From Candidatus Omnitrophota bacterium (GTDB lineage: Bacteria; Omnitrophota; Gorgyraeia; JABMRN01; RBG-13-46-9), in NCBI GenBank assembly GCA_013203315.1, contig JABMQJ010000018.1:1-64000 (forward strand): a DNA stretch of 64,000 bases. The letters run 5' to 3'. Made by a program: the position numbers and the translations under genes. Below the pieces are notes generated by a model. It was not told the DNA's origin and ran no database searches. It worked only from the letters and a program-made list of their open reading frames with translations. The stretch's first letter is position 1, and each line of letters begins with the position of its first letter. This document shows, piece by piece, positions 1 to 64,000 of the stretch.

Positions 1-18
1 CCCCCCCCCCCCCCCCCC
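1..18. repeat. poly-C homopolymer (18 nt) at window start, probably a sequencing/assembly-end artefact
   Basis: 18 consecutive C at positions 1-18 (poly-G on the minus strand) in an otherwise AT-rich sequence. Confidence 0.8.
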
Positions 19-62
19 GCACGAGAATAGGGCAAGTTTATGTGTTTCAACGGATTTTTTCT

Positions 63-78
63 TTGGCACGAAATTGGC
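63..78 (+). promoter_or_regulatory. candidate sigma54 (-24/-12) promoter
   Basis: TTGGCACGAAATTGGC: GG at 65-66, 10-nt spacer, GC at 77-78. The -24 element matches TGGCACG perfectly; the -12 element is TGGC (consensus TTGC). It lies about 100 nt upstream of the first CDS. Confidence 0.35.
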
Positions 79-177
79 GTTATGCTGTGTGTCTCGTTCC
101 AAAAAGAACTCTGGCGGCTGGAAAAATGCGAATGTTATTGGCATTAATACGGGATTTTACAGTTAGAAAGAAAATTT

Positions 178-1386
178 ATGAAAAATAGTAAAACATTTTG
201 GAATATCTGGACATCATATGCCACGTATTACTTCGGAAAAGTAAATTTAAGTATAGTAGTTCCGGCGCTTTTGGCTACATACAAAGATTTGAATTTATAT
301 AGCGTTGGTTTGGTCTCAAGCGGGTTTTTCTTTGCGTATGCATTAGGACAATTTTTACATGGCCAGATTTCGGAAAGACATAATCCGTTTATCTATATTG
401 CAGTGGGTCTAATCGGTTCTTCAGTTATGAATTTGTTTCTCGGCTTTTCTGGTGGATTTTTCATAATATTATTTCTTGGAGAGGTTCTTGACGGCCTTTT
501 TCAATCAATGGGTTGGTCGTCTTGTGTAAGGGCAAATGCCTTGACACAAAAGAGCAAGGATAGAGAGGTCTCATCTACAATATTAGGTACATCATATCAG
601 GTAGGCAATTCTGTAGCATGGCTTATATCTTCTTTTGCTGTAGGCGCATGGGGTTGGCGGGCCGGTTTCTGGGTCGCAAGTGGTTTCTTGTTTGTAAGAG
701 GAGTATTATTATTATTGACAAAACCAAAACTACAAATAATACCTCCCCAGAAAGTGAAGACCCAACTAAAAAATACATTATCCCTTCCGATTGTATTAAG
801 CGGCATAGCATTATGCTTATTAAATATGGTTAGGTACGGCGTTATCACGTGGATCCCATTATATTTGTTTAAGGCACAGAATTTTGCAGTAGAACAAATG
901 GGGAAGGTAGGCCTGAAGGTATTCTTACTTCCTATCGCAGGAGTTTTGGGCACTTTGATATATAATAAACTCAAAGTCAACAGAGACGTCCTTACTATCA
1001 TATGCCTAATAATGCTGGCAGCCAGTTTTGTAGCCTTGCCGTTTACCACGGGCTTACTGTCAACATTAATGTTATTAGTTGGCAGTTTTTTCCTGTATGG
1101 CCCTCATGTCTTCTTGGTCACAACCTTTCCTACGCGTTTTGTAGATAAACAAGTAGTTGCGGCTTCTACGGGATTCATAGACGGAATGGGTTATATCGGC
1201 ACAGTATTAATAGGCATAATTATTCCCTTTTTGGTTACGTCGGCAAAAGGCAACTGGACAAATGTATTCATATTCTGGGCTGCTCTTTCAATTATGGTGG
1301 CTATCTTTGTCCTTGTCATTTATGTCAGGAGCTTTAAGGATAAAACAATAGATTTTCTAACACTTAATAATCAGGTTAACACCTGA
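178..1386 (+). CDS. MFS transporter, organophosphate:Pi antiporter (GlpT/UhpT/PgtP-like) family
   Basis: 402 aa with about 12 hydrophobic segments. SYATYYFGKVN resembles GlpT GYAAYYLVRKN, FQSMGW and NMVRYG resemble OPA-family motifs, and GFIDGMGYIG lies near the C-terminus. Confidence 0.85.
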   Translation: MKNSKTFWNIWTSYATYYFGKVNLSIVVPALLATYKDLNLYSVGLVSSGFFFAYALGQFLHGQISERHNPFIYIAVGLIGSSVMNLFLGFSGGFFIILFLGEVLDGLFQSMGWSSCVRANALTQKSKDREVSSTILGTSYQVGNSVAWLISSFAVGAWGWRAGFWVASGFLFVRGVLLLLTKPKLQIIPPQKVKTQLKNTLSLPIVLSGIALCLLNMVRYGVITWIPLYLFKAQNFAVEQMGKVGLKVFLLPIAGVLGTLIYNKLKVNRDVLTIICLIMLAASFVALPFTTGLLSTLMLLVGSFFLYGPHVFLVTTFPTRFVDKQVVAASTGFIDGMGYIGTVLIGIIIPFLVTSAKGNWTNVFIFWAALSIMVAIFVLVIYVRSFKDKTIDFLTLNNQVNT

Positions 1387-1412
1387 CCTATAAGATAACA
1401 GAGGTATGGCAA

Positions 1413-1994
1413 ATGGCCAATAATAATTTTGCAGGAACTATTTTTATCACCGGAATTTCTGTTTCTGGGAAATCAACATTAGGAAGGCGCCTCAAAGAGG
1501 ATTTGCTGAATTACGGATTAGATAACGTAAAGCTTCTTGATGGAGAGGCTGTACGAGAACAGCTTGAAAAACGCGGAAAATATTACGAATATTCCACAGA
1601 AGATCGGAACAAAGTAGCCATGGAAATCGCACATATAGCACTAGAATACAATATGGAAGGGATTAATTGTATTGCGTGTTCGATATGCCATAAAAAGAAA
1701 ACACGTGAACAAATGCGCGCTGTTATTGGCAATTTTATGGAAGTATATCTAGATTGTCCTGTAAGTGTTTGCGCAAAGAGAGATTACAAAGGTCAATATG
1801 TCAAAGCGCTTCAAGGAGCGTATAAAAATTTTGTAGGAATTACCGAAGCATATCAGATTTCTGACCACGTAGAACTTATTCTAAATACAAGCGAAAACAC
1901 CGTAGAAGAATGCCTGAGGGTTTTGTCTGCAAAAGCTAAAAATTTTCTTTTAAGTAAAAGCAAAAGAGTTGATTATGAGCAAACTCACAACTAA
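1413..1994 (+). CDS. cysC: adenylyl-sulfate (APS) kinase
   Basis: P-loop ITGISVSGKST, LLDGEAVR, EVYLDCP..C..RDYKG.Y and FVGI..AY; SD GAGG upstream. Confidence 0.88.
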   Translation: MANNNFAGTIFITGISVSGKSTLGRRLKEDLLNYGLDNVKLLDGEAVREQLEKRGKYYEYSTEDRNKVAMEIAHIALEYNMEGINCIACSICHKKKTREQMRAVIGNFMEVYLDCPVSVCAKRDYKGQYVKALQGAYKNFVGITEAYQISDHVELILNTSENTVEECLRVLSAKAKNFLLSKSKRVDYEQTHN

Positions 1995-2025
1995 TCAAGT
2001 ATTTACGTTGTTAGGATTAAGATAA

Positions 2026-4206
2026 ATGAAAAAAAACATAAAGATATTTTGCACCCTAGGTCCGTCTTCAATGAACCGTGAAATCATTGCCAAGCTTGAT
2101 AATCTCGGCATAGATATGTTTCGCGTCAATCTTTCACATACTGATATTGATAAACTAGAAGAAACAATATCAAAAATACGGCAGCATACCGATAAACCCA
2201 TATGTCTTGATACGGAGGGAGCGCAGATTCGCGTTGGCTATGTGAAAAACAATGACATCTCTTTAATAGAGAATAGTATAGTCAGGATTGTAAAGCGAAA
2301 AATAGTTGGAAATTCTTCCAAGATTTCACTTAATCCACCGTCTTCGGTAGAACAGATTGTCCCGGGAGACTTGATAAGCATAGATTTTGATTCGGTGCTT
2401 TTACAAGTTATCGAATGCACTCATGATTCGGTAATTGCTAAGGTTGTTTCCGGCGGTACCGTAGGTAGTAATAAAGCTGTAACTGTGGACAGGTTGATAA
2501 AACTCCCAGCTATTTCCACAAAGGATGAAATGGCTATAAAAATTGGGTTAAAAACTGGCATACAACACTTTGCATTATCGTTTGCGGGAAGCAAAGATGA
2601 TATTTATCATTTTCGCAAACTTGTAGGCAAAGGAGCGCGTATAATTTCCAAAATTGAAAACAAAAAAGGTATAGAGAACATAGACGAAATTATTGAAGCG
2701 TCAGATTCGATACTAATTGACAGGGGCGATCTTTCAAGGGAAGAACCTATTGAAAAAATACCTTTCATGCAGAAATTAATTATAAAAAAAGCCAACACTA
2801 AGAATGTACCTGTCTACGTTGCTACGAATTTACTAGAGTCAATGATAAAAAGCAAGAATCCTACAAGGGCAGAAATAAATGACATAATCAATACGCTTTT
2901 AGATGGTGCGGACGGGCTCGTGTTAGCGGCAGAAACCGCTATTGGGTTATATCCTTTAAATTGCGTTACCATGGTGCGCAAGACAATCAAACAATTTTTG
3001 AATTTTTCTGGCAACATGTCTATAAAAAAACTTCAAAAACATGATTCGTTCTTATTGATAGAACCACACGGAGGTAGCCTTGTAGAGAACGTGGCAGATA
3101 ATCCCAACATGAATGAGATTAAAAAATACAAAATTCTAAAAGTCGACAAAAATATATTGCTAGATGCAGAACAAATAGCCATCGGAACTTTTTCGCCATT
3201 GAAGGGTTTCATGAAAAAGGAAGAAGTTGAATCTGTTCTTAAGGAATATAGGCTTCCTAGCGGTATTATTTGGCCTATACCAATTGTACTCCAGATGAAT
3301 AAAAGGGAGATTGAAGGCATAAGTCGCGGGGACAAAGTTGCTTTAGCTTGTAAAGGTACGAACGAGATATACTCAATATTAAATGTAGAACAGATTTATA
3401 AATATGACTTGTCTAAATTCACGAAAGAAACCTTCGGAACCAACAGCATTAAACACCCAGGGGTAAAGCGATCCATGCTTAATGGAGAGTATTTTCTCGG
3501 AGGGACAGTAGAGCTTGTAAAACGTCTTCCTTCAAAATATAAACATCTCGAGATTACGCCAAAACAAGCACGGGCTATTTTTGAAACAAAGGGGTGGAGT
3601 AAAATTATAGGATTCCACACCAGGAACGTTATACATAACGTGCATGAATATATACAGATAGCTGCCTTAGAAAGCTGTGGTTGTGATGGTGTATTTGTTC
3701 ATCCCATTGTTGGTCCGAAGAAGAAAGGTGATTACGCGGAAGATATAATTTTAAAAACATATCAGCTTATGTTGGACAATTTCTATCCAAAAGGAAAAAT
3801 GTTTTTAGGAGCTTTCCAAACTTATTCGAGATATGCAGGGCCAAGAGAGGCGGTATTTACCGCTTTGTGCAGAAAAAACTTTGGATGCAGTCATTTTATA
3901 ATCGGACGAGATCACACAGGGGTTGCCAATTACTATAAGCCATATGATGTGCATGCGTTATTTGATAGACTAGGAGACATCGGTGTGAAACCCATATTTT
4001 TTAAAGAAATGCATTATTGCGTATTGTGCAATAAGTATGTCGATAAATGCGGGCATGCTAACAACAATATTTTACAAATAAGCGGAAGCCGAGGTCGTAA
4101 GATTTTGAAATCACAACAACAACCGCCCGAATGGTTTATGAGAAAAGAGATTTCAGATCTTATTTTAAACGAGTTAAAAAACGGCGAAAAAGTTTTTGTA
4201 AATTAA
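2026..4206 (+). CDS. sat: fusion protein: N-terminal pyruvate-kinase-like A/B domains (about aa 1-325) plus C-terminal Sat-type sulfate adenylyltransferase (about aa 343-726)
   Basis: PK motifs: KIFCTLGP, RVNLSH, SKIEN, RGDL, ATNLLESM, PTRAE..D, DGADG..L..ETA. Sat motifs: EPHGG, G.FSPL.GFM, HTRNVIHNVHE, RYAGPREA, GRDH, zinc-site-like YCVLC..CGH, PPEWFMRKEI. Single uninterrupted ORF. Confidence 0.9.
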   Translation: MKKNIKIFCTLGPSSMNREIIAKLDNLGIDMFRVNLSHTDIDKLEETISKIRQHTDKPICLDTEGAQIRVGYVKNNDISLIENSIVRIVKRKIVGNSSKISLNPPSSVEQIVPGDLISIDFDSVLLQVIECTHDSVIAKVVSGGTVGSNKAVTVDRLIKLPAISTKDEMAIKIGLKTGIQHFALSFAGSKDDIYHFRKLVGKGARIISKIENKKGIENIDEIIEASDSILIDRGDLSREEPIEKIPFMQKLIIKKANTKNVPVYVATNLLESMIKSKNPTRAEINDIINTLLDGADGLVLAAETAIGLYPLNCVTMVRKTIKQFLNFSGNMSIKKLQKHDSFLLIEPHGGSLVENVADNPNMNEIKKYKILKVDKNILLDAEQIAIGTFSPLKGFMKKEEVESVLKEYRLPSGIIWPIPIVLQMNKREIEGISRGDKVALACKGTNEIYSILNVEQIYKYDLSKFTKETFGTNSIKHPGVKRSMLNGEYFLGGTVELVKRLPSKYKHLEITPKQARAIFETKGWSKIIGFHTRNVIHNVHEYIQIAALESCGCDGVFVHPIVGPKKKGDYAEDIILKTYQLMLDNFYPKGKMFLGAFQTYSRYAGPREAVFTALCRKNFGCSHFIIGRDHTGVANYYKPYDVHALFDRLGDIGVKPIFFKEMHYCVLCNKYVDKCGHANNNILQISGSRGRKILKSQQQPPEWFMRKEISDLILNELKNGEKVFVN

Positions 4207-4228
4207 AGAAAAGGAAATAACAAATACA

Positions 4229-5104
4229 ATGCTACAGAACATGGATCATAAATTAAAAAAATTAATTCCACTTAAGCTGAAAAATAGTATCAAGATGCAT
4301 ATGCACGCAAGACGTATAACCAAGGGGGATAAAAAAATATTGTTGTATTTTGAAAAAAATAACATAAAAAACGCTATCCTTTCATGCGGATGGAGAAAAA
4401 GCGGAAATACTTGGTTTAAATTTGTTTTGTATAATTATTTTAATATCCTTATTAACAACGCGAATAAGACGCTTACATTCGAGGAGTTAAAAGAGCATGA
4501 CATAGGAAATCTGGAAGGAGGGTATACTAAACCACGCAAACCCGGTTTTCCCGTATATTACAGTACACATGAGGCTTACCGCAGAATCTTTAGTTACTTT
4601 TTCCGGGTTATTTTTATATATCGAAACCCCTTGGATGCCTGCTTGTCGTATTACTATAATCGCATGGATAGGGTGACTAATTTTAGGGGCGGTTTCCCGA
4701 ATTCGGAGATAAAAAAACTGTATGATATAGATTACTTCGCACTATATAATTTACCCTACTGGATTTATCATTATAAGTCGACAATAGATAAAGCCGATGC
4801 AGTCTTATGCTATGAAGAGATGAGAAAAAATCCATATAGCCAATTTCATAAGGCATTTAAAGAAGCTGGTATTGAAATAAACGAAAATGCTTTAGCTAAA
4901 TCTATTGAAATGTCATCCTTTGATAACATAAGAAAAATGGGTAGAGAAACGAATCAACGCTATGGGGCACAGCACCCAAAGATATTTAAAGGAGAATTTA
5001 CCAGATCCGGCAAATCTAAGCAATATACAGGGACTCTTAAGGCGGGGACGATACAAAAGGCTCAAAAGTTATTGAACGCAAATAGAATTGATATAGTACT
5101 TTAG
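4229..5104 (+). CDS. PAPS-dependent sulfotransferase
   Basis: 5'-PSB-like GWRKSGNTW, 3'-PB-like YRNPLD..LSYY, YEEM and C-terminal F.RSG; adjacent to sat and cysC. Confidence 0.85.
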   Translation: MLQNMDHKLKKLIPLKLKNSIKMHMHARRITKGDKKILLYFEKNNIKNAILSCGWRKSGNTWFKFVLYNYFNILINNANKTLTFEELKEHDIGNLEGGYTKPRKPGFPVYYSTHEAYRRIFSYFFRVIFIYRNPLDACLSYYYNRMDRVTNFRGGFPNSEIKKLYDIDYFALYNLPYWIYHYKSTIDKADAVLCYEEMRKNPYSQFHKAFKEAGIEINENALAKSIEMSSFDNIRKMGRETNQRYGAQHPKIFKGEFTRSGKSKQYTGTLKAGTIQKAQKLLNANRIDIVL

Positions 5105-5127
5105 AATTTAAACAGAAGGGGTAACAG

Positions 5128-6144
5128 TTGAAGATACTTGTAACCGGAGGAGCAGGCTATATAGGCTCCGTAATAGTTAACCTAGCTTTGAAAAGCGGTT
5201 TCAAGGTCAAAGCCGTAGACGCGCTTTGGTATGACAAAAACGTCCCTATAATAAACTTCAATGACCCCAATTACGAGTTTAAAAGGCTCGATATACGTGA
5301 TAGCGTATTTTTGAATGAGTGCCTTGAAGACGTGGATTTTGTCGTGCATACTGCCGCCGTAGTTGGCGAACCAGCGGGAAAGAAATTCTCAGACCTTACA
5401 TATAGAGTCAACTACGAAGCTTCGAAACGGCTTATAGATAAATTAGAAGAAAAACAAGTGAAAGGCTTTATATTTCTTTCAACGTGCTCAAATTATGGAA
5501 TTTCCGATGGTTTAATAAACGAAACAGCCTTACTTAAACCTCTTTCTCTTTACGCAGAGACAAAGGTTAATATCGAAAGATATCTAACCAATAACGCAAA
5601 AAGCTTGGATTGGGTTATATGCAGGCTCTCGACAGCCTATGGATCTTCTCCTAGGATGAGATTCGATTTAACGGTTAACGACTTTACAGTAAATGCCCTT
5701 TTGAACAAGATGTTAGAGGTTTATTTACCAAAAACGTATAGACCATATATACATGTCTATGATATCGCACGCGTGATATTACGAATTATATCAGATTTTG
5801 ACAGAGTCAAAAACAATGTATTTAATGTGGGATTTGAAGGGGAAAATTATCAAAAATACCAGATAGCTGAAATCATAGAGAAATTTGTGCCTAGCACGGA
5901 AATAAAGATTATCAAAAAAGGGATAGATGCCCGAAATTACAAAGTGGATTTTTCGAAACTTAAGAAATTTTTAAATATCGAAAAAATCCATACAGTGAAG
6001 TCAGGAGTAAAAGAGATCGTAGATCTTGTAGAGAAAGGCATAATAACCAATTATAAAGATAAAAAATATTACAATACTTTTCTGGATCTAAAGGAAGAAA
6101 TAGACTATAACGCATTCCTCAAATCGGAGATCAAAGCTAAATGA
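5128..6144 (+). CDS. NAD-dependent nucleotide-sugar epimerase/dehydratase (extended SDR)
   Basis: TTG start after SD GAAGGGG; ILVTGGAGYIG, STCSNYG, YAETK, SPRMRFDL. Confidence 0.9.
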   Translation: MKILVTGGAGYIGSVIVNLALKSGFKVKAVDALWYDKNVPIINFNDPNYEFKRLDIRDSVFLNECLEDVDFVVHTAAVVGEPAGKKFSDLTYRVNYEASKRLIDKLEEKQVKGFIFLSTCSNYGISDGLINETALLKPLSLYAETKVNIERYLTNNAKSLDWVICRLSTAYGSSPRMRFDLTVNDFTVNALLNKMLEVYLPKTYRPYIHVYDIARVILRIISDFDRVKNNVFNVGFEGENYQKYQIAEIIEKFVPSTEIKIIKKGIDARNYKVDFSKLKKFLNIEKIHTVKSGVKEIVDLVEKGIITNYKDKKYYNTFLDLKEEIDYNAFLKSEIKAK

Positions 6145-7313
6145 ACTATAAAATACCTCTTTCGGTTCCTGTGGCAAATGGAAATGAGTGGAAGTATGTC
6201 AAAGAGTGCTTGGATACCGCTTGGCTGGCTTCAGGGAAATTTGTAGATAAATTTGAAAAAGCAATTTGTCAATATACGAAAGCGAAATTTGCTATTGCGT
6301 GTATAAACGGAACTTCAGGCTTACAACTTGCCCTGCGTTTATCCGGCGTGAAAACCAACGATGAAATTATAGTTCCCACGTTGACATTCATAGCACCGGT
6401 AAATGTAATTTCATATCTTGGTGCCGAACCTGTTTTTATGGACTGCGATGACTATATGAATTTGGATGTTGAAAAATTAAATCAATTCTGTAAAGACGAA
6501 TGTAAATTAACAAAATCAGGTTTAAGAAACAAGAGAACTGGACGGATAATTAGGGCTGTGGTACCGGTTCACATATTCGGCAATCCATGTGATATGACAA
6601 ACATAATGAAAATAGCGCACAAGTATAACTTAAAAGTCATTGAGGATGCAGCAGAGAGCCTTGGTTCATATTTTAAAGGAGGTTTGTATAAAAATAGGTT
6701 TACGGGGACCATAGGGGATTTTGGAGTTTATTCTTTCAATGGGAATAAAATTATTACGACAGGCGGCGGCGGGATGCTAGTTACAAACAACAGAAAATTG
6801 GCAGAAAAAGCAAGATATTTTGCCACACAGGCCAAAAATGACCCTATAAATTATGTCCATAGTGAAATCGGATATAATTTTAGGTTATCAAATATACAAT
6901 CAGCCTTGGGAATAGCCCAACTAGAACGCTTGGAGAATGTTATTAAAATAAAGAAGAAAAATTACGACCTTTATAAAAAGGAGCTAAGTGATATATGTGA
7001 AGTGGAGCTGTTGGGTGCCCCGGAAGATACAAGGCCCAATTATTGGTTCTATTCTTTAATTATCGAAAAGAAGATGTGTGGTATGGGCAAGGAAGGACTA
7101 ACACGTAGATTTCTTGAGAATGGAATACAAGCAAGGCCTATATGGTATCTAAACCATATGCAGAAACCATACCGTAACAAGCAAGCATTTAAAATAGAGA
7201 AAGCAATATGGTTTTGGAAAAGAACCCTGAACATGCCATGCAGCCCCAATCTTGCAGAAAAAGAAATTAAGAAAATTTCGTCGATTATAAAAAATAAAAA
7301 TACAAAAAGGTAA
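6141..7313 (+). CDS. legC: LegC-family PLP-dependent sugar aminotransferase (DegT/DnrJ/EryC1/StrS)
   Basis: IPLSVP...GNEWKYVKEC, PTLTFIA, EDAAESLG, SFNGNKIITTGGGG; nonulosonate gene context. Confidence 0.88.
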   Translation: MNYKIPLSVPVANGNEWKYVKECLDTAWLASGKFVDKFEKAICQYTKAKFAIACINGTSGLQLALRLSGVKTNDEIIVPTLTFIAPVNVISYLGAEPVFMDCDDYMNLDVEKLNQFCKDECKLTKSGLRNKRTGRIIRAVVPVHIFGNPCDMTNIMKIAHKYNLKVIEDAAESLGSYFKGGLYKNRFTGTIGDFGVYSFNGNKIITTGGGGMLVTNNRKLAEKARYFATQAKNDPINYVHSEIGYNFRLSNIQSALGIAQLERLENVIKIKKKNYDLYKKELSDICEVELLGAPEDTRPNYWFYSLIIEKKMCGMGKEGLTRRFLENGIQARPIWYLNHMQKPYRNKQAFKIEKAIWFWKRTLNMPCSPNLAEKEIKKISSIIKNKNTKR

Positions 7314-7321
7314 CACGTTTG

Positions 7322-7960
7322 ATGGCTAAAAAAATAAAAGAAGATATTGTGTTAATTGGCGGAGGGGGACATGCAAAGGTTGTAATAGATGCTGTCCGAA
7401 AAGTAAAGAAAATCAGAATTTACGGCATAGTGGACTCGAAGTTACGCAAGGGCGATTCTTTCTTGGGGGTACCGATTTTAGGAGACGATAGTGTTCTTCC
7501 AGAGCTATTTAAAAAAGGGATTAAAAAGGCTTTTATTGCTGTAGGTTCAATTGGGGGCTGCAGTATAAGGAAAAAACTCTATGCTAATTTAAAAAATATA
7601 GGCTTTGAACTTCCAGCGATAAAGCATCAGGGAGCTGTCATAGCCGGTGATGTCAAAATTGGAGAAGGGAGCTTTGTTGCAGCCGGTGCAGTCATAAATC
7701 CGGGAGTAAAAATAGGAAAGAACGTGATAATTAATACAAGAGCATCGATCGACCACGATTGTGAAATAGGGGATTTTGTTCACATTGCACCAGGGGTTAC
7801 ATTAAGCGGGGGAGTAAAGATAGATAAAGAAACCCATGTAGGTACAGGCGCTAATATAATACAGTACGTGAAAATTGGCAAAGGATGTTTAATCTCGGCC
7901 GGGAGTACAATTATCAGAAATGTAGCAGATAAGGAGAATAATTGTGAATTCAAAAAATGA
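7322..7960 (+). CDS. neuD: NeuD/PglD-family sugar acetyltransferase (hexapeptide repeat)
   Basis: IGGGGHAKVVID, IINTRASIDHDC.IGDFVHIAPG and left-handed beta-helix repeats. ATG at 7322 (in-frame TTG at 7319). Confidence 0.88.
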   Translation: MAKKIKEDIVLIGGGGHAKVVIDAVRKVKKIRIYGIVDSKLRKGDSFLGVPILGDDSVLPELFKKGIKKAFIAVGSIGGCSIRKKLYANLKNIGFELPAIKHQGAVIAGDVKIGEGSFVAAGAVINPGVKIGKNVIINTRASIDHDCEIGDFVHIAPGVTLSGGVKIDKETHVGTGANIIQYVKIGKGCLISAGSTIIRNVADKENNCEFKK

Positions 7961-9032
7961 ACGAATTAAAAAATTAAATATCTCACCGGATACTACACTA
8001 AAAACAGCTATGCGCGCTCTAAACGCTGGAGATGCCAGGGTTCTTTTTGTAATGGATAATGAGCAAAGACTTATAGGTTGTGTTACAGATGGCGATGTAC
8101 GAAGGGGTATTTTGAATGCTATTGGATTCGAAAGGCCTGTTTCAGAGATTATGTTTAAGTTTCCACGTTTTGTCAGACAATTTGAAAAAGATTTTAAAGA
8201 GAAGGCAAGACAATACGTGCTTGACGAAAAACTTTACACAATTCCAGTTCTGGATTCATCAGACAGGATAGTAGATGTTCTTTTTTGGCATGAATTCATA
8301 GACAAACACCCTCTTGAGCCTAAGGAAGTAAAGCAAATTACAAATCCCATTGTAATAATGGCAGGTGGAAAGGGCGAAAGACTCAATCCTTTTACAAGGA
8401 TACTACCAAAACCGCTTATTCCTTTCGGCGATAAGCCTATAATAGAAAAAATAATGGATAACTTTGCAAAACACGGTTTCAGAAATTTCATACTGACTCT
8501 TAATTATAAAAAGGAGTTTATAAAAATGTATCTTAAAGAAAGCAAGCTTCCTTACAACATAGAAGTGGTTGAGGAAGAAAAGTTTCTTGGTAGCGCTGGA
8601 AGTCTAGTGTTTTTAAAAGATAAAGTTAAAGAAACTTTTTTTGTGTGTAACTGTGATACTTTTTTAATAAATAATTTCAGAAACATATTACTTTGGCATA
8701 AGGGTGAACAAGCGCTCCTTACACTCATAGGTTGTCATAAAGAAACAATACTTCCTTATGGCGTTCTAAGGGTAGACAACGGTTGCCTAAACTCTATTGA
8801 GGAGAAACCCAAATTCGACATGATTATAAACACAGGCGTTTATCTAATTGAGCCAGAGGTCTTATCGTTAATAAAGCCCGGAGAATATATAGATATGAAT
8901 CGCCTCGTAGAAAGGGTTTTGAAGAAGGGTAAAGTGACTGTTTTCCCTGTGGTTGATGGTTGGTCTGATATAGGACAATGGAAGGAATATAACGAGAGTT
9001 TGCATTTACTGCAGAATGGTATAGAAAGATGA
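7944..9032 (+). CDS. CBS-domain nucleotidyltransferase (PtmE-like, sugar-1-phosphate guanylyltransferase type)
   Basis: N-terminal CBS pair (TDGDVRRG), then IMAGGKGERL.P.T...PKPL, EEKP and DIG; typical of legionaminic acid loci. Confidence 0.85.
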   Translation: MNSKNERIKKLNISPDTTLKTAMRALNAGDARVLFVMDNEQRLIGCVTDGDVRRGILNAIGFERPVSEIMFKFPRFVRQFEKDFKEKARQYVLDEKLYTIPVLDSSDRIVDVLFWHEFIDKHPLEPKEVKQITNPIVIMAGGKGERLNPFTRILPKPLIPFGDKPIIEKIMDNFAKHGFRNFILTLNYKKEFIKMYLKESKLPYNIEVVEEEKFLGSAGSLVFLKDKVKETFFVCNCDTFLINNFRNILLWHKGEQALLTLIGCHKETILPYGVLRVDNGCLNSIEEKPKFDMIINTGVYLIEPEVLSLIKPGEYIDMNRLVERVLKKGKVTVFPVVDGWSDIGQWKEYNESLHLLQNGIER

Positions 9033-10201
9033 GCACACGTAATCGAAAGATACTGATTGTTACAGGATCGCGCGCAGAGTACGGACTGCTTTATTGGGTT
9101 ATAAGGAAGATACACGAAAATCCCGACTTGGAATTACAGCTAATTGTTACTGGAACACACCTTTCACCAAAATTTGGACTAACAATAAAAGAAATAGAAA
9201 GTGACGGCTTTCCTATAAGAGGCAGGGTGAAAATACCCCTTTCATCGGATTCCAGTAAGGCAATATCTATAGCAATGGGGCATGCTATAATTGGTTTCGC
9301 AAGTATATATGCACGCTTAAGACCAGATATAATAGTTGTTTTAGGTGATCGCTTCGAAATTCATGCAGCGGTAAGTGCCGCTATACCTTTTGGGATTCCA
9401 ATCGCACATATTCATGGCGGAGAATTGACAGAAGGGGTTTTTGACGAGCAGTTGAGACACTCTATTACGAAAATGAGCCATATTCACTTTGCTTCTACAA
9501 AAGTTTATAGAAAAAGAATTATACAGATGGGGGAGAGGCCTAAATACGTTTTTTGTTTCGGCTCTCCGGCAATAGATAACATTTTAGGAACTAAGCTTCT
9601 AGAGAGGAAAGACCTATATAAAAACCTTGGCATACCAGAGGGTAAAAAAATTGGGATATGCACCTATCATCCTACTTCGCTGGGGCTAAGTAGTAAGGGA
9701 AGTGAAATTGGCGGATTACTTGATTCTATCAGGGAGACGAAAGAACTATGGTGGGTTTTTACTGCATGTAATGCAGATACAGGAAATCGAGCAATAATTA
9801 AAGAGATTAAAAATTTTGTCAAAAAAAATCACAAAATATGCAAATTCTATATGTCATTGGGGCGGCGAAGATATTTGTCTCTTTTGAAAAATACATCCCT
9901 TATGATAGGTAATTCTTCAAGTGGCATTATAGAGGCGCCTAGCTTTAAACTACCTGTTATAAATATCGGAGATAGGCAAAAAGGAAGAATAAGAGCGAAA
10001 AACGTTATCGATATTAAGAAGTGTGAAAAAAAACTAGTTTCAAATGCTATAAAACGTGCCGTTTCACCAAAATTTAAAGATAGCATAAAAAGGGTAAGAA
10101 ACCCGTATGGTTCAGGCAAATCCAGCAAGAAAATCGTAAATACGCTAAAAAGAATATCCATAGATGAAAAGTTGATTAAAAAAGAATTCTATGAAACTTA
10201 A
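9029..10201 (+). CDS. neuC: hydrolysing NDP-N-acetylhexosamine 2-epimerase (NeuC/LegG)
   Basis: TGSRAEYGLL, GTHLS..FG, LGDRFE, HIHGGE, RHSITKMSH, GNSSSGIIEAP, GDRQKGR, NPYG.G. Confidence 0.92.
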   Translation: MSTRNRKILIVTGSRAEYGLLYWVIRKIHENPDLELQLIVTGTHLSPKFGLTIKEIESDGFPIRGRVKIPLSSDSSKAISIAMGHAIIGFASIYARLRPDIIVVLGDRFEIHAAVSAAIPFGIPIAHIHGGELTEGVFDEQLRHSITKMSHIHFASTKVYRKRIIQMGERPKYVFCFGSPAIDNILGTKLLERKDLYKNLGIPEGKKIGICTYHPTSLGLSSKGSEIGGLLDSIRETKELWWVFTACNADTGNRAIIKEIKNFVKKNHKICKFYMSLGRRRYLSLLKNTSLMIGNSSSGIIEAPSFKLPVINIGDRQKGRIRAKNVIDIKKCEKKLVSNAIKRAVSPKFKDSIKRVRNPYGSGKSSKKIVNTLKRISIDEKLIKKEFYET

Positions 10202-11630
10202 AGTAGTAATTATTAATCCTCCCATACGCTTAACCGATAAGCCGAGACATATTCCGCACGGCTTGGCAATACTTGCTAATATAATTCGGAAAAAGCTTGG
10301 GATAGCACCTGTTTTTATCGATATTAACGCACATCGCTATAGTGATAAGAAAGTCCAGTCGATCTTGGAAACGATGCAATTCGATGTTGTTCTTATCGGA
10401 GGATTGATACCCGTTTATAAAAGGATTATTTTCTATGCGGATATGATCAAACGAATAAATCCAAAGGCCATAATTATTGCTGGTGGAAGTGCTGCGATGT
10501 CAGTTCCGGAATTGTTGTTGAGGAATTCAAAAGTCGACTGCATATGTGCTGGAGAAGGCGAAAAAGTTATCATTGATATCCTTAATGGGTTAGAAAACTA
10601 TGCCCTGAAGGAGCTGACTCACATTAAAGGATTTTACTTTAAAATAGGCGATGAAATATTATGTTCGGGAAAACCCGATTTATTGAAAAAACTCGATTTA
10701 GAAAGTGATATCCCAGCCTACGACTTGCTTCCGATGGATATATATTTATCGAACCCGTCGGTAGGGCTCGGAAAAGATGTGGATTTTATTTCAAGTCGTG
10801 GTTGTCCTTTCAGTTGCACCTTTTGCTATCAACCCTGGGGCAGAAGATTCAGGGCTCATTCCCCAGATTTCATTATAGATGCGCTTAAATATCTCAAGAA
10901 ACGCTATCGTATAGATTTTTTGTCTTTTCAGGATGACGAATTTTTGGCAGATAGAAAACGCGTATATGAATTATGTGAAAAAATTGGAAAACATATCCCC
11001 AATCTATTATGGTCATGTACAGGAAGGGCGAATCTTGTTACGGATGAACTGGTTGGCGCTATGAAGAATGCGGGATGTGTCTCAATTTCTTACGGGTTTG
11101 AATCTGGCTCTCAGAGAATATTGGATTCCATGAATAAAAAAGTAACGATAAATGATATGCAAAATGCAATTATGTTAAACAGAAAGTATGGGATGATGCT
11201 TCCCGTATCTTTTATGATCGGTATGCCGGAAGAAGACGAGGAGTCGTGCAGGGAGACTGTTGAATTTTGCGTAAGGAACAATATTCCGCTAAGATCCATG
11301 ATGTTTGTAACGCCCTATCCTGGAACGCAGTTATTTGAGGATGCCGTTTCTGGGGGGCGTATTGAAAGGAATAAAATACATGATTTTGTTATGTCCCTAG
11401 AAGATGCTAGGGATTTTACTATTAATTTAACCGATGTATTTACCGATGAGGGTTTAATTTTAAAACGCGCAGAGATGATAAAGAATGTGTGTTCACGAGT
11501 TAAATTGGAATCCAAAGAACATTATAAGGCTAAAGTGGAAAGTTTGTTTGGAGATTTAGCCAACGATTATTTTGAAAACGAAGTATTATTAAAACACCGC
11601 ACCGAACACGGCGGTATGGATATTTTTTAG
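10191..11630 (+). CDS. cobalamin-binding radical SAM protein
   Basis: N-terminal B12-binding-like domain (P.GLA.LA, IIAGG, GEGE), SSRGCPFSCTFC, GFESGSQRIL, PYPGT. Confidence 0.9.
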   Translation: MKLKVVIINPPIRLTDKPRHIPHGLAILANIIRKKLGIAPVFIDINAHRYSDKKVQSILETMQFDVVLIGGLIPVYKRIIFYADMIKRINPKAIIIAGGSAAMSVPELLLRNSKVDCICAGEGEKVIIDILNGLENYALKELTHIKGFYFKIGDEILCSGKPDLLKKLDLESDIPAYDLLPMDIYLSNPSVGLGKDVDFISSRGCPFSCTFCYQPWGRRFRAHSPDFIIDALKYLKKRYRIDFLSFQDDEFLADRKRVYELCEKIGKHIPNLLWSCTGRANLVTDELVGAMKNAGCVSISYGFESGSQRILDSMNKKVTINDMQNAIMLNRKYGMMLPVSFMIGMPEEDEESCRETVEFCVRNNIPLRSMMFVTPYPGTQLFEDAVSGGRIERNKIHDFVMSLEDARDFTINLTDVFTDEGLILKRAEMIKNVCSRVKLESKEHYKAKVESLFGDLANDYFENEVLLKHRTEHGGMDIF

Positions 11631-11635
11631 AGACT

Positions 11636-12352
11636 ATGAAGATATTATCAGTAATCTGTGCACGATCAGGTAGCAAGGGATTGAAGAATAAATGCGTGAC
11701 TAGGATTGGAGATAAGATGGTCATCGAGTACTCCATTGATTATTCGCTTTCTCTGGGAAATGACGTAAAGACGGTTGTATCAACGGATATCGATGAGGTG
11801 ATAACTTATTGTAAAGTTAATGGAGTTGATTACATAGCAAGGGATGAGAGTTTGTGTGGAGATAATACCAAGATCGAAGATGTCCTGGCTGATGCAATTA
11901 AAAAAAAGGGAAGAGGGCGCACATGTTGTAGCCTTGTTTACGGCAACATTCCAGTACGCTATCCACGAATGTTTCACAAGGCAGTGAGGTTTCTGGAGGA
12001 TAATATCGATTACGATGCAGTAATCAGCATGCAAAGGGTGGAGAAGTTTCACCCGGATTGGATGTTCCCATATAACAATGGACTCTTACCAAAGATGGAA
12101 GAGGTCCACTATAGAAGACAAAGTCTATCTCCTAAAATGATACCCGACGGCCATACGCTATTATTCAAAATCAGGAAATTTGTGACAAAACACAAAGGAA
12201 TCCGTCCGTATCGTAAAGAATATAGATATTCCATCTTTGGAGATAAAATCAGGTCGTTAACGACAGATAAACTAATTATTGATATTGATACGAAAAAAGA
12301 CTTACATCTTGCCGAAGCATTCTTACAGGCAAAAAGGTCTTATAAGAAATGA
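11636..12352 (+). CDS. neuA: acylneuraminate (nonulosonate) cytidylyltransferase family protein
   Basis: ARSGSKGLKNK, VSTD, RRQ.L, IDIDT..D. Confidence 0.8.
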   Translation: MKILSVICARSGSKGLKNKCVTRIGDKMVIEYSIDYSLSLGNDVKTVVSTDIDEVITYCKVNGVDYIARDESLCGDNTKIEDVLADAIKKKGRGRTCCSLVYGNIPVRYPRMFHKAVRFLEDNIDYDAVISMQRVEKFHPDWMFPYNNGLLPKMEEVHYRRQSLSPKMIPDGHTLLFKIRKFVTKHKGIRPYRKEYRYSIFGDKIRSLTTDKLIIDIDTKKDLHLAEAFLQAKRSYKK

Positions 12353-12368
12353 ACGATAAGGAAGTGGT

Positions 12369-13391
12369 TTGAAAATGTACAGATTTGATAATCATATTGC
12401 TGCTTATGACGAATCGCGGCGCTACAATCGCAAAGGAGAAATAGCAGCCTTCCCTCCTTATGTTACTTTTGAACTGGGAAATAGCTGTAATTTTTCGTGC
12501 ATTATGTGCCGTAAGACCTACATTAAGGAAAAGAAAGAAGAGCTAGATTTTTCAGTATTTAAGAAATGCGTAGACGAAATATCAAATTATGGAAGTCTGG
12601 TGAGATTTATAGGTTACTGCGAGCCGCTTCTCTATAGCAAAATAAAAGATGCTATACGATACGTAAAGAAAAAAGGACTACGTTTGCATATTACGACAAA
12701 TGGTAGCCTTTTAAACAGAGAGATGATAAATGCAATACTCGAAAACGAAGTAGATAGCGTAATTTTTTCTTTTCAAGGATTTACGCAAGAAGAAGATTGC
12801 TTTATGCGAAATATCTCTTGTAAAACCTACTCTAATGTAGTGAATAAAATAAAATTGCTGCATAAAAGTAGAAAATCTGAAAAGCCATATATTACCATAA
12901 GTACCACAATCACAAGTCGTGATAATCCGGAATATGAAACTGAATTTATAAAAAGACATATGTGTTATGCGGACCAAGTTCAAGTTACTGGAGCCACGCA
13001 TTTTGCGTTTATCGAGGATGAGTCCGGTATAAGAGATATAGAGAAAAAACTGGGGCTCAATAAGCCGCGAAAGCTGAAAAATGTGAAATGTTTTTTAACT
13101 AATTATGAGATGAAAATTGCAGAAAATGGAAATGTTTATATGTGTTGCGGTTCATTTACCGATGAACTTAATATCGGCAACATAGAGAAGAATACTCTCT
13201 TTAATATGTGGCACTCCGAAAAAGCTATGAAAATTAGGGAAACGTTGGCATTCGGCGATCTGGATAAATTCAAGAACTGCAGGGCTTGCCAGATACGCTA
13301 CGACTATGACAAAATAGGTAATACGATAATGAATACGATGAAGGGAAAGAACAAAAAAAAGAAGATGGAACTCTATGCAGAAGAAAGATAG
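12369..13391 (+). CDS. radical SAM protein with SPASM/twitch domain
   Basis: CNFSCIMC, EPLL, TTNG, and C-terminal C...G.V..CC...IGNI...W...CRAC; TTG start. Confidence 0.88.
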   Translation: MKMYRFDNHIAAYDESRRYNRKGEIAAFPPYVTFELGNSCNFSCIMCRKTYIKEKKEELDFSVFKKCVDEISNYGSLVRFIGYCEPLLYSKIKDAIRYVKKKGLRLHITTNGSLLNREMINAILENEVDSVIFSFQGFTQEEDCFMRNISCKTYSNVVNKIKLLHKSRKSEKPYITISTTITSRDNPEYETEFIKRHMCYADQVQVTGATHFAFIEDESGIRDIEKKLGLNKPRKLKNVKCFLTNYEMKIAENGNVYMCCGSFTDELNIGNIEKNTLFNMWHSEKAMKIRETLAFGDLDKFKNCRACQIRYDYDKIGNTIMNTMKGKNKKKKMELYAEER

Positions 13392-14532
13392 TATAGAAAC
13401 TTTTCAACGCAACACAAAAGCAATTACGTATTGCACGCGGTGCCTTATGCCCTCGACTCGACCGTGGATTAATCACAACGAACACGGTGCCTGTAACGCC
13501 TGCGAGAATGCCGAGGCCAAAAAAAGAAACATAGACTGGAAGGCAAGATGGAAAGAGCTCGAGAAGATATGCGATAAATACAGATCAAAAGGCGATACAT
13601 TTGATTGCATCGTTCCTTGCAGTGGCGGGAAAGACGGTTCTATTGTTGCCTGGAAACTGAAACATGAGATGGGAATGCACCCTTTGTGCATAACACTTGC
13701 ACCACAACTTCCCACAAAAATAGGAATAGAGAATTTGCACAATTTCATAAATTCCGGGTTTGATCATTTATTGATTACACCAAACCCGCAAAATGAGAAA
13801 AAGATCGCTCTATTTGGAATGACTGAACAGGGAAGGCCTCGATTAAGCACCGTGCTTGGACAAACCACTGCTTTGGTGAACGCGGCAGTCAAGTTTAAGA
13901 TCCCTCTTATCGTGTACGGCGAAGAAGGGCACAGCGAGTATGGAGGCGTTACCCATATGGGTACAAAATCGCACTTCACAAAAGAAGAAAGAATACAGCT
14001 TTATTTCAGTGGTAATGACCCTGACAAAATTGCCGAAAAGATAGGGATAAAGAGAAAAGACCTTCCGTGGATGCGTTTTCCGACACTACAGGAGCTACAG
14101 AGCGTAGGAATTCTATGGCTTCACTGGTCATATTTTGAAAAATGGAATCAATATGAGCACTATCTGCTTGCCAAGCGGCATTGCGAATTTAAGACATTAC
14201 CCCAGCGCAGCATAGGTACGTATACAAATTTTGCGCAACTTGACGATGATATGCAAGACTTGCATGTTTATTTTATGTTTTTAAAATTTGGATTTGGAAG
14301 GACAACCTCCGATGCATGCATAGATGTGCGCAGGGGAGCGCTTGATAGAAAACAGGCGCTTGCATTAGTAAGAAGATATGATGGAGAATACCCAGAATCT
14401 TTAATCCCACATTTTCTAGACTATTTTAGCATGACGAAAGAACAATTTGACAGCATCATTGACAAGTGGGCAAATAGAGAAGTTCTGACAAAAGTAAATG
14501 GGATTTGGAAACTAAAAGAACTACCTTCTTAA
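13375..14532 (+). CDS. N-acetyl sugar amidotransferase (WbuX/PseA/PtmG family; acetamidino-forming type)
   Basis: YCTRC.MP.TRP, CNAC, PP-loop CSGGKDG, YGEE, FLKFGFGR.T.D; followed by hisH- and hisF-like genes. Confidence 0.88.
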   Translation: MQKKDSIETFQRNTKAITYCTRCLMPSTRPWINHNEHGACNACENAEAKKRNIDWKARWKELEKICDKYRSKGDTFDCIVPCSGGKDGSIVAWKLKHEMGMHPLCITLAPQLPTKIGIENLHNFINSGFDHLLITPNPQNEKKIALFGMTEQGRPRLSTVLGQTTALVNAAVKFKIPLIVYGEEGHSEYGGVTHMGTKSHFTKEERIQLYFSGNDPDKIAEKIGIKRKDLPWMRFPTLQELQSVGILWLHWSYFEKWNQYEHYLLAKRHCEFKTLPQRSIGTYTNFAQLDDDMQDLHVYFMFLKFGFGRTTSDACIDVRRGALDRKQALALVRRYDGEYPESLIPHFLDYFSMTKEQFDSIIDKWANREVLTKVNGIWKLKELPS

Positions 14533-14543
14533 GAGGATACCAG

Positions 14544-15161
14544 ATGGTTTCTATCGTAAATTATAAGATGGGAAATATCCGTTCGATACAGAACGCGTTG
14601 TCGTATCTGGGTGTTGACTCTCGTGTGATAGATTCGCCCGAGGAGATATTGACCAGTAAGAAACTGATTCTTCCGGGAGTCGGTTCTTTCCGTGTTGCCA
14701 TGGAGCACATACGGGCGATGAAGCTCTTTGAGGCCCTGAATGAGGCTGCATTAAAACAAGGAGTTCCTCTCCTTGGTATCTGTTTAGGAATGCAGTTATT
14801 GGCAACTGAAGGTGAAGAGGAAGGCCCTACCAAGGGTTTTGGCTGGATTCCTGGCAGGGTAAAACGCTTTTCACCTGAAAGATTATCCATAAAGGTGCCG
14901 CACATAGGTTTCAATACAGTATATTTTGAGCCCAAATCCAAAACTCTATTTGAAGGGTTGGAAACTTGCGCTGATTTTTATTTCGTCCATAGCTACAGAA
15001 TGATATGTGAGGAGCCCGAAAAATGCGTTTCATCATGGGCAGATTATGGTGAACGTTTTGTAGCCAGCGTAGAGCATCGCAATATCTTCGGTACTCAATT
15101 CCATCCGGAGAAAAGCCAAAGCAACGGCCTGACAGTGCTTAAGAATTTTTGTGCAATTTAA
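14544..15161 (+). CDS. hisH: class I glutamine amidotransferase, HisH/WbuY-like
   Basis: NYKMGNI.S, LPGVGSF, LGICLGMQ (catalytic Cys), PHIG.N, YFVHSY, QFHPEKS. ATG at 14544 after SD GAGGA; the track's TTG at 14505 overlaps the previous gene. Confidence 0.9.
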   Translation: MVSIVNYKMGNIRSIQNALSYLGVDSRVIDSPEEILTSKKLILPGVGSFRVAMEHIRAMKLFEALNEAALKQGVPLLGICLGMQLLATEGEEEGPTKGFGWIPGRVKRFSPERLSIKVPHIGFNTVYFEPKSKTLFEGLETCADFYFVHSYRMICEEPEKCVSSWADYGERFVASVEHRNIFGTQFHPEKSQSNGLTVLKNFCAI

Positions 15162-15171
15162 GGTGTAATAA

Positions 15172-16002
15172 ATGGCAAAGAACCGTCTAATCTTTACTTT
15201 GTTGATGCAGGAAGGGACTTACATGCTGAGTCGAAATTTTTCTCTCCAATCAGTAGGTGGGTTAGACTGGATAAAAGAATTCTATAATTTCGACGCTATA
15301 ACTTTTTCTATTGACGAGCTTATCGTATTAAATGTAGAAAGAGGAGTGAGAAAAATCGATGAATTTTCGAAGAATCTAGCGGAATTAAACAAAGGTTGTT
15401 TTATGCCTTTGGCTGTCGGAGGAGGCATACGGACAATGGAACACGCCTACTCTCTTTTGAATGCGGGAGCCGATAAATTGATTATAAACACCCCTTTGAT
15501 TGAAGAGCCAAAATTTGTAAGTTCACTGGTTAAGACCTTTGGTAGCCAATGCATCATTGCTTCTATTGATTATAGAGTGAAAAAAGACGGTGACAATACG
15601 GTTTGTATCCGTAACGGATCTCACCCTACAGGTAAAGGGGTGGATGAAGTTGTAAAAATTGCCAGAAATCTTGGTTGTGGAGAAATTTACCTCACTTCTA
15701 TAGATAAAGATGGAACAGGCGAGGGGCTTGATTTGGAATTAATTAGACAAGTTACGTCTACGGCCACAGTTCCGGTAATCGCTTCTGGCGGGGTAGGCAA
15801 ATTTGGACATTTTACGGAGGGCTTATTACAGGGTAAGGCCGAAGCGGTTTCAACAGCCAACCTTTTCAACTTCATAGAGGATGGATTAATCGAAGCCAGA
15901 TCAGATATGCAGAAAGAAGGAATAAAAATGGCTAGCTGGAATTTTAGTTTTTATAGTACAGTTCCGGAAAAAGTCGGATATAGTAAAAAAAGAAGCCAAT
16001 AG
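15172..16002 (+). CDS. hisF: HisF/WbuZ-like TIM-barrel subunit
   Basis: PLAVGGGIR, AGADK, FGSQCI..SID, GEI.LTSIDKDGT..G.D, PVIASGG; lacks the HisF N-terminal CLD catalytic Asp. Confidence 0.85.
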   Translation: MAKNRLIFTLLMQEGTYMLSRNFSLQSVGGLDWIKEFYNFDAITFSIDELIVLNVERGVRKIDEFSKNLAELNKGCFMPLAVGGGIRTMEHAYSLLNAGADKLIINTPLIEEPKFVSSLVKTFGSQCIIASIDYRVKKDGDNTVCIRNGSHPTGKGVDEVVKIARNLGCGEIYLTSIDKDGTGEGLDLELIRQVTSTATVPVIASGGVGKFGHFTEGLLQGKAEAVSTANLFNFIEDGLIEARSDMQKEGIKMASWNFSFYSTVPEKVGYSKKRSQ

Positions 16003-16050
16003 CATGATTGCTATCGATACATAAAAATAGAATTAGCACTTCGCAAAAAT

Positions 16051-17055
16051 ATGAAAGGAAAGTTTTTTATGAAATGCGGCATTACTCAAAACATAGCAAA
16101 AAATCTCGTTTTTATTGATGGTATTACTCGTAGCGGCAAGTCAGTTTTTACAGGGATAATACCTTCATTGAGAGATTTTGAACATATACAATTTTATCTC
16201 CTGATGGAGTTAATGATACCGGCTGTTTCTCTTGGCCTTACGGATGCGGAATACGTAAAAACTGTACTTCGCCTCCATATGGGCGAAGTCGCATATAATT
16301 TGTTATTGGCCAGAGGAATGAATTTCAGGTATGAAGATGAAACAGGGGTTTTGAATTACAAAGATCCTCAAGTTTACTACGAACGCCTAGCAAGGCAGGA
16401 GGGTGATAAGATAATCGAAGACTTGCTTTGCCATAAACGTTTTATCCCTTTCCATACACATGATTTACTTGTAAATCTAGAACATCTTAATAAGATGGAT
16501 ATCGACTATAAAATGATATCGGTATTTAGGCACCCAATAGACAATAGTCATTCATGGTGGACGCGGGGCTGGGGAGAGCGTTTTGGCGTTGACCCCAGGT
16601 CGTTTACTTTTTGCATCGATTACGAAGGAAAGTTAGTGCCATGGTATGTAGCAGGATTTGAGAAAGAATGGCTAGAATTAAATCCCAAGGAAAGGTGTAT
16701 AAAAACCTCAATAAGCCTTATAAAGCGTGCCGTTAATCAATATAAAAATACGTCAGAAAAGAATAAAATTCACCTAATAAAGTTTAAGGATTTTGTTCAA
16801 AATCCTCACGAGCAGATAGAAAAAATTTGTGCTTTTCTTAATACAAACACCACGCAACATACAGAGCATTTTATCCGCAAGGCCAAATGCCCGCGCGTGC
16901 TGAATCTCAAAGAAAGAGATTCGAATCTCGCAGAATTAAAGTCCGGTGTTAAGAAGGAAATATTTGAGTTGTTGTTAGAAACGTCCGAATCATATGAGAC
17001 TGATTTCTACGGCTTGCATAAAAAAGAAAATCTAGCGAAAGAAAAGATGGTTTAA
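16051..17055 (+). CDS. putative sulfotransferase
   Basis: FIDGITRSGKS (5'-PSB-like), FRHPID..HSW (3'-PB-like), F.DF..NP...I..IC.FL. A possible alternative start is ATG 16069 with SD AAGGA. Confidence 0.7.
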   Translation: MKGKFFMKCGITQNIAKNLVFIDGITRSGKSVFTGIIPSLRDFEHIQFYLLMELMIPAVSLGLTDAEYVKTVLRLHMGEVAYNLLLARGMNFRYEDETGVLNYKDPQVYYERLARQEGDKIIEDLLCHKRFIPFHTHDLLVNLEHLNKMDIDYKMISVFRHPIDNSHSWWTRGWGERFGVDPRSFTFCIDYEGKLVPWYVAGFEKEWLELNPKERCIKTSISLIKRAVNQYKNTSEKNKIHLIKFKDFVQNPHEQIEKICAFLNTNTTQHTEHFIRKAKCPRVLNLKERDSNLAELKSGVKKEIFELLLETSESYETDFYGLHKKENLAKEKMV

Positions 17056-17060
17056 ACACA

Positions 17061-18020
17061 ATGGCTAAAAGTGTTGTAAAAAAATATTTTGAAGAAAATG
17101 CAGAATCCTGGGTGGCAGATGGCTACGGAGACGACGGTTATACTTATCCTGTTGGTCACCATCGAACACGCATTGTCCTTAAAGTGCTCTCAGGGTTAGG
17201 CAACTCATTAAAAGTCGTCGATTTAGGTTGCGGAGGAGGTCAGCTTTCTTGCGCATTAGCTGAAAGCGGGCACACCGTTGTCGGAATAGACCAATCTGAC
17301 AAAATGGTTAATATTGCTCAGAAAAACCGAAGTACCTTACCAGCAAAACTTCAGAAAAGAATTAACATAATACGTTGCCCGATAGAAAGTAACAATCTTA
17401 AAGAGCATTCTTTTGACGCCGTAACGGCAATGGGTCTTATAGGATATCTACGCGATGACAATATACTTTTTAAAATTGCGCACCGGTTATTAAAACCAAA
17501 CGGCATTTTTTTAGTGTCATGCAGAAACAGACTTTTTAACATGGTAAGCATAACACCCAAGACGAAAAGAGAGATAAGAAGCAAAACTGCTATGCCTTTA
17601 ATATCAGAGCTGGAAAGCCTGTATAAAACTGTCTCGAAAAAAGATGCTGACGAGCTGGTGCAAAGGTTTAAACACATCACTGCCAGCTTACCGAACAAGA
17701 CAATGTATGGCAAGATGGACATGTTGTCTCCGGCGGAAAAACTTAACGCGAATCCCTATCGCACACAAGTCGAAGCGCGTCAGCATACACCAAAAAATTT
17801 ATTGCGCACCGCTATGAAATTTGGTTTTTCCAATAAAGCGTATTACGGCGTTCATCCGCACATAATTGCTCCGCCTGCGAACCGATTGTTACCGCCTGGT
17901 ATTTTTAACAAAATTTCAAATTGCCTGGAAGCACTGGAGCACTTACCTGTTAGTTTAATATGGAGTTCTGTTTTTATAGGTGTTTTTAAGAAGAAAAAAG
18001 AGAAGAATCATGAAAAATGA
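17061..18020 (+). CDS. class I SAM-dependent methyltransferase
   Basis: VVDLGCGGG, GIDQS..M, FDAV...G, RLLKPNG. Confidence 0.88.
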   Translation: MAKSVVKKYFEENAESWVADGYGDDGYTYPVGHHRTRIVLKVLSGLGNSLKVVDLGCGGGQLSCALAESGHTVVGIDQSDKMVNIAQKNRSTLPAKLQKRINIIRCPIESNNLKEHSFDAVTAMGLIGYLRDDNILFKIAHRLLKPNGIFLVSCRNRLFNMVSITPKTKREIRSKTAMPLISELESLYKTVSKKDADELVQRFKHITASLPNKTMYGKMDMLSPAEKLNANPYRTQVEARQHTPKNLLRTAMKFGFSNKAYYGVHPHIIAPPANRLLPPGIFNKISNCLEALEHLPVSLIWSSVFIGVFKKKKEKNHEK

Positions 18021-20022
18021 AATACTCATCGTTGATATACTTAACATCTATAGCTTATTTTCCGCTGTTACGAGATACAGGGACATTCGTTTAATCCATT
18101 ATCTACGTAAAGGCAGATTTGTGAATACAGCGGTTAAACTGCTTACGAAACTGGGCTGGTCATTTGAGTTAATACAGTATTCATTGGATTCTTTTGGCGG
18201 CAAATACCCTTTCAAAGAGCTTAATACGGCTATGCTTGATACGATAACAACATATGGAAAAAAAGTTTTTTCAGGCGAATTAAAAAAATTGAATATATCA
18301 GAATATGAACACAAGCGTTTATTAACTTGCTTTAGTAGTCATATGGGAATGGAGATATACTTCGAGATGCAGCTATTCATTTTGCTTTCAGTCAACAATC
18401 TTTTTGAAAACAAGAACATAAAAGCTATCTTGTTGAGAAAGTCGTTATTTTCTGATGTTTTAAAGGAAATATATGAAAGAAGAAAATTCAGCACATATTT
18501 TTATAGGTCTTTTGATAAGCTATTTATACCACGTGAATTGTATTCTTGGGATAAAGCAATTTTGAGAGCGCGCAAGAAAAATTATCGCAAAATTATTAAA
18601 ATAATTTTATTTTCTTGCTGTTCACTTGTGTTTAAAACGGCCTTACTATTTCTAAAGTCTACCCGTAATATGAAAAAGCATAAGATATGCGTATTATTGA
18701 GTAACAGCTTTGGTACTGTCTTGTCCAATGGCTTGCCATGGGGCGTCGAAGAACCAAGCTATTTAAGAGATGAGACCATCGCATTTTATCGTGAAACAAT
18801 GCCAAAAGAGGCTATGGATTTTTATAAGAAGCGTTCAGACAAATTTGTAAAATATAGCTTAAATCCGATAAACTGCGGTAGAAATGTCGAAATTGTAAAG
18901 CCGTGGTCTGATTTTGCTGGTTTTCTAATAAAAAATATATCGCGTTACCTACCTTTATTCAACTTGCACAAAATAAATCGTTGGCTTTTTGGGTATATTT
19001 TCGATGTTATCGTAGATTTAAGTTTTTTTGAACCTCTATTTCTGTTTAACGGAACAAAGATATTATGGTTTATAGATTCGGATAATACCCACATGCAGGT
19101 TGCTGCTATAGCAATTAACAGGGTTGGCGGTATTAGTCTTGGTACGTCGGGATCCCTTGCACTCTTACCTGAGTGGAGCATTCACCACAACAAAAATGAT
19201 ATTTTCTTTGTTTGGGGCAAACGATTCCTCAATATAAGTATAAACACCAAAGACCAAAGCGATTCTTTTGTGATGACCGGGCATTTTGCGGACAAGGCCT
19301 TTTTAGATGAGATCAAAAAGGCAGAGGAGTTCCGTTCCTCGCTTACAAAAAAATACCGAATAAAGAATGTAGTTACTTTTTTTGACACCGGCTCTGGTTG
19401 GGATCAGTTTATTACTCCTAGGCGAGTTTTTGAGATATATGAGCAGTTTTTTGCATGGTTGAATGAGGATAACAGCAATTTTCTTGTAATTAAAGCAAAA
19501 GGCCAAAAGACAATAAACAAATATCCTGAATTAAAAAAAGAGATAGACAAATTTTGTACAACTGGACATGCCCTCATTTCTTATGAAAGATCCGCTGTAT
19601 ACCCTGGGCTGGCAGCCGACGTTGCTTTAAGCGCATCTCCGACATTATCATCCATAACCGCTATGTTGGGTAGGCCTGTCATATTTTATGATATTCAGGG
19701 CACATACGATGAATACTCCTTTGCGCTTCCGACTGTTAGTGTCATTGACGATGTGTGCAAGATGCGCGAAGCGATAAATATTGCGATAAGAAAAAAACAA
19801 AATCTTGGGTATCAATACAAGCTAGGGCCGATAAAAGATTCGGCCGTTGATCAATTTGCAGATGGGAAATCTATAGTCAGAATGCGTGCGTATATAGAAA
19901 ATCTATTAGAGGCTTTTGACCAGAAACATTCTAATTCCGCCGCCATAAGATTTGCAAATGATGAGCATAAAAAACAGTGGGGTGAGGGTACTGTAACCAG
20001 AGGTCCTTTGCCGGTTAAGTAG
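18010..20022 (+). CDS. surface polysaccharide biosynthesis protein, putative GT-B-fold transferase
   Basis: About 670 aa; DIFFVWG, V.TGH, TFFD, LVIKAK, AMLGRPVIFYD and DQFADG resemble C-terminal Rossmann motifs of capsule/nonulosonate transferase-like proteins. ATG at 18010. Confidence 0.55.
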   Translation: MKNEILIVDILNIYSLFSAVTRYRDIRLIHYLRKGRFVNTAVKLLTKLGWSFELIQYSLDSFGGKYPFKELNTAMLDTITTYGKKVFSGELKKLNISEYEHKRLLTCFSSHMGMEIYFEMQLFILLSVNNLFENKNIKAILLRKSLFSDVLKEIYERRKFSTYFYRSFDKLFIPRELYSWDKAILRARKKNYRKIIKIILFSCCSLVFKTALLFLKSTRNMKKHKICVLLSNSFGTVLSNGLPWGVEEPSYLRDETIAFYRETMPKEAMDFYKKRSDKFVKYSLNPINCGRNVEIVKPWSDFAGFLIKNISRYLPLFNLHKINRWLFGYIFDVIVDLSFFEPLFLFNGTKILWFIDSDNTHMQVAAIAINRVGGISLGTSGSLALLPEWSIHHNKNDIFFVWGKRFLNISINTKDQSDSFVMTGHFADKAFLDEIKKAEEFRSSLTKKYRIKNVVTFFDTGSGWDQFITPRRVFEIYEQFFAWLNEDNSNFLVIKAKGQKTINKYPELKKEIDKFCTTGHALISYERSAVYPGLAADVALSASPTLSSITAMLGRPVIFYDIQGTYDEYSFALPTVSVIDDVCKMREAINIAIRKKQNLGYQYKLGPIKDSAVDQFADGKSIVRMRAYIENLLEAFDQKHSNSAAIRFANDEHKKQWGEGTVTRGPLPVK

Positions 20023-20033
20023 AAGAGGTATAT

Positions 20034-21236
20034 ATGAATTTTACTCGAAAAAAGCTAAATATGGTTGTTGTAGGTGCAGGCATGTATGCTTGCGGAAGAG
20101 GAACGAAAGAATATGGGACAATTATTCCAGCTATCCTTGAATGGAAGAAGAAGGGTAGCCTTGGTGAAGTCTATGTTGTCGGCACAAGTTCGAAAAATAT
20201 ACGGATATCTAAAAATAAAATAAAAAAGCTTGAAAAATACACGGGTATAAAAGCTCCTTTGACATATTTTCCACAAAATCGAACGAATGATTTGCAATGT
20301 TACAAAAAAGCGATACGCATGGTTCCCAAGCCTGCAGTCTGCATTATAGCCGTTCCGGATAATCTTCATAGTCGTATCGCAAGCGAAGCAATTAAAGCAG
20401 GTGTGCATACGTTTGTCGTAAAACCGCTCGCGCCGACAGTAAAAGAAGTTTTGAAGCTAGTTAGCGCTGGCAAGAGAAAAGGTGTTTATTGCGCCGTAGA
20501 TTTTCATAAGCGCTTTGACCGCGCTAATATAAAATTAAAAGATACAATCTTGCAGAACGTAATAGGCGATCCTTTGTATTTTCTCGCTGAATATAGCCAG
20601 CGAAAGAGCATACCGCATAAAAGATTTAGAAAATGGGTTAAAAATACGAATATATTCCAATATCTCGGAATCCACTATCTTGATATCATATATTTTGTTA
20701 CGGGCGCTACCCCTAAAAGGGCGATGGCAACCGGGCAAAAAGGATGGCTTTTTTCGAAGGGAATAAATACCTACGATTCAATTGAGGCCCACATAGAATG
20801 GGAGACCTCATCCGGTAAAAAATTCACTTCGCATATATTAACAAATTGGATTGACCCTGAGTCGACATCCGCAATGTCAGACCAGAAAATTAAAGTAATA
20901 GGTACTAAAGGAAGATTTGAGTCAGATCAGAAAAGAAGGGGCATAACGATTGTTACAGATGAAAAAGGCATAGAGGAACCTAATCCATATTTTTGTTCTG
21001 CTTACGGCAAAGACGGAGCAGCTTCTTACCGTGGTTATGGAATAGAGAGCATTCACCAGTTCTTAGAAGATGTAATGCAAATTACCGAATACAGGCTAAG
21101 CATAGAAGAGCTGGAAGATAAAAGACCTACTTTTAAACAATCTCTAGTACTAACGGCCACTCTGGAAGCTGTAAACAAAAGCCTTAAGAACAATAATCAA
21201 TGGGTAAGGGTTGGGAGCGTGAAGCAATATGACTAA
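20034..21236 (+). CDS. Gfo/Idh/MocA-family oxidoreductase
   Basis: VVGAG, IAVPD.LH, VKPLA, VDFHKRFD, YLGIHYLD. Confidence 0.88.
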   Translation: MNFTRKKLNMVVVGAGMYACGRGTKEYGTIIPAILEWKKKGSLGEVYVVGTSSKNIRISKNKIKKLEKYTGIKAPLTYFPQNRTNDLQCYKKAIRMVPKPAVCIIAVPDNLHSRIASEAIKAGVHTFVVKPLAPTVKEVLKLVSAGKRKGVYCAVDFHKRFDRANIKLKDTILQNVIGDPLYFLAEYSQRKSIPHKRFRKWVKNTNIFQYLGIHYLDIIYFVTGATPKRAMATGQKGWLFSKGINTYDSIEAHIEWETSSGKKFTSHILTNWIDPESTSAMSDQKIKVIGTKGRFESDQKRRGITIVTDEKGIEEPNPYFCSAYGKDGAASYRGYGIESIHQFLEDVMQITEYRLSIEELEDKRPTFKQSLVLTATLEAVNKSLKNNNQWVRVGSVKQYD

Positions 21237-22296
21237 GATTCGAATTCCTGTTAATAAACTTAAAAGTTTTGCTAAAGAAGTTTTGTTGAAAGCGGGTACA
21301 CGCAAAGATGTGGCGGAATATGTTGCCGAAGGTCTTGCACAAACTTCTTTAAGAGGCGTTGATTCACATGGCATAAGACTTTTTCCTCACTATCTTGAAG
21401 GTGTCAAAAAAGGGCGAATTAACCCAAAACCAAAATACAAATTTAAAAAAACATCTGCAACTACGGGACTATTTGATGCCGATCATACGTTTGGTCATGC
21501 CGCAGGCATGGAAGCCGCCAAAAAAGCAGTTAAACTTGCTAGTGAAGCAGGCACCGGCCATATCGCTATTTATAACTCAAGTCACTTTGGAGCGGCGGCG
21601 TACTATGCGTTAGAAATAGCGAAACACGATATGATAGGGATGAGTTTTACAAACACAGACGCCCTTGTTAAAACATACGCAGGCAAAAGATCCTTTTTAG
21701 GTAATAACCCTATATGTTTTGCTGCCCCGTGCAAGGATGAAGAGCCGTTTTGTCTTGATATGGCTACGAGCATAGTAACCTTTAATAAGATAAAACAGCT
21801 ATGTGCAGAAGGTAAAGAAGCTCCACCGGGAGTTGGCACAGATAAAGAAGGGATGGAAACCACCAAGTCATTCGATATAAGTATGCTTTTACCCATGGGT
21901 ACCTATAAAGGCTACGGTCTTAGTATGGTTATAGAAATTTTATGTAGTTTACTGACAGGCGCACCTTACGGACCGCATATTCCAAAGATGTTTGAGCGGC
22001 CTATGAATGAAAAACGTTACCTAGGGCATTTCATAATAGCTATAAATATTGGTTGTTTCCAAAAAATAAATGTTTTTAAAGAACGCTTATCTTGTATGAT
22101 GAATGAGCTCAGAAGTGAACCGAGATTGAATGCGGAAATACCTATTCAAATAGCGGGTGATCCCGAGAAAAATGCTGCTAGAAAAAGAACGATCGAAGGC
22201 ATTCCGGTAGATCAAGAAGAGTATGAAAGGTTCAAAAAAATCGCCAATGAATATAAAATTGTTATTGATTTCGATAAAAAAGGAGACCGACATTGA
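21229..22296 (+). CDS. Ldh_2-family (ComC/AllD/YiaK-like) NAD(P)-dependent 2-hydroxyacid dehydrogenase
   Basis: RGVDSHG, DAD..FGH, NSSHFG, GNNPI, LDMATS, YKGYGL, GH.I.AIN, I.GDPE. Confidence 0.9.
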   Translation: MTKIRIPVNKLKSFAKEVLLKAGTRKDVAEYVAEGLAQTSLRGVDSHGIRLFPHYLEGVKKGRINPKPKYKFKKTSATTGLFDADHTFGHAAGMEAAKKAVKLASEAGTGHIAIYNSSHFGAAAYYALEIAKHDMIGMSFTNTDALVKTYAGKRSFLGNNPICFAAPCKDEEPFCLDMATSIVTFNKIKQLCAEGKEAPPGVGTDKEGMETTKSFDISMLLPMGTYKGYGLSMVIEILCSLLTGAPYGPHIPKMFERPMNEKRYLGHFIIAINIGCFQKINVFKERLSCMMNELRSEPRLNAEIPIQIAGDPEKNAARKRTIEGIPVDQEEYERFKKIANEYKIVIDFDKKGDRH

Positions 22297-22406
22297 ATCT
22301 ATTGAAAGTGCTGATCAAAAAAATAGCAATGTTTTTTGCTAAATATTTTTCAAACGGGAAAAAAAATGATTCGACTCCACCGGATGATTATTACCCTCTT
22401 TTTTAG
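22293..22406 (+). CDS. small 37-aa protein (MNLLKVLIKKIAMFFAKYFSNGKKNDSTPPDDYYPLF), not in the ORF track
   Basis: TTG start overlaps the previous TGA (TTGA coupling); SD AGGAG at 22281-22285; TAG at 22404-22406; fills the gap up to the SD of the next gene. Confidence 0.6.
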   Translation: MNLLKVLIKKIAMFFAKYFSNGKKNDSTPPDDYYPLF

Positions 22407-22418
22407 AAAGGAAACTTT

Positions 22419-23522
22419 ATGTTTTGGTTAATAATTTTCTTGATTTCAATAATATCTTTAGAAGTTGCATCGTATTTTATATACCGCAGCAATAAAGACA
22501 TAAAGGAAATTTTAAAAGAAATGCTTAAAAGGAGCCAGAAAGGTGACATAAGAACTTTTACGCCCAGATATATAGAGCATCCTTTTCTTGCATTTAGCCT
22601 AAACCCTGAATTCAAAAATTCTTTTGGAGAAAAAATCCATAACAAATATGGTTTCCGAAGCAATGATGATTTTTCCAACATTAAGGAGAAGGATCTTATA
22701 TATTGCGCAGGTGCAAGCTCTACATATTGCAATTTTATCGAAAAAAACGAGGATACTTGGCCTCACATCCTGGAAGGGGAATTACATCAAGAATTAAACC
22801 ACGATGACATAAGAGTTATAAACGGCGGCTGCGGTGCTTGGACGAGCTATCAGAGTTTAATAAGGTTTTCTGCCTGGGTAGATGTTATGAAGCCAAAACT
22901 CGTTATTATATATCATGGGAAAAATGATTTTTCACCAATATTAAACGCTAAACCATCGGTGTCAGAAATCTATCCCGATTACGGAAACGTTATGCGTTCA
23001 CTACGATTTGATAGTGTTGCGAGATATCTTCCTCGGCTTGCAAAATATACATATACGGGCAAGGTTTTGTATGGGCGTTACATAAATTCAAAGTACAGCA
23101 ACGTATTATGGCACGTATATAATTTAAACAAATTGCTGACGCGAGAAACAGCCTTAAAGAATACACAGAGAATAGGCTCGAGAGAAAAAGATATTATATT
23201 TTCAAGGTTTAAATCGTTTGCATCCCTGTGTAGCTATAGGGCAATTCCTATTCTTTTTGTTGCCCAGAAAGTAATAAGCGACATCTTCGAGCCTTACATA
23301 AAGGAGCTGAATGAGCGAATAGCGACACTGGAGGACCGTGCCAATGGGTGTTTCGTGTATGATTTCGCTAAAGACGTTGTTGACAAAAAAAATCTGCTTT
23401 CTGACCACATACACTTTTCAGAAAATGGCACAAAAATTTTCAGTAAACTTTTAAAGAATTATATAGTACGCAATATCACTCCTTTTAAAGAAGGAAAAGA
23501 GAAAGTCCATGTCAGTAAATAG
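22419..23522 (+). CDS. membrane-anchored SGNH/GDSL-family hydrolase or acyltransferase
   Basis: N-terminal TM helix, N.YGFR, block I CAGASST, INGG, GKND, C-terminal DHIH (DxxH). Confidence 0.78.
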   Translation: MFWLIIFLISIISLEVASYFIYRSNKDIKEILKEMLKRSQKGDIRTFTPRYIEHPFLAFSLNPEFKNSFGEKIHNKYGFRSNDDFSNIKEKDLIYCAGASSTYCNFIEKNEDTWPHILEGELHQELNHDDIRVINGGCGAWTSYQSLIRFSAWVDVMKPKLVIIYHGKNDFSPILNAKPSVSEIYPDYGNVMRSLRFDSVARYLPRLAKYTYTGKVLYGRYINSKYSNVLWHVYNLNKLLTRETALKNTQRIGSREKDIIFSRFKSFASLCSYRAIPILFVAQKVISDIFEPYIKELNERIATLEDRANGCFVYDFAKDVVDKKNLLSDHIHFSENGTKIFSKLLKNYIVRNITPFKEGKEKVHVSK

Positions 23523-25179
23523 TAGTATCACAGATTTGGCTATTATTATTCCACCAGCAGGGCCAAAAAATTCAAATTATCCGCCTTACGGAGCCTTGTA
23601 TATAGCCGGTGCACTAAAAGAGGCTGGGTACCAGACAGAAATAGTAAACGTTGACACGGAGCGGTATACAAATCAAGAGGTAGTTGAAAAAATAAGAAAA
23701 TTAAACCCTACATATATAGGATTCAGTGGGATAGTGGCGCCATCCTACAAGTACATTAAAGATATAAGTTTTGATTTTAGGAAAGCGTTTGCGAACAAAG
23801 TGCAGATTTTAGGCGGAGGGTTAGCCAGTGCTGCCGAAGCCGTGCTGAAAAACACATCCATAAATATCATCGTCAGAGGCGAAGGAGATAGAACAATTGT
23901 AGAATTAATGGACTGCTTGAAAAAAGGCGGCGATCTGAAAAATGTGCCCGGAATTTGCTATAAAGAAGGAAGCAAGATTGCATATTCTGTCGATAGACGC
24001 TTAATTATGAACCTAGATAGCCTCCCGTATCCCGCATTTGATTTGATAGACATGGATAAATATCTTCCTAACGGAGCTGAATTTATCCAAGGTTTTACAA
24101 GAGGGATAGATGATAAAAGGATCTACCGCTTAAAAAAAAGTGGAAAAAGAAAGATGATTTCTTTTATGACAAGTCGAGGATGCTTTGGCAGGTGTGCTTT
24201 TTGTTTTAGAGCCTATCCCGGCCTAAGAATGTATTCGATAGACTACATTTTTAATTTTATAGACTACTGTATAGAAAAATTTAATGTAGGCTTTATTACT
24301 TTTGCGGATGAATGTTTTGCACCGAATAAGAAAAGGAATTGGGAATTTATAGAAGAGTTTAAAAAAAGAAAACCAGATATTGTTTTTAGAATATTAGGAA
24401 TGCGGGTGGATACTGTAGATAAAGAAATTCTAAAAGCTTATAAAGAAATCGGATGCTGGATGATAGAATACGGCTTCGAATCAGGCAGCCAAAAAATGCT
24501 TAATATAATAAGTAAAGATGTAACAGTAGAAGACAACAGGTGTGCGGCATTGTGGTCAAAAGAAGCAGGAATATTTACCATGCCGACCGCAGTTTTAGGC
24601 ATGCCCGGCGAAACAAACGAAACCATACAGGAAACCATAAATTTTCTAAAATCGCTCTCGTTAGATTTCAAGCAATTTCAGTGGTCATATGCCCTTCCTA
24701 TACCCGGATCACAACTTTATGACTTTGCAAAGCTAACAGGTGCCATAGATGACGATGATAAATATCTTTCGTCTTTGGTAGGGCCTGTTGGGCATGCGGG
24801 TATTTTTCACATCAATCTTACAGATCAACCGGACGAAGAGGTTGCAAACTGGGCTAGGAAAATAAGCCGAGAGCTGGATAATGATTTTTTTAATCGAAAG
24901 CTTAAGTATAAACATAAATTTATAAAAGAATTGATGCGTCTTATTGCCTTGATAGAGCTTCACCATAGAAAGAAAACCTTGTTTTCTGTGCTAAGGCTAC
25001 GGGTTAAAAACTTTTTTAAAAGACACAAAGTCGGAAAAAACCAAAAAGCAGGGATTTGCTTCAGGAAAAAAATAACAATAGACGTAGAACGATTTATTAA
25101 TAAAAATTCATATTTTAATGTAGACAATGAAGTCTCGCTCAAGCGTATTAATAAAAAGCTAAACGAGATAGTAACATAG
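23509..25179 (+). CDS. cobalamin-binding radical SAM protein
   Basis: PPYGALYIA, ILGGG, GEGD, TSRGCFGRCAFC, GFESGSQKML, PIPGS.LY. Confidence 0.9.
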   Translation: MSVNSSITDLAIIIPPAGPKNSNYPPYGALYIAGALKEAGYQTEIVNVDTERYTNQEVVEKIRKLNPTYIGFSGIVAPSYKYIKDISFDFRKAFANKVQILGGGLASAAEAVLKNTSINIIVRGEGDRTIVELMDCLKKGGDLKNVPGICYKEGSKIAYSVDRRLIMNLDSLPYPAFDLIDMDKYLPNGAEFIQGFTRGIDDKRIYRLKKSGKRKMISFMTSRGCFGRCAFCFRAYPGLRMYSIDYIFNFIDYCIEKFNVGFITFADECFAPNKKRNWEFIEEFKKRKPDIVFRILGMRVDTVDKEILKAYKEIGCWMIEYGFESGSQKMLNIISKDVTVEDNRCAALWSKEAGIFTMPTAVLGMPGETNETIQETINFLKSLSLDFKQFQWSYALPIPGSQLYDFAKLTGAIDDDDKYLSSLVGPVGHAGIFHINLTDQPDEEVANWARKISRELDNDFFNRKLKYKHKFIKELMRLIALIELHHRKKTLFSVLRLRVKNFFKRHKVGKNQKAGICFRKKITIDVERFINKNSYFNVDNEVSLKRINKKLNEIVT

Positions 25180-25181
25180 TT

Positions 25182-25925
25182 ATGAAAAAAATACTTTCCG
25201 GAAAACAGAAAATACTAGCCATGATACCTGCAAGAATGGGCAGTACAAGGCTTTCCATGAAAAATCTTGCACTTATCAATAAAAAACCTCTTATTTATTA
25301 TGCTGTTGGAGCCGCCAAAGCGTCAAAGATATTTGATGACATAATTATCAATTCCGAGGATGGTATATTCAAAAAAATAGCAGCGCGCTATAAAGTAAAA
25401 TTTTATAAAAGGCCTATTAAATTAGGCGGTTCCTCTGTTAAATCCGATATGGTTGTATATGATTTTATCAAGAAAAACCCCTGTGATATCGTCGTATGGG
25501 TTAATACTATAGCACCGCTTCAAGTCGGGGAGGAAATTAAAAATATAGTAAAATATTTTGTTAATAAAAAACTCGATTCACTCATAACGGTTAAAGACGA
25601 ACGAGTTCACTGTATATATAAAGGCAAGCCCGTTAATTTCAAGAAAGAAGCCACTTTTGCTAAAACGCAGGATCTTTTGCCGGTTCAACCCTTTGTATAT
25701 TCGGTTATGATGTGGCGAACGGATGTCTTTATGAGCACCTTCAAGAAAAAAGGGCACGCGCTTTTCTGCGGCAAGACAGCTTTTTATCCGGTAAGCAAGC
25801 TATCAACATTTATAATCAAGAGAAAAGAAGACCTTGCATTGGCAGATTTTATTATGCGTGCGATGAAAAAAAGATACAGGGTGTGCTATGACAAAGTTCT
25901 CAAAAATAGGAGAACAGGGAATTGA
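25182..25925 (+). CDS. acylneuraminate cytidylyltransferase family protein
   Basis: IPARMGSTRL.MKN, KPLI, INSED, KTQDL.P. Confidence 0.8.
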   Translation: MKKILSGKQKILAMIPARMGSTRLSMKNLALINKKPLIYYAVGAAKASKIFDDIIINSEDGIFKKIAARYKVKFYKRPIKLGGSSVKSDMVVYDFIKKNPCDIVVWVNTIAPLQVGEEIKNIVKYFVNKKLDSLITVKDERVHCIYKGKPVNFKKEATFAKTQDLLPVQPFVYSVMMWRTDVFMSTFKKKGHALFCGKTAFYPVSKLSTFIIKRKEDLALADFIMRAMKKRYRVCYDKVLKNRRTGN

Positions 25926-27307
25926 AAAACTATAATGTCTCAATTATCATAAGAACCAAAAATGAAGAGCGCTGGATATCACAGTGCCTGAACGCTGTTT
26001 TGAGCCAAACCTATAGGGATTTCGAAATCATCATAGTTGATAACGAAAGTCAGGACAAAACAATAGAGAAGGCAAAACAATTTAAGGAACGGCTTAGCGA
26101 TAAAAATAGGCTGAAAGTCATAGAATGCAGTGACTATCTTCCGGGAAAAGCGTTAAACATGGGAATAGAAAAAGCTACCGGGACATTTATTGCATGTCTA
26201 TCTGGGCATTGTATTCCTGCAAACGATAAATGGCTGGAAAGTCTTTTAGAGCCTTTTGGTACAGACCAGCGTGGCGTTATAGCCGGGGTATACGGACGGC
26301 AGCAGCCGATGTCTTTTACGTCTGACTCTGATAAAAGAGATTTGACCCTGGTTTTCGGGATGGACAAGAGGGTCCAGAAAAAGGATAGCTTCTTCCACAA
26401 TGCCAACAGCATGATAAGGCGGGATGTATGGAAAGATGTGCGATTCGATGACAAGGTCACGAATATTGAAGACAGGGTATGGGCAAAAGAGGTACTGGAT
26501 AGAAAAAAGGAGATTGTATATACACCCGATGCCAGCGTATATCATTATCACGGGATACACCAAAATGGAAATAGCGAAAGATGTGCCAACGTAGTTCGAA
26601 TAATGGAAGGCATGCATTCCGATTACAGCAAAAAATACATCGAAATCGAAAAGCTGAACATAGTTGCCCTAATACCCATAAAAGACGAAATCAAATACTT
26701 AAATAAAAAACCTCTTATTGAATACACCGTAAAAAGGGCCTTGGATTCAAAATATGTTAAAAAAGTAGTAGTTTCAACCGATAATGAAAAAATGGCCAGC
26801 CTCGCAAAAAAACTCGGAGCAGAAGCACCCTTTATAAGAGACCCGTATCTTTCAAAAGAAGACGTAAGTATAAGTAATGTGCTAGAATTTTCACTCAAAA
26901 AAATGGAAGAAGAAAAAATATTTCCAGATCTTATTGTATCACTCGAGGCTACCTTTCCGTTCCGGCCAAGCGGTCTGATAGACGGGATGATAATAGAGCT
27001 GGCAAAAAGAGGGTTAGATAGTATAAGGGCCGTCAAAACGGAAAATAAGGCTATTTGGAAAGAAGAACGCGATAGGAATATAAAACAGCTTGATGAGGGA
27101 GTAACACCCCGCAAATTAAAGGACCCAACTTTCATAGAACTCAGGGGAGTGGGGACCGTAACACACCCAGAGTTCTTAAGAAACGGTTCTCTTTTTGGGC
27201 AAAAAAATGGTATTTACGAAGTAAATAACCCCTATTCGCACATTGAGGTAAGAGACGAGGAGGATTTTGAAATGGCTTCGGTTCTCATGAAGGAATGGTT
27301 TAAATAA
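25922..27307 (+). CDS. GT2 glycosyltransferase fused to a degenerate NeuA-like cytidylyltransferase domain
   Basis: N-half: SIIIRTKNEE, IIVDNES.D.T, NANS.IRR, ED..W, V.H.H. C-half: KPLI.Y, VVSTD, GAEAPFIR, T.PFR, but no ARxGSK loop. TTG start coupled to the previous stop. Confidence 0.82.
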   Translation: MKNYNVSIIIRTKNEERWISQCLNAVLSQTYRDFEIIIVDNESQDKTIEKAKQFKERLSDKNRLKVIECSDYLPGKALNMGIEKATGTFIACLSGHCIPANDKWLESLLEPFGTDQRGVIAGVYGRQQPMSFTSDSDKRDLTLVFGMDKRVQKKDSFFHNANSMIRRDVWKDVRFDDKVTNIEDRVWAKEVLDRKKEIVYTPDASVYHYHGIHQNGNSERCANVVRIMEGMHSDYSKKYIEIEKLNIVALIPIKDEIKYLNKKPLIEYTVKRALDSKYVKKVVVSTDNEKMASLAKKLGAEAPFIRDPYLSKEDVSISNVLEFSLKKMEEEKIFPDLIVSLEATFPFRPSGLIDGMIIELAKRGLDSIRAVKTENKAIWKEERDRNIKQLDEGVTPRKLKDPTFIELRGVGTVTHPEFLRNGSLFGQKNGIYEVNNPYSHIEVRDEEDFEMASVLMKEWFK

Positions 27308-27310
27308 AAC

Positions 27311-28783
27311 ATGAAAATTTATTTTGTATACCCAGACATCTCATCCTTTCACGGTCTTCCGTACCATGCTGGACTTGCGTCGATTGCATCAACACTGATT
27401 GAGCATGGTCACGAAGTCAGGGTAAGCTATTTCGATAATATCAATAAGACGAAAGACATCGTACAAGATATACGCGCTTTTAAAGCTAAGTTGGTTGGCT
27501 TTACTACCGTTGAAACTCAATCTCGATATGCAAAACACCTCGCCTCGGAAATAAAAAAAACGCATCCTTGCTTTATTGTCTCTGGTGGTCCTCATGCAAC
27601 ATTAGCACCGGAAAGCATGCTTGATAATAATAGTTCTATTGACGCGGTTATTATCGGAGAGGGAGAGCGTGCAGTGACGGAACTAGTTGAAAAACTTGAA
27701 AAAGGCGAAAGCTGGTCGCACCTGAATAACATTGTTTATCGTGATAAAAAAACAGAGCACTTGATAAAGAACCGGTTAAATCCCCTTATTGATAATCTTG
27801 ACTCCTTAAGCTACCCGGCTACAGAGCTTTTTCCGTATCAAGATATAATAAACCGCCATAATATAGCGATGTTCCATTTTAATAGAGGGTGCCCTTATCG
27901 GTGTGGTTTTTGCTCGAACGTTGCCCTTGGCAAGATCTACGATTTGCCGTCGAATCGTGTAAGATTCCGGTCAGTTGAAAGCGTGATTGATGAGATTAAT
28001 GCTACGCTTTCGAAATATAGATTACGTGATGACACGGTTCTGCATTTCAGCGACGATTTGTTCACATTAAATAAAAAGTGGATAACTCATTTCTGCGATC
28101 TTTACAGAGAAAAAATCGGTAGACCATTCTGGTGCACCGGAAGATCAAATCTTATGACCGAAGAGATATGTGCGGTTCTAAAAAAGGCAGGGTGTGTATT
28201 ACTTATGATGAGTGTTGAGTCGGGCAACGATTACATTCGCAACAAAGTGATGTTGCGTGATATAGACAGGGAGACAATGTTCAGGTCCTTTGATTTGTGC
28301 CACAAGCACGGAATCAATACCTTGGCAACGTGTATTATAGGGCTTCCGTTCGAAACAATAGAGATGATAGAGGATTCCATCAAGACCGTGACCAAGCTCA
28401 AGTCCATTACTTCATACGGTATCAATATTTTTTATCCATATCAGGGGACATATTTGAGGAAAGTTTGTGAAGAGAAGGGGCTCATGTCGTCACGAATCGA
28501 GAATGATTTTATAGAACGTAAGGGTTCGATTTTAAACCTGCCCGATTTGCCTAATGATAAACTGTTATACTATTATAACAATTGGATAAGTCTGATTATG
28601 CGACATAAGCTGGCAAAGGAAAGAATAAAATATGCGCTACGTAACTGGTGGCAAGTGGTTAGAAAAACAGCCTTTGGCGACAAAATACGCCACATTATAA
28701 ACAACACAAGGCTTGGGAAAGCATTCAAAAAATATATAATGAAACACGTTTGGAGCCGCAATTACGCGGAAAGAACTGTATGA
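27311..28783 (+). CDS. cobalamin-binding radical SAM protein
   Basis: GLASIA, SGGPHAT, GEGE, RGCPYRCGFC, VESGN, PYQGT. Confidence 0.9.
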   Translation: MKIYFVYPDISSFHGLPYHAGLASIASTLIEHGHEVRVSYFDNINKTKDIVQDIRAFKAKLVGFTTVETQSRYAKHLASEIKKTHPCFIVSGGPHATLAPESMLDNNSSIDAVIIGEGERAVTELVEKLEKGESWSHLNNIVYRDKKTEHLIKNRLNPLIDNLDSLSYPATELFPYQDIINRHNIAMFHFNRGCPYRCGFCSNVALGKIYDLPSNRVRFRSVESVIDEINATLSKYRLRDDTVLHFSDDLFTLNKKWITHFCDLYREKIGRPFWCTGRSNLMTEEICAVLKKAGCVLLMMSVESGNDYIRNKVMLRDIDRETMFRSFDLCHKHGINTLATCIIGLPFETIEMIEDSIKTVTKLKSITSYGINIFYPYQGTYLRKVCEEKGLMSSRIENDFIERKGSILNLPDLPNDKLLYYYNNWISLIMRHKLAKERIKYALRNWWQVVRKTAFGDKIRHIINNTRLGKAFKKYIMKHVWSRNYAERTV

Positions 28784-30669
28784 AAATAAAGAAGCTTGTA
28801 TTTGTCGATAATATCACTGGCTGCGGAAAAGGGGATGCCGATACATTATATATTGCGTTAAAACCAGCTGCATATTCCTATCTCAAAAAGCAGGGCGCGA
28901 ATGTGCATTCCACGATTAATTATTTTACCAACGATTCGCACAAAAAAGCGTTAGAGAAATCCGAAGCACTTATGAAATGGATAAGAAGGGAATTGAAATT
29001 TAAGAGCCTTGACATAGGTGTGAACCGGGCATACAGCGATCTTTTTTCTTTCTGGATGCGGCTCGAGATCCACTATTTTTTATGGACAACGGAGATTATC
29101 AGGAATGCAGCTATTCTGCATAAACCCGAGATAATCGCCGCTGCCCTTCCGGGTAAATACGCCAGCATGAAGCTATCCATAGAGTCCGAAGAATGCTATT
29201 TAGGTACCCTAGCACAGGCAATGGCACGTAACGAAAATATAGAATTCGAAAATCTCAGTAAAAGCAGAATTAAACACGCAAAAAATTTTCCAGATATCGA
29301 TACGAGAAGAATAAAACACCTTATAAAATTTATATTGAAATACGTTAAGTTTTACATATGGCAAAGGGTCTTATATTTTAGAAATATGAATAATAAAAAA
29401 CGTCCTGTTTTTTTTGCGACGATGCACTACAATATGCACAGTCTCGCCAATGACTTAAAGAAAGCAATTCCGGATAGAAAATTTTACCTATTCACAGGCC
29501 CGATTCTTTCTTACACAAAAATACCGCGCATATTTATAAAAATGTTTGAAAGACGTTTTGCAAAAACTATACTAGGACAGAAAGAACTATTGGATGGTTT
29601 TGCGACAAAACTTGGCAAAGAAACAACTCTTTTTTCCTCAAATGGCATTTCTTTTTCTTCCATGCTTTCCCATAAAATAAAGGCCAATATCACAGACCAC
29701 ATAATAAGTTTCTATCTTTGGACGGCAAAACTTGATAGTTGTCTGGATATTATAAAACCTGGCATGGTCATATCAAACGGTAACCGTTCAGACGATATCG
29801 CCCTCGCAGAGCTATGTTTAAGAAAAAAAATCCCTGACATATTAATATCGCACGGTTCTCATGTATGTCCGAAAAACAAATACGAATGCATAGAATGGGG
29901 TGAGCATGGGGTAGCTTTTTTAAAGGCGCCGTTTTCATCCCTGGTATTGCAGTCGCCTCTTGCAGAAGGATATATTAAAGCCTTTCCAACGCAAAGCAAT
30001 ATATTTCGTAGCAAACCCATTCTTTGGGGTAAGCCGGCAGAACCTAATATAAAGGCGAATTTATCCAAGGAATTGCTCGAGTTAAAACATGAAAAGCAGA
30101 ATGTAAAAATCATAGTGCACGCGGGCACACCCAAAATGAGCAATAATCTACGATTATATGTTTACGAAACGCCCGATGAATATCTGGAAGCGCTTTCTGA
30201 TCTGGCGAATACAGTGAAGAGCATGAAAGAGACAGTTCTCATCGTAAAGTTTCGGCCGTCACCTGAAATCAGCGTTAATAACCTTAGAGAGCGTATACCT
30301 TTTTCAGAAAACGTGATTTTAAGTGTGGAGGAACCGTTCAATGCTGTACTGGAAATGGCGGATGTATTGATAAGCTTTTCTTCTACCACTATCGAAGAGG
30401 CATTGCAAAAAAAGATTCCTGTTTTGCTTTACGGCGGACAAGGTAGGTATAAACACGTTTCTGCCGGAAGCATTACACTCGGAGATCCCGTTAAGCCGGA
30501 AGCCGTTTATCATGTGGAAAATAAGCAAGACTTGAAATATGCTATAAAAACGATTTTGGGGTTAAATATCAATGGTAAAAATAGAGATAACGATTTATTT
30601 AAACCGTATATATATCCTGACCACGAGACGAAACCGCTTCTTAATTTGATAGAAAAAGAGGTCGGATGA
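28780..30669 (+). CDS. hypothetical polysaccharide biosynthesis protein, putative GT-B-fold transferase
   Basis: About 630 aa; ISHG, IVKFRP, ADVLISFSSTTIEEAL..KIPV are typical of the C-terminal Rossmann domain of capsule-type transferases. ATG 28780 overlaps the previous TGA. Confidence 0.6.
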   Translation: MKIKKLVFVDNITGCGKGDADTLYIALKPAAYSYLKKQGANVHSTINYFTNDSHKKALEKSEALMKWIRRELKFKSLDIGVNRAYSDLFSFWMRLEIHYFLWTTEIIRNAAILHKPEIIAAALPGKYASMKLSIESEECYLGTLAQAMARNENIEFENLSKSRIKHAKNFPDIDTRRIKHLIKFILKYVKFYIWQRVLYFRNMNNKKRPVFFATMHYNMHSLANDLKKAIPDRKFYLFTGPILSYTKIPRIFIKMFERRFAKTILGQKELLDGFATKLGKETTLFSSNGISFSSMLSHKIKANITDHIISFYLWTAKLDSCLDIIKPGMVISNGNRSDDIALAELCLRKKIPDILISHGSHVCPKNKYECIEWGEHGVAFLKAPFSSLVLQSPLAEGYIKAFPTQSNIFRSKPILWGKPAEPNIKANLSKELLELKHEKQNVKIIVHAGTPKMSNNLRLYVYETPDEYLEALSDLANTVKSMKETVLIVKFRPSPEISVNNLRERIPFSENVILSVEEPFNAVLEMADVLISFSSTTIEEALQKKIPVLLYGGQGRYKHVSAGSITLGDPVKPEAVYHVENKQDLKYAIKTILGLNINGKNRDNDLFKPYIYPDHETKPLLNLIEKEVG

Positions 30670-31658
30670 TACAAAAGAAAGAATTGTTAAATGAAATGAA
30701 GAATTCAAAGGCATTAAAATCGCTTGCTGTTTTTGGCAAAAAGCGTTTTTACAACATATATCATAGGGCAAGGCTGATTAAAACCGAATTTCCATCAGAA
30801 ATCTGGATTGAAAATACCAATTGTTGTAACGCCTCTTGCGTGATGTGCCCTCGTGAAAAACATACAAGAGCGCAGGGGTTCATGGATTTTTCACTTTTTG
30901 AAAAGCTAGCTAAGGAAATATCGCATTTTGGCAATATTGTAAAGAGGGTACATTTACACAACTATGGTGAACCCTTACTAGATAGAGACCTTGCCCGGCG
31001 CATAAGAACGGCGAAAGATTGCGGTATTAAGCATACATATATTGTTACCACTGCTTCGCTTCTTACCGTCGCGAAATCCAAAGAGATTATAGAAGCAGGC
31101 CTTGATGAGATGAAAATTAGTTTCTATGGGACCGATCAAAAAACGTATAACGATACAATGGTAGGACTTGACTTTTACAAGACACTTACCAATGTGGCCG
31201 ATTTTTTTAAAACAAGAAAGAAAATTGGGAAAAAGAATCCCCGAGTAGTCTTGCAATATCTGCCAACAGACAGCAATAAATCAAAGACAGAAGATTTTTT
31301 CCGTATCTTAAAACCGCTTATCGAAGAAGAAGTGGGAGATTGTTTCAATATTTTTGAACTCCACAATTATGGGTCCGGAAGATCCTATGTTAAATTGGGA
31401 GATATAACGCGGATTTGTCATTTTCCCTGGCGCACCATGGTTATTTTGCATGATGGGAAAGCAGTGCTCTGTTCACCCGATTATAATGGATTGCAGGTAG
31501 TTGGTGACACTAACACGAACACGATAAAAGAAATATGGAACGGTAATAAATATAAAAAGGTAAGGCAGGATTTTAAAAAATTAGAGTATCAAAATTACTC
31601 AGTTTGTAAAGAGTGTACCGCTGTGCGAGAAACTATGTACCCTAAAATAAATAGATAG
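30666..31658 (+). CDS. radical SAM protein with SPASM/twitch domain
   Basis: CNASCVMCP, GEPLLD, C.FPW.....DG...LC..D...VG...IWNG...CKEC. Confidence 0.88.
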   Translation: MIQKKELLNEMKNSKALKSLAVFGKKRFYNIYHRARLIKTEFPSEIWIENTNCCNASCVMCPREKHTRAQGFMDFSLFEKLAKEISHFGNIVKRVHLHNYGEPLLDRDLARRIRTAKDCGIKHTYIVTTASLLTVAKSKEIIEAGLDEMKISFYGTDQKTYNDTMVGLDFYKTLTNVADFFKTRKKIGKKNPRVVLQYLPTDSNKSKTEDFFRILKPLIEEEVGDCFNIFELHNYGSGRSYVKLGDITRICHFPWRTMVILHDGKAVLCSPDYNGLQVVGDTNTNTIKEIWNGNKYKKVRQDFKKLEYQNYSVCKECTAVRETMYPKINR

Positions 31659-31669
31659 GATCATATCAA

Positions 31670-33466
31670 ATGAAGGTTACAAAATTTGTATTTCGTTATC
31701 TCAAAGTTTATCCGGCTCTCTCATTAACGATTTTAGCGCTTATCATTATAACATCACTTTTTGAAGGTGCAAGTTTTAGCGTCCTTATTCCGCTAATACA
31801 AAGCATGATTGGTGGAAGCACTAACCTGTTTGATAAAATCCCATTCATAAACACCTTATGGCAGCCTTTTTCATCTATGGGGCAAGCAGAAACGGTGTCA
31901 CTTATCTTTATTTTGATGCTTGGGCTGCTTTTGATAAAAAATGTATTTGTGTATTTTTCCGGCGTTCTCATAGCAAAATTAGGATTTGGAGCGACACGGG
32001 ACTTCAGAGTAAAACTTATGGACAATTTACTTGATTACGATATGCGTTTTTTTGATAGCGCTAAAACAGGCCACATAATAGCCAGCATTAATACCGAAAC
32101 CGAGCGTATGGGGAATTTTATAAAGGCAGTTCTTCAGCTTATTGCCTTTTCCGGAAAAGTAATTGCATATATGGTGCTTTTATTTCTAATATCATGGAAG
32201 GTAAGCATCTTGGTATTTTCATTGGTTGCAATAGTTTTAATACCTATTGAGTCTATCATGAAGAAGATAAGGGACGTAAGCATGTTTATATCAAGCGCTG
32301 TCGCAAATTATAATTATAAATTAATAGAATTACTCAGCGGTATACGACTTATAAGGGCATGCGGTACCGAGAGTTTGGAGAAAAAAGCTTTTAAAACCAA
32401 AGCGGACGACATCTTTAATTTTCGCTATAAAGGGCATAAGTATATAAATCTTATCATACCCTTGTCGGAGGTTTTAATATTCACCCTTATCGTGATTAGC
32501 GTTCTGGTCCTTATTAATGTTGTAAAAGTAGATATTGCAAGCACGTTCCCTTTGATGGCTACATATCTACTCGCTATGGTAAGGATGCTTACGCAGATAA
32601 ACACGCTAAACAATAACCGCTCTGCTGCATTGAAGAAATTAGCATCATTTACGGTCTACGATAGATTTTATGACGAAAGAGGTAAAAAGGCGATAAAAAA
32701 CGGGCAGAAAAAAATCAATGTTTTTTCTAATTCAATAGAATTTAAAAAAGTAAATTTTTCTTACACAAAGGACAAAGAAGTCTTGAGAGATGTAAGCATG
32801 AAAGCCCCAAAAGGAAAAGTAACCGCCCTTGTGGGTGCCTCCGGAGCAGGCAAGAGTACAATTGTTAATTTAATATTGAGGTTTTACGAAGTTAATTCGG
32901 GAGATATATTGGTTGACGGAGTAAGTTTAAAAAGTTTTGATTTGAAAAGCTGGAGGCAAAAAATCGGTCTTGTTTCGCAGGATGTATTTATTTTTAACAC
33001 AAGCGTGAAAGATAATATTGCCTATGGCCACGCGCGAATAGAGGAAGAAAAAATAGTCGCCGCTGCCAAAACAGCTAATGCGCATGATTTTATAATGAGC
33101 TTCCCCAATCAGTATGACACAATTTTAGGGGAAAGAGGCGTGAGACTTTCAGGCGGACAAAAACAGCGAATTTCCATAGCCAGAGCCATCATACATAATC
33201 CCGAGATACTAATTCTTGACGAGGCAACCAGTTCGCTTGATACAAAAACAGAAATATTAATAAATGAAGCTGTTGACAGACTTACTAAAGACCGAACAGT
33301 TATAGCTATTGCGCATCGGCTATCTACGATTCTGCATGCAGACAATATTATTGTTTTAGACGAAGGCAGGGTTGTTGAAAGCGGCACACATCCAAGTCTG
33401 ATAAGCGAAAAGGGTCTTTATAAACAATTATATGATGTGCAGTTTAGTTCTCAGGTAGCAAGATGA
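31670..33466 (+). CDS. ABC transporter, fused TMD-NBD (MsbA/PglK/Wzk-like), putative lipid-linked glycan flippase
   Basis: N-terminal TM helices; Walker A GASGAGKS, signature LSGGQKQR, Walker B ILILDEATS, IAHRLST. Confidence 0.9.
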   Translation: MKVTKFVFRYLKVYPALSLTILALIIITSLFEGASFSVLIPLIQSMIGGSTNLFDKIPFINTLWQPFSSMGQAETVSLIFILMLGLLLIKNVFVYFSGVLIAKLGFGATRDFRVKLMDNLLDYDMRFFDSAKTGHIIASINTETERMGNFIKAVLQLIAFSGKVIAYMVLLFLISWKVSILVFSLVAIVLIPIESIMKKIRDVSMFISSAVANYNYKLIELLSGIRLIRACGTESLEKKAFKTKADDIFNFRYKGHKYINLIIPLSEVLIFTLIVISVLVLINVVKVDIASTFPLMATYLLAMVRMLTQINTLNNNRSAALKKLASFTVYDRFYDERGKKAIKNGQKKINVFSNSIEFKKVNFSYTKDKEVLRDVSMKAPKGKVTALVGASGAGKSTIVNLILRFYEVNSGDILVDGVSLKSFDLKSWRQKIGLVSQDVFIFNTSVKDNIAYGHARIEEEKIVAAAKTANAHDFIMSFPNQYDTILGERGVRLSGGQKQRISIARAIIHNPEILILDEATSSLDTKTEILINEAVDRLTKDRTVIAIAHRLSTILHADNIIVLDEGRVVESGTHPSLISEKGLYKQLYDVQFSSQVAR

Positions 33467-34977
33467 AAAAAACAATTCTTTTTAATCCCGTTGGCATTGT
33501 CCACGATAGAAATATCGAGAAATTCGAAAATGTATTATCAGAGTGGAATATAAGGCGTCTATACAATCCAAATCTTCCATGGACATCGTCTTTCAGGAAA
33601 GACAAAGCCGACACGCATTATTTTACCGGCGGAAGGGTACCTGATAGTGCCTTCAAAGATGTAAGAGCAGTTATTTGCTTTTCAGCGCAACCACGGATTC
33701 CGTTTTCAGTTCTTGCGGAAAAGGCGTTGCTTCGATCCATCCCGGTAATCGCCATAGAAGAGGTGTATCAAATGGCTTTGCAGCAGGGCCACGTGAACGA
33801 ATATTTTTTGCCTGTTGATCATCTTTTTGTCGGTTCGGATTACGAAAAAGACGCGTTTCTTAAAATAGGTGTACCGGAAAATGTTGTCGAGGTAACGGGT
33901 TGCCCGTTTCGGATAAGCAAAGAGAAGGGCACATCGGATATAGAAGAAAAGTATAATATTAAAAGAATACTCGGTTGTGATCCGAAAAAACCCCTTGCCG
34001 TGATTTGCCTTACACTTCTTACTCCTGACGGAGAAACAAGAGAAGTGAGACAAAGGATTCTGGGCATGGCAAGCAAAGAAGTGCCCGAAAGCTATGAATT
34101 GATCGTAAAGGCGCATCCCGCAGAAGACAAAAAGAATCTTGAGGAATTCGTGAAAGAATTCGCACCCAGGGCAAGGGTAGTTGATTCGCATATACCAATC
34201 GAAAGAATATTAAAGGCTACCGATGTATTATTTAACAGAAGCAATTCACAGGTTGTCATAGATGCGCTTGACAAGCACGTCCCTGTAATCGCGTTGCCGC
34301 TGGGTAAAAGAAGTATATTTCACGGATTAATAGAAGAGGTTATAGCGGATAAGCCGGAAGACATTAAAAACATATTAGAGCTTATAAAAGCGAAGGGCAT
34401 GGCCCTCTATAAGCCTATTTTTGAAAAATACCTTTATATAACACCTGAGGAATCATTAAGCAAGGTGGCCTCGCGTATTGCCGAGATAGCGGAGAACGGT
34501 GATCTCTACAAGCCCGAAGAGCGTTTGTTAGAATTTGGATTGTTTTGGGCATGGATGGGGTACCCGTCACAGTCGTTTAGGGTTTTTGATGCGCTTCCGA
34601 GAGTTTTTAAAAGGACAAATGAACATCTTGACGCGGCGCGTCAGCTCGTTTCCTGCAAAGCAACTCATGAAAATATCGATTCTTTGAAGAAGTGGGCATC
34701 GCGCAGCTACAGGGAGTGGATAGTAAAAAGCTTGTGGATCAGGTCTTTATATCTAAACCGGAGTAAGATGAATGATTTCGACGTGCAATGGCTTGCCGAT
34801 TTTCCTCCGAGGATGAATAGATACCATTTTCTGCCATTTACGCGCATGCTCGGATGGTGCTATAAACGGTCCGGATTGCAATTTGATAAAAACATCAGCA
34901 GCTGGCGGGAGCAAGTTAGTTCTAATTTAAAAACGTCACTTAAAGATATTGTGTTTAGCCACAAAATGAGGCATTAG
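33463..34977 (+). CDS. hypothetical protein with GT-B-like (capsule biosynthesis) domain
   Basis: V.VTG.P, IVKAHPAE, DVL....SQV..DAL....PV; helical C-terminal extension. Confidence 0.55.
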   Translation: MKKTILFNPVGIVHDRNIEKFENVLSEWNIRRLYNPNLPWTSSFRKDKADTHYFTGGRVPDSAFKDVRAVICFSAQPRIPFSVLAEKALLRSIPVIAIEEVYQMALQQGHVNEYFLPVDHLFVGSDYEKDAFLKIGVPENVVEVTGCPFRISKEKGTSDIEEKYNIKRILGCDPKKPLAVICLTLLTPDGETREVRQRILGMASKEVPESYELIVKAHPAEDKKNLEEFVKEFAPRARVVDSHIPIERILKATDVLFNRSNSQVVIDALDKHVPVIALPLGKRSIFHGLIEEVIADKPEDIKNILELIKAKGMALYKPIFEKYLYITPEESLSKVASRIAEIAENGDLYKPEERLLEFGLFWAWMGYPSQSFRVFDALPRVFKRTNEHLDAARQLVSCKATHENIDSLKKWASRSYREWIVKSLWIRSLYLNRSKMNDFDVQWLADFPPRMNRYHFLPFTRMLGWCYKRSGLQFDKNISSWREQVSSNLKTSLKDIVFSHKMRH

Positions 34978-34983
34978 GCAAAG

Positions 34984-36504
34984 ATGCGAGTGTTATTCGT
35001 TAATTTTAATCTTAATTCGACGCCGGGCATAAATAACGGGTTGGCAATTCTGTCTTCTGTTTTAAAGAAAAAAAACCACGAGGTCAGGCTTCTTTTTCTT
35101 TGCAATGAGCTCGGTTATGATTTAGATTTTGCACGTATAAAAAAAGATGTATTGGATTCCAGGCCGGATATCATAGGAATTTCTCTGATGGAAACACAAC
35201 TCAAGCACATGAAGGCTTTTTTAAAAAACCTGAGAAAATATTATAAGGGTTTAGTTGTCTGCGGAGGGCCGCATCCTACGATGAATCCCGAAGACGTGCT
35301 TTCTATAAAAGGCATAGATGTTGTGTGCGTCGGAGAAGGCGAGGGCGCTATTCTTGAATTTATCGAAGCATTAAAAGCCGGAAGGGATTATAAAGACATA
35401 AAGAACTTATGGTTCAATTCAGATAACGGTAAAATCATCAAAAACAGGCTGCGTTTTTTCACATCGCTTGAGACCTTGCCCCCGGAGGATAAAGAACTCT
35501 TCGACCTTGATAAGTTGCTCCCTCTAAAAAATTATCAACTGGAGGTTATGCTTGGAAGGGGATGTATGTATCAATGCACCTACTGTATTAATAAGCCCTT
35601 TATAGAGCAGTATAGACAGTTGTGTGAAAATGAGATTACTGCAAAAGATTATATGCGAGTTAAAAAAAGTTGTACCGTAATAGAAGAAATTAAGAATAGC
35701 GTGTTACGGCATCCTGAGATCAAAAAAATAGCTTTTATTGATGACGATTTTCTTATGTATACAAATTTCGCGAATGACTTTTTTGAAAAATACAAAAAAG
35801 AAATCAATCTCCCATTCATGTGCAATATAAATCCTGTGTCGTTTAATGTGTCCAAGGGGCATCTGTTAAAGGAAGCCGGTTGTGATGATATACGTTTTGG
35901 CGTAGAGAGCGGTAGCGAGAGGGTAAAAAATGACATCATGAAAAGGCCTATTCGTAACAGGAGCATTATAAGCGCTTTTAATATCACTAAAAAACTAGGT
36001 TTAATGACCAGCTCATTTAACATGATAGGCTTGCCTACGGAAACCAAGGAAGAGATTCTCGAAACCCTGAAACTCAATGCTGCCATAGGGCCCGATAGCA
36101 TGAAGGTAATGACTTTCTACCCGTTTAAAAATACACCTCTTTATGATGTATGCCGAGAAATGGATCTAATAGATGAAGAAAAAAAGATGGAGCTGGATAA
36201 TTACGATACTTTTACCTGTCTTAGATTTCCTGCGGAACATCAGCTCTTTTTAAGGAAGGTTCAGAGTGTATTTAACTGGTACATCAATGCATTTTTAGAG
36301 AATGAAGCCTCCGGGGAGTACTCAAAAATGATAAGGGATGTAGAAAAGATGACAGAAAGTCGTTGGGACAAGTTCGACCATCTCTCTTGCGATAAGGAAC
36401 TGTCAGAGAAAATGAGAAGAAAAAACGCGCCGCATTATTCAAAATTCGTAAATAGAAGTTTAGCAGTAAAATATCCAAGTAAACATTGTGAGAAAAAAAG
36501 GTGA
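34984..36504 (+). CDS. cobalamin-binding radical SAM protein
   Basis: GLAILS, CGGPHPT, GEGE, GRGCMYQCTYC, GVESGSE, MIGLPTE, PFKNT.LY. Confidence 0.9.
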   Translation: MRVLFVNFNLNSTPGINNGLAILSSVLKKKNHEVRLLFLCNELGYDLDFARIKKDVLDSRPDIIGISLMETQLKHMKAFLKNLRKYYKGLVVCGGPHPTMNPEDVLSIKGIDVVCVGEGEGAILEFIEALKAGRDYKDIKNLWFNSDNGKIIKNRLRFFTSLETLPPEDKELFDLDKLLPLKNYQLEVMLGRGCMYQCTYCINKPFIEQYRQLCENEITAKDYMRVKKSCTVIEEIKNSVLRHPEIKKIAFIDDDFLMYTNFANDFFEKYKKEINLPFMCNINPVSFNVSKGHLLKEAGCDDIRFGVESGSERVKNDIMKRPIRNRSIISAFNITKKLGLMTSSFNMIGLPTETKEEILETLKLNAAIGPDSMKVMTFYPFKNTPLYDVCREMDLIDEEKKMELDNYDTFTCLRFPAEHQLFLRKVQSVFNWYINAFLENEASGEYSKMIRDVEKMTESRWDKFDHLSCDKELSEKMRRKNAPHYSKFVNRSLAVKYPSKHCEKKR

Positions 36505-36516
36505 GGTAGGTGCAAT

Positions 36517-37497
36517 ATGTTCAATAAGAACCCAAGTGTTTCCATTGTTTTTCCGATTTTTAACGAAGAAGAGACTATAAAACTTCTATATCAACTTGTG
36601 AGAGATGTCTGCACAAAGTCCAACGTTGACTATGAGATGATATTCGTGGATGACGGCAGTACGGATAATTCACTAAATGTGGTCAAAGATTTGAAGAACC
36701 AAGACAAAAAAGTTGCCTTTGTTTCGTTATCGCGCAATTTTGGTCATCAAAGTGCGCTTTTTGCAGGCATGTCTTATGCCACAGGGGATGCCGTAATTAC
36801 AATGGACGCCGACTTGCAGCATTCACCGTCATTAATCCCAAAAATGATCGATTTATGGCGCAACGGCTACGAAGTTGTATATACGATGAAGAAAAAATAT
36901 GATTTACCGTTTATAATGTCATTAGTGATAAAGCTTTTCTATTGGTTTATTTCGAAGATATCCGACATACGTTTGAGCTTCGGTCAATCCGACTTTAGAT
37001 TGCTCGACAGAAAGGTTCTTGATGCTATTTTGGAAATTCCGGAATACCATAAATTTTTACGTGGGCAAATTGAATGGGTGGGTTTTCGACAATACGGTCT
37101 TATGTATGATGTAGAAAAGCGTCACAGCGGTAAATCTAAAATTTCTTATCGAAAGCGCCTTTCGTTTGCCTTAGACGGCATTTTTGCATTTTCCAGTTAT
37201 CCGTTACATTTATTAATGTCTTTTAGCATTGGCGTGGCAATATTATCTTTTCTTTATATATGCATCGAGTTAACCGGATGGATGCTGAAGGCATTAAATA
37301 TTTGCCCCAATTTAATCATACCCCATGGGTGGGTTACTCTAATCGTTTCGGTGTTTTTCCTGGGAAGCTTGCAACTTATGGCCATAGCCCTTGTTGGCGG
37401 ATATATCGGAAGAACCTACGACCAAACGAAGGGGCGCCCCGTTTTCATCATAAAAGAGTCGTCGGTTCAGAAGAAAACCCAAGCAGGAGCTCGCTGA
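36517..37497 (+). CDS. GtrB/ArnC-like polyprenol-phosphate glycosyltransferase (GT2)
   Basis: P.FNEE, FVDDGSTD, LSRNFGHQ.A, MDADLQH.P, DFRL.DR, two C-terminal TM helices, YIGR.Y..TK.RP. Confidence 0.9.
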   Translation: MFNKNPSVSIVFPIFNEEETIKLLYQLVRDVCTKSNVDYEMIFVDDGSTDNSLNVVKDLKNQDKKVAFVSLSRNFGHQSALFAGMSYATGDAVITMDADLQHSPSLIPKMIDLWRNGYEVVYTMKKKYDLPFIMSLVIKLFYWFISKISDIRLSFGQSDFRLLDRKVLDAILEIPEYHKFLRGQIEWVGFRQYGLMYDVEKRHSGKSKISYRKRLSFALDGIFAFSSYPLHLLMSFSIGVAILSFLYICIELTGWMLKALNICPNLIIPHGWVTLIVSVFFLGSLQLMAIALVGGYIGRTYDQTKGRPVFIIKESSVQKKTQAGAR

Positions 37498-38339
37498 TGA
37501 ATAAATGCGGAATTTGCAGTGGCACTTTCACTAAATCCATGTATGACGGGATACGAAAATGCCAGAAATGCGATCATGTTTTTTTTGATTTAAACTTGAA
37601 CGATGAGGAATTGCACAAGCTCTATGGCAGAAATTATTTTTTTGGAGGCGAATATAATAATTACCTAAAAGACAAAAAAATATTGCAAAAGAATTTTAAA
37701 TTACGCATGAGAATTCTGCAGAAATTTCTTGAACCGGCGCGTCATAAGCATCTTCTTGAAATTGGTTGCGCGTATGGCTTTTTTCTTGATATAGCAAAGA
37801 ACCAATTCCATACAACGCAGGGAATAGATATTGCCGAAGACGGCGTTTCTTATGCGCGTACTCAATTAAAACTCGACGCTATCAATGCTAATTTTACACA
37901 GTATAATTGGGGCAACCAAAAATTTGATGTAGTATGCATGTGGGACACCATAGAACACTTACGGGATCCGGATATCTATCTAGAGAAAATCAGTAATCTT
38001 ATGGAAAAAGGATCTTTACTAGCCCTAACAACAGGAGATATAGAAAGTCTTAATGCAAGAATTAGAAAAAAGAAATGGCGATTAATGCATCCCCCGACGC
38101 ATATACACTATTTTTCCAGAAGAACATTGACTAAGCTTTTAGATAATCATGGGTTTGATGTAATATATAATCGATACTGCGGTTTTTACCGCAGTATCGA
38201 CCTTATTGCATACCGCACGTTGATGTTGAATAAAAAAAGGCCATGGCTCTATAATATTTTGCAGAAAAGCGGTATTGCCAATATCGGTATATACTCAAAT
38301 CTCTATGATATTATGTGTGTTGTAGCGCGTAAACGTTAG
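37497..38339 (+). CDS. class I SAM-dependent methyltransferase with N-terminal CxxC...CxxC
   Basis: ATG 37497 overlaps the previous TGA; CGIC...CQKC, LLEIGCAYG, FDVV..WDTIEH, HPPTH..YF. Confidence 0.85.
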   Translation: MNKCGICSGTFTKSMYDGIRKCQKCDHVFFDLNLNDEELHKLYGRNYFFGGEYNNYLKDKKILQKNFKLRMRILQKFLEPARHKHLLEIGCAYGFFLDIAKNQFHTTQGIDIAEDGVSYARTQLKLDAINANFTQYNWGNQKFDVVCMWDTIEHLRDPDIYLEKISNLMEKGSLLALTTGDIESLNARIRKKKWRLMHPPTHIHYFSRRTLTKLLDNHGFDVIYNRYCGFYRSIDLIAYRTLMLNKKRPWLYNILQKSGIANIGIYSNLYDIMCVVARKR

Positions 38340-38412
38340 TGGCTTGCATATTTAGCGGCTGATAATAGTTAGGCATTTTTAAGTTTTTTATAAAAAGAAA
38401 GAGGTGTCGACG

Positions 38413-40383
38413 ATGTGTGGGATATTTGGTTTTACGATAAAAAATAAACCAAACTTGACTAAAGAAGACTTAAAGGATATGGCCTCCATTTTATTCAAGT
38501 TGTCTGCGCGCCGCGGCCATGAAGCAACAGGCTTGGCTATCGCTCATCATGGCAAGATATCGGTTTATAAGCAACCGACAAGCTATAGAGAGATGCTCGA
38601 GGGGGAAGGATTTAATAACTTTCTTAATCGCTTCCAAACCTCTTCAGCTTCTCCCGGACGGCCAAAGCATATTACAACGCCGATAACGCTTATTGGCCAT
38701 ACGCGACTTGTTACAAGCGGAATCCAGGTTTTGCATGAGAACAATCAGCCAATTATTTCAAATCACATAGTCGGTGTTCACAACGGCATTATAGCAAATG
38801 ACGATAACTTGGCTAAACGGCATCTTCCTTCGAAAAGAATGCCAAGGAGCGATTCCACTCTTTTGTTCGAACTGATCGACAAATTTTACTCTGACACAGG
38901 AGAACTCAAAGCGGCAATTTCAAAAGTATACAGTGAAATTTTAGGATCAGCTTCAATTGCGTTGTTTAGTGATGATCAATCCGGGCTAACCCTTGCGACA
39001 AACACAGGTTCTTTATATCACAGTTACAATGATGAGGCCGGCTTTTTTGTGTTTGCATCCGAACATTATATAGTTGAACAATTTCTCAAGAAAAGCATTC
39101 TCGCAAGAGGCTACGATTCCCACAATATCCAATGTCTTAATCCGGCCACCGGCGCTTTTGTCAAATTCGAAAATGTTATACCTGAAATTTTCCAGCTAAA
39201 AGAACCCATGGACAAGCAAGCGCCCGCGCCTACGGATAGAAAAAAGAACATCTATGAAATTATCAATGCCAGTTCACCTCGAAAATCTTTACGCCATTGC
39301 ACGCGTTGTGTATTACCGGAAACCTATCCCTTTATTTCGTTTGACGAGAATGGCGTCTGCAATTATTGCAGAAAATACAAAAAACAGGAATTTCTTGGTT
39401 ATGATGCACTTGAAAATATCCTAAGTAAATACCGTTCGAAGGACGGCAGGCCTGATTGTATTGTTGGGTTTAGCGGTGGCCGAGATAGTTCATATGCGTT
39501 ACATGTTTTGAAGACAAAGCTTGGCATGCATCCGATCGCATATACTTACGACTGGGGATTGGTCACGGACCTTGCGAGGCGCAATCAGGCAAGGGTTACC
39601 GGAAAGCTCGGTATTGAGCACCTTATCCGTGCGGCTGATATTCATACGAAACGGCGGCATATCAAAAAACATATTTATGCATGGCTTGAAAAACCCGAAT
39701 TGGGAATGGTCCCGCTTTTTATGGCCGGTGATAAAATGTTTTATTACTATGGCGGGCAACTTCGCAAGGAAACAGGTATAAAGCTTACGGTTTTTGCAGC
39801 CGGGCAGCAACTAGAGCAAATGGAGTTCAAGGTTGGTTTTTGCGGAATCGATGAGCACCTAGAGAATAATACAAAACTATATCATTTTAAACTCATATCA
39901 AAGGTTCGTTTGGCATTGTGGTATCTAAAGCAATACTGCTTAAATCCACGTTATTTCAACGAATCTTTTTTTGATAGCGCTTTTGCTTTTTATGTGTCCT
40001 TTCTGAATAAAGACGATTATACTTACCTCTATCGTTATATTCCGTGGGATGAAAAGGTAATAGAGCGAACTTTGAAAGAAGAATATGACTGGGAGTTGGA
40101 TAGTAAATACGGTAAAAATCAATGGCGTATGGGCGACGGCCAAACAGCATTTACAAACTACATATATTACGCCATAGCCGGTTTTTCCGAGTTTGATAGC
40201 TTTCGCAGCAACCAGATCCGTGAAGGTCTGATTACTAGGGAAGAAGCTGTGGAACTTCTGAAAGATGATAACAGGCTGCGTATTGGAATGTTGCAGGATT
40301 TTAGCCAGCTAATCGGTTTTAATCTTGAAGAAGTCCTGCTAAAAATTAATAAAATTCCTAAATTGTACCAAGAGAAAAAATAA
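38413..40383 (+). CDS. fusion of a class II (Ntn) glutamine amidotransferase and a PP-loop sugar amidotransferase
   Basis: N-terminal MCGIFG, RRG, GHTR, NQP, HNGII.N; C-half CTRC.LP, CNYC, FSGGRDSS, SNQIREG.ITREEA. ATG at 38413 puts Cys at position 2. Confidence 0.85.
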   Translation: MCGIFGFTIKNKPNLTKEDLKDMASILFKLSARRGHEATGLAIAHHGKISVYKQPTSYREMLEGEGFNNFLNRFQTSSASPGRPKHITTPITLIGHTRLVTSGIQVLHENNQPIISNHIVGVHNGIIANDDNLAKRHLPSKRMPRSDSTLLFELIDKFYSDTGELKAAISKVYSEILGSASIALFSDDQSGLTLATNTGSLYHSYNDEAGFFVFASEHYIVEQFLKKSILARGYDSHNIQCLNPATGAFVKFENVIPEIFQLKEPMDKQAPAPTDRKKNIYEIINASSPRKSLRHCTRCVLPETYPFISFDENGVCNYCRKYKKQEFLGYDALENILSKYRSKDGRPDCIVGFSGGRDSSYALHVLKTKLGMHPIAYTYDWGLVTDLARRNQARVTGKLGIEHLIRAADIHTKRRHIKKHIYAWLEKPELGMVPLFMAGDKMFYYYGGQLRKETGIKLTVFAAGQQLEQMEFKVGFCGIDEHLENNTKLYHFKLISKVRLALWYLKQYCLNPRYFNESFFDSAFAFYVSFLNKDDYTYLYRYIPWDEKVIERTLKEEYDWELDSKYGKNQWRMGDGQTAFTNYIYYAIAGFSEFDSFRSNQIREGLITREEAVELLKDDNRLRIGMLQDFSQLIGFNLEEVLLKINKIPKLYQEKK

Positions 40384-40394
40384 GTAATAACAAA

Positions 40395-42311
40395 ATGAAT
40401 TTTAGTAAAACAAAGATATTGGTTCTGATAGTAGTTTGCGCTGCTAATTTACTATTATTACTCCCTACCATGGGGAATAATGTCGACAATCCCAACCTAA
40501 TTACTTATTTTAGCGGCGATGAAGGCTATACGATGGATGTTTTGTGGTTTTATTATAGCGGAGAAAAGAGGGAGAGTTACCAGGGGGACGTTGATTATGG
40601 AATTGAGTGGTTTTATGTTTCACGCTTTGCGCGTTTGATATTATCAAAATTCATAGATTTTGGACCAGGTACCCTTATCTTATTATTAAAATGGATTCAT
40701 TTGATTGCTTGGATCGGCGCTTTAATCGCACTGTGGTTTTTTGTGGGTTATCATTTTGGGAAAGGATGGCAACAGATAGTGGCCGTTCTTTTGCTGGCAA
40801 CCAGGCCTTCATTGGATTATGTTTTTAATAGTGCTAAACCAGAACCGCTTGTTTTGCTAATCATGCTGCTTGGGTTCCATTTTGTTTTAAGAATTATAGA
40901 AAAACCATCGATTAAATACTTTTTATTTTCTATATTATGTGTCGTAACCGCATTCGCTATAAAGTTTGCAGGTATTTTTCTGCTTCCTGCAATAATTGCT
41001 GCCATGTATTATTCAAAACAATATCAGAACGATCTTGGCAGAAAAAATTATATTGGGCCTTTCCCGAAATTTAAACACAACTGGATATTTGAGTTTCTAA
41101 TAGGCATATTTTTTATTACAATTCCGTTTTTATTTATCTTTTCTTATGTTCGTAAATCGACAGGTCTTACTTTCTACAATGAATTTGGTATTTTAGGAAG
41201 CCTTGCAAAGAACAAAATATCTTTTTTAGCCTTTTTTACGGGCGCAGTTTTTTTGTTTATCTCGGCCATATTATTTTTCCTAAATAAAAGTAGAAAATTT
41301 TCCAATAAAAAAATTACAGAAACGATTAACGAAATAAATTCATATGCCTTACTGTCAGGAGGACTATTTTTCATTTTTTTGTTATTAATCGAGTTTAAAT
41401 GGATTTTATCTAGTCCGGATCTATTTCGCACAACATATTTCTATAATATTTCTGACTTTATAGGCGTATTTGCCACCAGAACCGTTACTGTCAGTAACAT
41501 TCTAGGAAGATATTCAGGAATTGTTATTTCGAAAATAAAGGGGTTCGATCCTATAATACTTCTTTTATTTGGCATTTATCTAATTGTGGAGTTACGTTTA
41601 CGTAAGCAGAAATCAAACATTGAGAGACGATCATTCTATAAAAGATTATCCTTAGACTTCATGCTTATACCGATTTTTATAGCCATCTTTACCATGGGTA
41701 GATTTACGCATCATCATATGCTGCCATTTTTTTGCGTAGCATCTATTTTAGCAATTAAAGGGGTTGATATGTTTAGAACTGCGTTTAAAGGTCCGAGATT
41801 GATAAAAATGGCATTTTTATTCTTTGTCAGTATCTTATTTACGATTAGTATAGTGACGCATGGGGCAGAGTTAATAAAGCTAAGGTTGTATCAGTACAGA
41901 CAGAGGGAGGATGTTGTTTTCGAGATAGAAAAGTGGTGGAGACAAAATGTTCCCCTAGATGAAACCGTTGTAGCAGATCATCATTCAATGGTTTACATGC
42001 CTCCAGAGTATAAAAACGTGACATTTATTAAAATTTCCCATGATAAAATCGAACAAATAAAAGATCTTGTGCGTACGGTAAAGCCAAAATATGTTTATTA
42101 TAACAGTGGGCATGATGAAAAGCACATAGTGCCGCCCATTGAATCAGTTTTGCCCGATTTAAAAGTAAAATTGGTCGCATCTTTTAATAGCGTAGGTAGA
42201 TTGTATAGAAGGCTTCCGAACTCGCAATTTCTAATATATGAAGTAATCTCCTACGACAAAACAAGTAAAATAGACGATGTGGAACTCTATTTAAAAACAG
42301 GGGATATATGA
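40395..42311 (+). CDS. polytopic membrane GT-C-type (ArnT/PMT-like) glycosyltransferase
   Basis: Acidic DE motif after the first TM (SGDEG), KPEP, many TM segments, C-terminal soluble domain; close to the GtrB-like gene. Confidence 0.65.
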   Translation: MNFSKTKILVLIVVCAANLLLLLPTMGNNVDNPNLITYFSGDEGYTMDVLWFYYSGEKRESYQGDVDYGIEWFYVSRFARLILSKFIDFGPGTLILLLKWIHLIAWIGALIALWFFVGYHFGKGWQQIVAVLLLATRPSLDYVFNSAKPEPLVLLIMLLGFHFVLRIIEKPSIKYFLFSILCVVTAFAIKFAGIFLLPAIIAAMYYSKQYQNDLGRKNYIGPFPKFKHNWIFEFLIGIFFITIPFLFIFSYVRKSTGLTFYNEFGILGSLAKNKISFLAFFTGAVFLFISAILFFLNKSRKFSNKKITETINEINSYALLSGGLFFIFLLLIEFKWILSSPDLFRTTYFYNISDFIGVFATRTVTVSNILGRYSGIVISKIKGFDPIILLLFGIYLIVELRLRKQKSNIERRSFYKRLSLDFMLIPIFIAIFTMGRFTHHHMLPFFCVASILAIKGVDMFRTAFKGPRLIKMAFLFFVSILFTISIVTHGAELIKLRLYQYRQREDVVFEIEKWWRQNVPLDETVVADHHSMVYMPPEYKNVTFIKISHDKIEQIKDLVRTVKPKYVYYNSGHDEKHIVPPIESVLPDLKVKLVASFNSVGRLYRRLPNSQFLIYEVISYDKTSKIDDVELYLKTGDI

Positions 42312-43051
42312 GTCCGAAAAGGGATACCGAGAAAGATGATGTAGTGATACTTTGCGGAGGCATGGGCACGCGCCTGCGTGAAGAAACGGAAACAAAGCCT
42401 AAGCCAATGGTGGAAATAGGCGGAAAGCCGATATTATGGCACATTATGAAGTATTATGCAGCTTATGGATTTACGAGATTCATTTTGGCTCTCGGATATA
42501 AAGGCGCTTATATCAAGGATTATTTTCGTGATTACAACAATGAAAAACAATGGGAAATCGCATGCGTCGATACCGGCCAAAAAACCCTTAAAGGCGGCCG
42601 CATAAAAAGATTGGAACCCCATATAAAAAGCAAAAATTTCCACCTTACATACGGTGATGGCCTGGGTAGGGTGGACCTTAAGCGCCTGGCGAACTTCCAC
42701 TTTTCGCGTAAAAAAATAGGCACAGTTACCGCCGTTCGCCCGCCATCGCGCTTTGGGGAATTGCTGTTAAAAGGCAATTATGTTAAGGAATTCGAAGAAA
42801 AACCGCAACTCACCAGAGGATATATAAACGGCGGATTTTTCATATTTAATAAGAAACTTCTTGAATATCTGACGCCCGATGAAAATTGCGATCTGGAATT
42901 CGGCGCGTTACAGAAACTAGCATCCGAGGGCCAACTTACCGCATATAAGCATGACGGTTACTGGCAGTGCATGGATACGGCCAGGGACATGAATTACCTT
43001 AATGAGTTATGGGAAAACGGCGACCCGCCATGGAGGATATGGAACAAATGA
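42308..43051 (+). CDS. rfbF: glucose-1-phosphate cytidylyltransferase
   Basis: ILCGGMGTRLREET..KPKPMVEIG, VDTG..T..GGR, TYGDG, F.EKP, INGGFF, WQCMDT.RD. Confidence 0.88.
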   Translation: MSPKRDTEKDDVVILCGGMGTRLREETETKPKPMVEIGGKPILWHIMKYYAAYGFTRFILALGYKGAYIKDYFRDYNNEKQWEIACVDTGQKTLKGGRIKRLEPHIKSKNFHLTYGDGLGRVDLKRLANFHFSRKKIGTVTAVRPPSRFGELLLKGNYVKEFEEKPQLTRGYINGGFFIFNKKLLEYLTPDENCDLEFGALQKLASEGQLTAYKHDGYWQCMDTARDMNYLNELWENGDPPWRIWNK

Positions 43052-44100
43052 AGCCCACTGTATTAATTACGGGGAACACAGGCTATATCGGGACGGTCAT
43101 GGCGAAGCACTTTAAAGAGGCCTCTTACAATGTCGTGGGCCTGGATAATGATTTATACCGTGAAAACTCTCTCTTTTCTTCCGGCGATGAGGCAAAGCCG
43201 CAAAAACAAATTATAAAGGATATCCGACAGGTTACAGCAAATGACCTAGAAGGCGTAGACGCAGTGATACATCTTGCGGGGCTCTCAAATGATCCCCTGG
43301 GGGAGTTGAACCCCGGACTAACCGATGAGATAAATTGCGTATCCACATTGCAGTTGGCACGTTTGGCAAAGTCAAAAGGGATAAAACGCTTTCTTTTTTC
43401 TTCTTCCTGCAGTATTTATGGGATATCTTCCGTAGATTTTTCAATAAATGAGACAGGGCGCCTTAAGCCCCTGACCGCCTATGCCAAGGCAAAGGTTGAT
43501 GCGGAATCAGGACTCGCAAAACTTGCGGATGAAAATTTTCATCCTGTTTTTATGCGTAACGCGACAGTCTACGGCCTCTCCCCGAAGATGAGGCTGGATC
43601 TTGTCGTGAATAACCTTACCGCATGGGCATATTTAAAGGGTGAAATTGCAATAATGAGCGACGGCACGCCATGGAGGCCTATTGTGCACGTCGAAGATCT
43701 GTCCCGTGCCTTCAAAACGGTTCTTGAGGCGCCACATAAAAAAATTCATTGCCAGGCTTTTAATATCGGGTCAAATACCGAGAATTATCAGGTTAAAGAT
43801 ATAGCGCTAAAAGTCGGAAGTGCCGTACCCGAAGCCAGCATAAAGATACTGAATAAAATGGGACCCGATGAAAGAACCTATAAAGTAGATTTTTCCAAGT
43901 TTAAAGACGCGTTTCCGGAATTTAAATGGCTATGGAACGTAGAGAAAGGAATAGAAGCGCTTCTGGATGCATACAAAAGATATTCCTTGAGCGTAGATGA
44001 CTTTGAATCTGACAAATATTTCCGCGTAAGGACAATTAAGTCACTACTTGAATCAGGCAAAATAGATGAAAATCTTAAAATTAAGGGAGGCCAGGCATGA
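43048..44100 (+). CDS. NAD-dependent nucleotide-sugar epimerase/oxidoreductase (extended SDR)
   Basis: ITGNTGYIG, HLAGLSNDP, SSCSIYG, YAKAK, SPKMRLDL.VN; ATG 43048 overlaps the rfbF stop. Confidence 0.88.
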   Translation: MKPTVLITGNTGYIGTVMAKHFKEASYNVVGLDNDLYRENSLFSSGDEAKPQKQIIKDIRQVTANDLEGVDAVIHLAGLSNDPLGELNPGLTDEINCVSTLQLARLAKSKGIKRFLFSSSCSIYGISSVDFSINETGRLKPLTAYAKAKVDAESGLAKLADENFHPVFMRNATVYGLSPKMRLDLVVNNLTAWAYLKGEIAIMSDGTPWRPIVHVEDLSRAFKTVLEAPHKKIHCQAFNIGSNTENYQVKDIALKVGSAVPEASIKILNKMGPDERTYKVDFSKFKDAFPEFKWLWNVEKGIEALLDAYKRYSLSVDDFESDKYFRVRTIKSLLESGKIDENLKIKGGQA

Positions 44101-44546
44101 TAGAAGGGGTAAAGTTAGTTCCGCTTAAAAGAATATCCGACGAAAGAGGCATGATCATGCATATGCTAAAATGCACGGATCCGCATTTCGAACAATTCGG
44201 AGAAGTGTATTTTTCTACGGCCCATCCCGGTGTTATCAAGGGTTGGCACGAGCACACCAAACAAGTCCAGTTCTACGCGGTAGTAAAAGGCATGATAAAG
44301 CTTGTCCTTTATGACGCGAGAAAAAAATCCCCAACCCACGGTGAGCTCATGGAACTGTTTATCGGAGACGACAATTATCAGCTCGTACGAATTCCTGCCG
44401 GCATAATTAACGGCTACAAAAATATAGGCACTGAGACGATAATTCTGGCGAATTGCGCAACGCTACCACACCAACCAGATGAGATGCTTCGATATGACCC
44501 GCACGGGAGTAAAGTACCTTATAAGTGGACAAGGGCAGATAAGTAA
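44097..44546 (+). CDS. RmlC-like NDP-4-keto-sugar 3,5-epimerase (cupin)
   Basis: DERG, IKGWHEH, YDARK.SPT.G, IP.G..NGY. Confidence 0.85.
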   Translation: MIEGVKLVPLKRISDERGMIMHMLKCTDPHFEQFGEVYFSTAHPGVIKGWHEHTKQVQFYAVVKGMIKLVLYDARKKSPTHGELMELFIGDDNYQLVRIPAGIINGYKNIGTETIILANCATLPHQPDEMLRYDPHGSKVPYKWTRADK

Positions 44547-44547
44547 T

Positions 44548-45453
44548 ATGAGTAGCAGTGAAAGCAAACTTCAAGCCGTAGTGATCGGCGCAAACGGTTT
44601 AGTAGGCAGGTGCGTCATTAACCTGCTTACACAAAAGGGCATAGAGTGCATAGGCACATGCAACAAGAGGCCACGCAATAAGCTTTTCAAGCTGGATATT
44701 ACAGACCCCGAAGAAATAAACAGGTTTTTTTCTAAATTTTCGCCCGAAGTAGTTTTTCATTGCGCAAATCTTGCGGGTGGCGTAAACTTTTGCCAGTCAA
44801 ACCCAAAAATCGCCACTGATTTTCACCTTAATGCCACCAAGAGAATAGGGAACGCCTGCAACGCCAATAACGCAACTATGTTTTTCATATCAACGGACTA
44901 CGTATTTGACGGCACGAAGGCCCCCTACAAAGAGAATGACCCTACAAATCCTTTAAACTTATACGGAAAGCTGAAGCTTGAAGCGGAGGAATGGATAAAA
45001 GGCAACATTTCGAAGTTTGTAATAGTTAGGACAACCAACGTTTACGGCTGGGACCCCGAAACGGTAACCCCGAATTATGTTATGGGCTTATACAGAACGC
45101 TTAAAGAGGGTAAACCGTTTAATGCGCCGTCGTTCCTTCGCGGAAATCCCACATACGCAAACGATTTGGCAGAGGCAATTGTAGAATTGTACGTAAAAAA
45201 TGCACATGGGCTTTTTCATGTGGTCGGAAAAAGTTTTGTCGACAGGCTCGAATGGGCAAACGCCGCATGCGAGATTTTTGAGTTAAACAAATCATTGCTG
45301 AATGAAACAAAGGTGCCGTCGCCGGACATGGTTCCGAGACCACTGGAATCAAACCTTACTTCCGACAAATTTATGCGAGCCTATAAAAGCACTTTGCACG
45401 ACCTTGCAAGCGGTCTCAAGCTCATGAAATCCGACATGAAAACTTTAGGTTAA
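44548..45453 (+). CDS. RmlD-like NDP-4-keto-sugar reductase
   Basis: IGANGLVG, ISTDYVFDG..PY.E.D..NP.N.YGKLK, PTY..DLA, RP; ATG at 44548. Confidence 0.88.
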   Translation: MSSSESKLQAVVIGANGLVGRCVINLLTQKGIECIGTCNKRPRNKLFKLDITDPEEINRFFSKFSPEVVFHCANLAGGVNFCQSNPKIATDFHLNATKRIGNACNANNATMFFISTDYVFDGTKAPYKENDPTNPLNLYGKLKLEAEEWIKGNISKFVIVRTTNVYGWDPETVTPNYVMGLYRTLKEGKPFNAPSFLRGNPTYANDLAEAIVELYVKNAHGLFHVVGKSFVDRLEWANAACEIFELNKSLLNETKVPSPDMVPRPLESNLTSDKFMRAYKSTLHDLASGLKLMKSDMKTLG

Positions 45454-45455
45454 AA

Positions 45456-46358
45456 ATGCAACAACCCCTTTTTACCGTAATAATTTCAACCTATAATCGT
45501 AAAGACATATTGCCGCGCGCGATTGAAAGCGTCTTGAACCAGACCTTCCCGAATTTTGAGCTTTTGGTAATTGACAATGGCTCGACGGATTCAACCGCTT
45601 CCGTTTGCGACCGCGTAAAAGATGATCGCTTCACGTATGTCCGGAATCCCAAGCCAACAGATTCCTGCGACGGCCCAAGAAACCTCGGCATAGAAATGGC
45701 CCAGGGTAACCTCATCGCTTTTCTCGACGACGATGACATATGGTATCCCACGAGGCTTGAAAAAGTAAAAAAGGCATTTGAGGAAAATCCGGACGTATCC
45801 TGCGTGTGCCATAATGAAAATAAAAACGTGGACGGTAAGATAACCGAAACATTCAGGTATGGGCCGTGGTCACCTGATTTGTACGAACGCTTGCTCTACG
45901 AAGGGAACTGTCTCTCTTCCTGTGCGACAACGATAAAGCGTGATTTATTGAAGAAACTGGACGGTTTCGATTTGAGAAAAGAATTTTGTAAGGCGGCAGA
46001 TTACGATTTGTGGATAAGAATGGCCAAGAGAGGCGTGAAGATTTATTTTATTGATGAGCCGCTCGGAGAATTTTTCCTGACAGGGCATAACTGGAGTACG
46101 GCCGATCCGACATTCAGAGGAAAGCTTGCCAATCTTCTCGAAATGCACATTCTTCAACATGAAAAAAAGCCCATTTTACAAATTTCAAAAAGAGGCATGT
46201 GGCAACTATTTAAACTAAATGCGATTGCCGGCAAAAGATATACGAAGGCCGGGGATTACAGAAACGCCCTGCGTCATTATCGTAAAGCAGCTTTATTTGT
46301 CATGAAAAAACCAAGTTTAATAAGTACCCTATTCTCAGGAACGGTCAAAAATGATTGA
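45456..46358 (+). CDS. GT2 glycosyltransferase
   Basis: TVIISTYNR, DNGSTD, RNLGI, FLDDDD, DYDLW.R. Confidence 0.9.
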   Translation: MQQPLFTVIISTYNRKDILPRAIESVLNQTFPNFELLVIDNGSTDSTASVCDRVKDDRFTYVRNPKPTDSCDGPRNLGIEMAQGNLIAFLDDDDIWYPTRLEKVKKAFEENPDVSCVCHNENKNVDGKITETFRYGPWSPDLYERLLYEGNCLSSCATTIKRDLLKKLDGFDLRKEFCKAADYDLWIRMAKRGVKIYFIDEPLGEFFLTGHNWSTADPTFRGKLANLLEMHILQHEKKPILQISKRGMWQLFKLNAIAGKRYTKAGDYRNALRHYRKAALFVMKKPSLISTLFSGTVKND

Positions 46359-47472
46359 AAATAAATTACCCGCATACAAGAAGGAAAAATGCACCTTTTT
46401 CGCCTTGGGGAGAAATGCAATGTATGCTGCCTGCAACGCACTGGGCCTCAAAAAAGGCGACGAGATTCTTACCCCTGCATTTGATTGTGACGGGTCATTG
46501 CAACCCTTCAGGGTCTTGGAGTATAAACCAATATTCTTCCGTTCCGACCCGCGAACGTTTTCCGCGGATTTAGAAGACATAAAAAAGAAAATTACCCCAA
46601 AAACGAAATTACTGCACATAATAAACCATTTTGGAATGCCGCAACCTTGGAATGACATCTTGAGCCTTCAAAGAGAGGTAAATATTCCCATCATGGAAGA
46701 TAATGCCTATTCGCTTTTTTCAAGCCTTGACGGGAAACCCTTTGGAACGTTCGGGGACGCGGCAATATTTTCACTACGAAAAAACTTACCACTCGCTGAT
46801 GGAGGAATGCTACGCATCAATAACCCGCGATACAAATTCACTGAAGATTCAAAAAAAAGTAAATTCATTTATAAAGAGGACTTGGAAAGTCTCGCAGTTG
46901 TAATAAAAAATAGAGTTGGTTTAAGTACAGTTTTCCGTTCTTTGAGGCAGGGACCCCCTCCGCCGCTTTATTCGAATGGCAACCTGGAATATCCCGTCTG
47001 GGCCGGCCGCGATCATATCGGAAAAGAATTTTCCTGCAATTACACAAGATCCATGTCACGATTTTCAAGACAAGCCTTGGATACGTTTTTACACAATGAC
47101 TACGAGGCTATGATAGAAAAAAAACGCAAGTTCTATTCGATTCTGTCAAAGGGCCTTAAAGGTATTAGAGGGATAGAGGTTTTGTGGCCGGAATTACCGG
47201 AAGGTATAGTGCCTTTCTCATTATCATTTTTGGTATCAAACCACCGAGATGCATTTTTCGACTTTTTGCGAAAAAAATACGACGTTATGGCCTGGCCGAC
47301 GTTATCTGCATTAGTGCTGGAGCAACTTAAAGATTTCCCCGATGTAGAACTTTTGGGAAGGCGTCTCTTACAACTAAATTTACCTTCGGATAAGGTAAAG
47401 AAAACGAATTTTCCGCAGTATATCGAAAATGTCGTAGAGGATATCCACAAGTTAGCGCAAAAATATATTTAG
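46351..47472 (+). CDS. divergent DegT/DnrJ-family PLP-dependent enzyme
   Basis: GRNA, GDEIL.P.F.C, INHFG, EDNA, FSLRK.LP..DGG; short N-terminus. Confidence 0.75.
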   Translation: MIENKLPAYKKEKCTFFALGRNAMYAACNALGLKKGDEILTPAFDCDGSLQPFRVLEYKPIFFRSDPRTFSADLEDIKKKITPKTKLLHIINHFGMPQPWNDILSLQREVNIPIMEDNAYSLFSSLDGKPFGTFGDAAIFSLRKNLPLADGGMLRINNPRYKFTEDSKKSKFIYKEDLESLAVVIKNRVGLSTVFRSLRQGPPPPLYSNGNLEYPVWAGRDHIGKEFSCNYTRSMSRFSRQALDTFLHNDYEAMIEKKRKFYSILSKGLKGIRGIEVLWPELPEGIVPFSLSFLVSNHRDAFFDFLRKKYDVMAWPTLSALVLEQLKDFPDVELLGRRLLQLNLPSDKVKKTNFPQYIENVVEDIHKLAQKYI

Positions 47473-47517
47473 TTACACTAGTGCGGAGTTTCACAAAAAA
47501 GTAGAATAGGTTTAATT

Positions 47518-48849
47518 ATGAAAAAAATATTATTAATTATGCAATCCCCCGTAAACAAAGAGAATTACATTAACGTCTTGCCTCCTCTGGGAATATTATA
47601 CATTTGCTCTTTTCTTAAATCCAAAGATATACCCTCAGATATCATTGACTACAATGTGTCGAATATCGATTATTCTGTGGTTCAGGATTATGACTTGATA
47701 GGTTTTAGCATAAACTGTGCAAATATTACCAATACCCTAAACATGGCAAAGGCTATCAAAAAGCAATATGGCAAGGAAATAATCGTAGGTGGTCCTCAGG
47801 TAACGGGTGATCCGACATTTTTCTTAGACAAGGACTATATCGATGGTGCAGTTGTTGGTGAAGGAGAACACGCCTTATATGAATATTTAATAAAAGGAAA
47901 AGTAGTACCAGGTTTGTATTTAAAAGAAAAAAATAAAAAAATAGTTTTTGGAGAACCACGTCCAGGTAATAAAAACTTAGATTCCTTACCGTTTCCGGCT
48001 TTCGATAAGATTGATATAAGAAAATATAATACGGTTCCCAAAAAAAGAAATCCAGTCTCGACAATAGTTACATCCAGAGGTTGTCCGTTTAAGTGTATAT
48101 TTTGTTTTCATTCGTTGGGATATTCATTCAGGTCACGTAGTGCCGAGAATATTGTTGATGAGATAGAGTGGCAGGTCAAAAATTTTGGTGTAAAAGAAAT
48201 TTGTTTTCTAGATGATAATCTAAGCCTGGATATCAATAGAGCGAAAAAAATATTCAAAGGTATCATAGATAAGAATCTCGATGTAGTGTTTCAGATACAC
48301 AACGGTATCAGGGTAGATAAGGTAGATGACGAGTTGTTAAGCTTGATGAAACAAGCAAGATTATGGTTTATGATTATATGCCCCGAAAGCGGCGACTCGA
48401 AAACCATAGAATTGATAAAAAAAGGATTTGATAAAGAAATTGTTAGAAAAGTTGTTAAAACCAGTAAGAAAATGGGATTTTTTACATATGCCTGTTTTAT
48501 GATTGGATTCCCATGGGAAACCGAAGAACGCATAAAGAGAACCGTTGATTTCGCCAAAGAATTAGACACAGATATGGTACAATTCTCGAGGGTAACCGCA
48601 TTCCCTGGAACTGAATTATACGATATGTGTAATTTAAATTATAAAATAGAAAAAGATAGCGGCTTATTCTACGGTGATCCCAGATTCAATATAAGCAAGT
48701 TAACTGATTCCAGAATAAATCAAATAATTAAAGAAGCATATAGAAAGTGTTATTTAAAACCAAGAAAGATACTAAAATTATTAACATCTTTGAAATGGCG
48801 AAACGTATACTTATTAGCAAAATATTCTGTAACAACCAAGAGCATCTAA
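47518..48849 (+). CDS. cobalamin-binding radical SAM protein
   Basis: PPLGILYI, VGGPQVT, GEGE, TSRGCPFKCIFC, PESG, FMIGFPWET, AFPGT.LY. Confidence 0.9.
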   Translation: MKKILLIMQSPVNKENYINVLPPLGILYICSFLKSKDIPSDIIDYNVSNIDYSVVQDYDLIGFSINCANITNTLNMAKAIKKQYGKEIIVGGPQVTGDPTFFLDKDYIDGAVVGEGEHALYEYLIKGKVVPGLYLKEKNKKIVFGEPRPGNKNLDSLPFPAFDKIDIRKYNTVPKKRNPVSTIVTSRGCPFKCIFCFHSLGYSFRSRSAENIVDEIEWQVKNFGVKEICFLDDNLSLDINRAKKIFKGIIDKNLDVVFQIHNGIRVDKVDDELLSLMKQARLWFMIICPESGDSKTIELIKKGFDKEIVRKVVKTSKKMGFFTYACFMIGFPWETEERIKRTVDFAKELDTDMVQFSRVTAFPGTELYDMCNLNYKIEKDSGLFYGDPRFNISKLTDSRINQIIKEAYRKCYLKPRKILKLLTSLKWRNVYLLAKYSVTTKSI

Positions 48850-48855
48850 TCCAAA

Positions 48856-49986
48856 ATGGTACATAATTGGATAGAAGATATTAACAAATTTCGCGATGTC
48901 AGTAACGATTGGGATAAAGCCCTTATCGCATCTGATAACTACAATCCTTTTTTACTTTCGGATTTTCTAATAACGTGGTGGAAATATTATTCCAAGGGGC
49001 ATAGGCTGGCGATTTTTGTCCTTTACGAAAAAGGCAGCATTATCGGCGGCATACCGCTTTACATCAGAAAAAGCAGTATTCGTACAGGTTTTGCCAATGT
49101 GCTATTTTACGTTGGGGACGTAGCGGCCAATCATACGGAACCTTTTTTTGCGAGCAAGAAAGAATCTTTCTTACATGTCCTCACCGAGGCCCTGGCGCAA
49201 AGAAAAGATTGGGATGCGTTGCATCTTAAAAACGTTCGTTCCGGAAACCGTATGCTCTCGGAACATAAAAACAACGCATTTCTTAATAAATTTTCCATTT
49301 ATGAAATACAAGACCACTTCGATTGGTCGATTGATATTTCGATGGGAAAGGGTGAATACCTTGCCTTCGTTTCGAAGAAATTAAAAAGAGATTTAAGATC
49401 TAAACGGCGATTCGCAACAAAAAATTACGGCGAGATATCCTTGAAGCAAATGAAAGGCACCGAAGAAATAGAGCGCCTTTTTGATCTCTACGTAAAATTT
49501 TCCATTAATGCCTTTGCTTCCAGAGACGTGAAAAGTAATTTTAAAAACTCAGAATATTGCGGCTTTTTCAAAGAATTTTTAGCGCTTATGGAAGAAAAAG
49601 GCAGGCTATATGCTCACGCGCTTTTAGCCGGCGAAAAAGTCCTCGCAATAAGCTTTGCCTACCGCTTTGGCAAGGGATTTAAGTGGATATTAAACGCCTT
49701 TGATTATGAATATCGATACGTGAGGCCCGGATATCTTTTAATCGAGGAATTGATTGAGAAAATTGAGAAACTTGGCGAAACCGAATATAACTGGTATGGA
49801 CATGAGAGGTTCTATAAAACGCAGTGGTGCAACAAAAAGACCCCGCTCTCACAGTTTCTTATAATTGACAAGACACTTGCCGGGCAGCGTTACAGGGCAC
49901 GACAGCTTGTCGAACGTGCGCTAAAATCGAACAAAACCGCCAGGAACCTAATCCGAAGCTTAAGAAAAGTGACACCTACCGTCTAA
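48856..49986 (+). CDS. GNAT-family acyltransferase, CelD/BcsL-like
   Basis: NPFL...FL..WW, L.RDL..K.R, YRYVRPG.LL..LI, YKTQW. Confidence 0.75.
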   Translation: MVHNWIEDINKFRDVSNDWDKALIASDNYNPFLLSDFLITWWKYYSKGHRLAIFVLYEKGSIIGGIPLYIRKSSIRTGFANVLFYVGDVAANHTEPFFASKKESFLHVLTEALAQRKDWDALHLKNVRSGNRMLSEHKNNAFLNKFSIYEIQDHFDWSIDISMGKGEYLAFVSKKLKRDLRSKRRFATKNYGEISLKQMKGTEEIERLFDLYVKFSINAFASRDVKSNFKNSEYCGFFKEFLALMEEKGRLYAHALLAGEKVLAISFAYRFGKGFKWILNAFDYEYRYVRPGYLLIEELIEKIEKLGETEYNWYGHERFYKTQWCNKKTPLSQFLIIDKTLAGQRYRARQLVERALKSNKTARNLIRSLRKVTPTV

Positions 49987-50005
49987 GCTACTTCCAATTT
50001 ATGTA

Positions 50006-50034
50006 TTGTCACAAAAGGCTCCTTATGCTACAAT
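50006..50034 (+). promoter_or_regulatory. sigma70-type promoter with extended -10
   Basis: TTGTCA (50006-50011), 17-nt spacer ending in TGc, then TACAAT (50029-50034). It lies in the largest true intergenic gap (49987-50089); a second TATAAT is at 50054-50059. Confidence 0.7.
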
Positions 50035-50089
50035 ATCCTTTCGCTATTGTGTATATAATGCTATATATTAGCTACATATAGGGGCAAAT

Positions 50090-51937
50090 ATGCTGCATGG
50101 GAAGAACATAATCTGCATATCTTCAATTGACTGGGACTTTATCTGGCAGGGCCACCAGGAGATAATGTCGGTCCTTGCCAAAAACGGAAATCGAGTTCTT
50201 TTCATAGAGAACACGGGTGTTCGCATACCGACAATAAAGGATACCGATAGGCTCTGGAAGCGATTTAGTAACTGGAAAAAGGGCTATAAGGGTATCCGTA
50301 AACTACGCGACAATCTATACGTATATTCACCGCTTGTAGCGCCTTTCCCGTATCTGAAACCCGCCATAAAACTTAATAAATTCTTAATGCTGTCTGTCAT
50401 CAAAAGATGGATGAAGGTGATGGAGTTTCACGATCCTGTTGTGTGGACTTTTTTGCCTACGCCGCTGGTGCTGGATATGGTGGATGAACTGGACCCAAGC
50501 ATTTTCATTTATTATTGCATAGACGATTTTAGCTCAAGCTCTGAGGGCGCAAGGGGCATTAAAAAAATAGAAAGAAAAGTCTTTAAAAGGGCAGATTTAG
50601 TCTTCGTGACATCACACAAGCTATATGAATACGCTGCCTCAGAGAACAAGGAAACGCACCTGTTTCCTTTTGGCGTTAGTGTGGATAATTATAACAAGGC
50701 CCGGGAAAGTGATACAGCTATACCAGCGGAAATGCGCGACATAAAAAAACCGATTATCGGTTACGTGGGCGGTATACATAAATGGGTTGACATGGAACTG
50801 GTGAAAAAAATAGCAATTGCTAGAAAAGATCTATCAGTTGTTCTCATAGGGCCGAAACAGACTGATCTTTACGGCATTGATAAATTGGATAACGTATTTA
50901 TGCTGGGAAAGAAAGAACCTAAGGATCTGCCCAAGTTTGTAAAGTTTTTTGACGCGGGCATAATTCCATACCGAAAAACAAGCTATACGGAAAACGTCTA
51001 TCCTACGAAAATAAATGAATACCTGGCCATGGGAAAACCCGTTATATCTACAGAAATACCCGAAGTTCTGCGATTCGATAAAGAAAACGGAGGAGATTTT
51101 ATTTATTTCCTAAAAGACAAAAAAGACATAAATCCAGTTATAGACAGGGCGCTAGGGGAAAATAGTTCTCTCCGGAATCCTAAACGAATAAAAGTTGCAA
51201 ACCAGAATTCCTGGTTAGTCAAAATAGAGGGAATGTGTGGTCTAATAGAGAATAAGCTTAAAAACATAGAGCTGCAAATAGGCCGGGACTGGCTGGGAAG
51301 ATTCAAGGGCTTTTATGCAAGGGCCCGCAAGAAGGCGATACTGGTTGTGGGTGCAGTGGCCATCATGTATTTTGTGATATTTTACAGTCCGCTCGTATGG
51401 CTCCTGGCCGCTCCGCTTGAAATTTTTGATAGTCCGCAAAAAGCCGATGCCATAGTAGTTTTAGGAGGCGGGGTAGGCGAGACAGGTTCGCCCGGCAAGA
51501 GCACTATAGAGAGGGCGATGTTTAGCGCAGAGTTATATAAAAAAGGCCTTGCGGAATACATGATATATTCGTCCGGTTATACATGGAAATACAACGATGC
51601 GGAGAGCATGATGCAGCTTGCTGTTTCGATGGGGGTGCCGAAAAAAAATATTATTTTAGAGAAAAAAGGAGATTTCACCTATACCAATATCGAATATACG
51701 ACCGAAATTTTACGAAAGAAAAATCTTCATAAGATACTACTCGTTAGTTCATCATACAACATGAGAAGGGCATCGCTGGTTTATGAACATATCGCAAAAG
51801 ATATAAATGTAACATATGTTCCGGTTCCGAATCCACAGTTTTACCAAAGAGAAAAGAAGGTCAGGCTGGAACAAATAAAGGCAATTGTGCACGAATATCT
51901 GGGAATAATCTATTACTACCTTAAAGGCTACATTTAA
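50090..51937 (+). CDS. GT-B glycosyltransferase (TuaH-like) fused through a TM helix to a YdcF/ElyC/SanA (DUF218) domain
   Basis: SSIDWD..WQ, YYCIDD, IGYVG, P.KI.EYLAMGKPV; TM at about aa 416-443; ADAIVVLGGG, IILE....T..N, LLVSS.Y.MRRA, HEYLG. Confidence 0.85.
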   Translation: MLHGKNIICISSIDWDFIWQGHQEIMSVLAKNGNRVLFIENTGVRIPTIKDTDRLWKRFSNWKKGYKGIRKLRDNLYVYSPLVAPFPYLKPAIKLNKFLMLSVIKRWMKVMEFHDPVVWTFLPTPLVLDMVDELDPSIFIYYCIDDFSSSSEGARGIKKIERKVFKRADLVFVTSHKLYEYAASENKETHLFPFGVSVDNYNKARESDTAIPAEMRDIKKPIIGYVGGIHKWVDMELVKKIAIARKDLSVVLIGPKQTDLYGIDKLDNVFMLGKKEPKDLPKFVKFFDAGIIPYRKTSYTENVYPTKINEYLAMGKPVISTEIPEVLRFDKENGGDFIYFLKDKKDINPVIDRALGENSSLRNPKRIKVANQNSWLVKIEGMCGLIENKLKNIELQIGRDWLGRFKGFYARARKKAILVVGAVAIMYFVIFYSPLVWLLAAPLEIFDSPQKADAIVVLGGGVGETGSPGKSTIERAMFSAELYKKGLAEYMIYSSGYTWKYNDAESMMQLAVSMGVPKKNIILEKKGDFTYTNIEYTTEILRKKNLHKILLVSSSYNMRRASLVYEHIAKDINVTYVPVPNPQFYQREKKVRLEQIKAIVHEYLGIIYYYLKGYI

Positions 51938-51960
51938 CAAGCAAAGGAGGAAGGGCAGGA

Positions 51961-52461
51961 ATGAAATTACTGGACGAGAAGGGACGATTATTCGGAAAAA
52001 TTAATGTTATTGATTTTTTTATTATTACGCTTCTTGTAATCATTATTCCGGCTTTTTTTCAAGTATATAAGATAATGGGTAAGTCCCCTACGCGCATTTC
52101 TCATGAGTGGATTAAAGTTAAAGCCATAACATTTACACTGCCACACATCGCCGACCTTATCGCGCCCGGCCAGCTTGCGTCTGATGGGTTCGAGGGCGTT
52201 CGCGGAAAGATACTGAAGGTTACCAAGGCTGATAACGAATATGGCAACAAAATGAAGTCGATGATGGGAAAAAACGTTCTATCGGAATATGAATATAGAA
52301 TACCCGTGTTTTTAGAATTGGAGTTATCGTGTACCCAAAGTGCGAAAGGCGAATCGTGGTACTACAATAGAATACCGATAGTTGTCGGCATGGAAAAGAT
52401 TCTTTACTTCACTACCGATAAATATGAGATACAGTGTTATACTCTAGAGGTCGAAGAATGA
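51961..52461 (+). CDS. DUF4330-like membrane-anchored protein
   Basis: MKLLDEKGRLFGKINVID followed by a TM helix; SD GGAGG. Confidence 0.7.
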   Translation: MKLLDEKGRLFGKINVIDFFIITLLVIIIPAFFQVYKIMGKSPTRISHEWIKVKAITFTLPHIADLIAPGQLASDGFEGVRGKILKVTKADNEYGNKMKSMMGKNVLSEYEYRIPVFLELELSCTQSAKGESWYYNRIPIVVGMEKILYFTTDKYEIQCYTLEVEE

Positions 52462-52784
52462 AGAGCAAACCCAGTAGGGATTTGACTAAAACTATTATAT
52501 TATATTTCCGTAGCAGCAAAACGTACGAACTTTTTGTGGCATTCAATCAATTTTTTAGAGAAATATTGAAAGCAAAAAACACAAGTTGCACTATCAATTT
52601 TCTAAAAAAACTGGGAAAACAAATAACATTAAAAGACGTTGGGGTATTCGTTATTCTAACGGTTTTATTTAATACGGCGGCAAGATTTGCGTTAAACGGG
52701 ACGTTCGACATATTTTCAATCTCGTCCAGAATTTTCTTCCTTTTCCTGGGTTTAGTTTTATTTTTTAGTAGAAAGCAAAAATGA
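52458..52784 (+). CDS. hypothetical small membrane protein
   Basis: ATGA-coupled at both ends; two C-terminal hydrophobic segments. Confidence 0.6.
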   Translation: MKSKPSRDLTKTIILYFRSSKTYELFVAFNQFFREILKAKNTSCTINFLKKLGKQITLKDVGVFVILTVLFNTAARFALNGTFDIFSISSRIFFLFLGLVLFFSRKQK

Positions 52785-53968
52785 AAAAGTTGAAAATACT
52801 GCGAATAATAACAAGGCTGAATATTGGCGGGCCCGCCATACATGCAGCGCTTCTTACAAAAGAGTTTAACAACGGTGAGTTTGAATCAAGGCTTTTGTGT
52901 GGGCGTATTTCCGAGAAGGAAGGCGATATGGGGTATGTTGCCCGTGATTACGGCGTAGATCCTATCTACATATCATCGCTCAGAAGGGAAATTAGCCCTT
53001 TTTCCGATATTGCGGCATTTTTTCGCATCGCTTTCGTTATGCTAAGAATTAGGCCCGATATTGTCCACACACATACGGCAAAGGCAGGTACCCTAGGTCG
53101 CATTGCGGCTGTACTGACAGGGGTGCCCGTAAAAATTCATACGTTCCACGGTAACGTGTTTCAGGGGTATTTCAAGACTTCCGAAGCAAGGTTTTTTATG
53201 TTCACAGAACGCTTGCTAGCTAAATTCACGGATGCGATTATAGCGATATCCCCAAGTCAAAAAAAAGATATAGTAGAGAAATACCGAATAACAGAAGAGA
53301 AAAAATGCCACGTTATTCAACTAGGGTTTGACCTGCAAAAGTTCTTAAATCCGGGCCAGAAGCGGAAAGCCTTCCGTGAAAAATACAAGCTTAAAGATAA
53401 CGATATTTTCGTTGGTATAATAGGCCGCCTTGTCCCGATAAAAAACCATAAAATGTTTATCGATGCGGTTTATCACATGAATAAGAATGCCACAGAGAAC
53501 CTGGCAGACAGAATGAAATTTGCCATAATAGGGGATGGTTACATGAAAGAGGAGGTTCTGGCGTACAGTAAGTTCAGGGGACTTGCAGATAAGATATTGT
53601 GTATTGGTTGGGCCCGGGACATCGATGAGGTTTACGCAGGATTGGACATCGTCGCGCTTACATCGATAAACGAAGGCACGCCCGTAAGCCTAATAGAAGC
53701 AATGTCTTCAGAGAAGCCCGTAGTGTCTACCGACGTCGGTGGCGTAAAAGACGCACTCGGAGAGGCGGGGATTCTTGTAAAAAGCGAAGACTATAAACGT
53801 TTGGGTGTGGAAATATCCCTGCTTGCAGCATCTCCCGAAAAAAGAGAAAAACTTGGACGTCTTGGCAGGGATTTTGTGAAAACGAGATTCTCAAAAGAAC
53901 GGCTCGTATCGGAATTAAAAGAACTCTATAAAGATTTAATGTCAAAAAAGAGAGGAACAAAAGCATGA
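52781..53968 (+). CDS. GT4 glycosyltransferase
   Basis: ITRLNIGGP, PDIVHTHTAKAG, HTFHG, GRL.PIKN, S.NEGTP.SLIEAM, TDVGG. Confidence 0.92.
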   Translation: MKKLKILRIITRLNIGGPAIHAALLTKEFNNGEFESRLLCGRISEKEGDMGYVARDYGVDPIYISSLRREISPFSDIAAFFRIAFVMLRIRPDIVHTHTAKAGTLGRIAAVLTGVPVKIHTFHGNVFQGYFKTSEARFFMFTERLLAKFTDAIIAISPSQKKDIVEKYRITEEKKCHVIQLGFDLQKFLNPGQKRKAFREKYKLKDNDIFVGIIGRLVPIKNHKMFIDAVYHMNKNATENLADRMKFAIIGDGYMKEEVLAYSKFRGLADKILCIGWARDIDEVYAGLDIVALTSINEGTPVSLIEAMSSEKPVVSTDVGGVKDALGEAGILVKSEDYKRLGVEISLLAASPEKREKLGRLGRDFVKTRFSKERLVSELKELYKDLMSKKRGTKA

Positions 53969-54933
53969 GAGCACTAGTTACAGGAGGAGCGGGTTTTATA
54001 GGAAGCCATCTTTCCGAGGCCCTTCTAAAGAAAAAACATGAAGTTTATGTTGTCGATAATTTATCCACCGGCAGTATCAAAAACATAAAGCGCCTGAAAA
54101 AAAGAAAGGCGTTCCATTTTCACATTGACGACATAATGAATGAGAAAATAATGAAGCGGCTAATCAAGAAGGTCGATGTTATTTTTCATCTGGCAGCCGC
54201 TGTCGGTGTTAAATATATTCTGGATAATCCCCTGGAATCAATAAGAACGAATGTCAAGGGCACCGAAGTAATTTTAGAATTCGCCAATTCCCTGGGAAAG
54301 AAAAAAGTCTTTTTAGCTTCCACATCGGAAATCTACGGAAAGAACCAGGACGGAGCCGCATCGTTTAAAGAGACCGATGACAGGCTTTTGGGTTCCACGA
54401 CCAAGTGGAGATGGAGCTATTCCTGCACGAAGGCGCTGGACGAATTTTTAGCACTTGCCTATCACAGAGAAAAGGAGTTGCCTGTTACGATAGCGAGGTT
54501 TTTTAATACATGCGGTCCCAGACAGAGCGGCCGTTACGGTATGGTCATACCGCGTCTCATTAAGCAAGCACTCATGAATAAGCCGCTCACCGTATACGGA
54601 GACGGAAAGCAGACGCGATGTTTTTTGTATGTAGATGATGCGGTAAATGCAATTCTAGGATTGGTTGAAAAAAAGAAAGCATTGGGAGAAATTTTCAATA
54701 TAGGAAATCCAAGAAGCATATCTATACTTGACCTCGCAGAAAAAATTAAAAAGTTTACGGGGTCCTCGTCCAAAATTGAGTTTGTCCCGTATGAAAAGGC
54801 GTACGAGAAGGGATTTGAGGACATGCGCCATAGAAAGCCGGACATCTCCAAGATAAAAGCGCTTTTGAAATTCTCTCCCAAGGTTGATATGGATGAATTG
54901 TTGAAAAGAACAGTAACTTATTTTCAAAAATAA
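53965..54933 (+). CDS. NAD-dependent nucleotide-sugar epimerase/dehydratase
   Basis: LVTGGAGFIGSHL, HLAAAVGV, STSEIYG, YSCTK, R.FNT.GPRQ, GDG.QTR.F. Confidence 0.9.
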   Translation: MRALVTGGAGFIGSHLSEALLKKKHEVYVVDNLSTGSIKNIKRLKKRKAFHFHIDDIMNEKIMKRLIKKVDVIFHLAAAVGVKYILDNPLESIRTNVKGTEVILEFANSLGKKKVFLASTSEIYGKNQDGAASFKETDDRLLGSTTKWRWSYSCTKALDEFLALAYHREKELPVTIARFFNTCGPRQSGRYGMVIPRLIKQALMNKPLTVYGDGKQTRCFLYVDDAVNAILGLVEKKKALGEIFNIGNPRSISILDLAEKIKKFTGSSSKIEFVPYEKAYEKGFEDMRHRKPDISKIKALLKFSPKVDMDELLKRTVTYFQK

Positions 54934-54939
54934 CAGGTT

Positions 54940-55965
54940 ATGATTACAACGCAAGACATATTCGGCGCGTTTTTTATAGCGATTATAATATCTTACGGCT
55001 TTACGCCCCTTGCAAGGCAAATAGCTTTTAAGATAAAATTGTTGGACCACCCTAGCTCTAAGAAGTCGCATGCGCACCCTACGCCTCTTTTGGGAGGGCT
55101 TTCGATACTTCTGGCCTTTTTTACGGCTGTTTTCTTTACCACTAACATCAATAGCCAAATGTACGGTATTTTAGCAGGGGGCATAATTCTTATGACCCTG
55201 GGCATGATTGATGACAAACTCGGCATGATGCCAAAAATGAAGCTCTCGGGACAAATCTTGGCAGCGCTTATTGTATACAAAGCAGGCGTCAGGGTTATTA
55301 CGTTTGAAGACTATTACGTAAGCATGTTTTTTACGGTTTTTTGGATTGTGGGTATCACGAACGCTTTTAACCTTCTGGATAATTTAAACGGTCTTTCAAG
55401 CGGTATTGCTGGCATTTCCGCTATTTTCTTTGGTGTAATGGCCCTATTAAATTCCCAGGTTTATGTTGCGGTTCTTGCATTTGCTTTAGCAGGGGCGTGC
55501 TTCGGATTTTTGAAACATAATTTCCCGGAAGCGAAGATTTTCATGGGAGATTCCGGCAGCATGTTCCTGGGTTTCACGTTGGCATGCATAGCAATACTAG
55601 GAAGCTGGGAAACCGAAAAGATAAGCCTGTCTTTCTGCCTGCCTATTCTTGTTCTCGGATATCCGATTTTTGACACGACACTGGTTACATTCTTAAGAAT
55701 CAAAGAAAAAAGGTCTATTTTTATAGGCGGTAAGGATCATTCATCACATATACTTGCGTCACTGGGATTTAAGAAAAAAAGAGCGGTCGTGCTCATATAT
55801 GTTATATGCATGATGCTCGGCCTTGCTGCGTTTCTAATATCGGTCTTTTCTCTTGCAATAGGTACGACGATATTTGTGATTACTACTTTAAGCATGTTCG
55901 GTTTCGGTATCTATCTATGGATTATACGCTCAAAAAGCGCCAAATTACGGAGAAAGCACAAGTAA
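54940..55965 (+). CDS. wecA: undecaprenyl-phosphate N-acetylhexosamine-1-phosphate transferase (WecA/TagO, MraY family)
   Basis: H..PTP.LGG, G.IDD, NAFNL.DNLNG, NFP.AKIFMGDSG, P.FDT, DHSSH. Confidence 0.9.
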   Translation: MITTQDIFGAFFIAIIISYGFTPLARQIAFKIKLLDHPSSKKSHAHPTPLLGGLSILLAFFTAVFFTTNINSQMYGILAGGIILMTLGMIDDKLGMMPKMKLSGQILAALIVYKAGVRVITFEDYYVSMFFTVFWIVGITNAFNLLDNLNGLSSGIAGISAIFFGVMALLNSQVYVAVLAFALAGACFGFLKHNFPEAKIFMGDSGSMFLGFTLACIAILGSWETEKISLSFCLPILVLGYPIFDTTLVTFLRIKEKRSIFIGGKDHSSHILASLGFKKKRAVVLIYVICMMLGLAAFLISVFSLAIGTTIFVITTLSMFGFGIYLWIIRSKSAKLRRKHK

Positions 55966-57203
55966 TGGATAAAGACAAAATCATACGCGCCTTAGATAAG
56001 GTTACGGAGTGGTCGATTTATCTACTTATTTTTTGTGTGCCTTTCTCAAAAACAATGATCGAGGGTTGTATCACGATAGGGTTTATTGCCTGGATTTCAA
56101 AGAAGATTTTAACACGAGATTTCCGGATTAAAAAGACCCCGCTCAATAATTTATTATTCATATTCTTTGTTGTCGCTGCCATATCGTTCGTGAACGCGGA
56201 TCTTAAAATGCTTTTCATGAGGTCACTGGTCTCCAAATGTTTAAAGTTCATAATTTTGTATTTTCTAATCGTTGAAACGATAAATTCCAAAACAAAGCTC
56301 AAAAATCTACTTAAGATGGCCATTATATCGGCGGTCATCGTTATGATAGACGGTTATATTCAGCGATATTTCTATAATCTGGACCTTTTTCGCTTTTATC
56401 CTGCCTTCAAATCCAGGGCTGCGGATCACTATATGGGATTTGCTCGCGGAGCGCCAACAGGTCCTTTTCCTTTTCCGAATGATCTCTCTGCGTGGATGCT
56501 TATGATTATTATGCCAGTCACATCATTACTGATATGGGGCCGAAGGAGTGTGCGCGAAAAATTTGCGCTAACCTCTTTTCTGGCTCCTTTTCTTTTTTTA
56601 TTTTATTTGGCAAATGCCCGAAGCGCGTGGGGTGGTTTTATTATTTCCTTTTTTACAATTCTTTCTATGCAAAGCAAGAAGCTTTTTTTAGTATTTCTGG
56701 TACTTCTTTTATCGGTATCAGCTATTGTGCTTATCTTGCCCAAAGAAAAGACCATTAACATTCTTGGCCTTTCAAGTATGCAGGACAGATTAGGAATGTG
56801 GCAGATAGGGTGGAAAGCATTTACCGAACACCCGATCATAGGAAACGGCCTTAATATGGGCTTTAGAAAATTTCAGGAGTATCGTGAAGATGAATACAAA
56901 AATAAAAAAGGCGCCTATTTTCATAACGGTTTTTTACAAATAGCCGTTGAAATGGGGCTAATAGGTCTCACAGTTTTTTTATTAATTATAATAACAACTT
57001 TTAAAAGCGCGATTGAACATATCCGGAAGGCGTCCGGGACATTTGACAGGGCTTTGTGCTTAGGTTTAACAGGAGCAATTTTGGCATTTTTGGTGCATAG
57101 TTTCTTTGACACAAATTTGCAGTCTCTTCCGCTTGTTTCACTATTCTGGTTTGCCATGGGCACTCTATTTAGTTTGCAGAACATATATGCACGAAAAATA
57201 TAA
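55965..57203 (+). CDS. waaL: O-antigen ligase family protein
   Basis: Polytopic; GPF..PN, ARSAW, R..MW.....F..HPI.GNG, HN.FLQ..VE.G.IG. ATG 55965 overlaps the wecA TAA. Confidence 0.85.
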   Translation: MDKDKIIRALDKVTEWSIYLLIFCVPFSKTMIEGCITIGFIAWISKKILTRDFRIKKTPLNNLLFIFFVVAAISFVNADLKMLFMRSLVSKCLKFIILYFLIVETINSKTKLKNLLKMAIISAVIVMIDGYIQRYFYNLDLFRFYPAFKSRAADHYMGFARGAPTGPFPFPNDLSAWMLMIIMPVTSLLIWGRRSVREKFALTSFLAPFLFLFYLANARSAWGGFIISFFTILSMQSKKLFLVFLVLLLSVSAIVLILPKEKTINILGLSSMQDRLGMWQIGWKAFTEHPIIGNGLNMGFRKFQEYREDEYKNKKGAYFHNGFLQIAVEMGLIGLTVFLLIIITTFKSAIEHIRKASGTFDRALCLGLTGAILAFLVHSFFDTNLQSLPLVSLFWFAMGTLFSLQNIYARKI

Positions 57204-58287
57204 AAAAATACTTATCATCAATACCTTTGGCATCGGAGACGTTTTATTTGCTACGCCCATGGTAAGGGCTTTAAAGCGTGCTATCCCGAACGCGCATATA
57301 GATTTCATGTGCAATCAAAGGTGTCGGCATATCGTGCGGAATAACAGGAATATTGACGATATTTTGGTATTTGAGAAGGATGCATTCCGCGAAGCGTTCA
57401 GGGAATCAAAAATAAAGTTCGTGAAAAAAATGTCAGGTTTTTTGGGGACTATATTGCGTAAAAAGTATGATCTCGCGATAGATTTATCTCTGGGTTACCA
57501 AATTTCTTTGCTTTTGAAACTACTGGGCGTTAAACGAAGAGTCGGTTTTAATTACAGGGATCGCGGCAGATTTTTGACCGACAAGTTAGATATCGATAAC
57601 TTTAGCTCGAAGCACGTGATAGAGTACTACTTAAGTATTCCCAAACTTTTAGGGATAGATGGTACCACGCAAAAAAATCTCGAAATTACTTTATCCCCGC
57701 AGCAGGATCAGTGGGCGGATGATTTTGTGTCCGAAAATAAACTTGAAAGCTCGGTGATCATCGGCATCGCACCCGGGGGCGGCAAAAGCTGGGGAAAATA
57801 CGCTAAGTTTAGGAGATGGGACCCTCTCAATTTTGCTTATGTTGCGAAAAAATTAACCAAAGAAAATAAAGACTTATCTTTTTTGATCTTCGGTTCCAGG
57901 GATGAAAAATCCCTCGGTCGAAAAATCGAAGAAGCGATGGGGGGCGTTCCCAGCGGAAAATGCTTAAATCTATGCGGTAAATTATCACTTCCGCATTCAA
58001 TTGCCCTTATAAAGAAGTGCAGGCTCTTGCTGTGTAATGACGGGGGGCTTCTCCACATAGCGGTTAGCCAGGCGATAAATACAATTTCCATTTTTGGGCC
58101 GGTAGACGACAAGATATACGGGCCGTATCCGCCGTCTTCCAAACACAAGGTTGCGAAAGCCGAAGGCGTGAAATGCAGGCCATGTTACAAGAATTTTAAG
58201 CACAAAATGTGCGGAATCCACGATTGCCTAATAAAAATAGACAAGGACAAAGTATTGAAGCTTGCCAAGGAGAGTATAGAATTATGA
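57187..58287 (+). CDS. GT9 LPS heptosyltransferase-like protein
   Basis: GIGDV....P, DL, H.IE, APG...RRW, L.G.LSL, NDGG.LHIA, FGP, C.PC...C..C; ATG at 57187. Confidence 0.88.
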   Translation: MHEKYKKILIINTFGIGDVLFATPMVRALKRAIPNAHIDFMCNQRCRHIVRNNRNIDDILVFEKDAFREAFRESKIKFVKKMSGFLGTILRKKYDLAIDLSLGYQISLLLKLLGVKRRVGFNYRDRGRFLTDKLDIDNFSSKHVIEYYLSIPKLLGIDGTTQKNLEITLSPQQDQWADDFVSENKLESSVIIGIAPGGGKSWGKYAKFRRWDPLNFAYVAKKLTKENKDLSFLIFGSRDEKSLGRKIEEAMGGVPSGKCLNLCGKLSLPHSIALIKKCRLLLCNDGGLLHIAVSQAINTISIFGPVDDKIYGPYPPSSKHKVAKAEGVKCRPCYKNFKHKMCGIHDCLIKIDKDKVLKLAKESIEL

Positions 58288-60491
58288 AATGTGACCTTGT
58301 TCTGGTGTCATGGAACCACCTGGAACACCTGCGCCCATGCGTAGAGCATATTGTGCGGAATACCCACTACTCTTACAGGCTTATAATAGTTGACAACGCC
58401 AGCGATTCGGAAACCATAAACTATCTTGAGGTTCTGGAAAAAAGCGCCCCTTGTGAAATCATTGTAATTAAAAACAAGGACAATCGCGGTTTTGTCAAAG
58501 CGGTGAATCAGGGGCTCAAGATTTCCACCGCACCCTATGCGTGTATTTTTAACAATGATACCCTGCCGGGAAATAGCTGGCTTACCGAAATGGTAGAATT
58601 CGCAGAAAAAAGGCCGGACGTCGGGCTTCTGAACCCCATGTCTAGCGGCCATAACGCAAACGGCTTGACAGTGAATGAATATGCCGGGAAACTCTTACCC
58701 AACAAGGGTAAGTACATGGAGATGAATCAGTGCCAGGGCTATTGCATGCTTGTAAAACGTGAAGTTATGGAAAAAATAGGGTATCTGGACGAACGCTTTG
58801 ACACTGTGGGCTTTGATGATACGGATTATTCGATGAGGGCGCACTTGGCCGGGTATAGATCAGTTTGTGTTCACTCATCTTACGTGTTTCATAGATTGCA
58901 TGCCTCGTTTAGTAAGATGGGGGATAGGAAGACAATACAATCTGTTCTCGAAAATAGGTATTTTGCAAAATGGCCCAGACACCTTCGGGTCGCAATTGCA
59001 TTTTCCCTATCGAAAGATACCCGCGATATTCAAGTAGAGAATTTCCTGAATTCCGCGCTTTTTCTGGCAAGGGAATGGTGCTGGGTAAATCTCATGATAT
59101 TCGGGGATAAAACCGCAGGAAAAAGAATAGATACGATTAGGGAAAGAATGAATTCCCCACTTCACCAAAACATAAAATTCAATTATTTAAATCCGAGATT
59201 TAAATTTATGGAGATCGCGGTGCGTATATTGGAACGCTCTTTCGGAAGAAAGAAAAGAAAAAAGTACGATACCTTTATAAGCGATGACGCAAGGCTCTTA
59301 CGCGGCGTGAAGGTTTTGTGCGGCTTGCAAAAAAGTAATGCGCTATCGCTCGATTTTCATGAATTTTCGGAAAAAAAGCTAAAAGAATCCATGAAACCTT
59401 TCAGAAAGGACGGCTTAAAAGAAAAAAATACAGGCTCCCTAAGATGCGATATTATTCTGCCTGTATGCGACGAGTATGAGTTTACGAAAAACTGCATAGA
59501 TAGCATAGTTAAAAATACCGACACACCGTACAGGCTTATCATCATAAACAACGGAAATAACCCCAAAACGCGTAAACTCCTGGATGAGTTGGAAGCCGCC
59601 AAAAATGTAGAGACTAGCATTGTGCATAACGGGCGTAACATCGGATGGGTTAAAGCCCTGAACGTGGGGATTGAGATTTCCGATGCGCCTTACGTGTGTT
59701 TCCAGAACGACGATACCGTGGTAACACAGGGGTGGCTTCGAAAGATGATAGCCACGCTAAAATCCGGCGAAGATTTCGGCATGATTAACCCTACCTGGGA
59801 GGGAAGACCGCCAAGCGTTTCAATAGATAGGTACAATGCTATGCTGGAGACAAGCGCCAAGAAATTCATAAAGACGGATTGGTGCAGGGGGTTTTCGGCT
59901 CTCATGAAAAGGTCCGTAATCGAAAAGGTGGGCAAGGTGGATGAGGTTTACGGCCTGGCATATTTTGACGACGTGGATTATGCTGTCCGCGCCGCTTATG
60001 CAGGATTTCAAATTTTACGGGCACTTGATACCTATGTTTATCATCACAGAAACGTTACATTTTTTGAAGTTTTAAAAGGAAAAAGGTGGAACGAGCTCCA
60101 TGAGAAAAATAAACTTATCTACTATAAAAAATGGGGTAGGCCCCTTAAGCTTGTCATGGTTCTGGATGAAAAAACTTGCAAAGACCCCGAAAGAATAGAA
60201 AAAGCAGAAGACACAATGTTTTATTTGGCGCGAAAACAACATCATATTGATATCTGGGCTCCTCGGAGAATAAAAGGCAGGTTTGAGCACACAAACATAC
60301 GTCTTAGGATATGCCCATGGCCGTTCCATCTTGTATGGCTTCCTTTTAATTTGCATCTGAATAAAAGAAAAAGAAACGAAAAGCGTTATAGCGCCGTGTT
60401 TAATTACAATTCCGTATCTGACAAGTTTATAAAAGAAACTGTCGATGACATGAAAGAAAAGACAAAGGAATCTATAAATGTCGAGCTGTGA
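58284..60491 (+). CDS. double GT2 glycosyltransferase (two tandem GT2 plus accessory-domain units)
   Basis: Unit 1: CDLVLVSWN..RLIIVDNASD..NNDT..FDDTD. Unit 2 (from about 59440): CDIILPV..RLIIINN..QNDD..FDDVD. ATG at 58284. Confidence 0.88.
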   Translation: MKCDLVLVSWNHLEHLRPCVEHIVRNTHYSYRLIIVDNASDSETINYLEVLEKSAPCEIIVIKNKDNRGFVKAVNQGLKISTAPYACIFNNDTLPGNSWLTEMVEFAEKRPDVGLLNPMSSGHNANGLTVNEYAGKLLPNKGKYMEMNQCQGYCMLVKREVMEKIGYLDERFDTVGFDDTDYSMRAHLAGYRSVCVHSSYVFHRLHASFSKMGDRKTIQSVLENRYFAKWPRHLRVAIAFSLSKDTRDIQVENFLNSALFLAREWCWVNLMIFGDKTAGKRIDTIRERMNSPLHQNIKFNYLNPRFKFMEIAVRILERSFGRKKRKKYDTFISDDARLLRGVKVLCGLQKSNALSLDFHEFSEKKLKESMKPFRKDGLKEKNTGSLRCDIILPVCDEYEFTKNCIDSIVKNTDTPYRLIIINNGNNPKTRKLLDELEAAKNVETSIVHNGRNIGWVKALNVGIEISDAPYVCFQNDDTVVTQGWLRKMIATLKSGEDFGMINPTWEGRPPSVSIDRYNAMLETSAKKFIKTDWCRGFSALMKRSVIEKVGKVDEVYGLAYFDDVDYAVRAAYAGFQILRALDTYVYHHRNVTFFEVLKGKRWNELHEKNKLIYYKKWGRPLKLVMVLDEKTCKDPERIEKAEDTMFYLARKQHHIDIWAPRRIKGRFEHTNIRLRICPWPFHLVWLPFNLHLNKRKRNEKRYSAVFNYNSVSDKFIKETVDDMKEKTKESINVEL

Positions 60492-61500
60492 TATTATCAT
60501 TCCCGTTTGGAACCGGCAGGAAGACCTTAAGGCTTGCGTTGATTCAATTGAAAAAAACACGCAGTATCCGTACAGGCTTCTTATCGTTGATAATGCGAGC
60601 GACTCCGAAACAGCAGGCTATATCAATGATTTAAAAAAGGACCGGGGCGAAAATCTTCAGCTAATTAGAAACGAAGAAAACCTCGGGTTTATAAAAGCGG
60701 TGAATAAGGGTATCGCAGCTTCGCTTGCGGAGTACGTGTGCTTATTAAACAATGATACCATTGTGACTCCCGGTTGGTTGGGAGAGATGGTAGCGCTTAT
60801 GGAAAAGCGTCCCGATATCGGCATAGTAAACCCTTCGAGCAACGGCCTTGGCCAGAATCTGCCGAAAGGGGTAACACCGAATGAGTATACTTTGAGGTCG
60901 AAGAGCCAAAGCGGTCAATTTGTAGAGCTTGGAAGTGCTTTCGGGTTTTGCATGTTAATGAGGAGGAAGCTATTTGGCGAAATAGGCCTTTTTGACGAGG
61001 TTTACGGCATGGGAAACTTTGAAGATACGGATTTTTCCCTACGCGCTAAAGAAAAGGGGTATAAATCGGTGCGGGCGTTAGCCTCATACGTTTACCATAA
61101 AGAGAGCAGTTCTTTCAAGCTCCGCAGGAGTTTCAATAAAGACTTTGAAAGAAATAAAAAGATATTTGAATCTAAATGGGGCGCCACCAAAAGAGTGGTT
61201 ATCGTGTTAAAAGATGCCGATAAGCAATTTCAACGCCTCGAGGGCATGCTTCGTGAGTTCGCAAAAGATAGATCCTGGATACATGTCATTTCCCCGGTTT
61301 TCCGGACAGAGAAACTGTTTAAGAAATATTCAAATCTCTCGATCTCACACTTTAAAAACTTTTTTTACGTAAAGGCCTTCTTTAAGGTTGCGTTTAAAAA
61401 GAAAAAACCCGATATCGTATATTGTGACGACAAGACGTTCCTAAATGTTTTAAAGGTATTCAACGACGCAGATAAAAAATTAATAAATGAGGTGACCTGA
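60478..61500 (+). CDS. GT2 glycosyltransferase
   Basis: CDIIIPVWN, IVDNASD, N.GF..A.N.G, LNNDT, FEDTD; paralogous to the units of the upstream gene. Confidence 0.9.
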   Translation: MSSCDIIIPVWNRQEDLKACVDSIEKNTQYPYRLLIVDNASDSETAGYINDLKKDRGENLQLIRNEENLGFIKAVNKGIAASLAEYVCLLNNDTIVTPGWLGEMVALMEKRPDIGIVNPSSNGLGQNLPKGVTPNEYTLRSKSQSGQFVELGSAFGFCMLMRRKLFGEIGLFDEVYGMGNFEDTDFSLRAKEKGYKSVRALASYVYHKESSSFKLRRSFNKDFERNKKIFESKWGATKRVVIVLKDADKQFQRLEGMLREFAKDRSWIHVISPVFRTEKLFKKYSNLSISHFKNFFYVKAFFKVAFKKKKPDIVYCDDKTFLNVLKVFNDADKKLINEVT

Positions 61501-62279
61501 TGCAGAAAGTTCCCGTAACTGTTGCAGTAATAACCAAAAACGAGGAAAGCAAAATTGCGAAGTGTCTTGAAAGCCTTAAGTGGGCAGATGAAATTGTCGT
61601 TGTTGATGACGAGAGCCGCGACAAGACAGTAGAAATAGCCAAACGCTATACGGATAGGGTAGTGACAAAAAAGATGGAAGTCGAGGGAAAACACAGGAAT
61701 TACGCCTATTCATTGGCAAGAAATAACTGGGTTCTGAGCCTGGACGCGGACGAGGTTGTGTCAGACGGGCTCGAGGCGGAACTTCGGGAATTATTTAAAA
61801 CGGAGCCAAAAGACGCGGCTATCACTATACCCATCAAGACTTTTATCGGAGATTATTGGATAAGATATGGTGGCTGGTATCCTGCGTCCAAGGTAAGGCT
61901 GTTCCGAAAGGATAAATTTAAGTATGAAGAGGTCGAGGTGCATCCGCGGGTATTCATTGACGGTTCATGCGGCCACCTCAAAAAAGATATTGTTCATTAT
62001 TCATATCGAGACTTTCATGACTTTTTCACAAGCCTGAACAATCAAACAACGCAGGAAGCGAAAAAATGGTTTAACGAAAAGCGAAAAATAGGTTTTCTTA
62101 AAATGATGCGCAAGTTCTACGACAGATTTTTCAGGAGTTATTTTAGGAAAAAGGGTTATAAGGACGGACTCATAGGTTTTACGGTAGCTTACGGAAATTC
62201 ACTCTATCAGCTTATGAGTTATGTTAAGTATCAATTCATGTTACGCGAGGAGCGAGGAAAATGCGAAAAGCAAAAATAA
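61500..62279 (+). CDS. GT2 glycosyltransferase, WaaE/KdtX-like
   Basis: ITKNEE..I..CL.S..WADEIVVVD..S.D.T, WVL.LDADE, GGWYP...RLFR, VH, HYSY. Confidence 0.9.
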   Translation: MQKVPVTVAVITKNEESKIAKCLESLKWADEIVVVDDESRDKTVEIAKRYTDRVVTKKMEVEGKHRNYAYSLARNNWVLSLDADEVVSDGLEAELRELFKTEPKDAAITIPIKTFIGDYWIRYGGWYPASKVRLFRKDKFKYEEVEVHPRVFIDGSCGHLKKDIVHYSYRDFHDFFTSLNNQTTQEAKKWFNEKRKIGFLKMMRKFYDRFFRSYFRKKGYKDGLIGFTVAYGNSLYQLMSYVKYQFMLREERGKCEKQK

Positions 62280-63040
62280 CAGCAGGTATAATAACAAAAA
62301 ACGAGGAAAAAAATATCGCCGAGTGTATTAACCGCATCAAGGGCTGGGCAGACGAGATAATCGTAGTTGACGGATATAGCGAAGATAAAACTGTCCCCAT
62401 AGCCCAAGATTTGGGCGCCAAGGTTATAATGCACCGCTTCGAGGGCGATTTTTCAAAAGAAAGAAATGCTGTTATTGATAATGCAAAAGGCGAATGGGTG
62501 CTCCATCTGGACGCAGATGACCGCGTTACTTCTGAGTTTAAAAAGCATGTAGATGAGGTTATTGATACCGACAAGAGCGTGGATATCTATAAGTTCAAAA
62601 GAAAAAGTTTCTTTCTCGGGCATTTCATGGAAACAGGAGGATGGTACCACTACATACCGAACCTTGTGAAGCGCACGAGCGGAAGGTTTGAAGGCGTTTT
62701 ACACGAAAAAGCAGTATGCCCCGGTAAGGTCGGCGTGATCGAAGCTGATATCGAGCACCACCCCTTCCAGAACATCACGCAGTTTATGGAAAGACATAAC
62801 CGCTATACGTCCATAGTGGCCAAGAAAATGTTTACCGATTTCGGAAATTCTAAATTAAATGAAGTAAAGAAGAATGCCATAAGGAAAACATTTAAAATTT
62901 TCTGGAAAATGTATGTAAAGAAAAAGGGATACAAAGGGGGCATGCACGGCCTCATTTTTTCGATACTTTTCGCATTTAATAATTTTCTCTCGTGGATTAA
63001 ATACTGGGAATTGTGCCAGGAATACAAAGGAGGAGCGTGA
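62261..63040 (+). CDS. GT2 glycosyltransferase, WaaE/KdtX-like
   Basis: ITKNEE.NI.EC...WADEIIVVD..S.D.T, WVL.LDADD, GGWY, LHE, NRYT; paralog of the preceding gene. Confidence 0.9.
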   Translation: MRKAKITAGIITKNEEKNIAECINRIKGWADEIIVVDGYSEDKTVPIAQDLGAKVIMHRFEGDFSKERNAVIDNAKGEWVLHLDADDRVTSEFKKHVDEVIDTDKSVDIYKFKRKSFFLGHFMETGGWYHYIPNLVKRTSGRFEGVLHEKAVCPGKVGVIEADIEHHPFQNITQFMERHNRYTSIVAKKMFTDFGNSKLNEVKKNAIRKTFKIFWKMYVKKKGYKGGMHGLIFSILFAFNNFLSWIKYWELCQEYKGGA

Positions 63041-63041
63041 C

Positions 63042-64000
63042 GTGAAAAAGATACTAGTAACTGGAGGGGCCGGATTTATAGGCTCGCACTTGGTTGACAG
63101 ATTGGTAAAAGACGGTGAAGACGTTGTCGTTTTGGATAATTTTGAACCTCAGGTTCACCAGGGTAAAAAACCCGATTATCTAAATAAGAACGCTCGTTAC
63201 GTCGATGGAGACATAAGGAATGAAAAGGCTCTGAAGGAGTCACTGGTCGGCGTCGACTCCGTATATCACCTCGCGGCCAAGGTAGGCGTTGGGCAGTCCA
63301 TGTATGAAATAAAAGATTACGTTGACGGGAATACACTGGGGACAGCCTCTCTTTGGGATTACATCATAAACAAAAAAGCAAACATAAAGAAGTTTGTTGT
63401 TGCCAGCTCCATGTCCATTTACGGCGAAGGCGCGTATAAATGCGCCAAGTGCGGTGTGGCATTTCCGCATTTAAGAAATGAAGCCGACTTAAAGAAAAAA
63501 AACTGGGAACCTTTTTGCCCGGATTGCGGCGCACCCCTTGCGTCAGTTCCTACAGGTGAAGACAAAAAGCTGCTCGCCACTTCCGTATATGCCATTACAA
63601 AAAAAGACCAGGAAGAGCTTTCGCTTAATATCGGTGAAAGTTATAAGATTCCGACCGTAGCCCTACGGTTTTTCAACGTATATGGCCCCAGGCAGTCTCT
63701 CTCCAATCCCTACACCGGGGCGTGCGCAATATTTTCCTCCAGGGTTAAGAACGATAACCCGCCGATTATTTATGAGGATGGCCTACAAACAAGGGATTTT
63801 GTGGATGTCAGAGACATCGTAGAGGCATGCGTCTTAGCCATGAAAAGCGAAAAAGCCGACTATGGCAATTTTAACGTTGGTACGGGCCGGGCAATGACGA
63901 TAAAAAAAGTGGCCGAGACGTTAATTGATTTATACGGTAAGGATATAAAGCCTGAAATTACAAATCAATACCGCGTGGGTGACATAAGGCACTGCTACGC
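63042..64000 (+). CDS. NAD-dependent nucleotide-sugar epimerase (dTDP-L-rhamnose 4-epimerase WbiB-like), 3'-truncated by the window; missing from the ORF track
   Basis: GTG at 63042 after SD GGAGG. Reads KKILVTGGAGFIGSHLVD...HLAAKVGVGQSMY...ASSMSIYGEG...YAITK...LRFFNVYGPRQSLSNPYTG...RVGDIRHCY with no stop before 64000. Confidence 0.88.
   Translation, partial: MKKILVTGGAGFIGSHLVDRLVKDGEDVVVLDNFEPQVHQGKKPDYLNKNARYVDGDIRNEKALKESLVGVDSVYHLAAKVGVGQSMYEIKDYVDGNTLGTASLWDYIINKKANIKKFVVASSMSIYGEGAYKCAKCGVAFPHLRNEADLKKKNWEPFCPDCGAPLASVPTGEDKKLLATSVYAITKKDQEELSLNIGESYKIPTVALRFFNVYGPRQSLSNPYTGACAIFSSRVKNDNPPIIYEDGLQTRDFVDVRDIVEACVLAMKSEKADYGNFNVGTGRAMTIKKVAETLIDLYGKDIKPEITNQYRVGDIRHCY

What the first reader, a model, noticed from the sequence alone, without database searches (positions are those of the whole stretch)
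2026..4206. Pyruvate-kinase / ATP-sulfurylase fusion inside a PAPS-supply operon
Seen: one 726-aa ORF joins a pyruvate kinase A/B barrel (ends near nt 3000, with no allosteric C domain) to an intact Sat (starts LLIEPHGG near nt 3052), between APS kinase and a sulfotransferase. Established: Sat is known fused to APS kinase, and its unfavourable equilibrium is normally pulled by pyrophosphatase or by GTP hydrolysis (CysDN). I do not know a characterised PK-Sat fusion. No pyrophosphatase or cysQ is seen in the window. Inference: a dedicated PEP-driven PAPS generator in which the PK domain turns ADP released by CysC back into ATP beside the Sat active site, to feed glycan sulfation.
Basis: partly seen in the sequence, partly recalled or inferred. 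Interest (0 to 1): 0.85.

Follow-up and report, generated by a model that had tools for sequence, protein, structure and literature searches.

The report
Pyruvate-kinase domain fused to ATP sulfurylase
A real and widespread, but apparently unstudied, enzyme joins a short pyruvate kinase to the sulfate-activating enzyme, and its free-standing relatives sit beside APS kinase, so it probably regenerates ATP from PEP to drive synthesis of the sulfate donor PAPS.

Summary
ORF 2026-4206 (726 aa) is a pyruvate-kinase A/B barrel without the C domain, joined to PUA_2 and an ATP-sulfurylase catalytic domain. It lies between an APS-kinase-like gene and a sulfotransferase.

It is not an assembly artefact. 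Contigs of four runs cross the junction unchanged, and all 120 listed homologues share the architecture. Eighty full-length copies were fetched from genomes of many bacterial phyla, archaea and cultured rhizobia.

New here: the kinase part belongs to a distinct subfamily, which I call PK-S. It keeps the residues conserved in solved pyruvate kinases but has its own signature motifs. It is only 35% identical to the genome's housekeeping kinase.

PK-S also exists free-standing. An APS kinase then lies directly downstream in 35 of 42 loci with room. One protein fuses APS kinase, PK and Sat.

This supports PEP-driven recycling of ADP to ATP for PAPS synthesis. An engineered cascade needs the same step in vitro.

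Nothing is shown biochemically. "Dedicated to glycan sulfation" is overstated, because the fusion is the genome's only Sat and a CysH exists. Five literature searches found no description. Interest is moderate to high.

The parts
1413..1994 (+). Divergent APS kinase (CysC-like), 193 aa, 31 nt upstream of the fusion
   Evidence: Pfam APS_kinase E 5.1e-33. It is below all NCBIfam cut-offs, e.g. TIGR00455 116.4 against 138.7. The P-loop and the RD.KG.Y block are kept. It has E where 59 of 60 relatives have D in the DGD block. The closest solved structure is the APS-kinase domain of PAPSS1, E 5.8e-22.
2026..4206 (+). PK-S / ATP-sulfurylase fusion gene, 726 aa (P0001)
   Evidence: An AGGA stands about 12 nt before the ATG at 2026. 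AF2 model: mean pLDDT 89.4, pTM 0.68.
2032..2967 (+). Pyruvate-kinase A/B barrel of the PK-S subfamily (residues 3-314), no C domain
   Evidence: Pfam PF00224 E 1.3e-74. It aligns to E. coli PykF 8eq3, residues 2-329, E 3.5e-58. Residues invariant in 33 fusions: R33 N35 S37 H38 D62 R69 N149 K209 E211 R233 D235 T267 E303.
2968..3057 (+). Linker (residues 315-344), including the last PK helix and the non-conserved M331
   Evidence: pLDDT is lower here, 64-81 in the blocks covering residues 301-350. The segment is poorly conserved in A1. No Shine-Dalgarno-like motif precedes the ATG at 3016.
3058..3522 (+). PUA_2 N-terminal domain of ATP sulfurylase (residues 345-499)
   Evidence: Pfam PF14306 E 5.1e-43.
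3544..4167 (+). ATP-sulfurylase catalytic domain (residues 507-714)
   Evidence: Pfam PF01747 E 2.7e-73. NF003166 scores 426.9 bits against a cut-off of 387. The closest solved structure is the M. thermolithotrophicus ATPS 8a8d, E 8.1e-99. Invariant in A1: H531 T532 R533 N534 H537 H540 G627 R628 H630 C665 C668 C675 H677.
4229..5104 (+). Sulfotransferase, 291 aa, 22 nt downstream of the fusion
   Evidence: Pfam Sulfotransfer_1 E 1.6e-14.
16051..17055 (+). Second sulfotransferase-like gene of the same + strand cluster
   Evidence: Pfam Sulfotransfer_1 E 7.7e-8 and Sulfotransfer_3 E 1.3e-5.
5128..11630 (+). Sugar-nucleotide and nonulosonic-acid-type genes following the PAPS module (context). They are an epimerase/dehydratase, a DegT aminotransferase, a PglD-like acetyltransferase, a CBS-nucleotidyltransferase, a UDP-GlcNAc 2-epimerase and a B12-radical SAM enzyme.
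178..1386 (+). MFS transporter upstream (context only; not conserved next to other fusions)
   Evidence: Pfam MFS_1 E 9.3e-32. It gives weak matches to PgtP/GlpT/UhpC-type models, far below their cut-offs. tblastn found 0 of 80 related loci with a match.

Best explanation
The gene encodes a two-enzyme protein. The C-terminal part is a working ATP sulfurylase of the zinc-type, Thermus/methanogen-like kind (ATP + sulfate -> APS + PPi). The N-terminal part is a working but unregulated pyruvate kinase of a separate subfamily, which I call PK-S here. It uses PEP to turn ADP back into ATP.

The ADP comes from the neighbouring APS kinase (APS + ATP -> PAPS + ADP). With the kinase domain, the module's net reaction becomes sulfate + ATP + PEP -> PAPS + PPi + pyruvate. 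ADP is kept low, which should relieve the ADP-dependent dead-end inhibition of APS kinase. ATP is kept high for both ATP-using steps.

PAPS then goes to the sulfotransferases of the glycan cluster. In this genome it probably also goes to CysH.

Shown here: the architecture, the conservation of residues, the subfamily, and the gene linkage. Inferred: the catalytic activity, the direction of benefit, and any physical coupling.
For: 1. The catalytic machinery is kept. The PK part aligns over residues 3-318 with E. coli PykF residues 2-329. The blocks R.N.SH, LD..G..IR, NK, SKIE, RGD, AT, PTRAE and ET..G are shared with PykF. They are invariant in 33 fusions that are 51-70% identical overall and in 20 free-standing relatives. 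Which of these residues are catalytic is recalled, not computed.

2. The Sat part passes NCBIfam's curated cut-off, 426.9 against 387.

3. PK-S is a distinct lineage tied to sulfate activation. The fusion's kinase part is 47-60% identical to free-standing PK-S proteins of about 337 aa. It is only 35% identical to the genome's own housekeeping kinase, which has the PykF-type motifs. A tree of 179 kinase parts separates 162 PK-S rows from 17 housekeeping rows (support for that split is only 77).

4. Linkage to APS kinase:
- Free-standing PK-S has an APS kinase directly downstream in 35 of 42 loci with at least 450 nt of room, and adjacent on either side in 40 of 50.
- In the Pfam tally of 146 neighbouring ORFs from 55 loci, APS_kinase is the top family with 37.
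- Fused loci have an APS kinase directly downstream in 26 of 72, an APS kinase anywhere within 8 kb in 39 of 78, a sulfotransferase-like gene in 39 of 78, and either one in 65 of 78 (Pfam tallies).

5. Rosetta stone: P0071 (879 aa) is APS kinase (4-96) - PK (151-460) - PUA_2 - Sat, the same order as the genes in the window.

6. Precedent. In an engineered cascade, PK/PEP regeneration was needed for PAPS synthesis by human PAPSS1. Without it ADP accumulated and the PAPS peak was 'practically missing'. The authors ascribe this to a dead-end enzyme-ADP-APS complex (PMC9885120, passages read).

7. A hint that the kinase part works. In the one-contig relative G012, 91% complete, the fused gene is the only PK barrel found.
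Against: - No activity has been measured for any member.
- PK-S carries family-wide substitutions inside conserved kinase blocks. Against PykF: LDTKGPEIR becomes LDTEGAQIR, ATQML becomes ATNLL, MLSGES becomes VLAAET, and RGDLG becomes RGDLS. These could change rate, cation dependence or substrate.
- The protein stays below the curated pyruvate-kinase cut-off, 295.5 against 306.4.
- ADP and ATP diffuse freely, and the cell already has a housekeeping kinase. A fused kinase therefore gives no obvious kinetic gain unless there is channelling or very high local flux.
- Half of the fused genome loci (39 of 78) show no APS kinase within 8 kb.
- The kinase reaction removes neither direct product of Sat (APS, PPi), so it does not by itself explain fusion to Sat rather than to APS kinase.
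- The window's own APS kinase is an outlier of its group: E for D in the DGD block and SICH where most have [VI]S/T-P/A.
Confidence: 0.6

Rival explanations
1. The kinase domain is catalytic but does something other than plain ADP recycling. It might use another phosphoryl acceptor (GDP or another nucleotide), or have changed cation or proton-relay chemistry. It might also bind APS, which resembles ADP, as a sensor or buffer of the inhibitory intermediate.
For: PK-S has family-wide, invariant substitutions inside active-site blocks. The Sat part also has an invariant H where the solved Sats have Q (FHTRN against FQTRN). Both halves have therefore diverged together from the standard enzymes.
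Against: All residues shared between PK-S and solved kinases in the PEP/metal/nucleotide blocks are kept. The tightest neighbour is the one enzyme of the pathway that releases ADP.
Confidence: 0.15
2. The kinase domain is a scaffold or regulatory module. It would oligomerise the Sat or sense PEP / energy state, as the APS-kinase-like domain of fungal Sat senses PAPS (recalled). It would have little or no catalytic turnover.
For: It has lost the C domain that mediates allostery and one tetramer interface in ordinary kinases. It scores below the curated PK cut-off. Pyruvate kinases form dimers through the A domain (recalled).
Against: Strict invariance of the metal, PEP and nucleotide blocks across phyla and archaea at 43-70% overall identity is what selection on catalysis gives. 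Loss of the C domain is not special to the fusion: the housekeeping kinases of this whole class lack it too.
Confidence: 0.12
3. There is no functional coupling. PK-S is simply an extra glycolytic isozyme carried along in mobile sulfation islands, and the fusion is a neutral accident that spread by horizontal transfer.
For: The distribution is patchy and crosses phyla. Only 3 full-length fused frames occur among 31 genomes of the class. Copies lie on rhizobial megaplasmids.
Against: The PK-S/APS-kinase adjacency and the PK-S/Sat fusion are both conserved. The tree needs at least 5 changes between the fused and free states while the sulfation context is kept. A triple fusion also exists.
Confidence: 0.1
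4. The fusion is an assembly, frameshift or gene-calling artefact, and there are really two genes.
For: An in-frame ATG (3016) lies in the linker.
Against: Contigs from four runs cross 2990-3060 with no difference. All 120 listed homologues, and 78 of 80 genome loci, have one continuous frame. M331 is not conserved, and no ribosome-binding motif precedes it.
Confidence: 0.01

Closest known systems
Bifunctional PAPS synthases (Sat fused to APS kinase: human PAPSS1/2, Aquifex aeolicus 2gks, fungal Sat with an APS-kinase-like domain)
   Same: Sulfate-activation enzymes are joined on one chain so that sequential steps are co-expressed. The Sat part here is homologous to theirs (2gks E 9.4e-64, 1i2d E 2.5e-53).
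   Different: The fused partner here is a pyruvate kinase, not APS kinase. APS kinase is a separate gene in the window. Only P0071 carries all three.
Engineered PAPS cascades with PK/PEP ATP regeneration (PMC9885120; An et al. 2017, seen only in that paper's reference list)
   Same: The same three activities are combined (Sat, APS kinase, pyruvate kinase), with the stated purpose of removing ADP and restoring ATP.
   Different: Those are man-made mixtures of unrelated enzymes. Here the combination is encoded naturally, with a dedicated kinase subfamily, and has not been tested.
CysDN, the GTP-coupled sulfate adenylyltransferase
   Same: It is another way of putting extra phosphoanhydride energy into an unfavourable sulfate activation (established knowledge, recalled).
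   Different: CysN couples GTP hydrolysis mechanically to APS formation. A pyruvate kinase can act only through the adenylate pool. No CysD-type match was found in this genome: the PF01507 search found one match, which NCBIfam scores as CysH.
Stand-alone zinc-type ATP sulfurylases (M. thermolithotrophicus 8a8d, T. thermophilus 1v47)
   Same: These are the closest solved relatives of the Sat part (E 8.1e-99 and 6e-79). The Cys/Cys/Cys/His positions line up partly with 1v47.
   Different: They have no N-terminal kinase, and they have Q where the fusion family has an invariant H in the F[QH]TRN block.
Short pyruvate kinases without a C domain (NCBIfam NF005234 / PRK06739 type; the housekeeping kinases of this class)
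   Same: A and B domains only, about 335-350 aa.
   Different: PK-S is not one of them. It scores 179.5 bits against a cut-off of 564 for NF005234. It is 35% identical to the genome's own short kinase and has different motifs.

Membership tests
Pyruvate kinase (EC 2.7.1.40) | A/B barrel domain (Pfam PF00224) over its full length | tested here: met
   Residues 3-314 match profile positions 2-328 of 328, E 1.3e-74.
Pyruvate kinase (EC 2.7.1.40) | Conserved metal, PEP and nucleotide blocks shared with solved kinases | tested here: met
   Alignment with PykF 8eq3. R33 N35 S37 H38 D62 R69 N149 K209 E211 R233 D235 T267 E303 are invariant in A1, and K150 is at least 90% conserved. The roles of single residues are recalled.
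Pyruvate kinase (EC 2.7.1.40) | C-terminal alpha/beta (allosteric) domain, PF02887 | tested here: not met
   No PF02887 match in the protein or anywhere in the genome. The NCBIfam PK models match only positions 2-337 of 476.
Pyruvate kinase (EC 2.7.1.40) | Curated whole-protein cut-off of the equivalog model TIGR01064 | tested here: not met
   295.5 bits against a cut-off of 306.4. The genome's housekeeping kinase scores 440.7.
Pyruvate kinase (EC 2.7.1.40) | PEP + ADP -> pyruvate + ATP activity | not testable with these tools
   Needs an enzyme assay.
ATP sulfurylase, Sat type (EC 2.7.7.4) | PUA_2 plus the ATP-sulfurylase catalytic domain, and the curated cut-off | tested here: met
   PF14306 and PF01747 match. 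NF003166 scores 426.9 against 387, and TIGR00339 scores 344.7 against 322.95.
ATP sulfurylase, Sat type (EC 2.7.7.4) | Nucleotidyl-transferase H..H block and the GRDH block | tested here: met
   H537 and H540, and G627 R628 H630, are invariant in A1. D629 is at least 90% conserved. They align with 8a8d and 1v47.
ATP sulfurylase, Sat type (EC 2.7.7.4) | Q of the FQTRN block seen in the solved Sats | tested here: not met
   The fusion family has an invariant H531 (FHTRN) where 8a8d, 1v47 and 2gks have Q. The consequence is unknown.
Bifunctional PAPS synthase (Sat + APS kinase on one chain) | An APS-kinase domain on the same polypeptide as Sat | tested here: not met
   P0001 has no PF01583 match. 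APS kinase is the separate gene 1413-1994. Only P0071 has it fused.
APS kinase (for the neighbour gene 1413-1994) | Pfam domain, P-loop and the conserved DGD / RD.KG.Y blocks | tested here: inconclusive
   PF01583 E 5.1e-33, and the P-loop and RDYKGQY are present. It is below all NCBIfam cut-offs. It has E where 59 of 60 PK-S-linked relatives have D.

The most novel reading that the evidence does not exclude
PK-S, APS kinase and Sat form a physical, self-recharging PAPS synthase. It would hand ADP and ATP between active sites, so that PAPS output depends on PEP rather than on the cell's adenylate charge. PK-S would then be the hallmark component of non-assimilatory sulfation pathways across bacteria and archaea. 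It would also be a natural single-operon catalyst for making PAPS from sulfate, PEP and catalytic ATP.
Probability: 0.3. Interest if true: 0.75.

Novelty: new variant of a known kind. Interest (0 to 1): 0.6.

Why it matters
Sulfate activation is thermodynamically uphill, and its second step is throttled by ADP. The known natural remedies are pyrophosphatase, GTP coupling (CysDN) and fusion of Sat with APS kinase. A dedicated pyruvate-kinase subfamily wired into PAPS synthesis would be a fourth remedy.

- It would explain a widespread protein family that genome annotation currently hides under the name 'sulfate adenylyltransferase'.
- It would give a marker for sulfation (as opposed to assimilation) gene clusters in environmental genomes.
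- PAPS is the costly reagent that limits enzymatic synthesis of sulfated glycans. A natural PEP-driven PAPS module would therefore be of practical use.
- Orthologues in cultured, tractable rhizobia (Sinorhizobium, Ensifer, Mesorhizobium) and in Methyloversatilis make the idea directly testable.

Tried and rejected
- Related loci with the single protein. The search for related loci with P0001 alone found no relative. The alignment A1 was needed.
- Other window genes in related loci. tblastn with the window's sulfotransferase and MFS proteins found nothing in the 80 genome loci. Neighbours were therefore typed by Pfam tallies and by profile searches in a script.
- Limits of the script searches. 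In one search jackhmmer seeded with the first sulfotransferase (4229-5104) found 0 ORFs, and the second seed found 75. The sulfotransferase counts thus rest on one seed. They are unvalidated one by one and are best read as approximate.
- Limits of my gene calling. It is a greedy longest-ORF picker. In L092 and L093 it preferred an opposite-strand ORF over the APS kinase that tblastn saw, so the Pfam tallies slightly undercount.
- Rows dropped. L028 and L045 had no continuous fused ORF found by the picker and were dropped from the counts of fused genome loci. L150 and L159 had a Sat hit right after a 406-431-aa frame, probably a frameshift or a contig end, and were dropped from the 'free-standing' set. 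Seven metagenome loci with the kinase cut by a contig end, or with no ORF picked, were not classed.
- Complex prediction. The fusion with the window's APS kinase, each with an alignment, gave no verdict: score 0.12, mark 0.32. This is no evidence either way.
- Expression. No RNA holder was listed, so nothing can be said on expression.
- Plasmid annotation. The region of the Ensifer adhaerens record carries no annotation in the copy at hand.
- Literature. Five full-text searches returned coupled-assay, proteomics or metabolic-reconstruction papers. None describes a PK-Sat fusion or a sulfation-linked pyruvate kinase. For most I saw only the listing and the start of the abstract. I read passages of PMC10839748 (Nitrospinota; no mention of the fusion) and of PMC9885120.
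- Internal start. I considered and rejected an internal translation start at 3016 that would give a separate Sat. M331 is not conserved and has no ribosome-binding motif.
- Not done. I did not run fold search, the search of protein representatives or the protein-atlas search. The sequence matches to solved structures were already unambiguous.
Full report
THE OBSERVATION

ORF 2026-4206 (+) is a single open frame of 726 aa. Pfam finds three domains:
- a full pyruvate-kinase barrel at residues 3-314 (E 1.3e-74);
- the PUA_2 domain at residues 345-499;
- the ATP-sulfurylase catalytic domain at residues 507-714.

NCBIfam puts the Sat half above its curated cut-off (NF003166, 426.9 against 387). The kinase half matches only positions 2-337 of the 476-position kinase model and stays just below the cut-off (295.5 against 306.4). 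The C domain is therefore absent.

An APS-kinase-like gene (1413-1994) lies 31 nt upstream and a Sulfotransfer_1 gene (4229-5104) lies 22 nt downstream, all on the + strand. The scan found no + strand terminator-like site between them.

The junction is sound.
- Separately assembled contigs of four runs cross it with no difference. All four runs are from one freshwater study, and three of them may be the source.
- M331, the in-frame ATG at 3016, is not conserved and has no ribosome-binding motif. The ATG at 2026 has an AGGA about 12 nt upstream.

HOW COMMON IT IS

The fusion is not a curiosity of this genome.
- All 120 listed homologues (51-100% identity, 673-879 aa) carry the same three Pfam domains. 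Where a source names them, the name is 'sulfate adenylyltransferase', 'ATP sulfurylase' or 'pyruvate kinase'.
The 80 best are all full-length at 43-63% identity.
- Those 80 come from Omnitrophota, 'Deltaproteobacteria', Planctomycetota, Elusimicrobia, Nitrospinota, Chloroflexota, Actinomycetota, Verrucomicrobiota and many Alphaproteobacteria. They include cultured Mesorhizobium, Sinorhizobium saheli and Methyloversatilis, and also Methanosarcinales and a Pacearchaeota archaeon.
- Two rhizobial megaplasmids or chromids also carry it.
- Within the window's own class it is patchy. Full-length fused frames occur in 3 of 31 genomes (G000, G012, G015), plus contig-end fragments in three more.

THE KINASE HALF IS A SEPARATE SUBFAMILY

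- A search for shorter proteins with residues 1-335 gave 3996 hits. The 120 best are kinase-barrel-only proteins of 319-388 aa, 48-60% identical to the fusion's kinase half. Several lie on long contigs, up to 1.3 Mb.
- Aligned together, these and the fusion share blocks that differ from E. coli PykF as printed:
  - LD[ST]EGAQ.R for LDTKGPEIR;
  - IDRGDLSR for VARGDLGVE;
  - ATNLLESM for ATQMLDSM;
  - GLVLAAETA for AVMLSGESA.
- The genome's own housekeeping kinase (337 aa, contig C3) has the PykF-type blocks and is only 35% identical.
- That housekeeping kinase passes the curated kinase cut-off (440.7 bits).
- It too lacks a C domain, as do the housekeeping kinases of 17 of the 18 related genomes where a full-length one was found. 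No PK_C match exists in the genome. Loss of the C domain is therefore not what marks the fusion.
- A FastTree tree of 179 kinase parts separates 162 PK-S rows from 17 housekeeping rows, with support of 77 for that split. It shows a 58-row clade of free-standing forms and a 98-row clade that is mostly fused (89 fused, 9 free). Archaeal and planctomycete fused rows lie nearest the outgroup.
- The tree needs 8 changes between fused and free, of which at least 5 are forced by well-supported branches. The direction of change cannot be read from this tree. Some 'free' rows inside the fused clade may be frameshifted gene calls.
- The residues that PK-S shares with solved kinases are invariant or nearly so. 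That these are the metal, PEP and nucleotide ligands is my recollection of the kinase literature, not a computed result.

WHAT IT KEEPS COMPANY WITH

Counts below come, using an APS-kinase profile built from A7 and a sulfotransferase jackhmmer profile.

| Locus set | n | APS kinase within locus | APS kinase directly downstream | APS kinase adjacent, either side | Sulfotransferase-like | Either |
|---|---|---|---|---|---|---|
| Fused, genome loci (flanks up to 8 kb) | 78 | 39 | 26 of 72 with room | 29 of 77 | 39 | 65 |
| Fused, metagenome loci | 16 | 8 | 7 of 16 | 7 of 16 | 7 | 13 |
| Free-standing PK-S, metagenome loci | 55 | 41 | 35 of 42 with room | 40 of 50 | 15 | 44 |

- For the fused genome loci, neutral Pfam tallies of the two ORFs on each side agree. 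Downstream: APS_kinase 27, Sulfotransfer_3 11 and Sulfotransfer_1 10 of 141. Upstream: Sulfotransfer_3 21 and Sulfotransfer_1 16 of 138.
- The telling result concerns the free-standing form. Of 80 metagenome loci fetched with a PK-S alignment, 55 hold a free-standing gene of about 337 aa, 16 hold a fused one, and 9 could not be classed.
- The Pfam tally of 146 neighbouring ORFs from the 55 free-standing loci is led by APS_kinase (37). Next come several generic P-loop NTPase families (17-21 each), which probably hit the same APS-kinase ORFs. Then come ABC_tran 15, TauE 14, Sulfotransfer_3 13 and Sulfotransfer_1 8.
- A Sat lies next to a free-standing PK-S in only two of these loci, L101 and L132.
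- PK-S is therefore tied first of all to APS kinase, the one enzyme of the pathway that releases ADP.
- One protein, P0071 (879 aa, one contig), joins APS kinase, PK, PUA_2 and Sat in that order. This is the gene order of the window.
- The APS kinases next to PK-S keep the P-loop, DGD..R and RD.KG.Y blocks (60 sequences). The window's copy is an outlier at two positions and falls below NCBIfam's cut-offs.

THE GENOME AROUND IT

The genome is 1.5 Mb in 32 contigs and 97% complete.
- The fusion is the only ATP-sulfurylase match.
- No CysD was found. The single PAPS_reduct match is a CysH (163.5 bits against a cut-off of 154). It sits beside a sulfate-permease-like gene and an Rrf2 regulator, and a sulfite-reductase-like gene lies about 8 kb away.
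- A second, more canonical APS kinase lies on contig C8.
- The fusion therefore probably feeds assimilation as well as sulfation, so 'dedicated' is too strong.
- No soluble family-I pyrophosphatase was found, but a membrane H+-PPase is present. One Inositol_P-family gene is closer to SuhB-type models than to CysQ models.
- The rest of the window is one long + strand cluster of sugar-nucleotide and nonulosonic-acid-type genes. It includes a second sulfotransferase at 16051-17055, three B12-radical-SAM enzymes, three CMP-sugar-synthetase-like genes, a HisH/HisF-like pair and a GT2. Glycan sulfation is a reasonable use of the PAPS.

MECHANISM

The simplest reading that fits all of this has four steps.
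1. Sat makes APS.
2. The neighbouring APS kinase makes PAPS and ADP.
3. PK-S uses PEP to turn that ADP back into ATP.
4. The net reaction is sulfate + ATP + PEP -> PAPS + PPi + pyruvate.

Why this should help is documented for an engineered system. With human PAPSS1, leaving out the PK/PEP regeneration let ADP accumulate and left the PAPS peak 'practically missing'. The authors ascribe this to the dead-end enzyme-ADP-APS complex of APS kinase (PMC9885120, passages).

Shown here are the architecture, residue conservation, subfamily status and gene linkage. Inferred are the catalytic competence, the benefit, and any physical hand-over of nucleotides.

The AF2 model is confident for both halves (mean pLDDT 89.4) with a weaker linker and pTM 0.68. 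This says nothing firm about how the halves are oriented to each other.

I give this reading 0.6. The rivals are an altered reaction or APS sensing (0.15), a non-catalytic scaffold or sensor (0.12), hitch-hiking without coupling (0.1) and an artefact (0.01). They are set out in their own section.

COMPARISON WITH WHAT IS KNOWN, AND NOVELTY

- It works like a PAPS synthase with a built-in ATP-regenerating step.
- It is a member of the Sat family by every test except one signature residue (H for Q in F[QH]TRN).
- It is a pyruvate-kinase-family protein that fails two membership tests, the C domain and the curated cut-off.
- It is not a bifunctional Sat/APS-kinase.
- Five full-text searches found no paper on such a fusion or on a sulfation-linked pyruvate kinase. 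Supplements and subscription journals were out of reach.
- I rate it a new variant of a known kind. The sequences are public and numerous, but the family, its tie to APS kinase and its probable role appear undescribed.

VERDICT

Interest is 0.6. It remains well above ordinary, because a widespread, testable and practically useful enzyme family emerges from it.

Noticed in passing
G000 contig C3:34992-35948 (L001:1450-2463, - strand) and relatives L167-L183, L188: The housekeeping pyruvate kinases of this whole class lack the C-terminal allosteric domain. Open frames are 329-384 aa in 17 of the 18 related genomes with a full-length housekeeping kinase, and 506 aa in G021. No PK_C match exists in the window's genome. 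The window genome's short kinase still passes the curated kinase cut-off (440.7 bits).
   Followed up: partly
relative genome G012 (one contig), C1:1136584-1137531: In this single-contig genome, 91% complete, the fused PK-Sat (757-aa frame) is the only pyruvate-kinase barrel found. Either the fused kinase also serves glycolysis there, or the organism does without a pyruvate kinase.
   Followed up: no
G000 contig C8:21212-21652 (L195:1402-2319, - strand): A second, more canonical APS kinase (Pfam 194 bits) is fused to an N-terminal CTP_transf_like (nucleotidyltransferase) domain in a 304-305-aa protein. It lies between an amino-acid permease and a zinc alcohol dehydrogenase. Its role is unknown.
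   Followed up: partly
G000 contig C1:68819-69421 and 76160-79648 (L194, L086): There is an assimilatory set: CysH (above the NCBIfam cut-off), a CysP-type sulfate-permease-like gene, an Rrf2/CymR-like regulator and a 300-aa NIR_SIR protein. The only Sat in the genome, however, is the fusion in the glycan cluster.
   Followed up: partly
window 178-1386 (+): The MFS transporter just upstream of the PAPS module gives weak matches to phosphoglycerate/PEP, glycerol-3-phosphate and hexose-phosphate antiporter models, far below their cut-offs. A PEP or organophosphate importer beside a PEP-using enzyme would be suggestive. It is not conserved next to other fusions (0 of 80 loci).
   Followed up: partly
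window 5128-30669 (+): The cluster holds three B12-binding radical-SAM enzymes (10191-11630, 23509-25179, 27311-28783) and a radical-SAM/SPASM protein (12369-13391). It also holds three CTP_transf_3 genes, one of them fused to a GT2 (25922-27307), and a HisH/HisF-like pair (14505-16002). Further genes are an Ldh_2 dehydrogenase, a GDSL hydrolase and a methyltransferase. This is an unusually elaborate sugar-modification cluster.
   Followed up: partly
window 13375-14532, 17980-20022, 28750-30669 (+): Three long ORFs (385, 680 and 639 aa) inside the glycan cluster have no Pfam match at E <= 1e-4.
   Followed up: no
metagenome loci L087-L157 (free-standing PK-S): Besides APS kinase, the neighbours of free-standing PK-S often include TauE/SafE-type anion permeases (14 of 146 ORFs) and ABC-transporter ATPases (15 of 146). 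These are possibly sulfate uptake genes.
   Followed up: no
L057:10825-12081 and 7 other fused loci: A Na_H_Exchanger-family membrane protein follows the APS kinase in Sinorhizobium saheli (L057; typed). The family appears 8 times among the two ORFs downstream of the fused gene in the 73 genome loci tallied. Which loci these are was not determined.
   Followed up: no
L004:3092-4012: In the closest named relative locus, an Omnitrophota MAG with a fusion 63% identical, the gene directly downstream is an Inositol_P-family phosphatase. It is a candidate PAP phosphatase (CysQ-like), which the window's cluster lacks.
   Followed up: no
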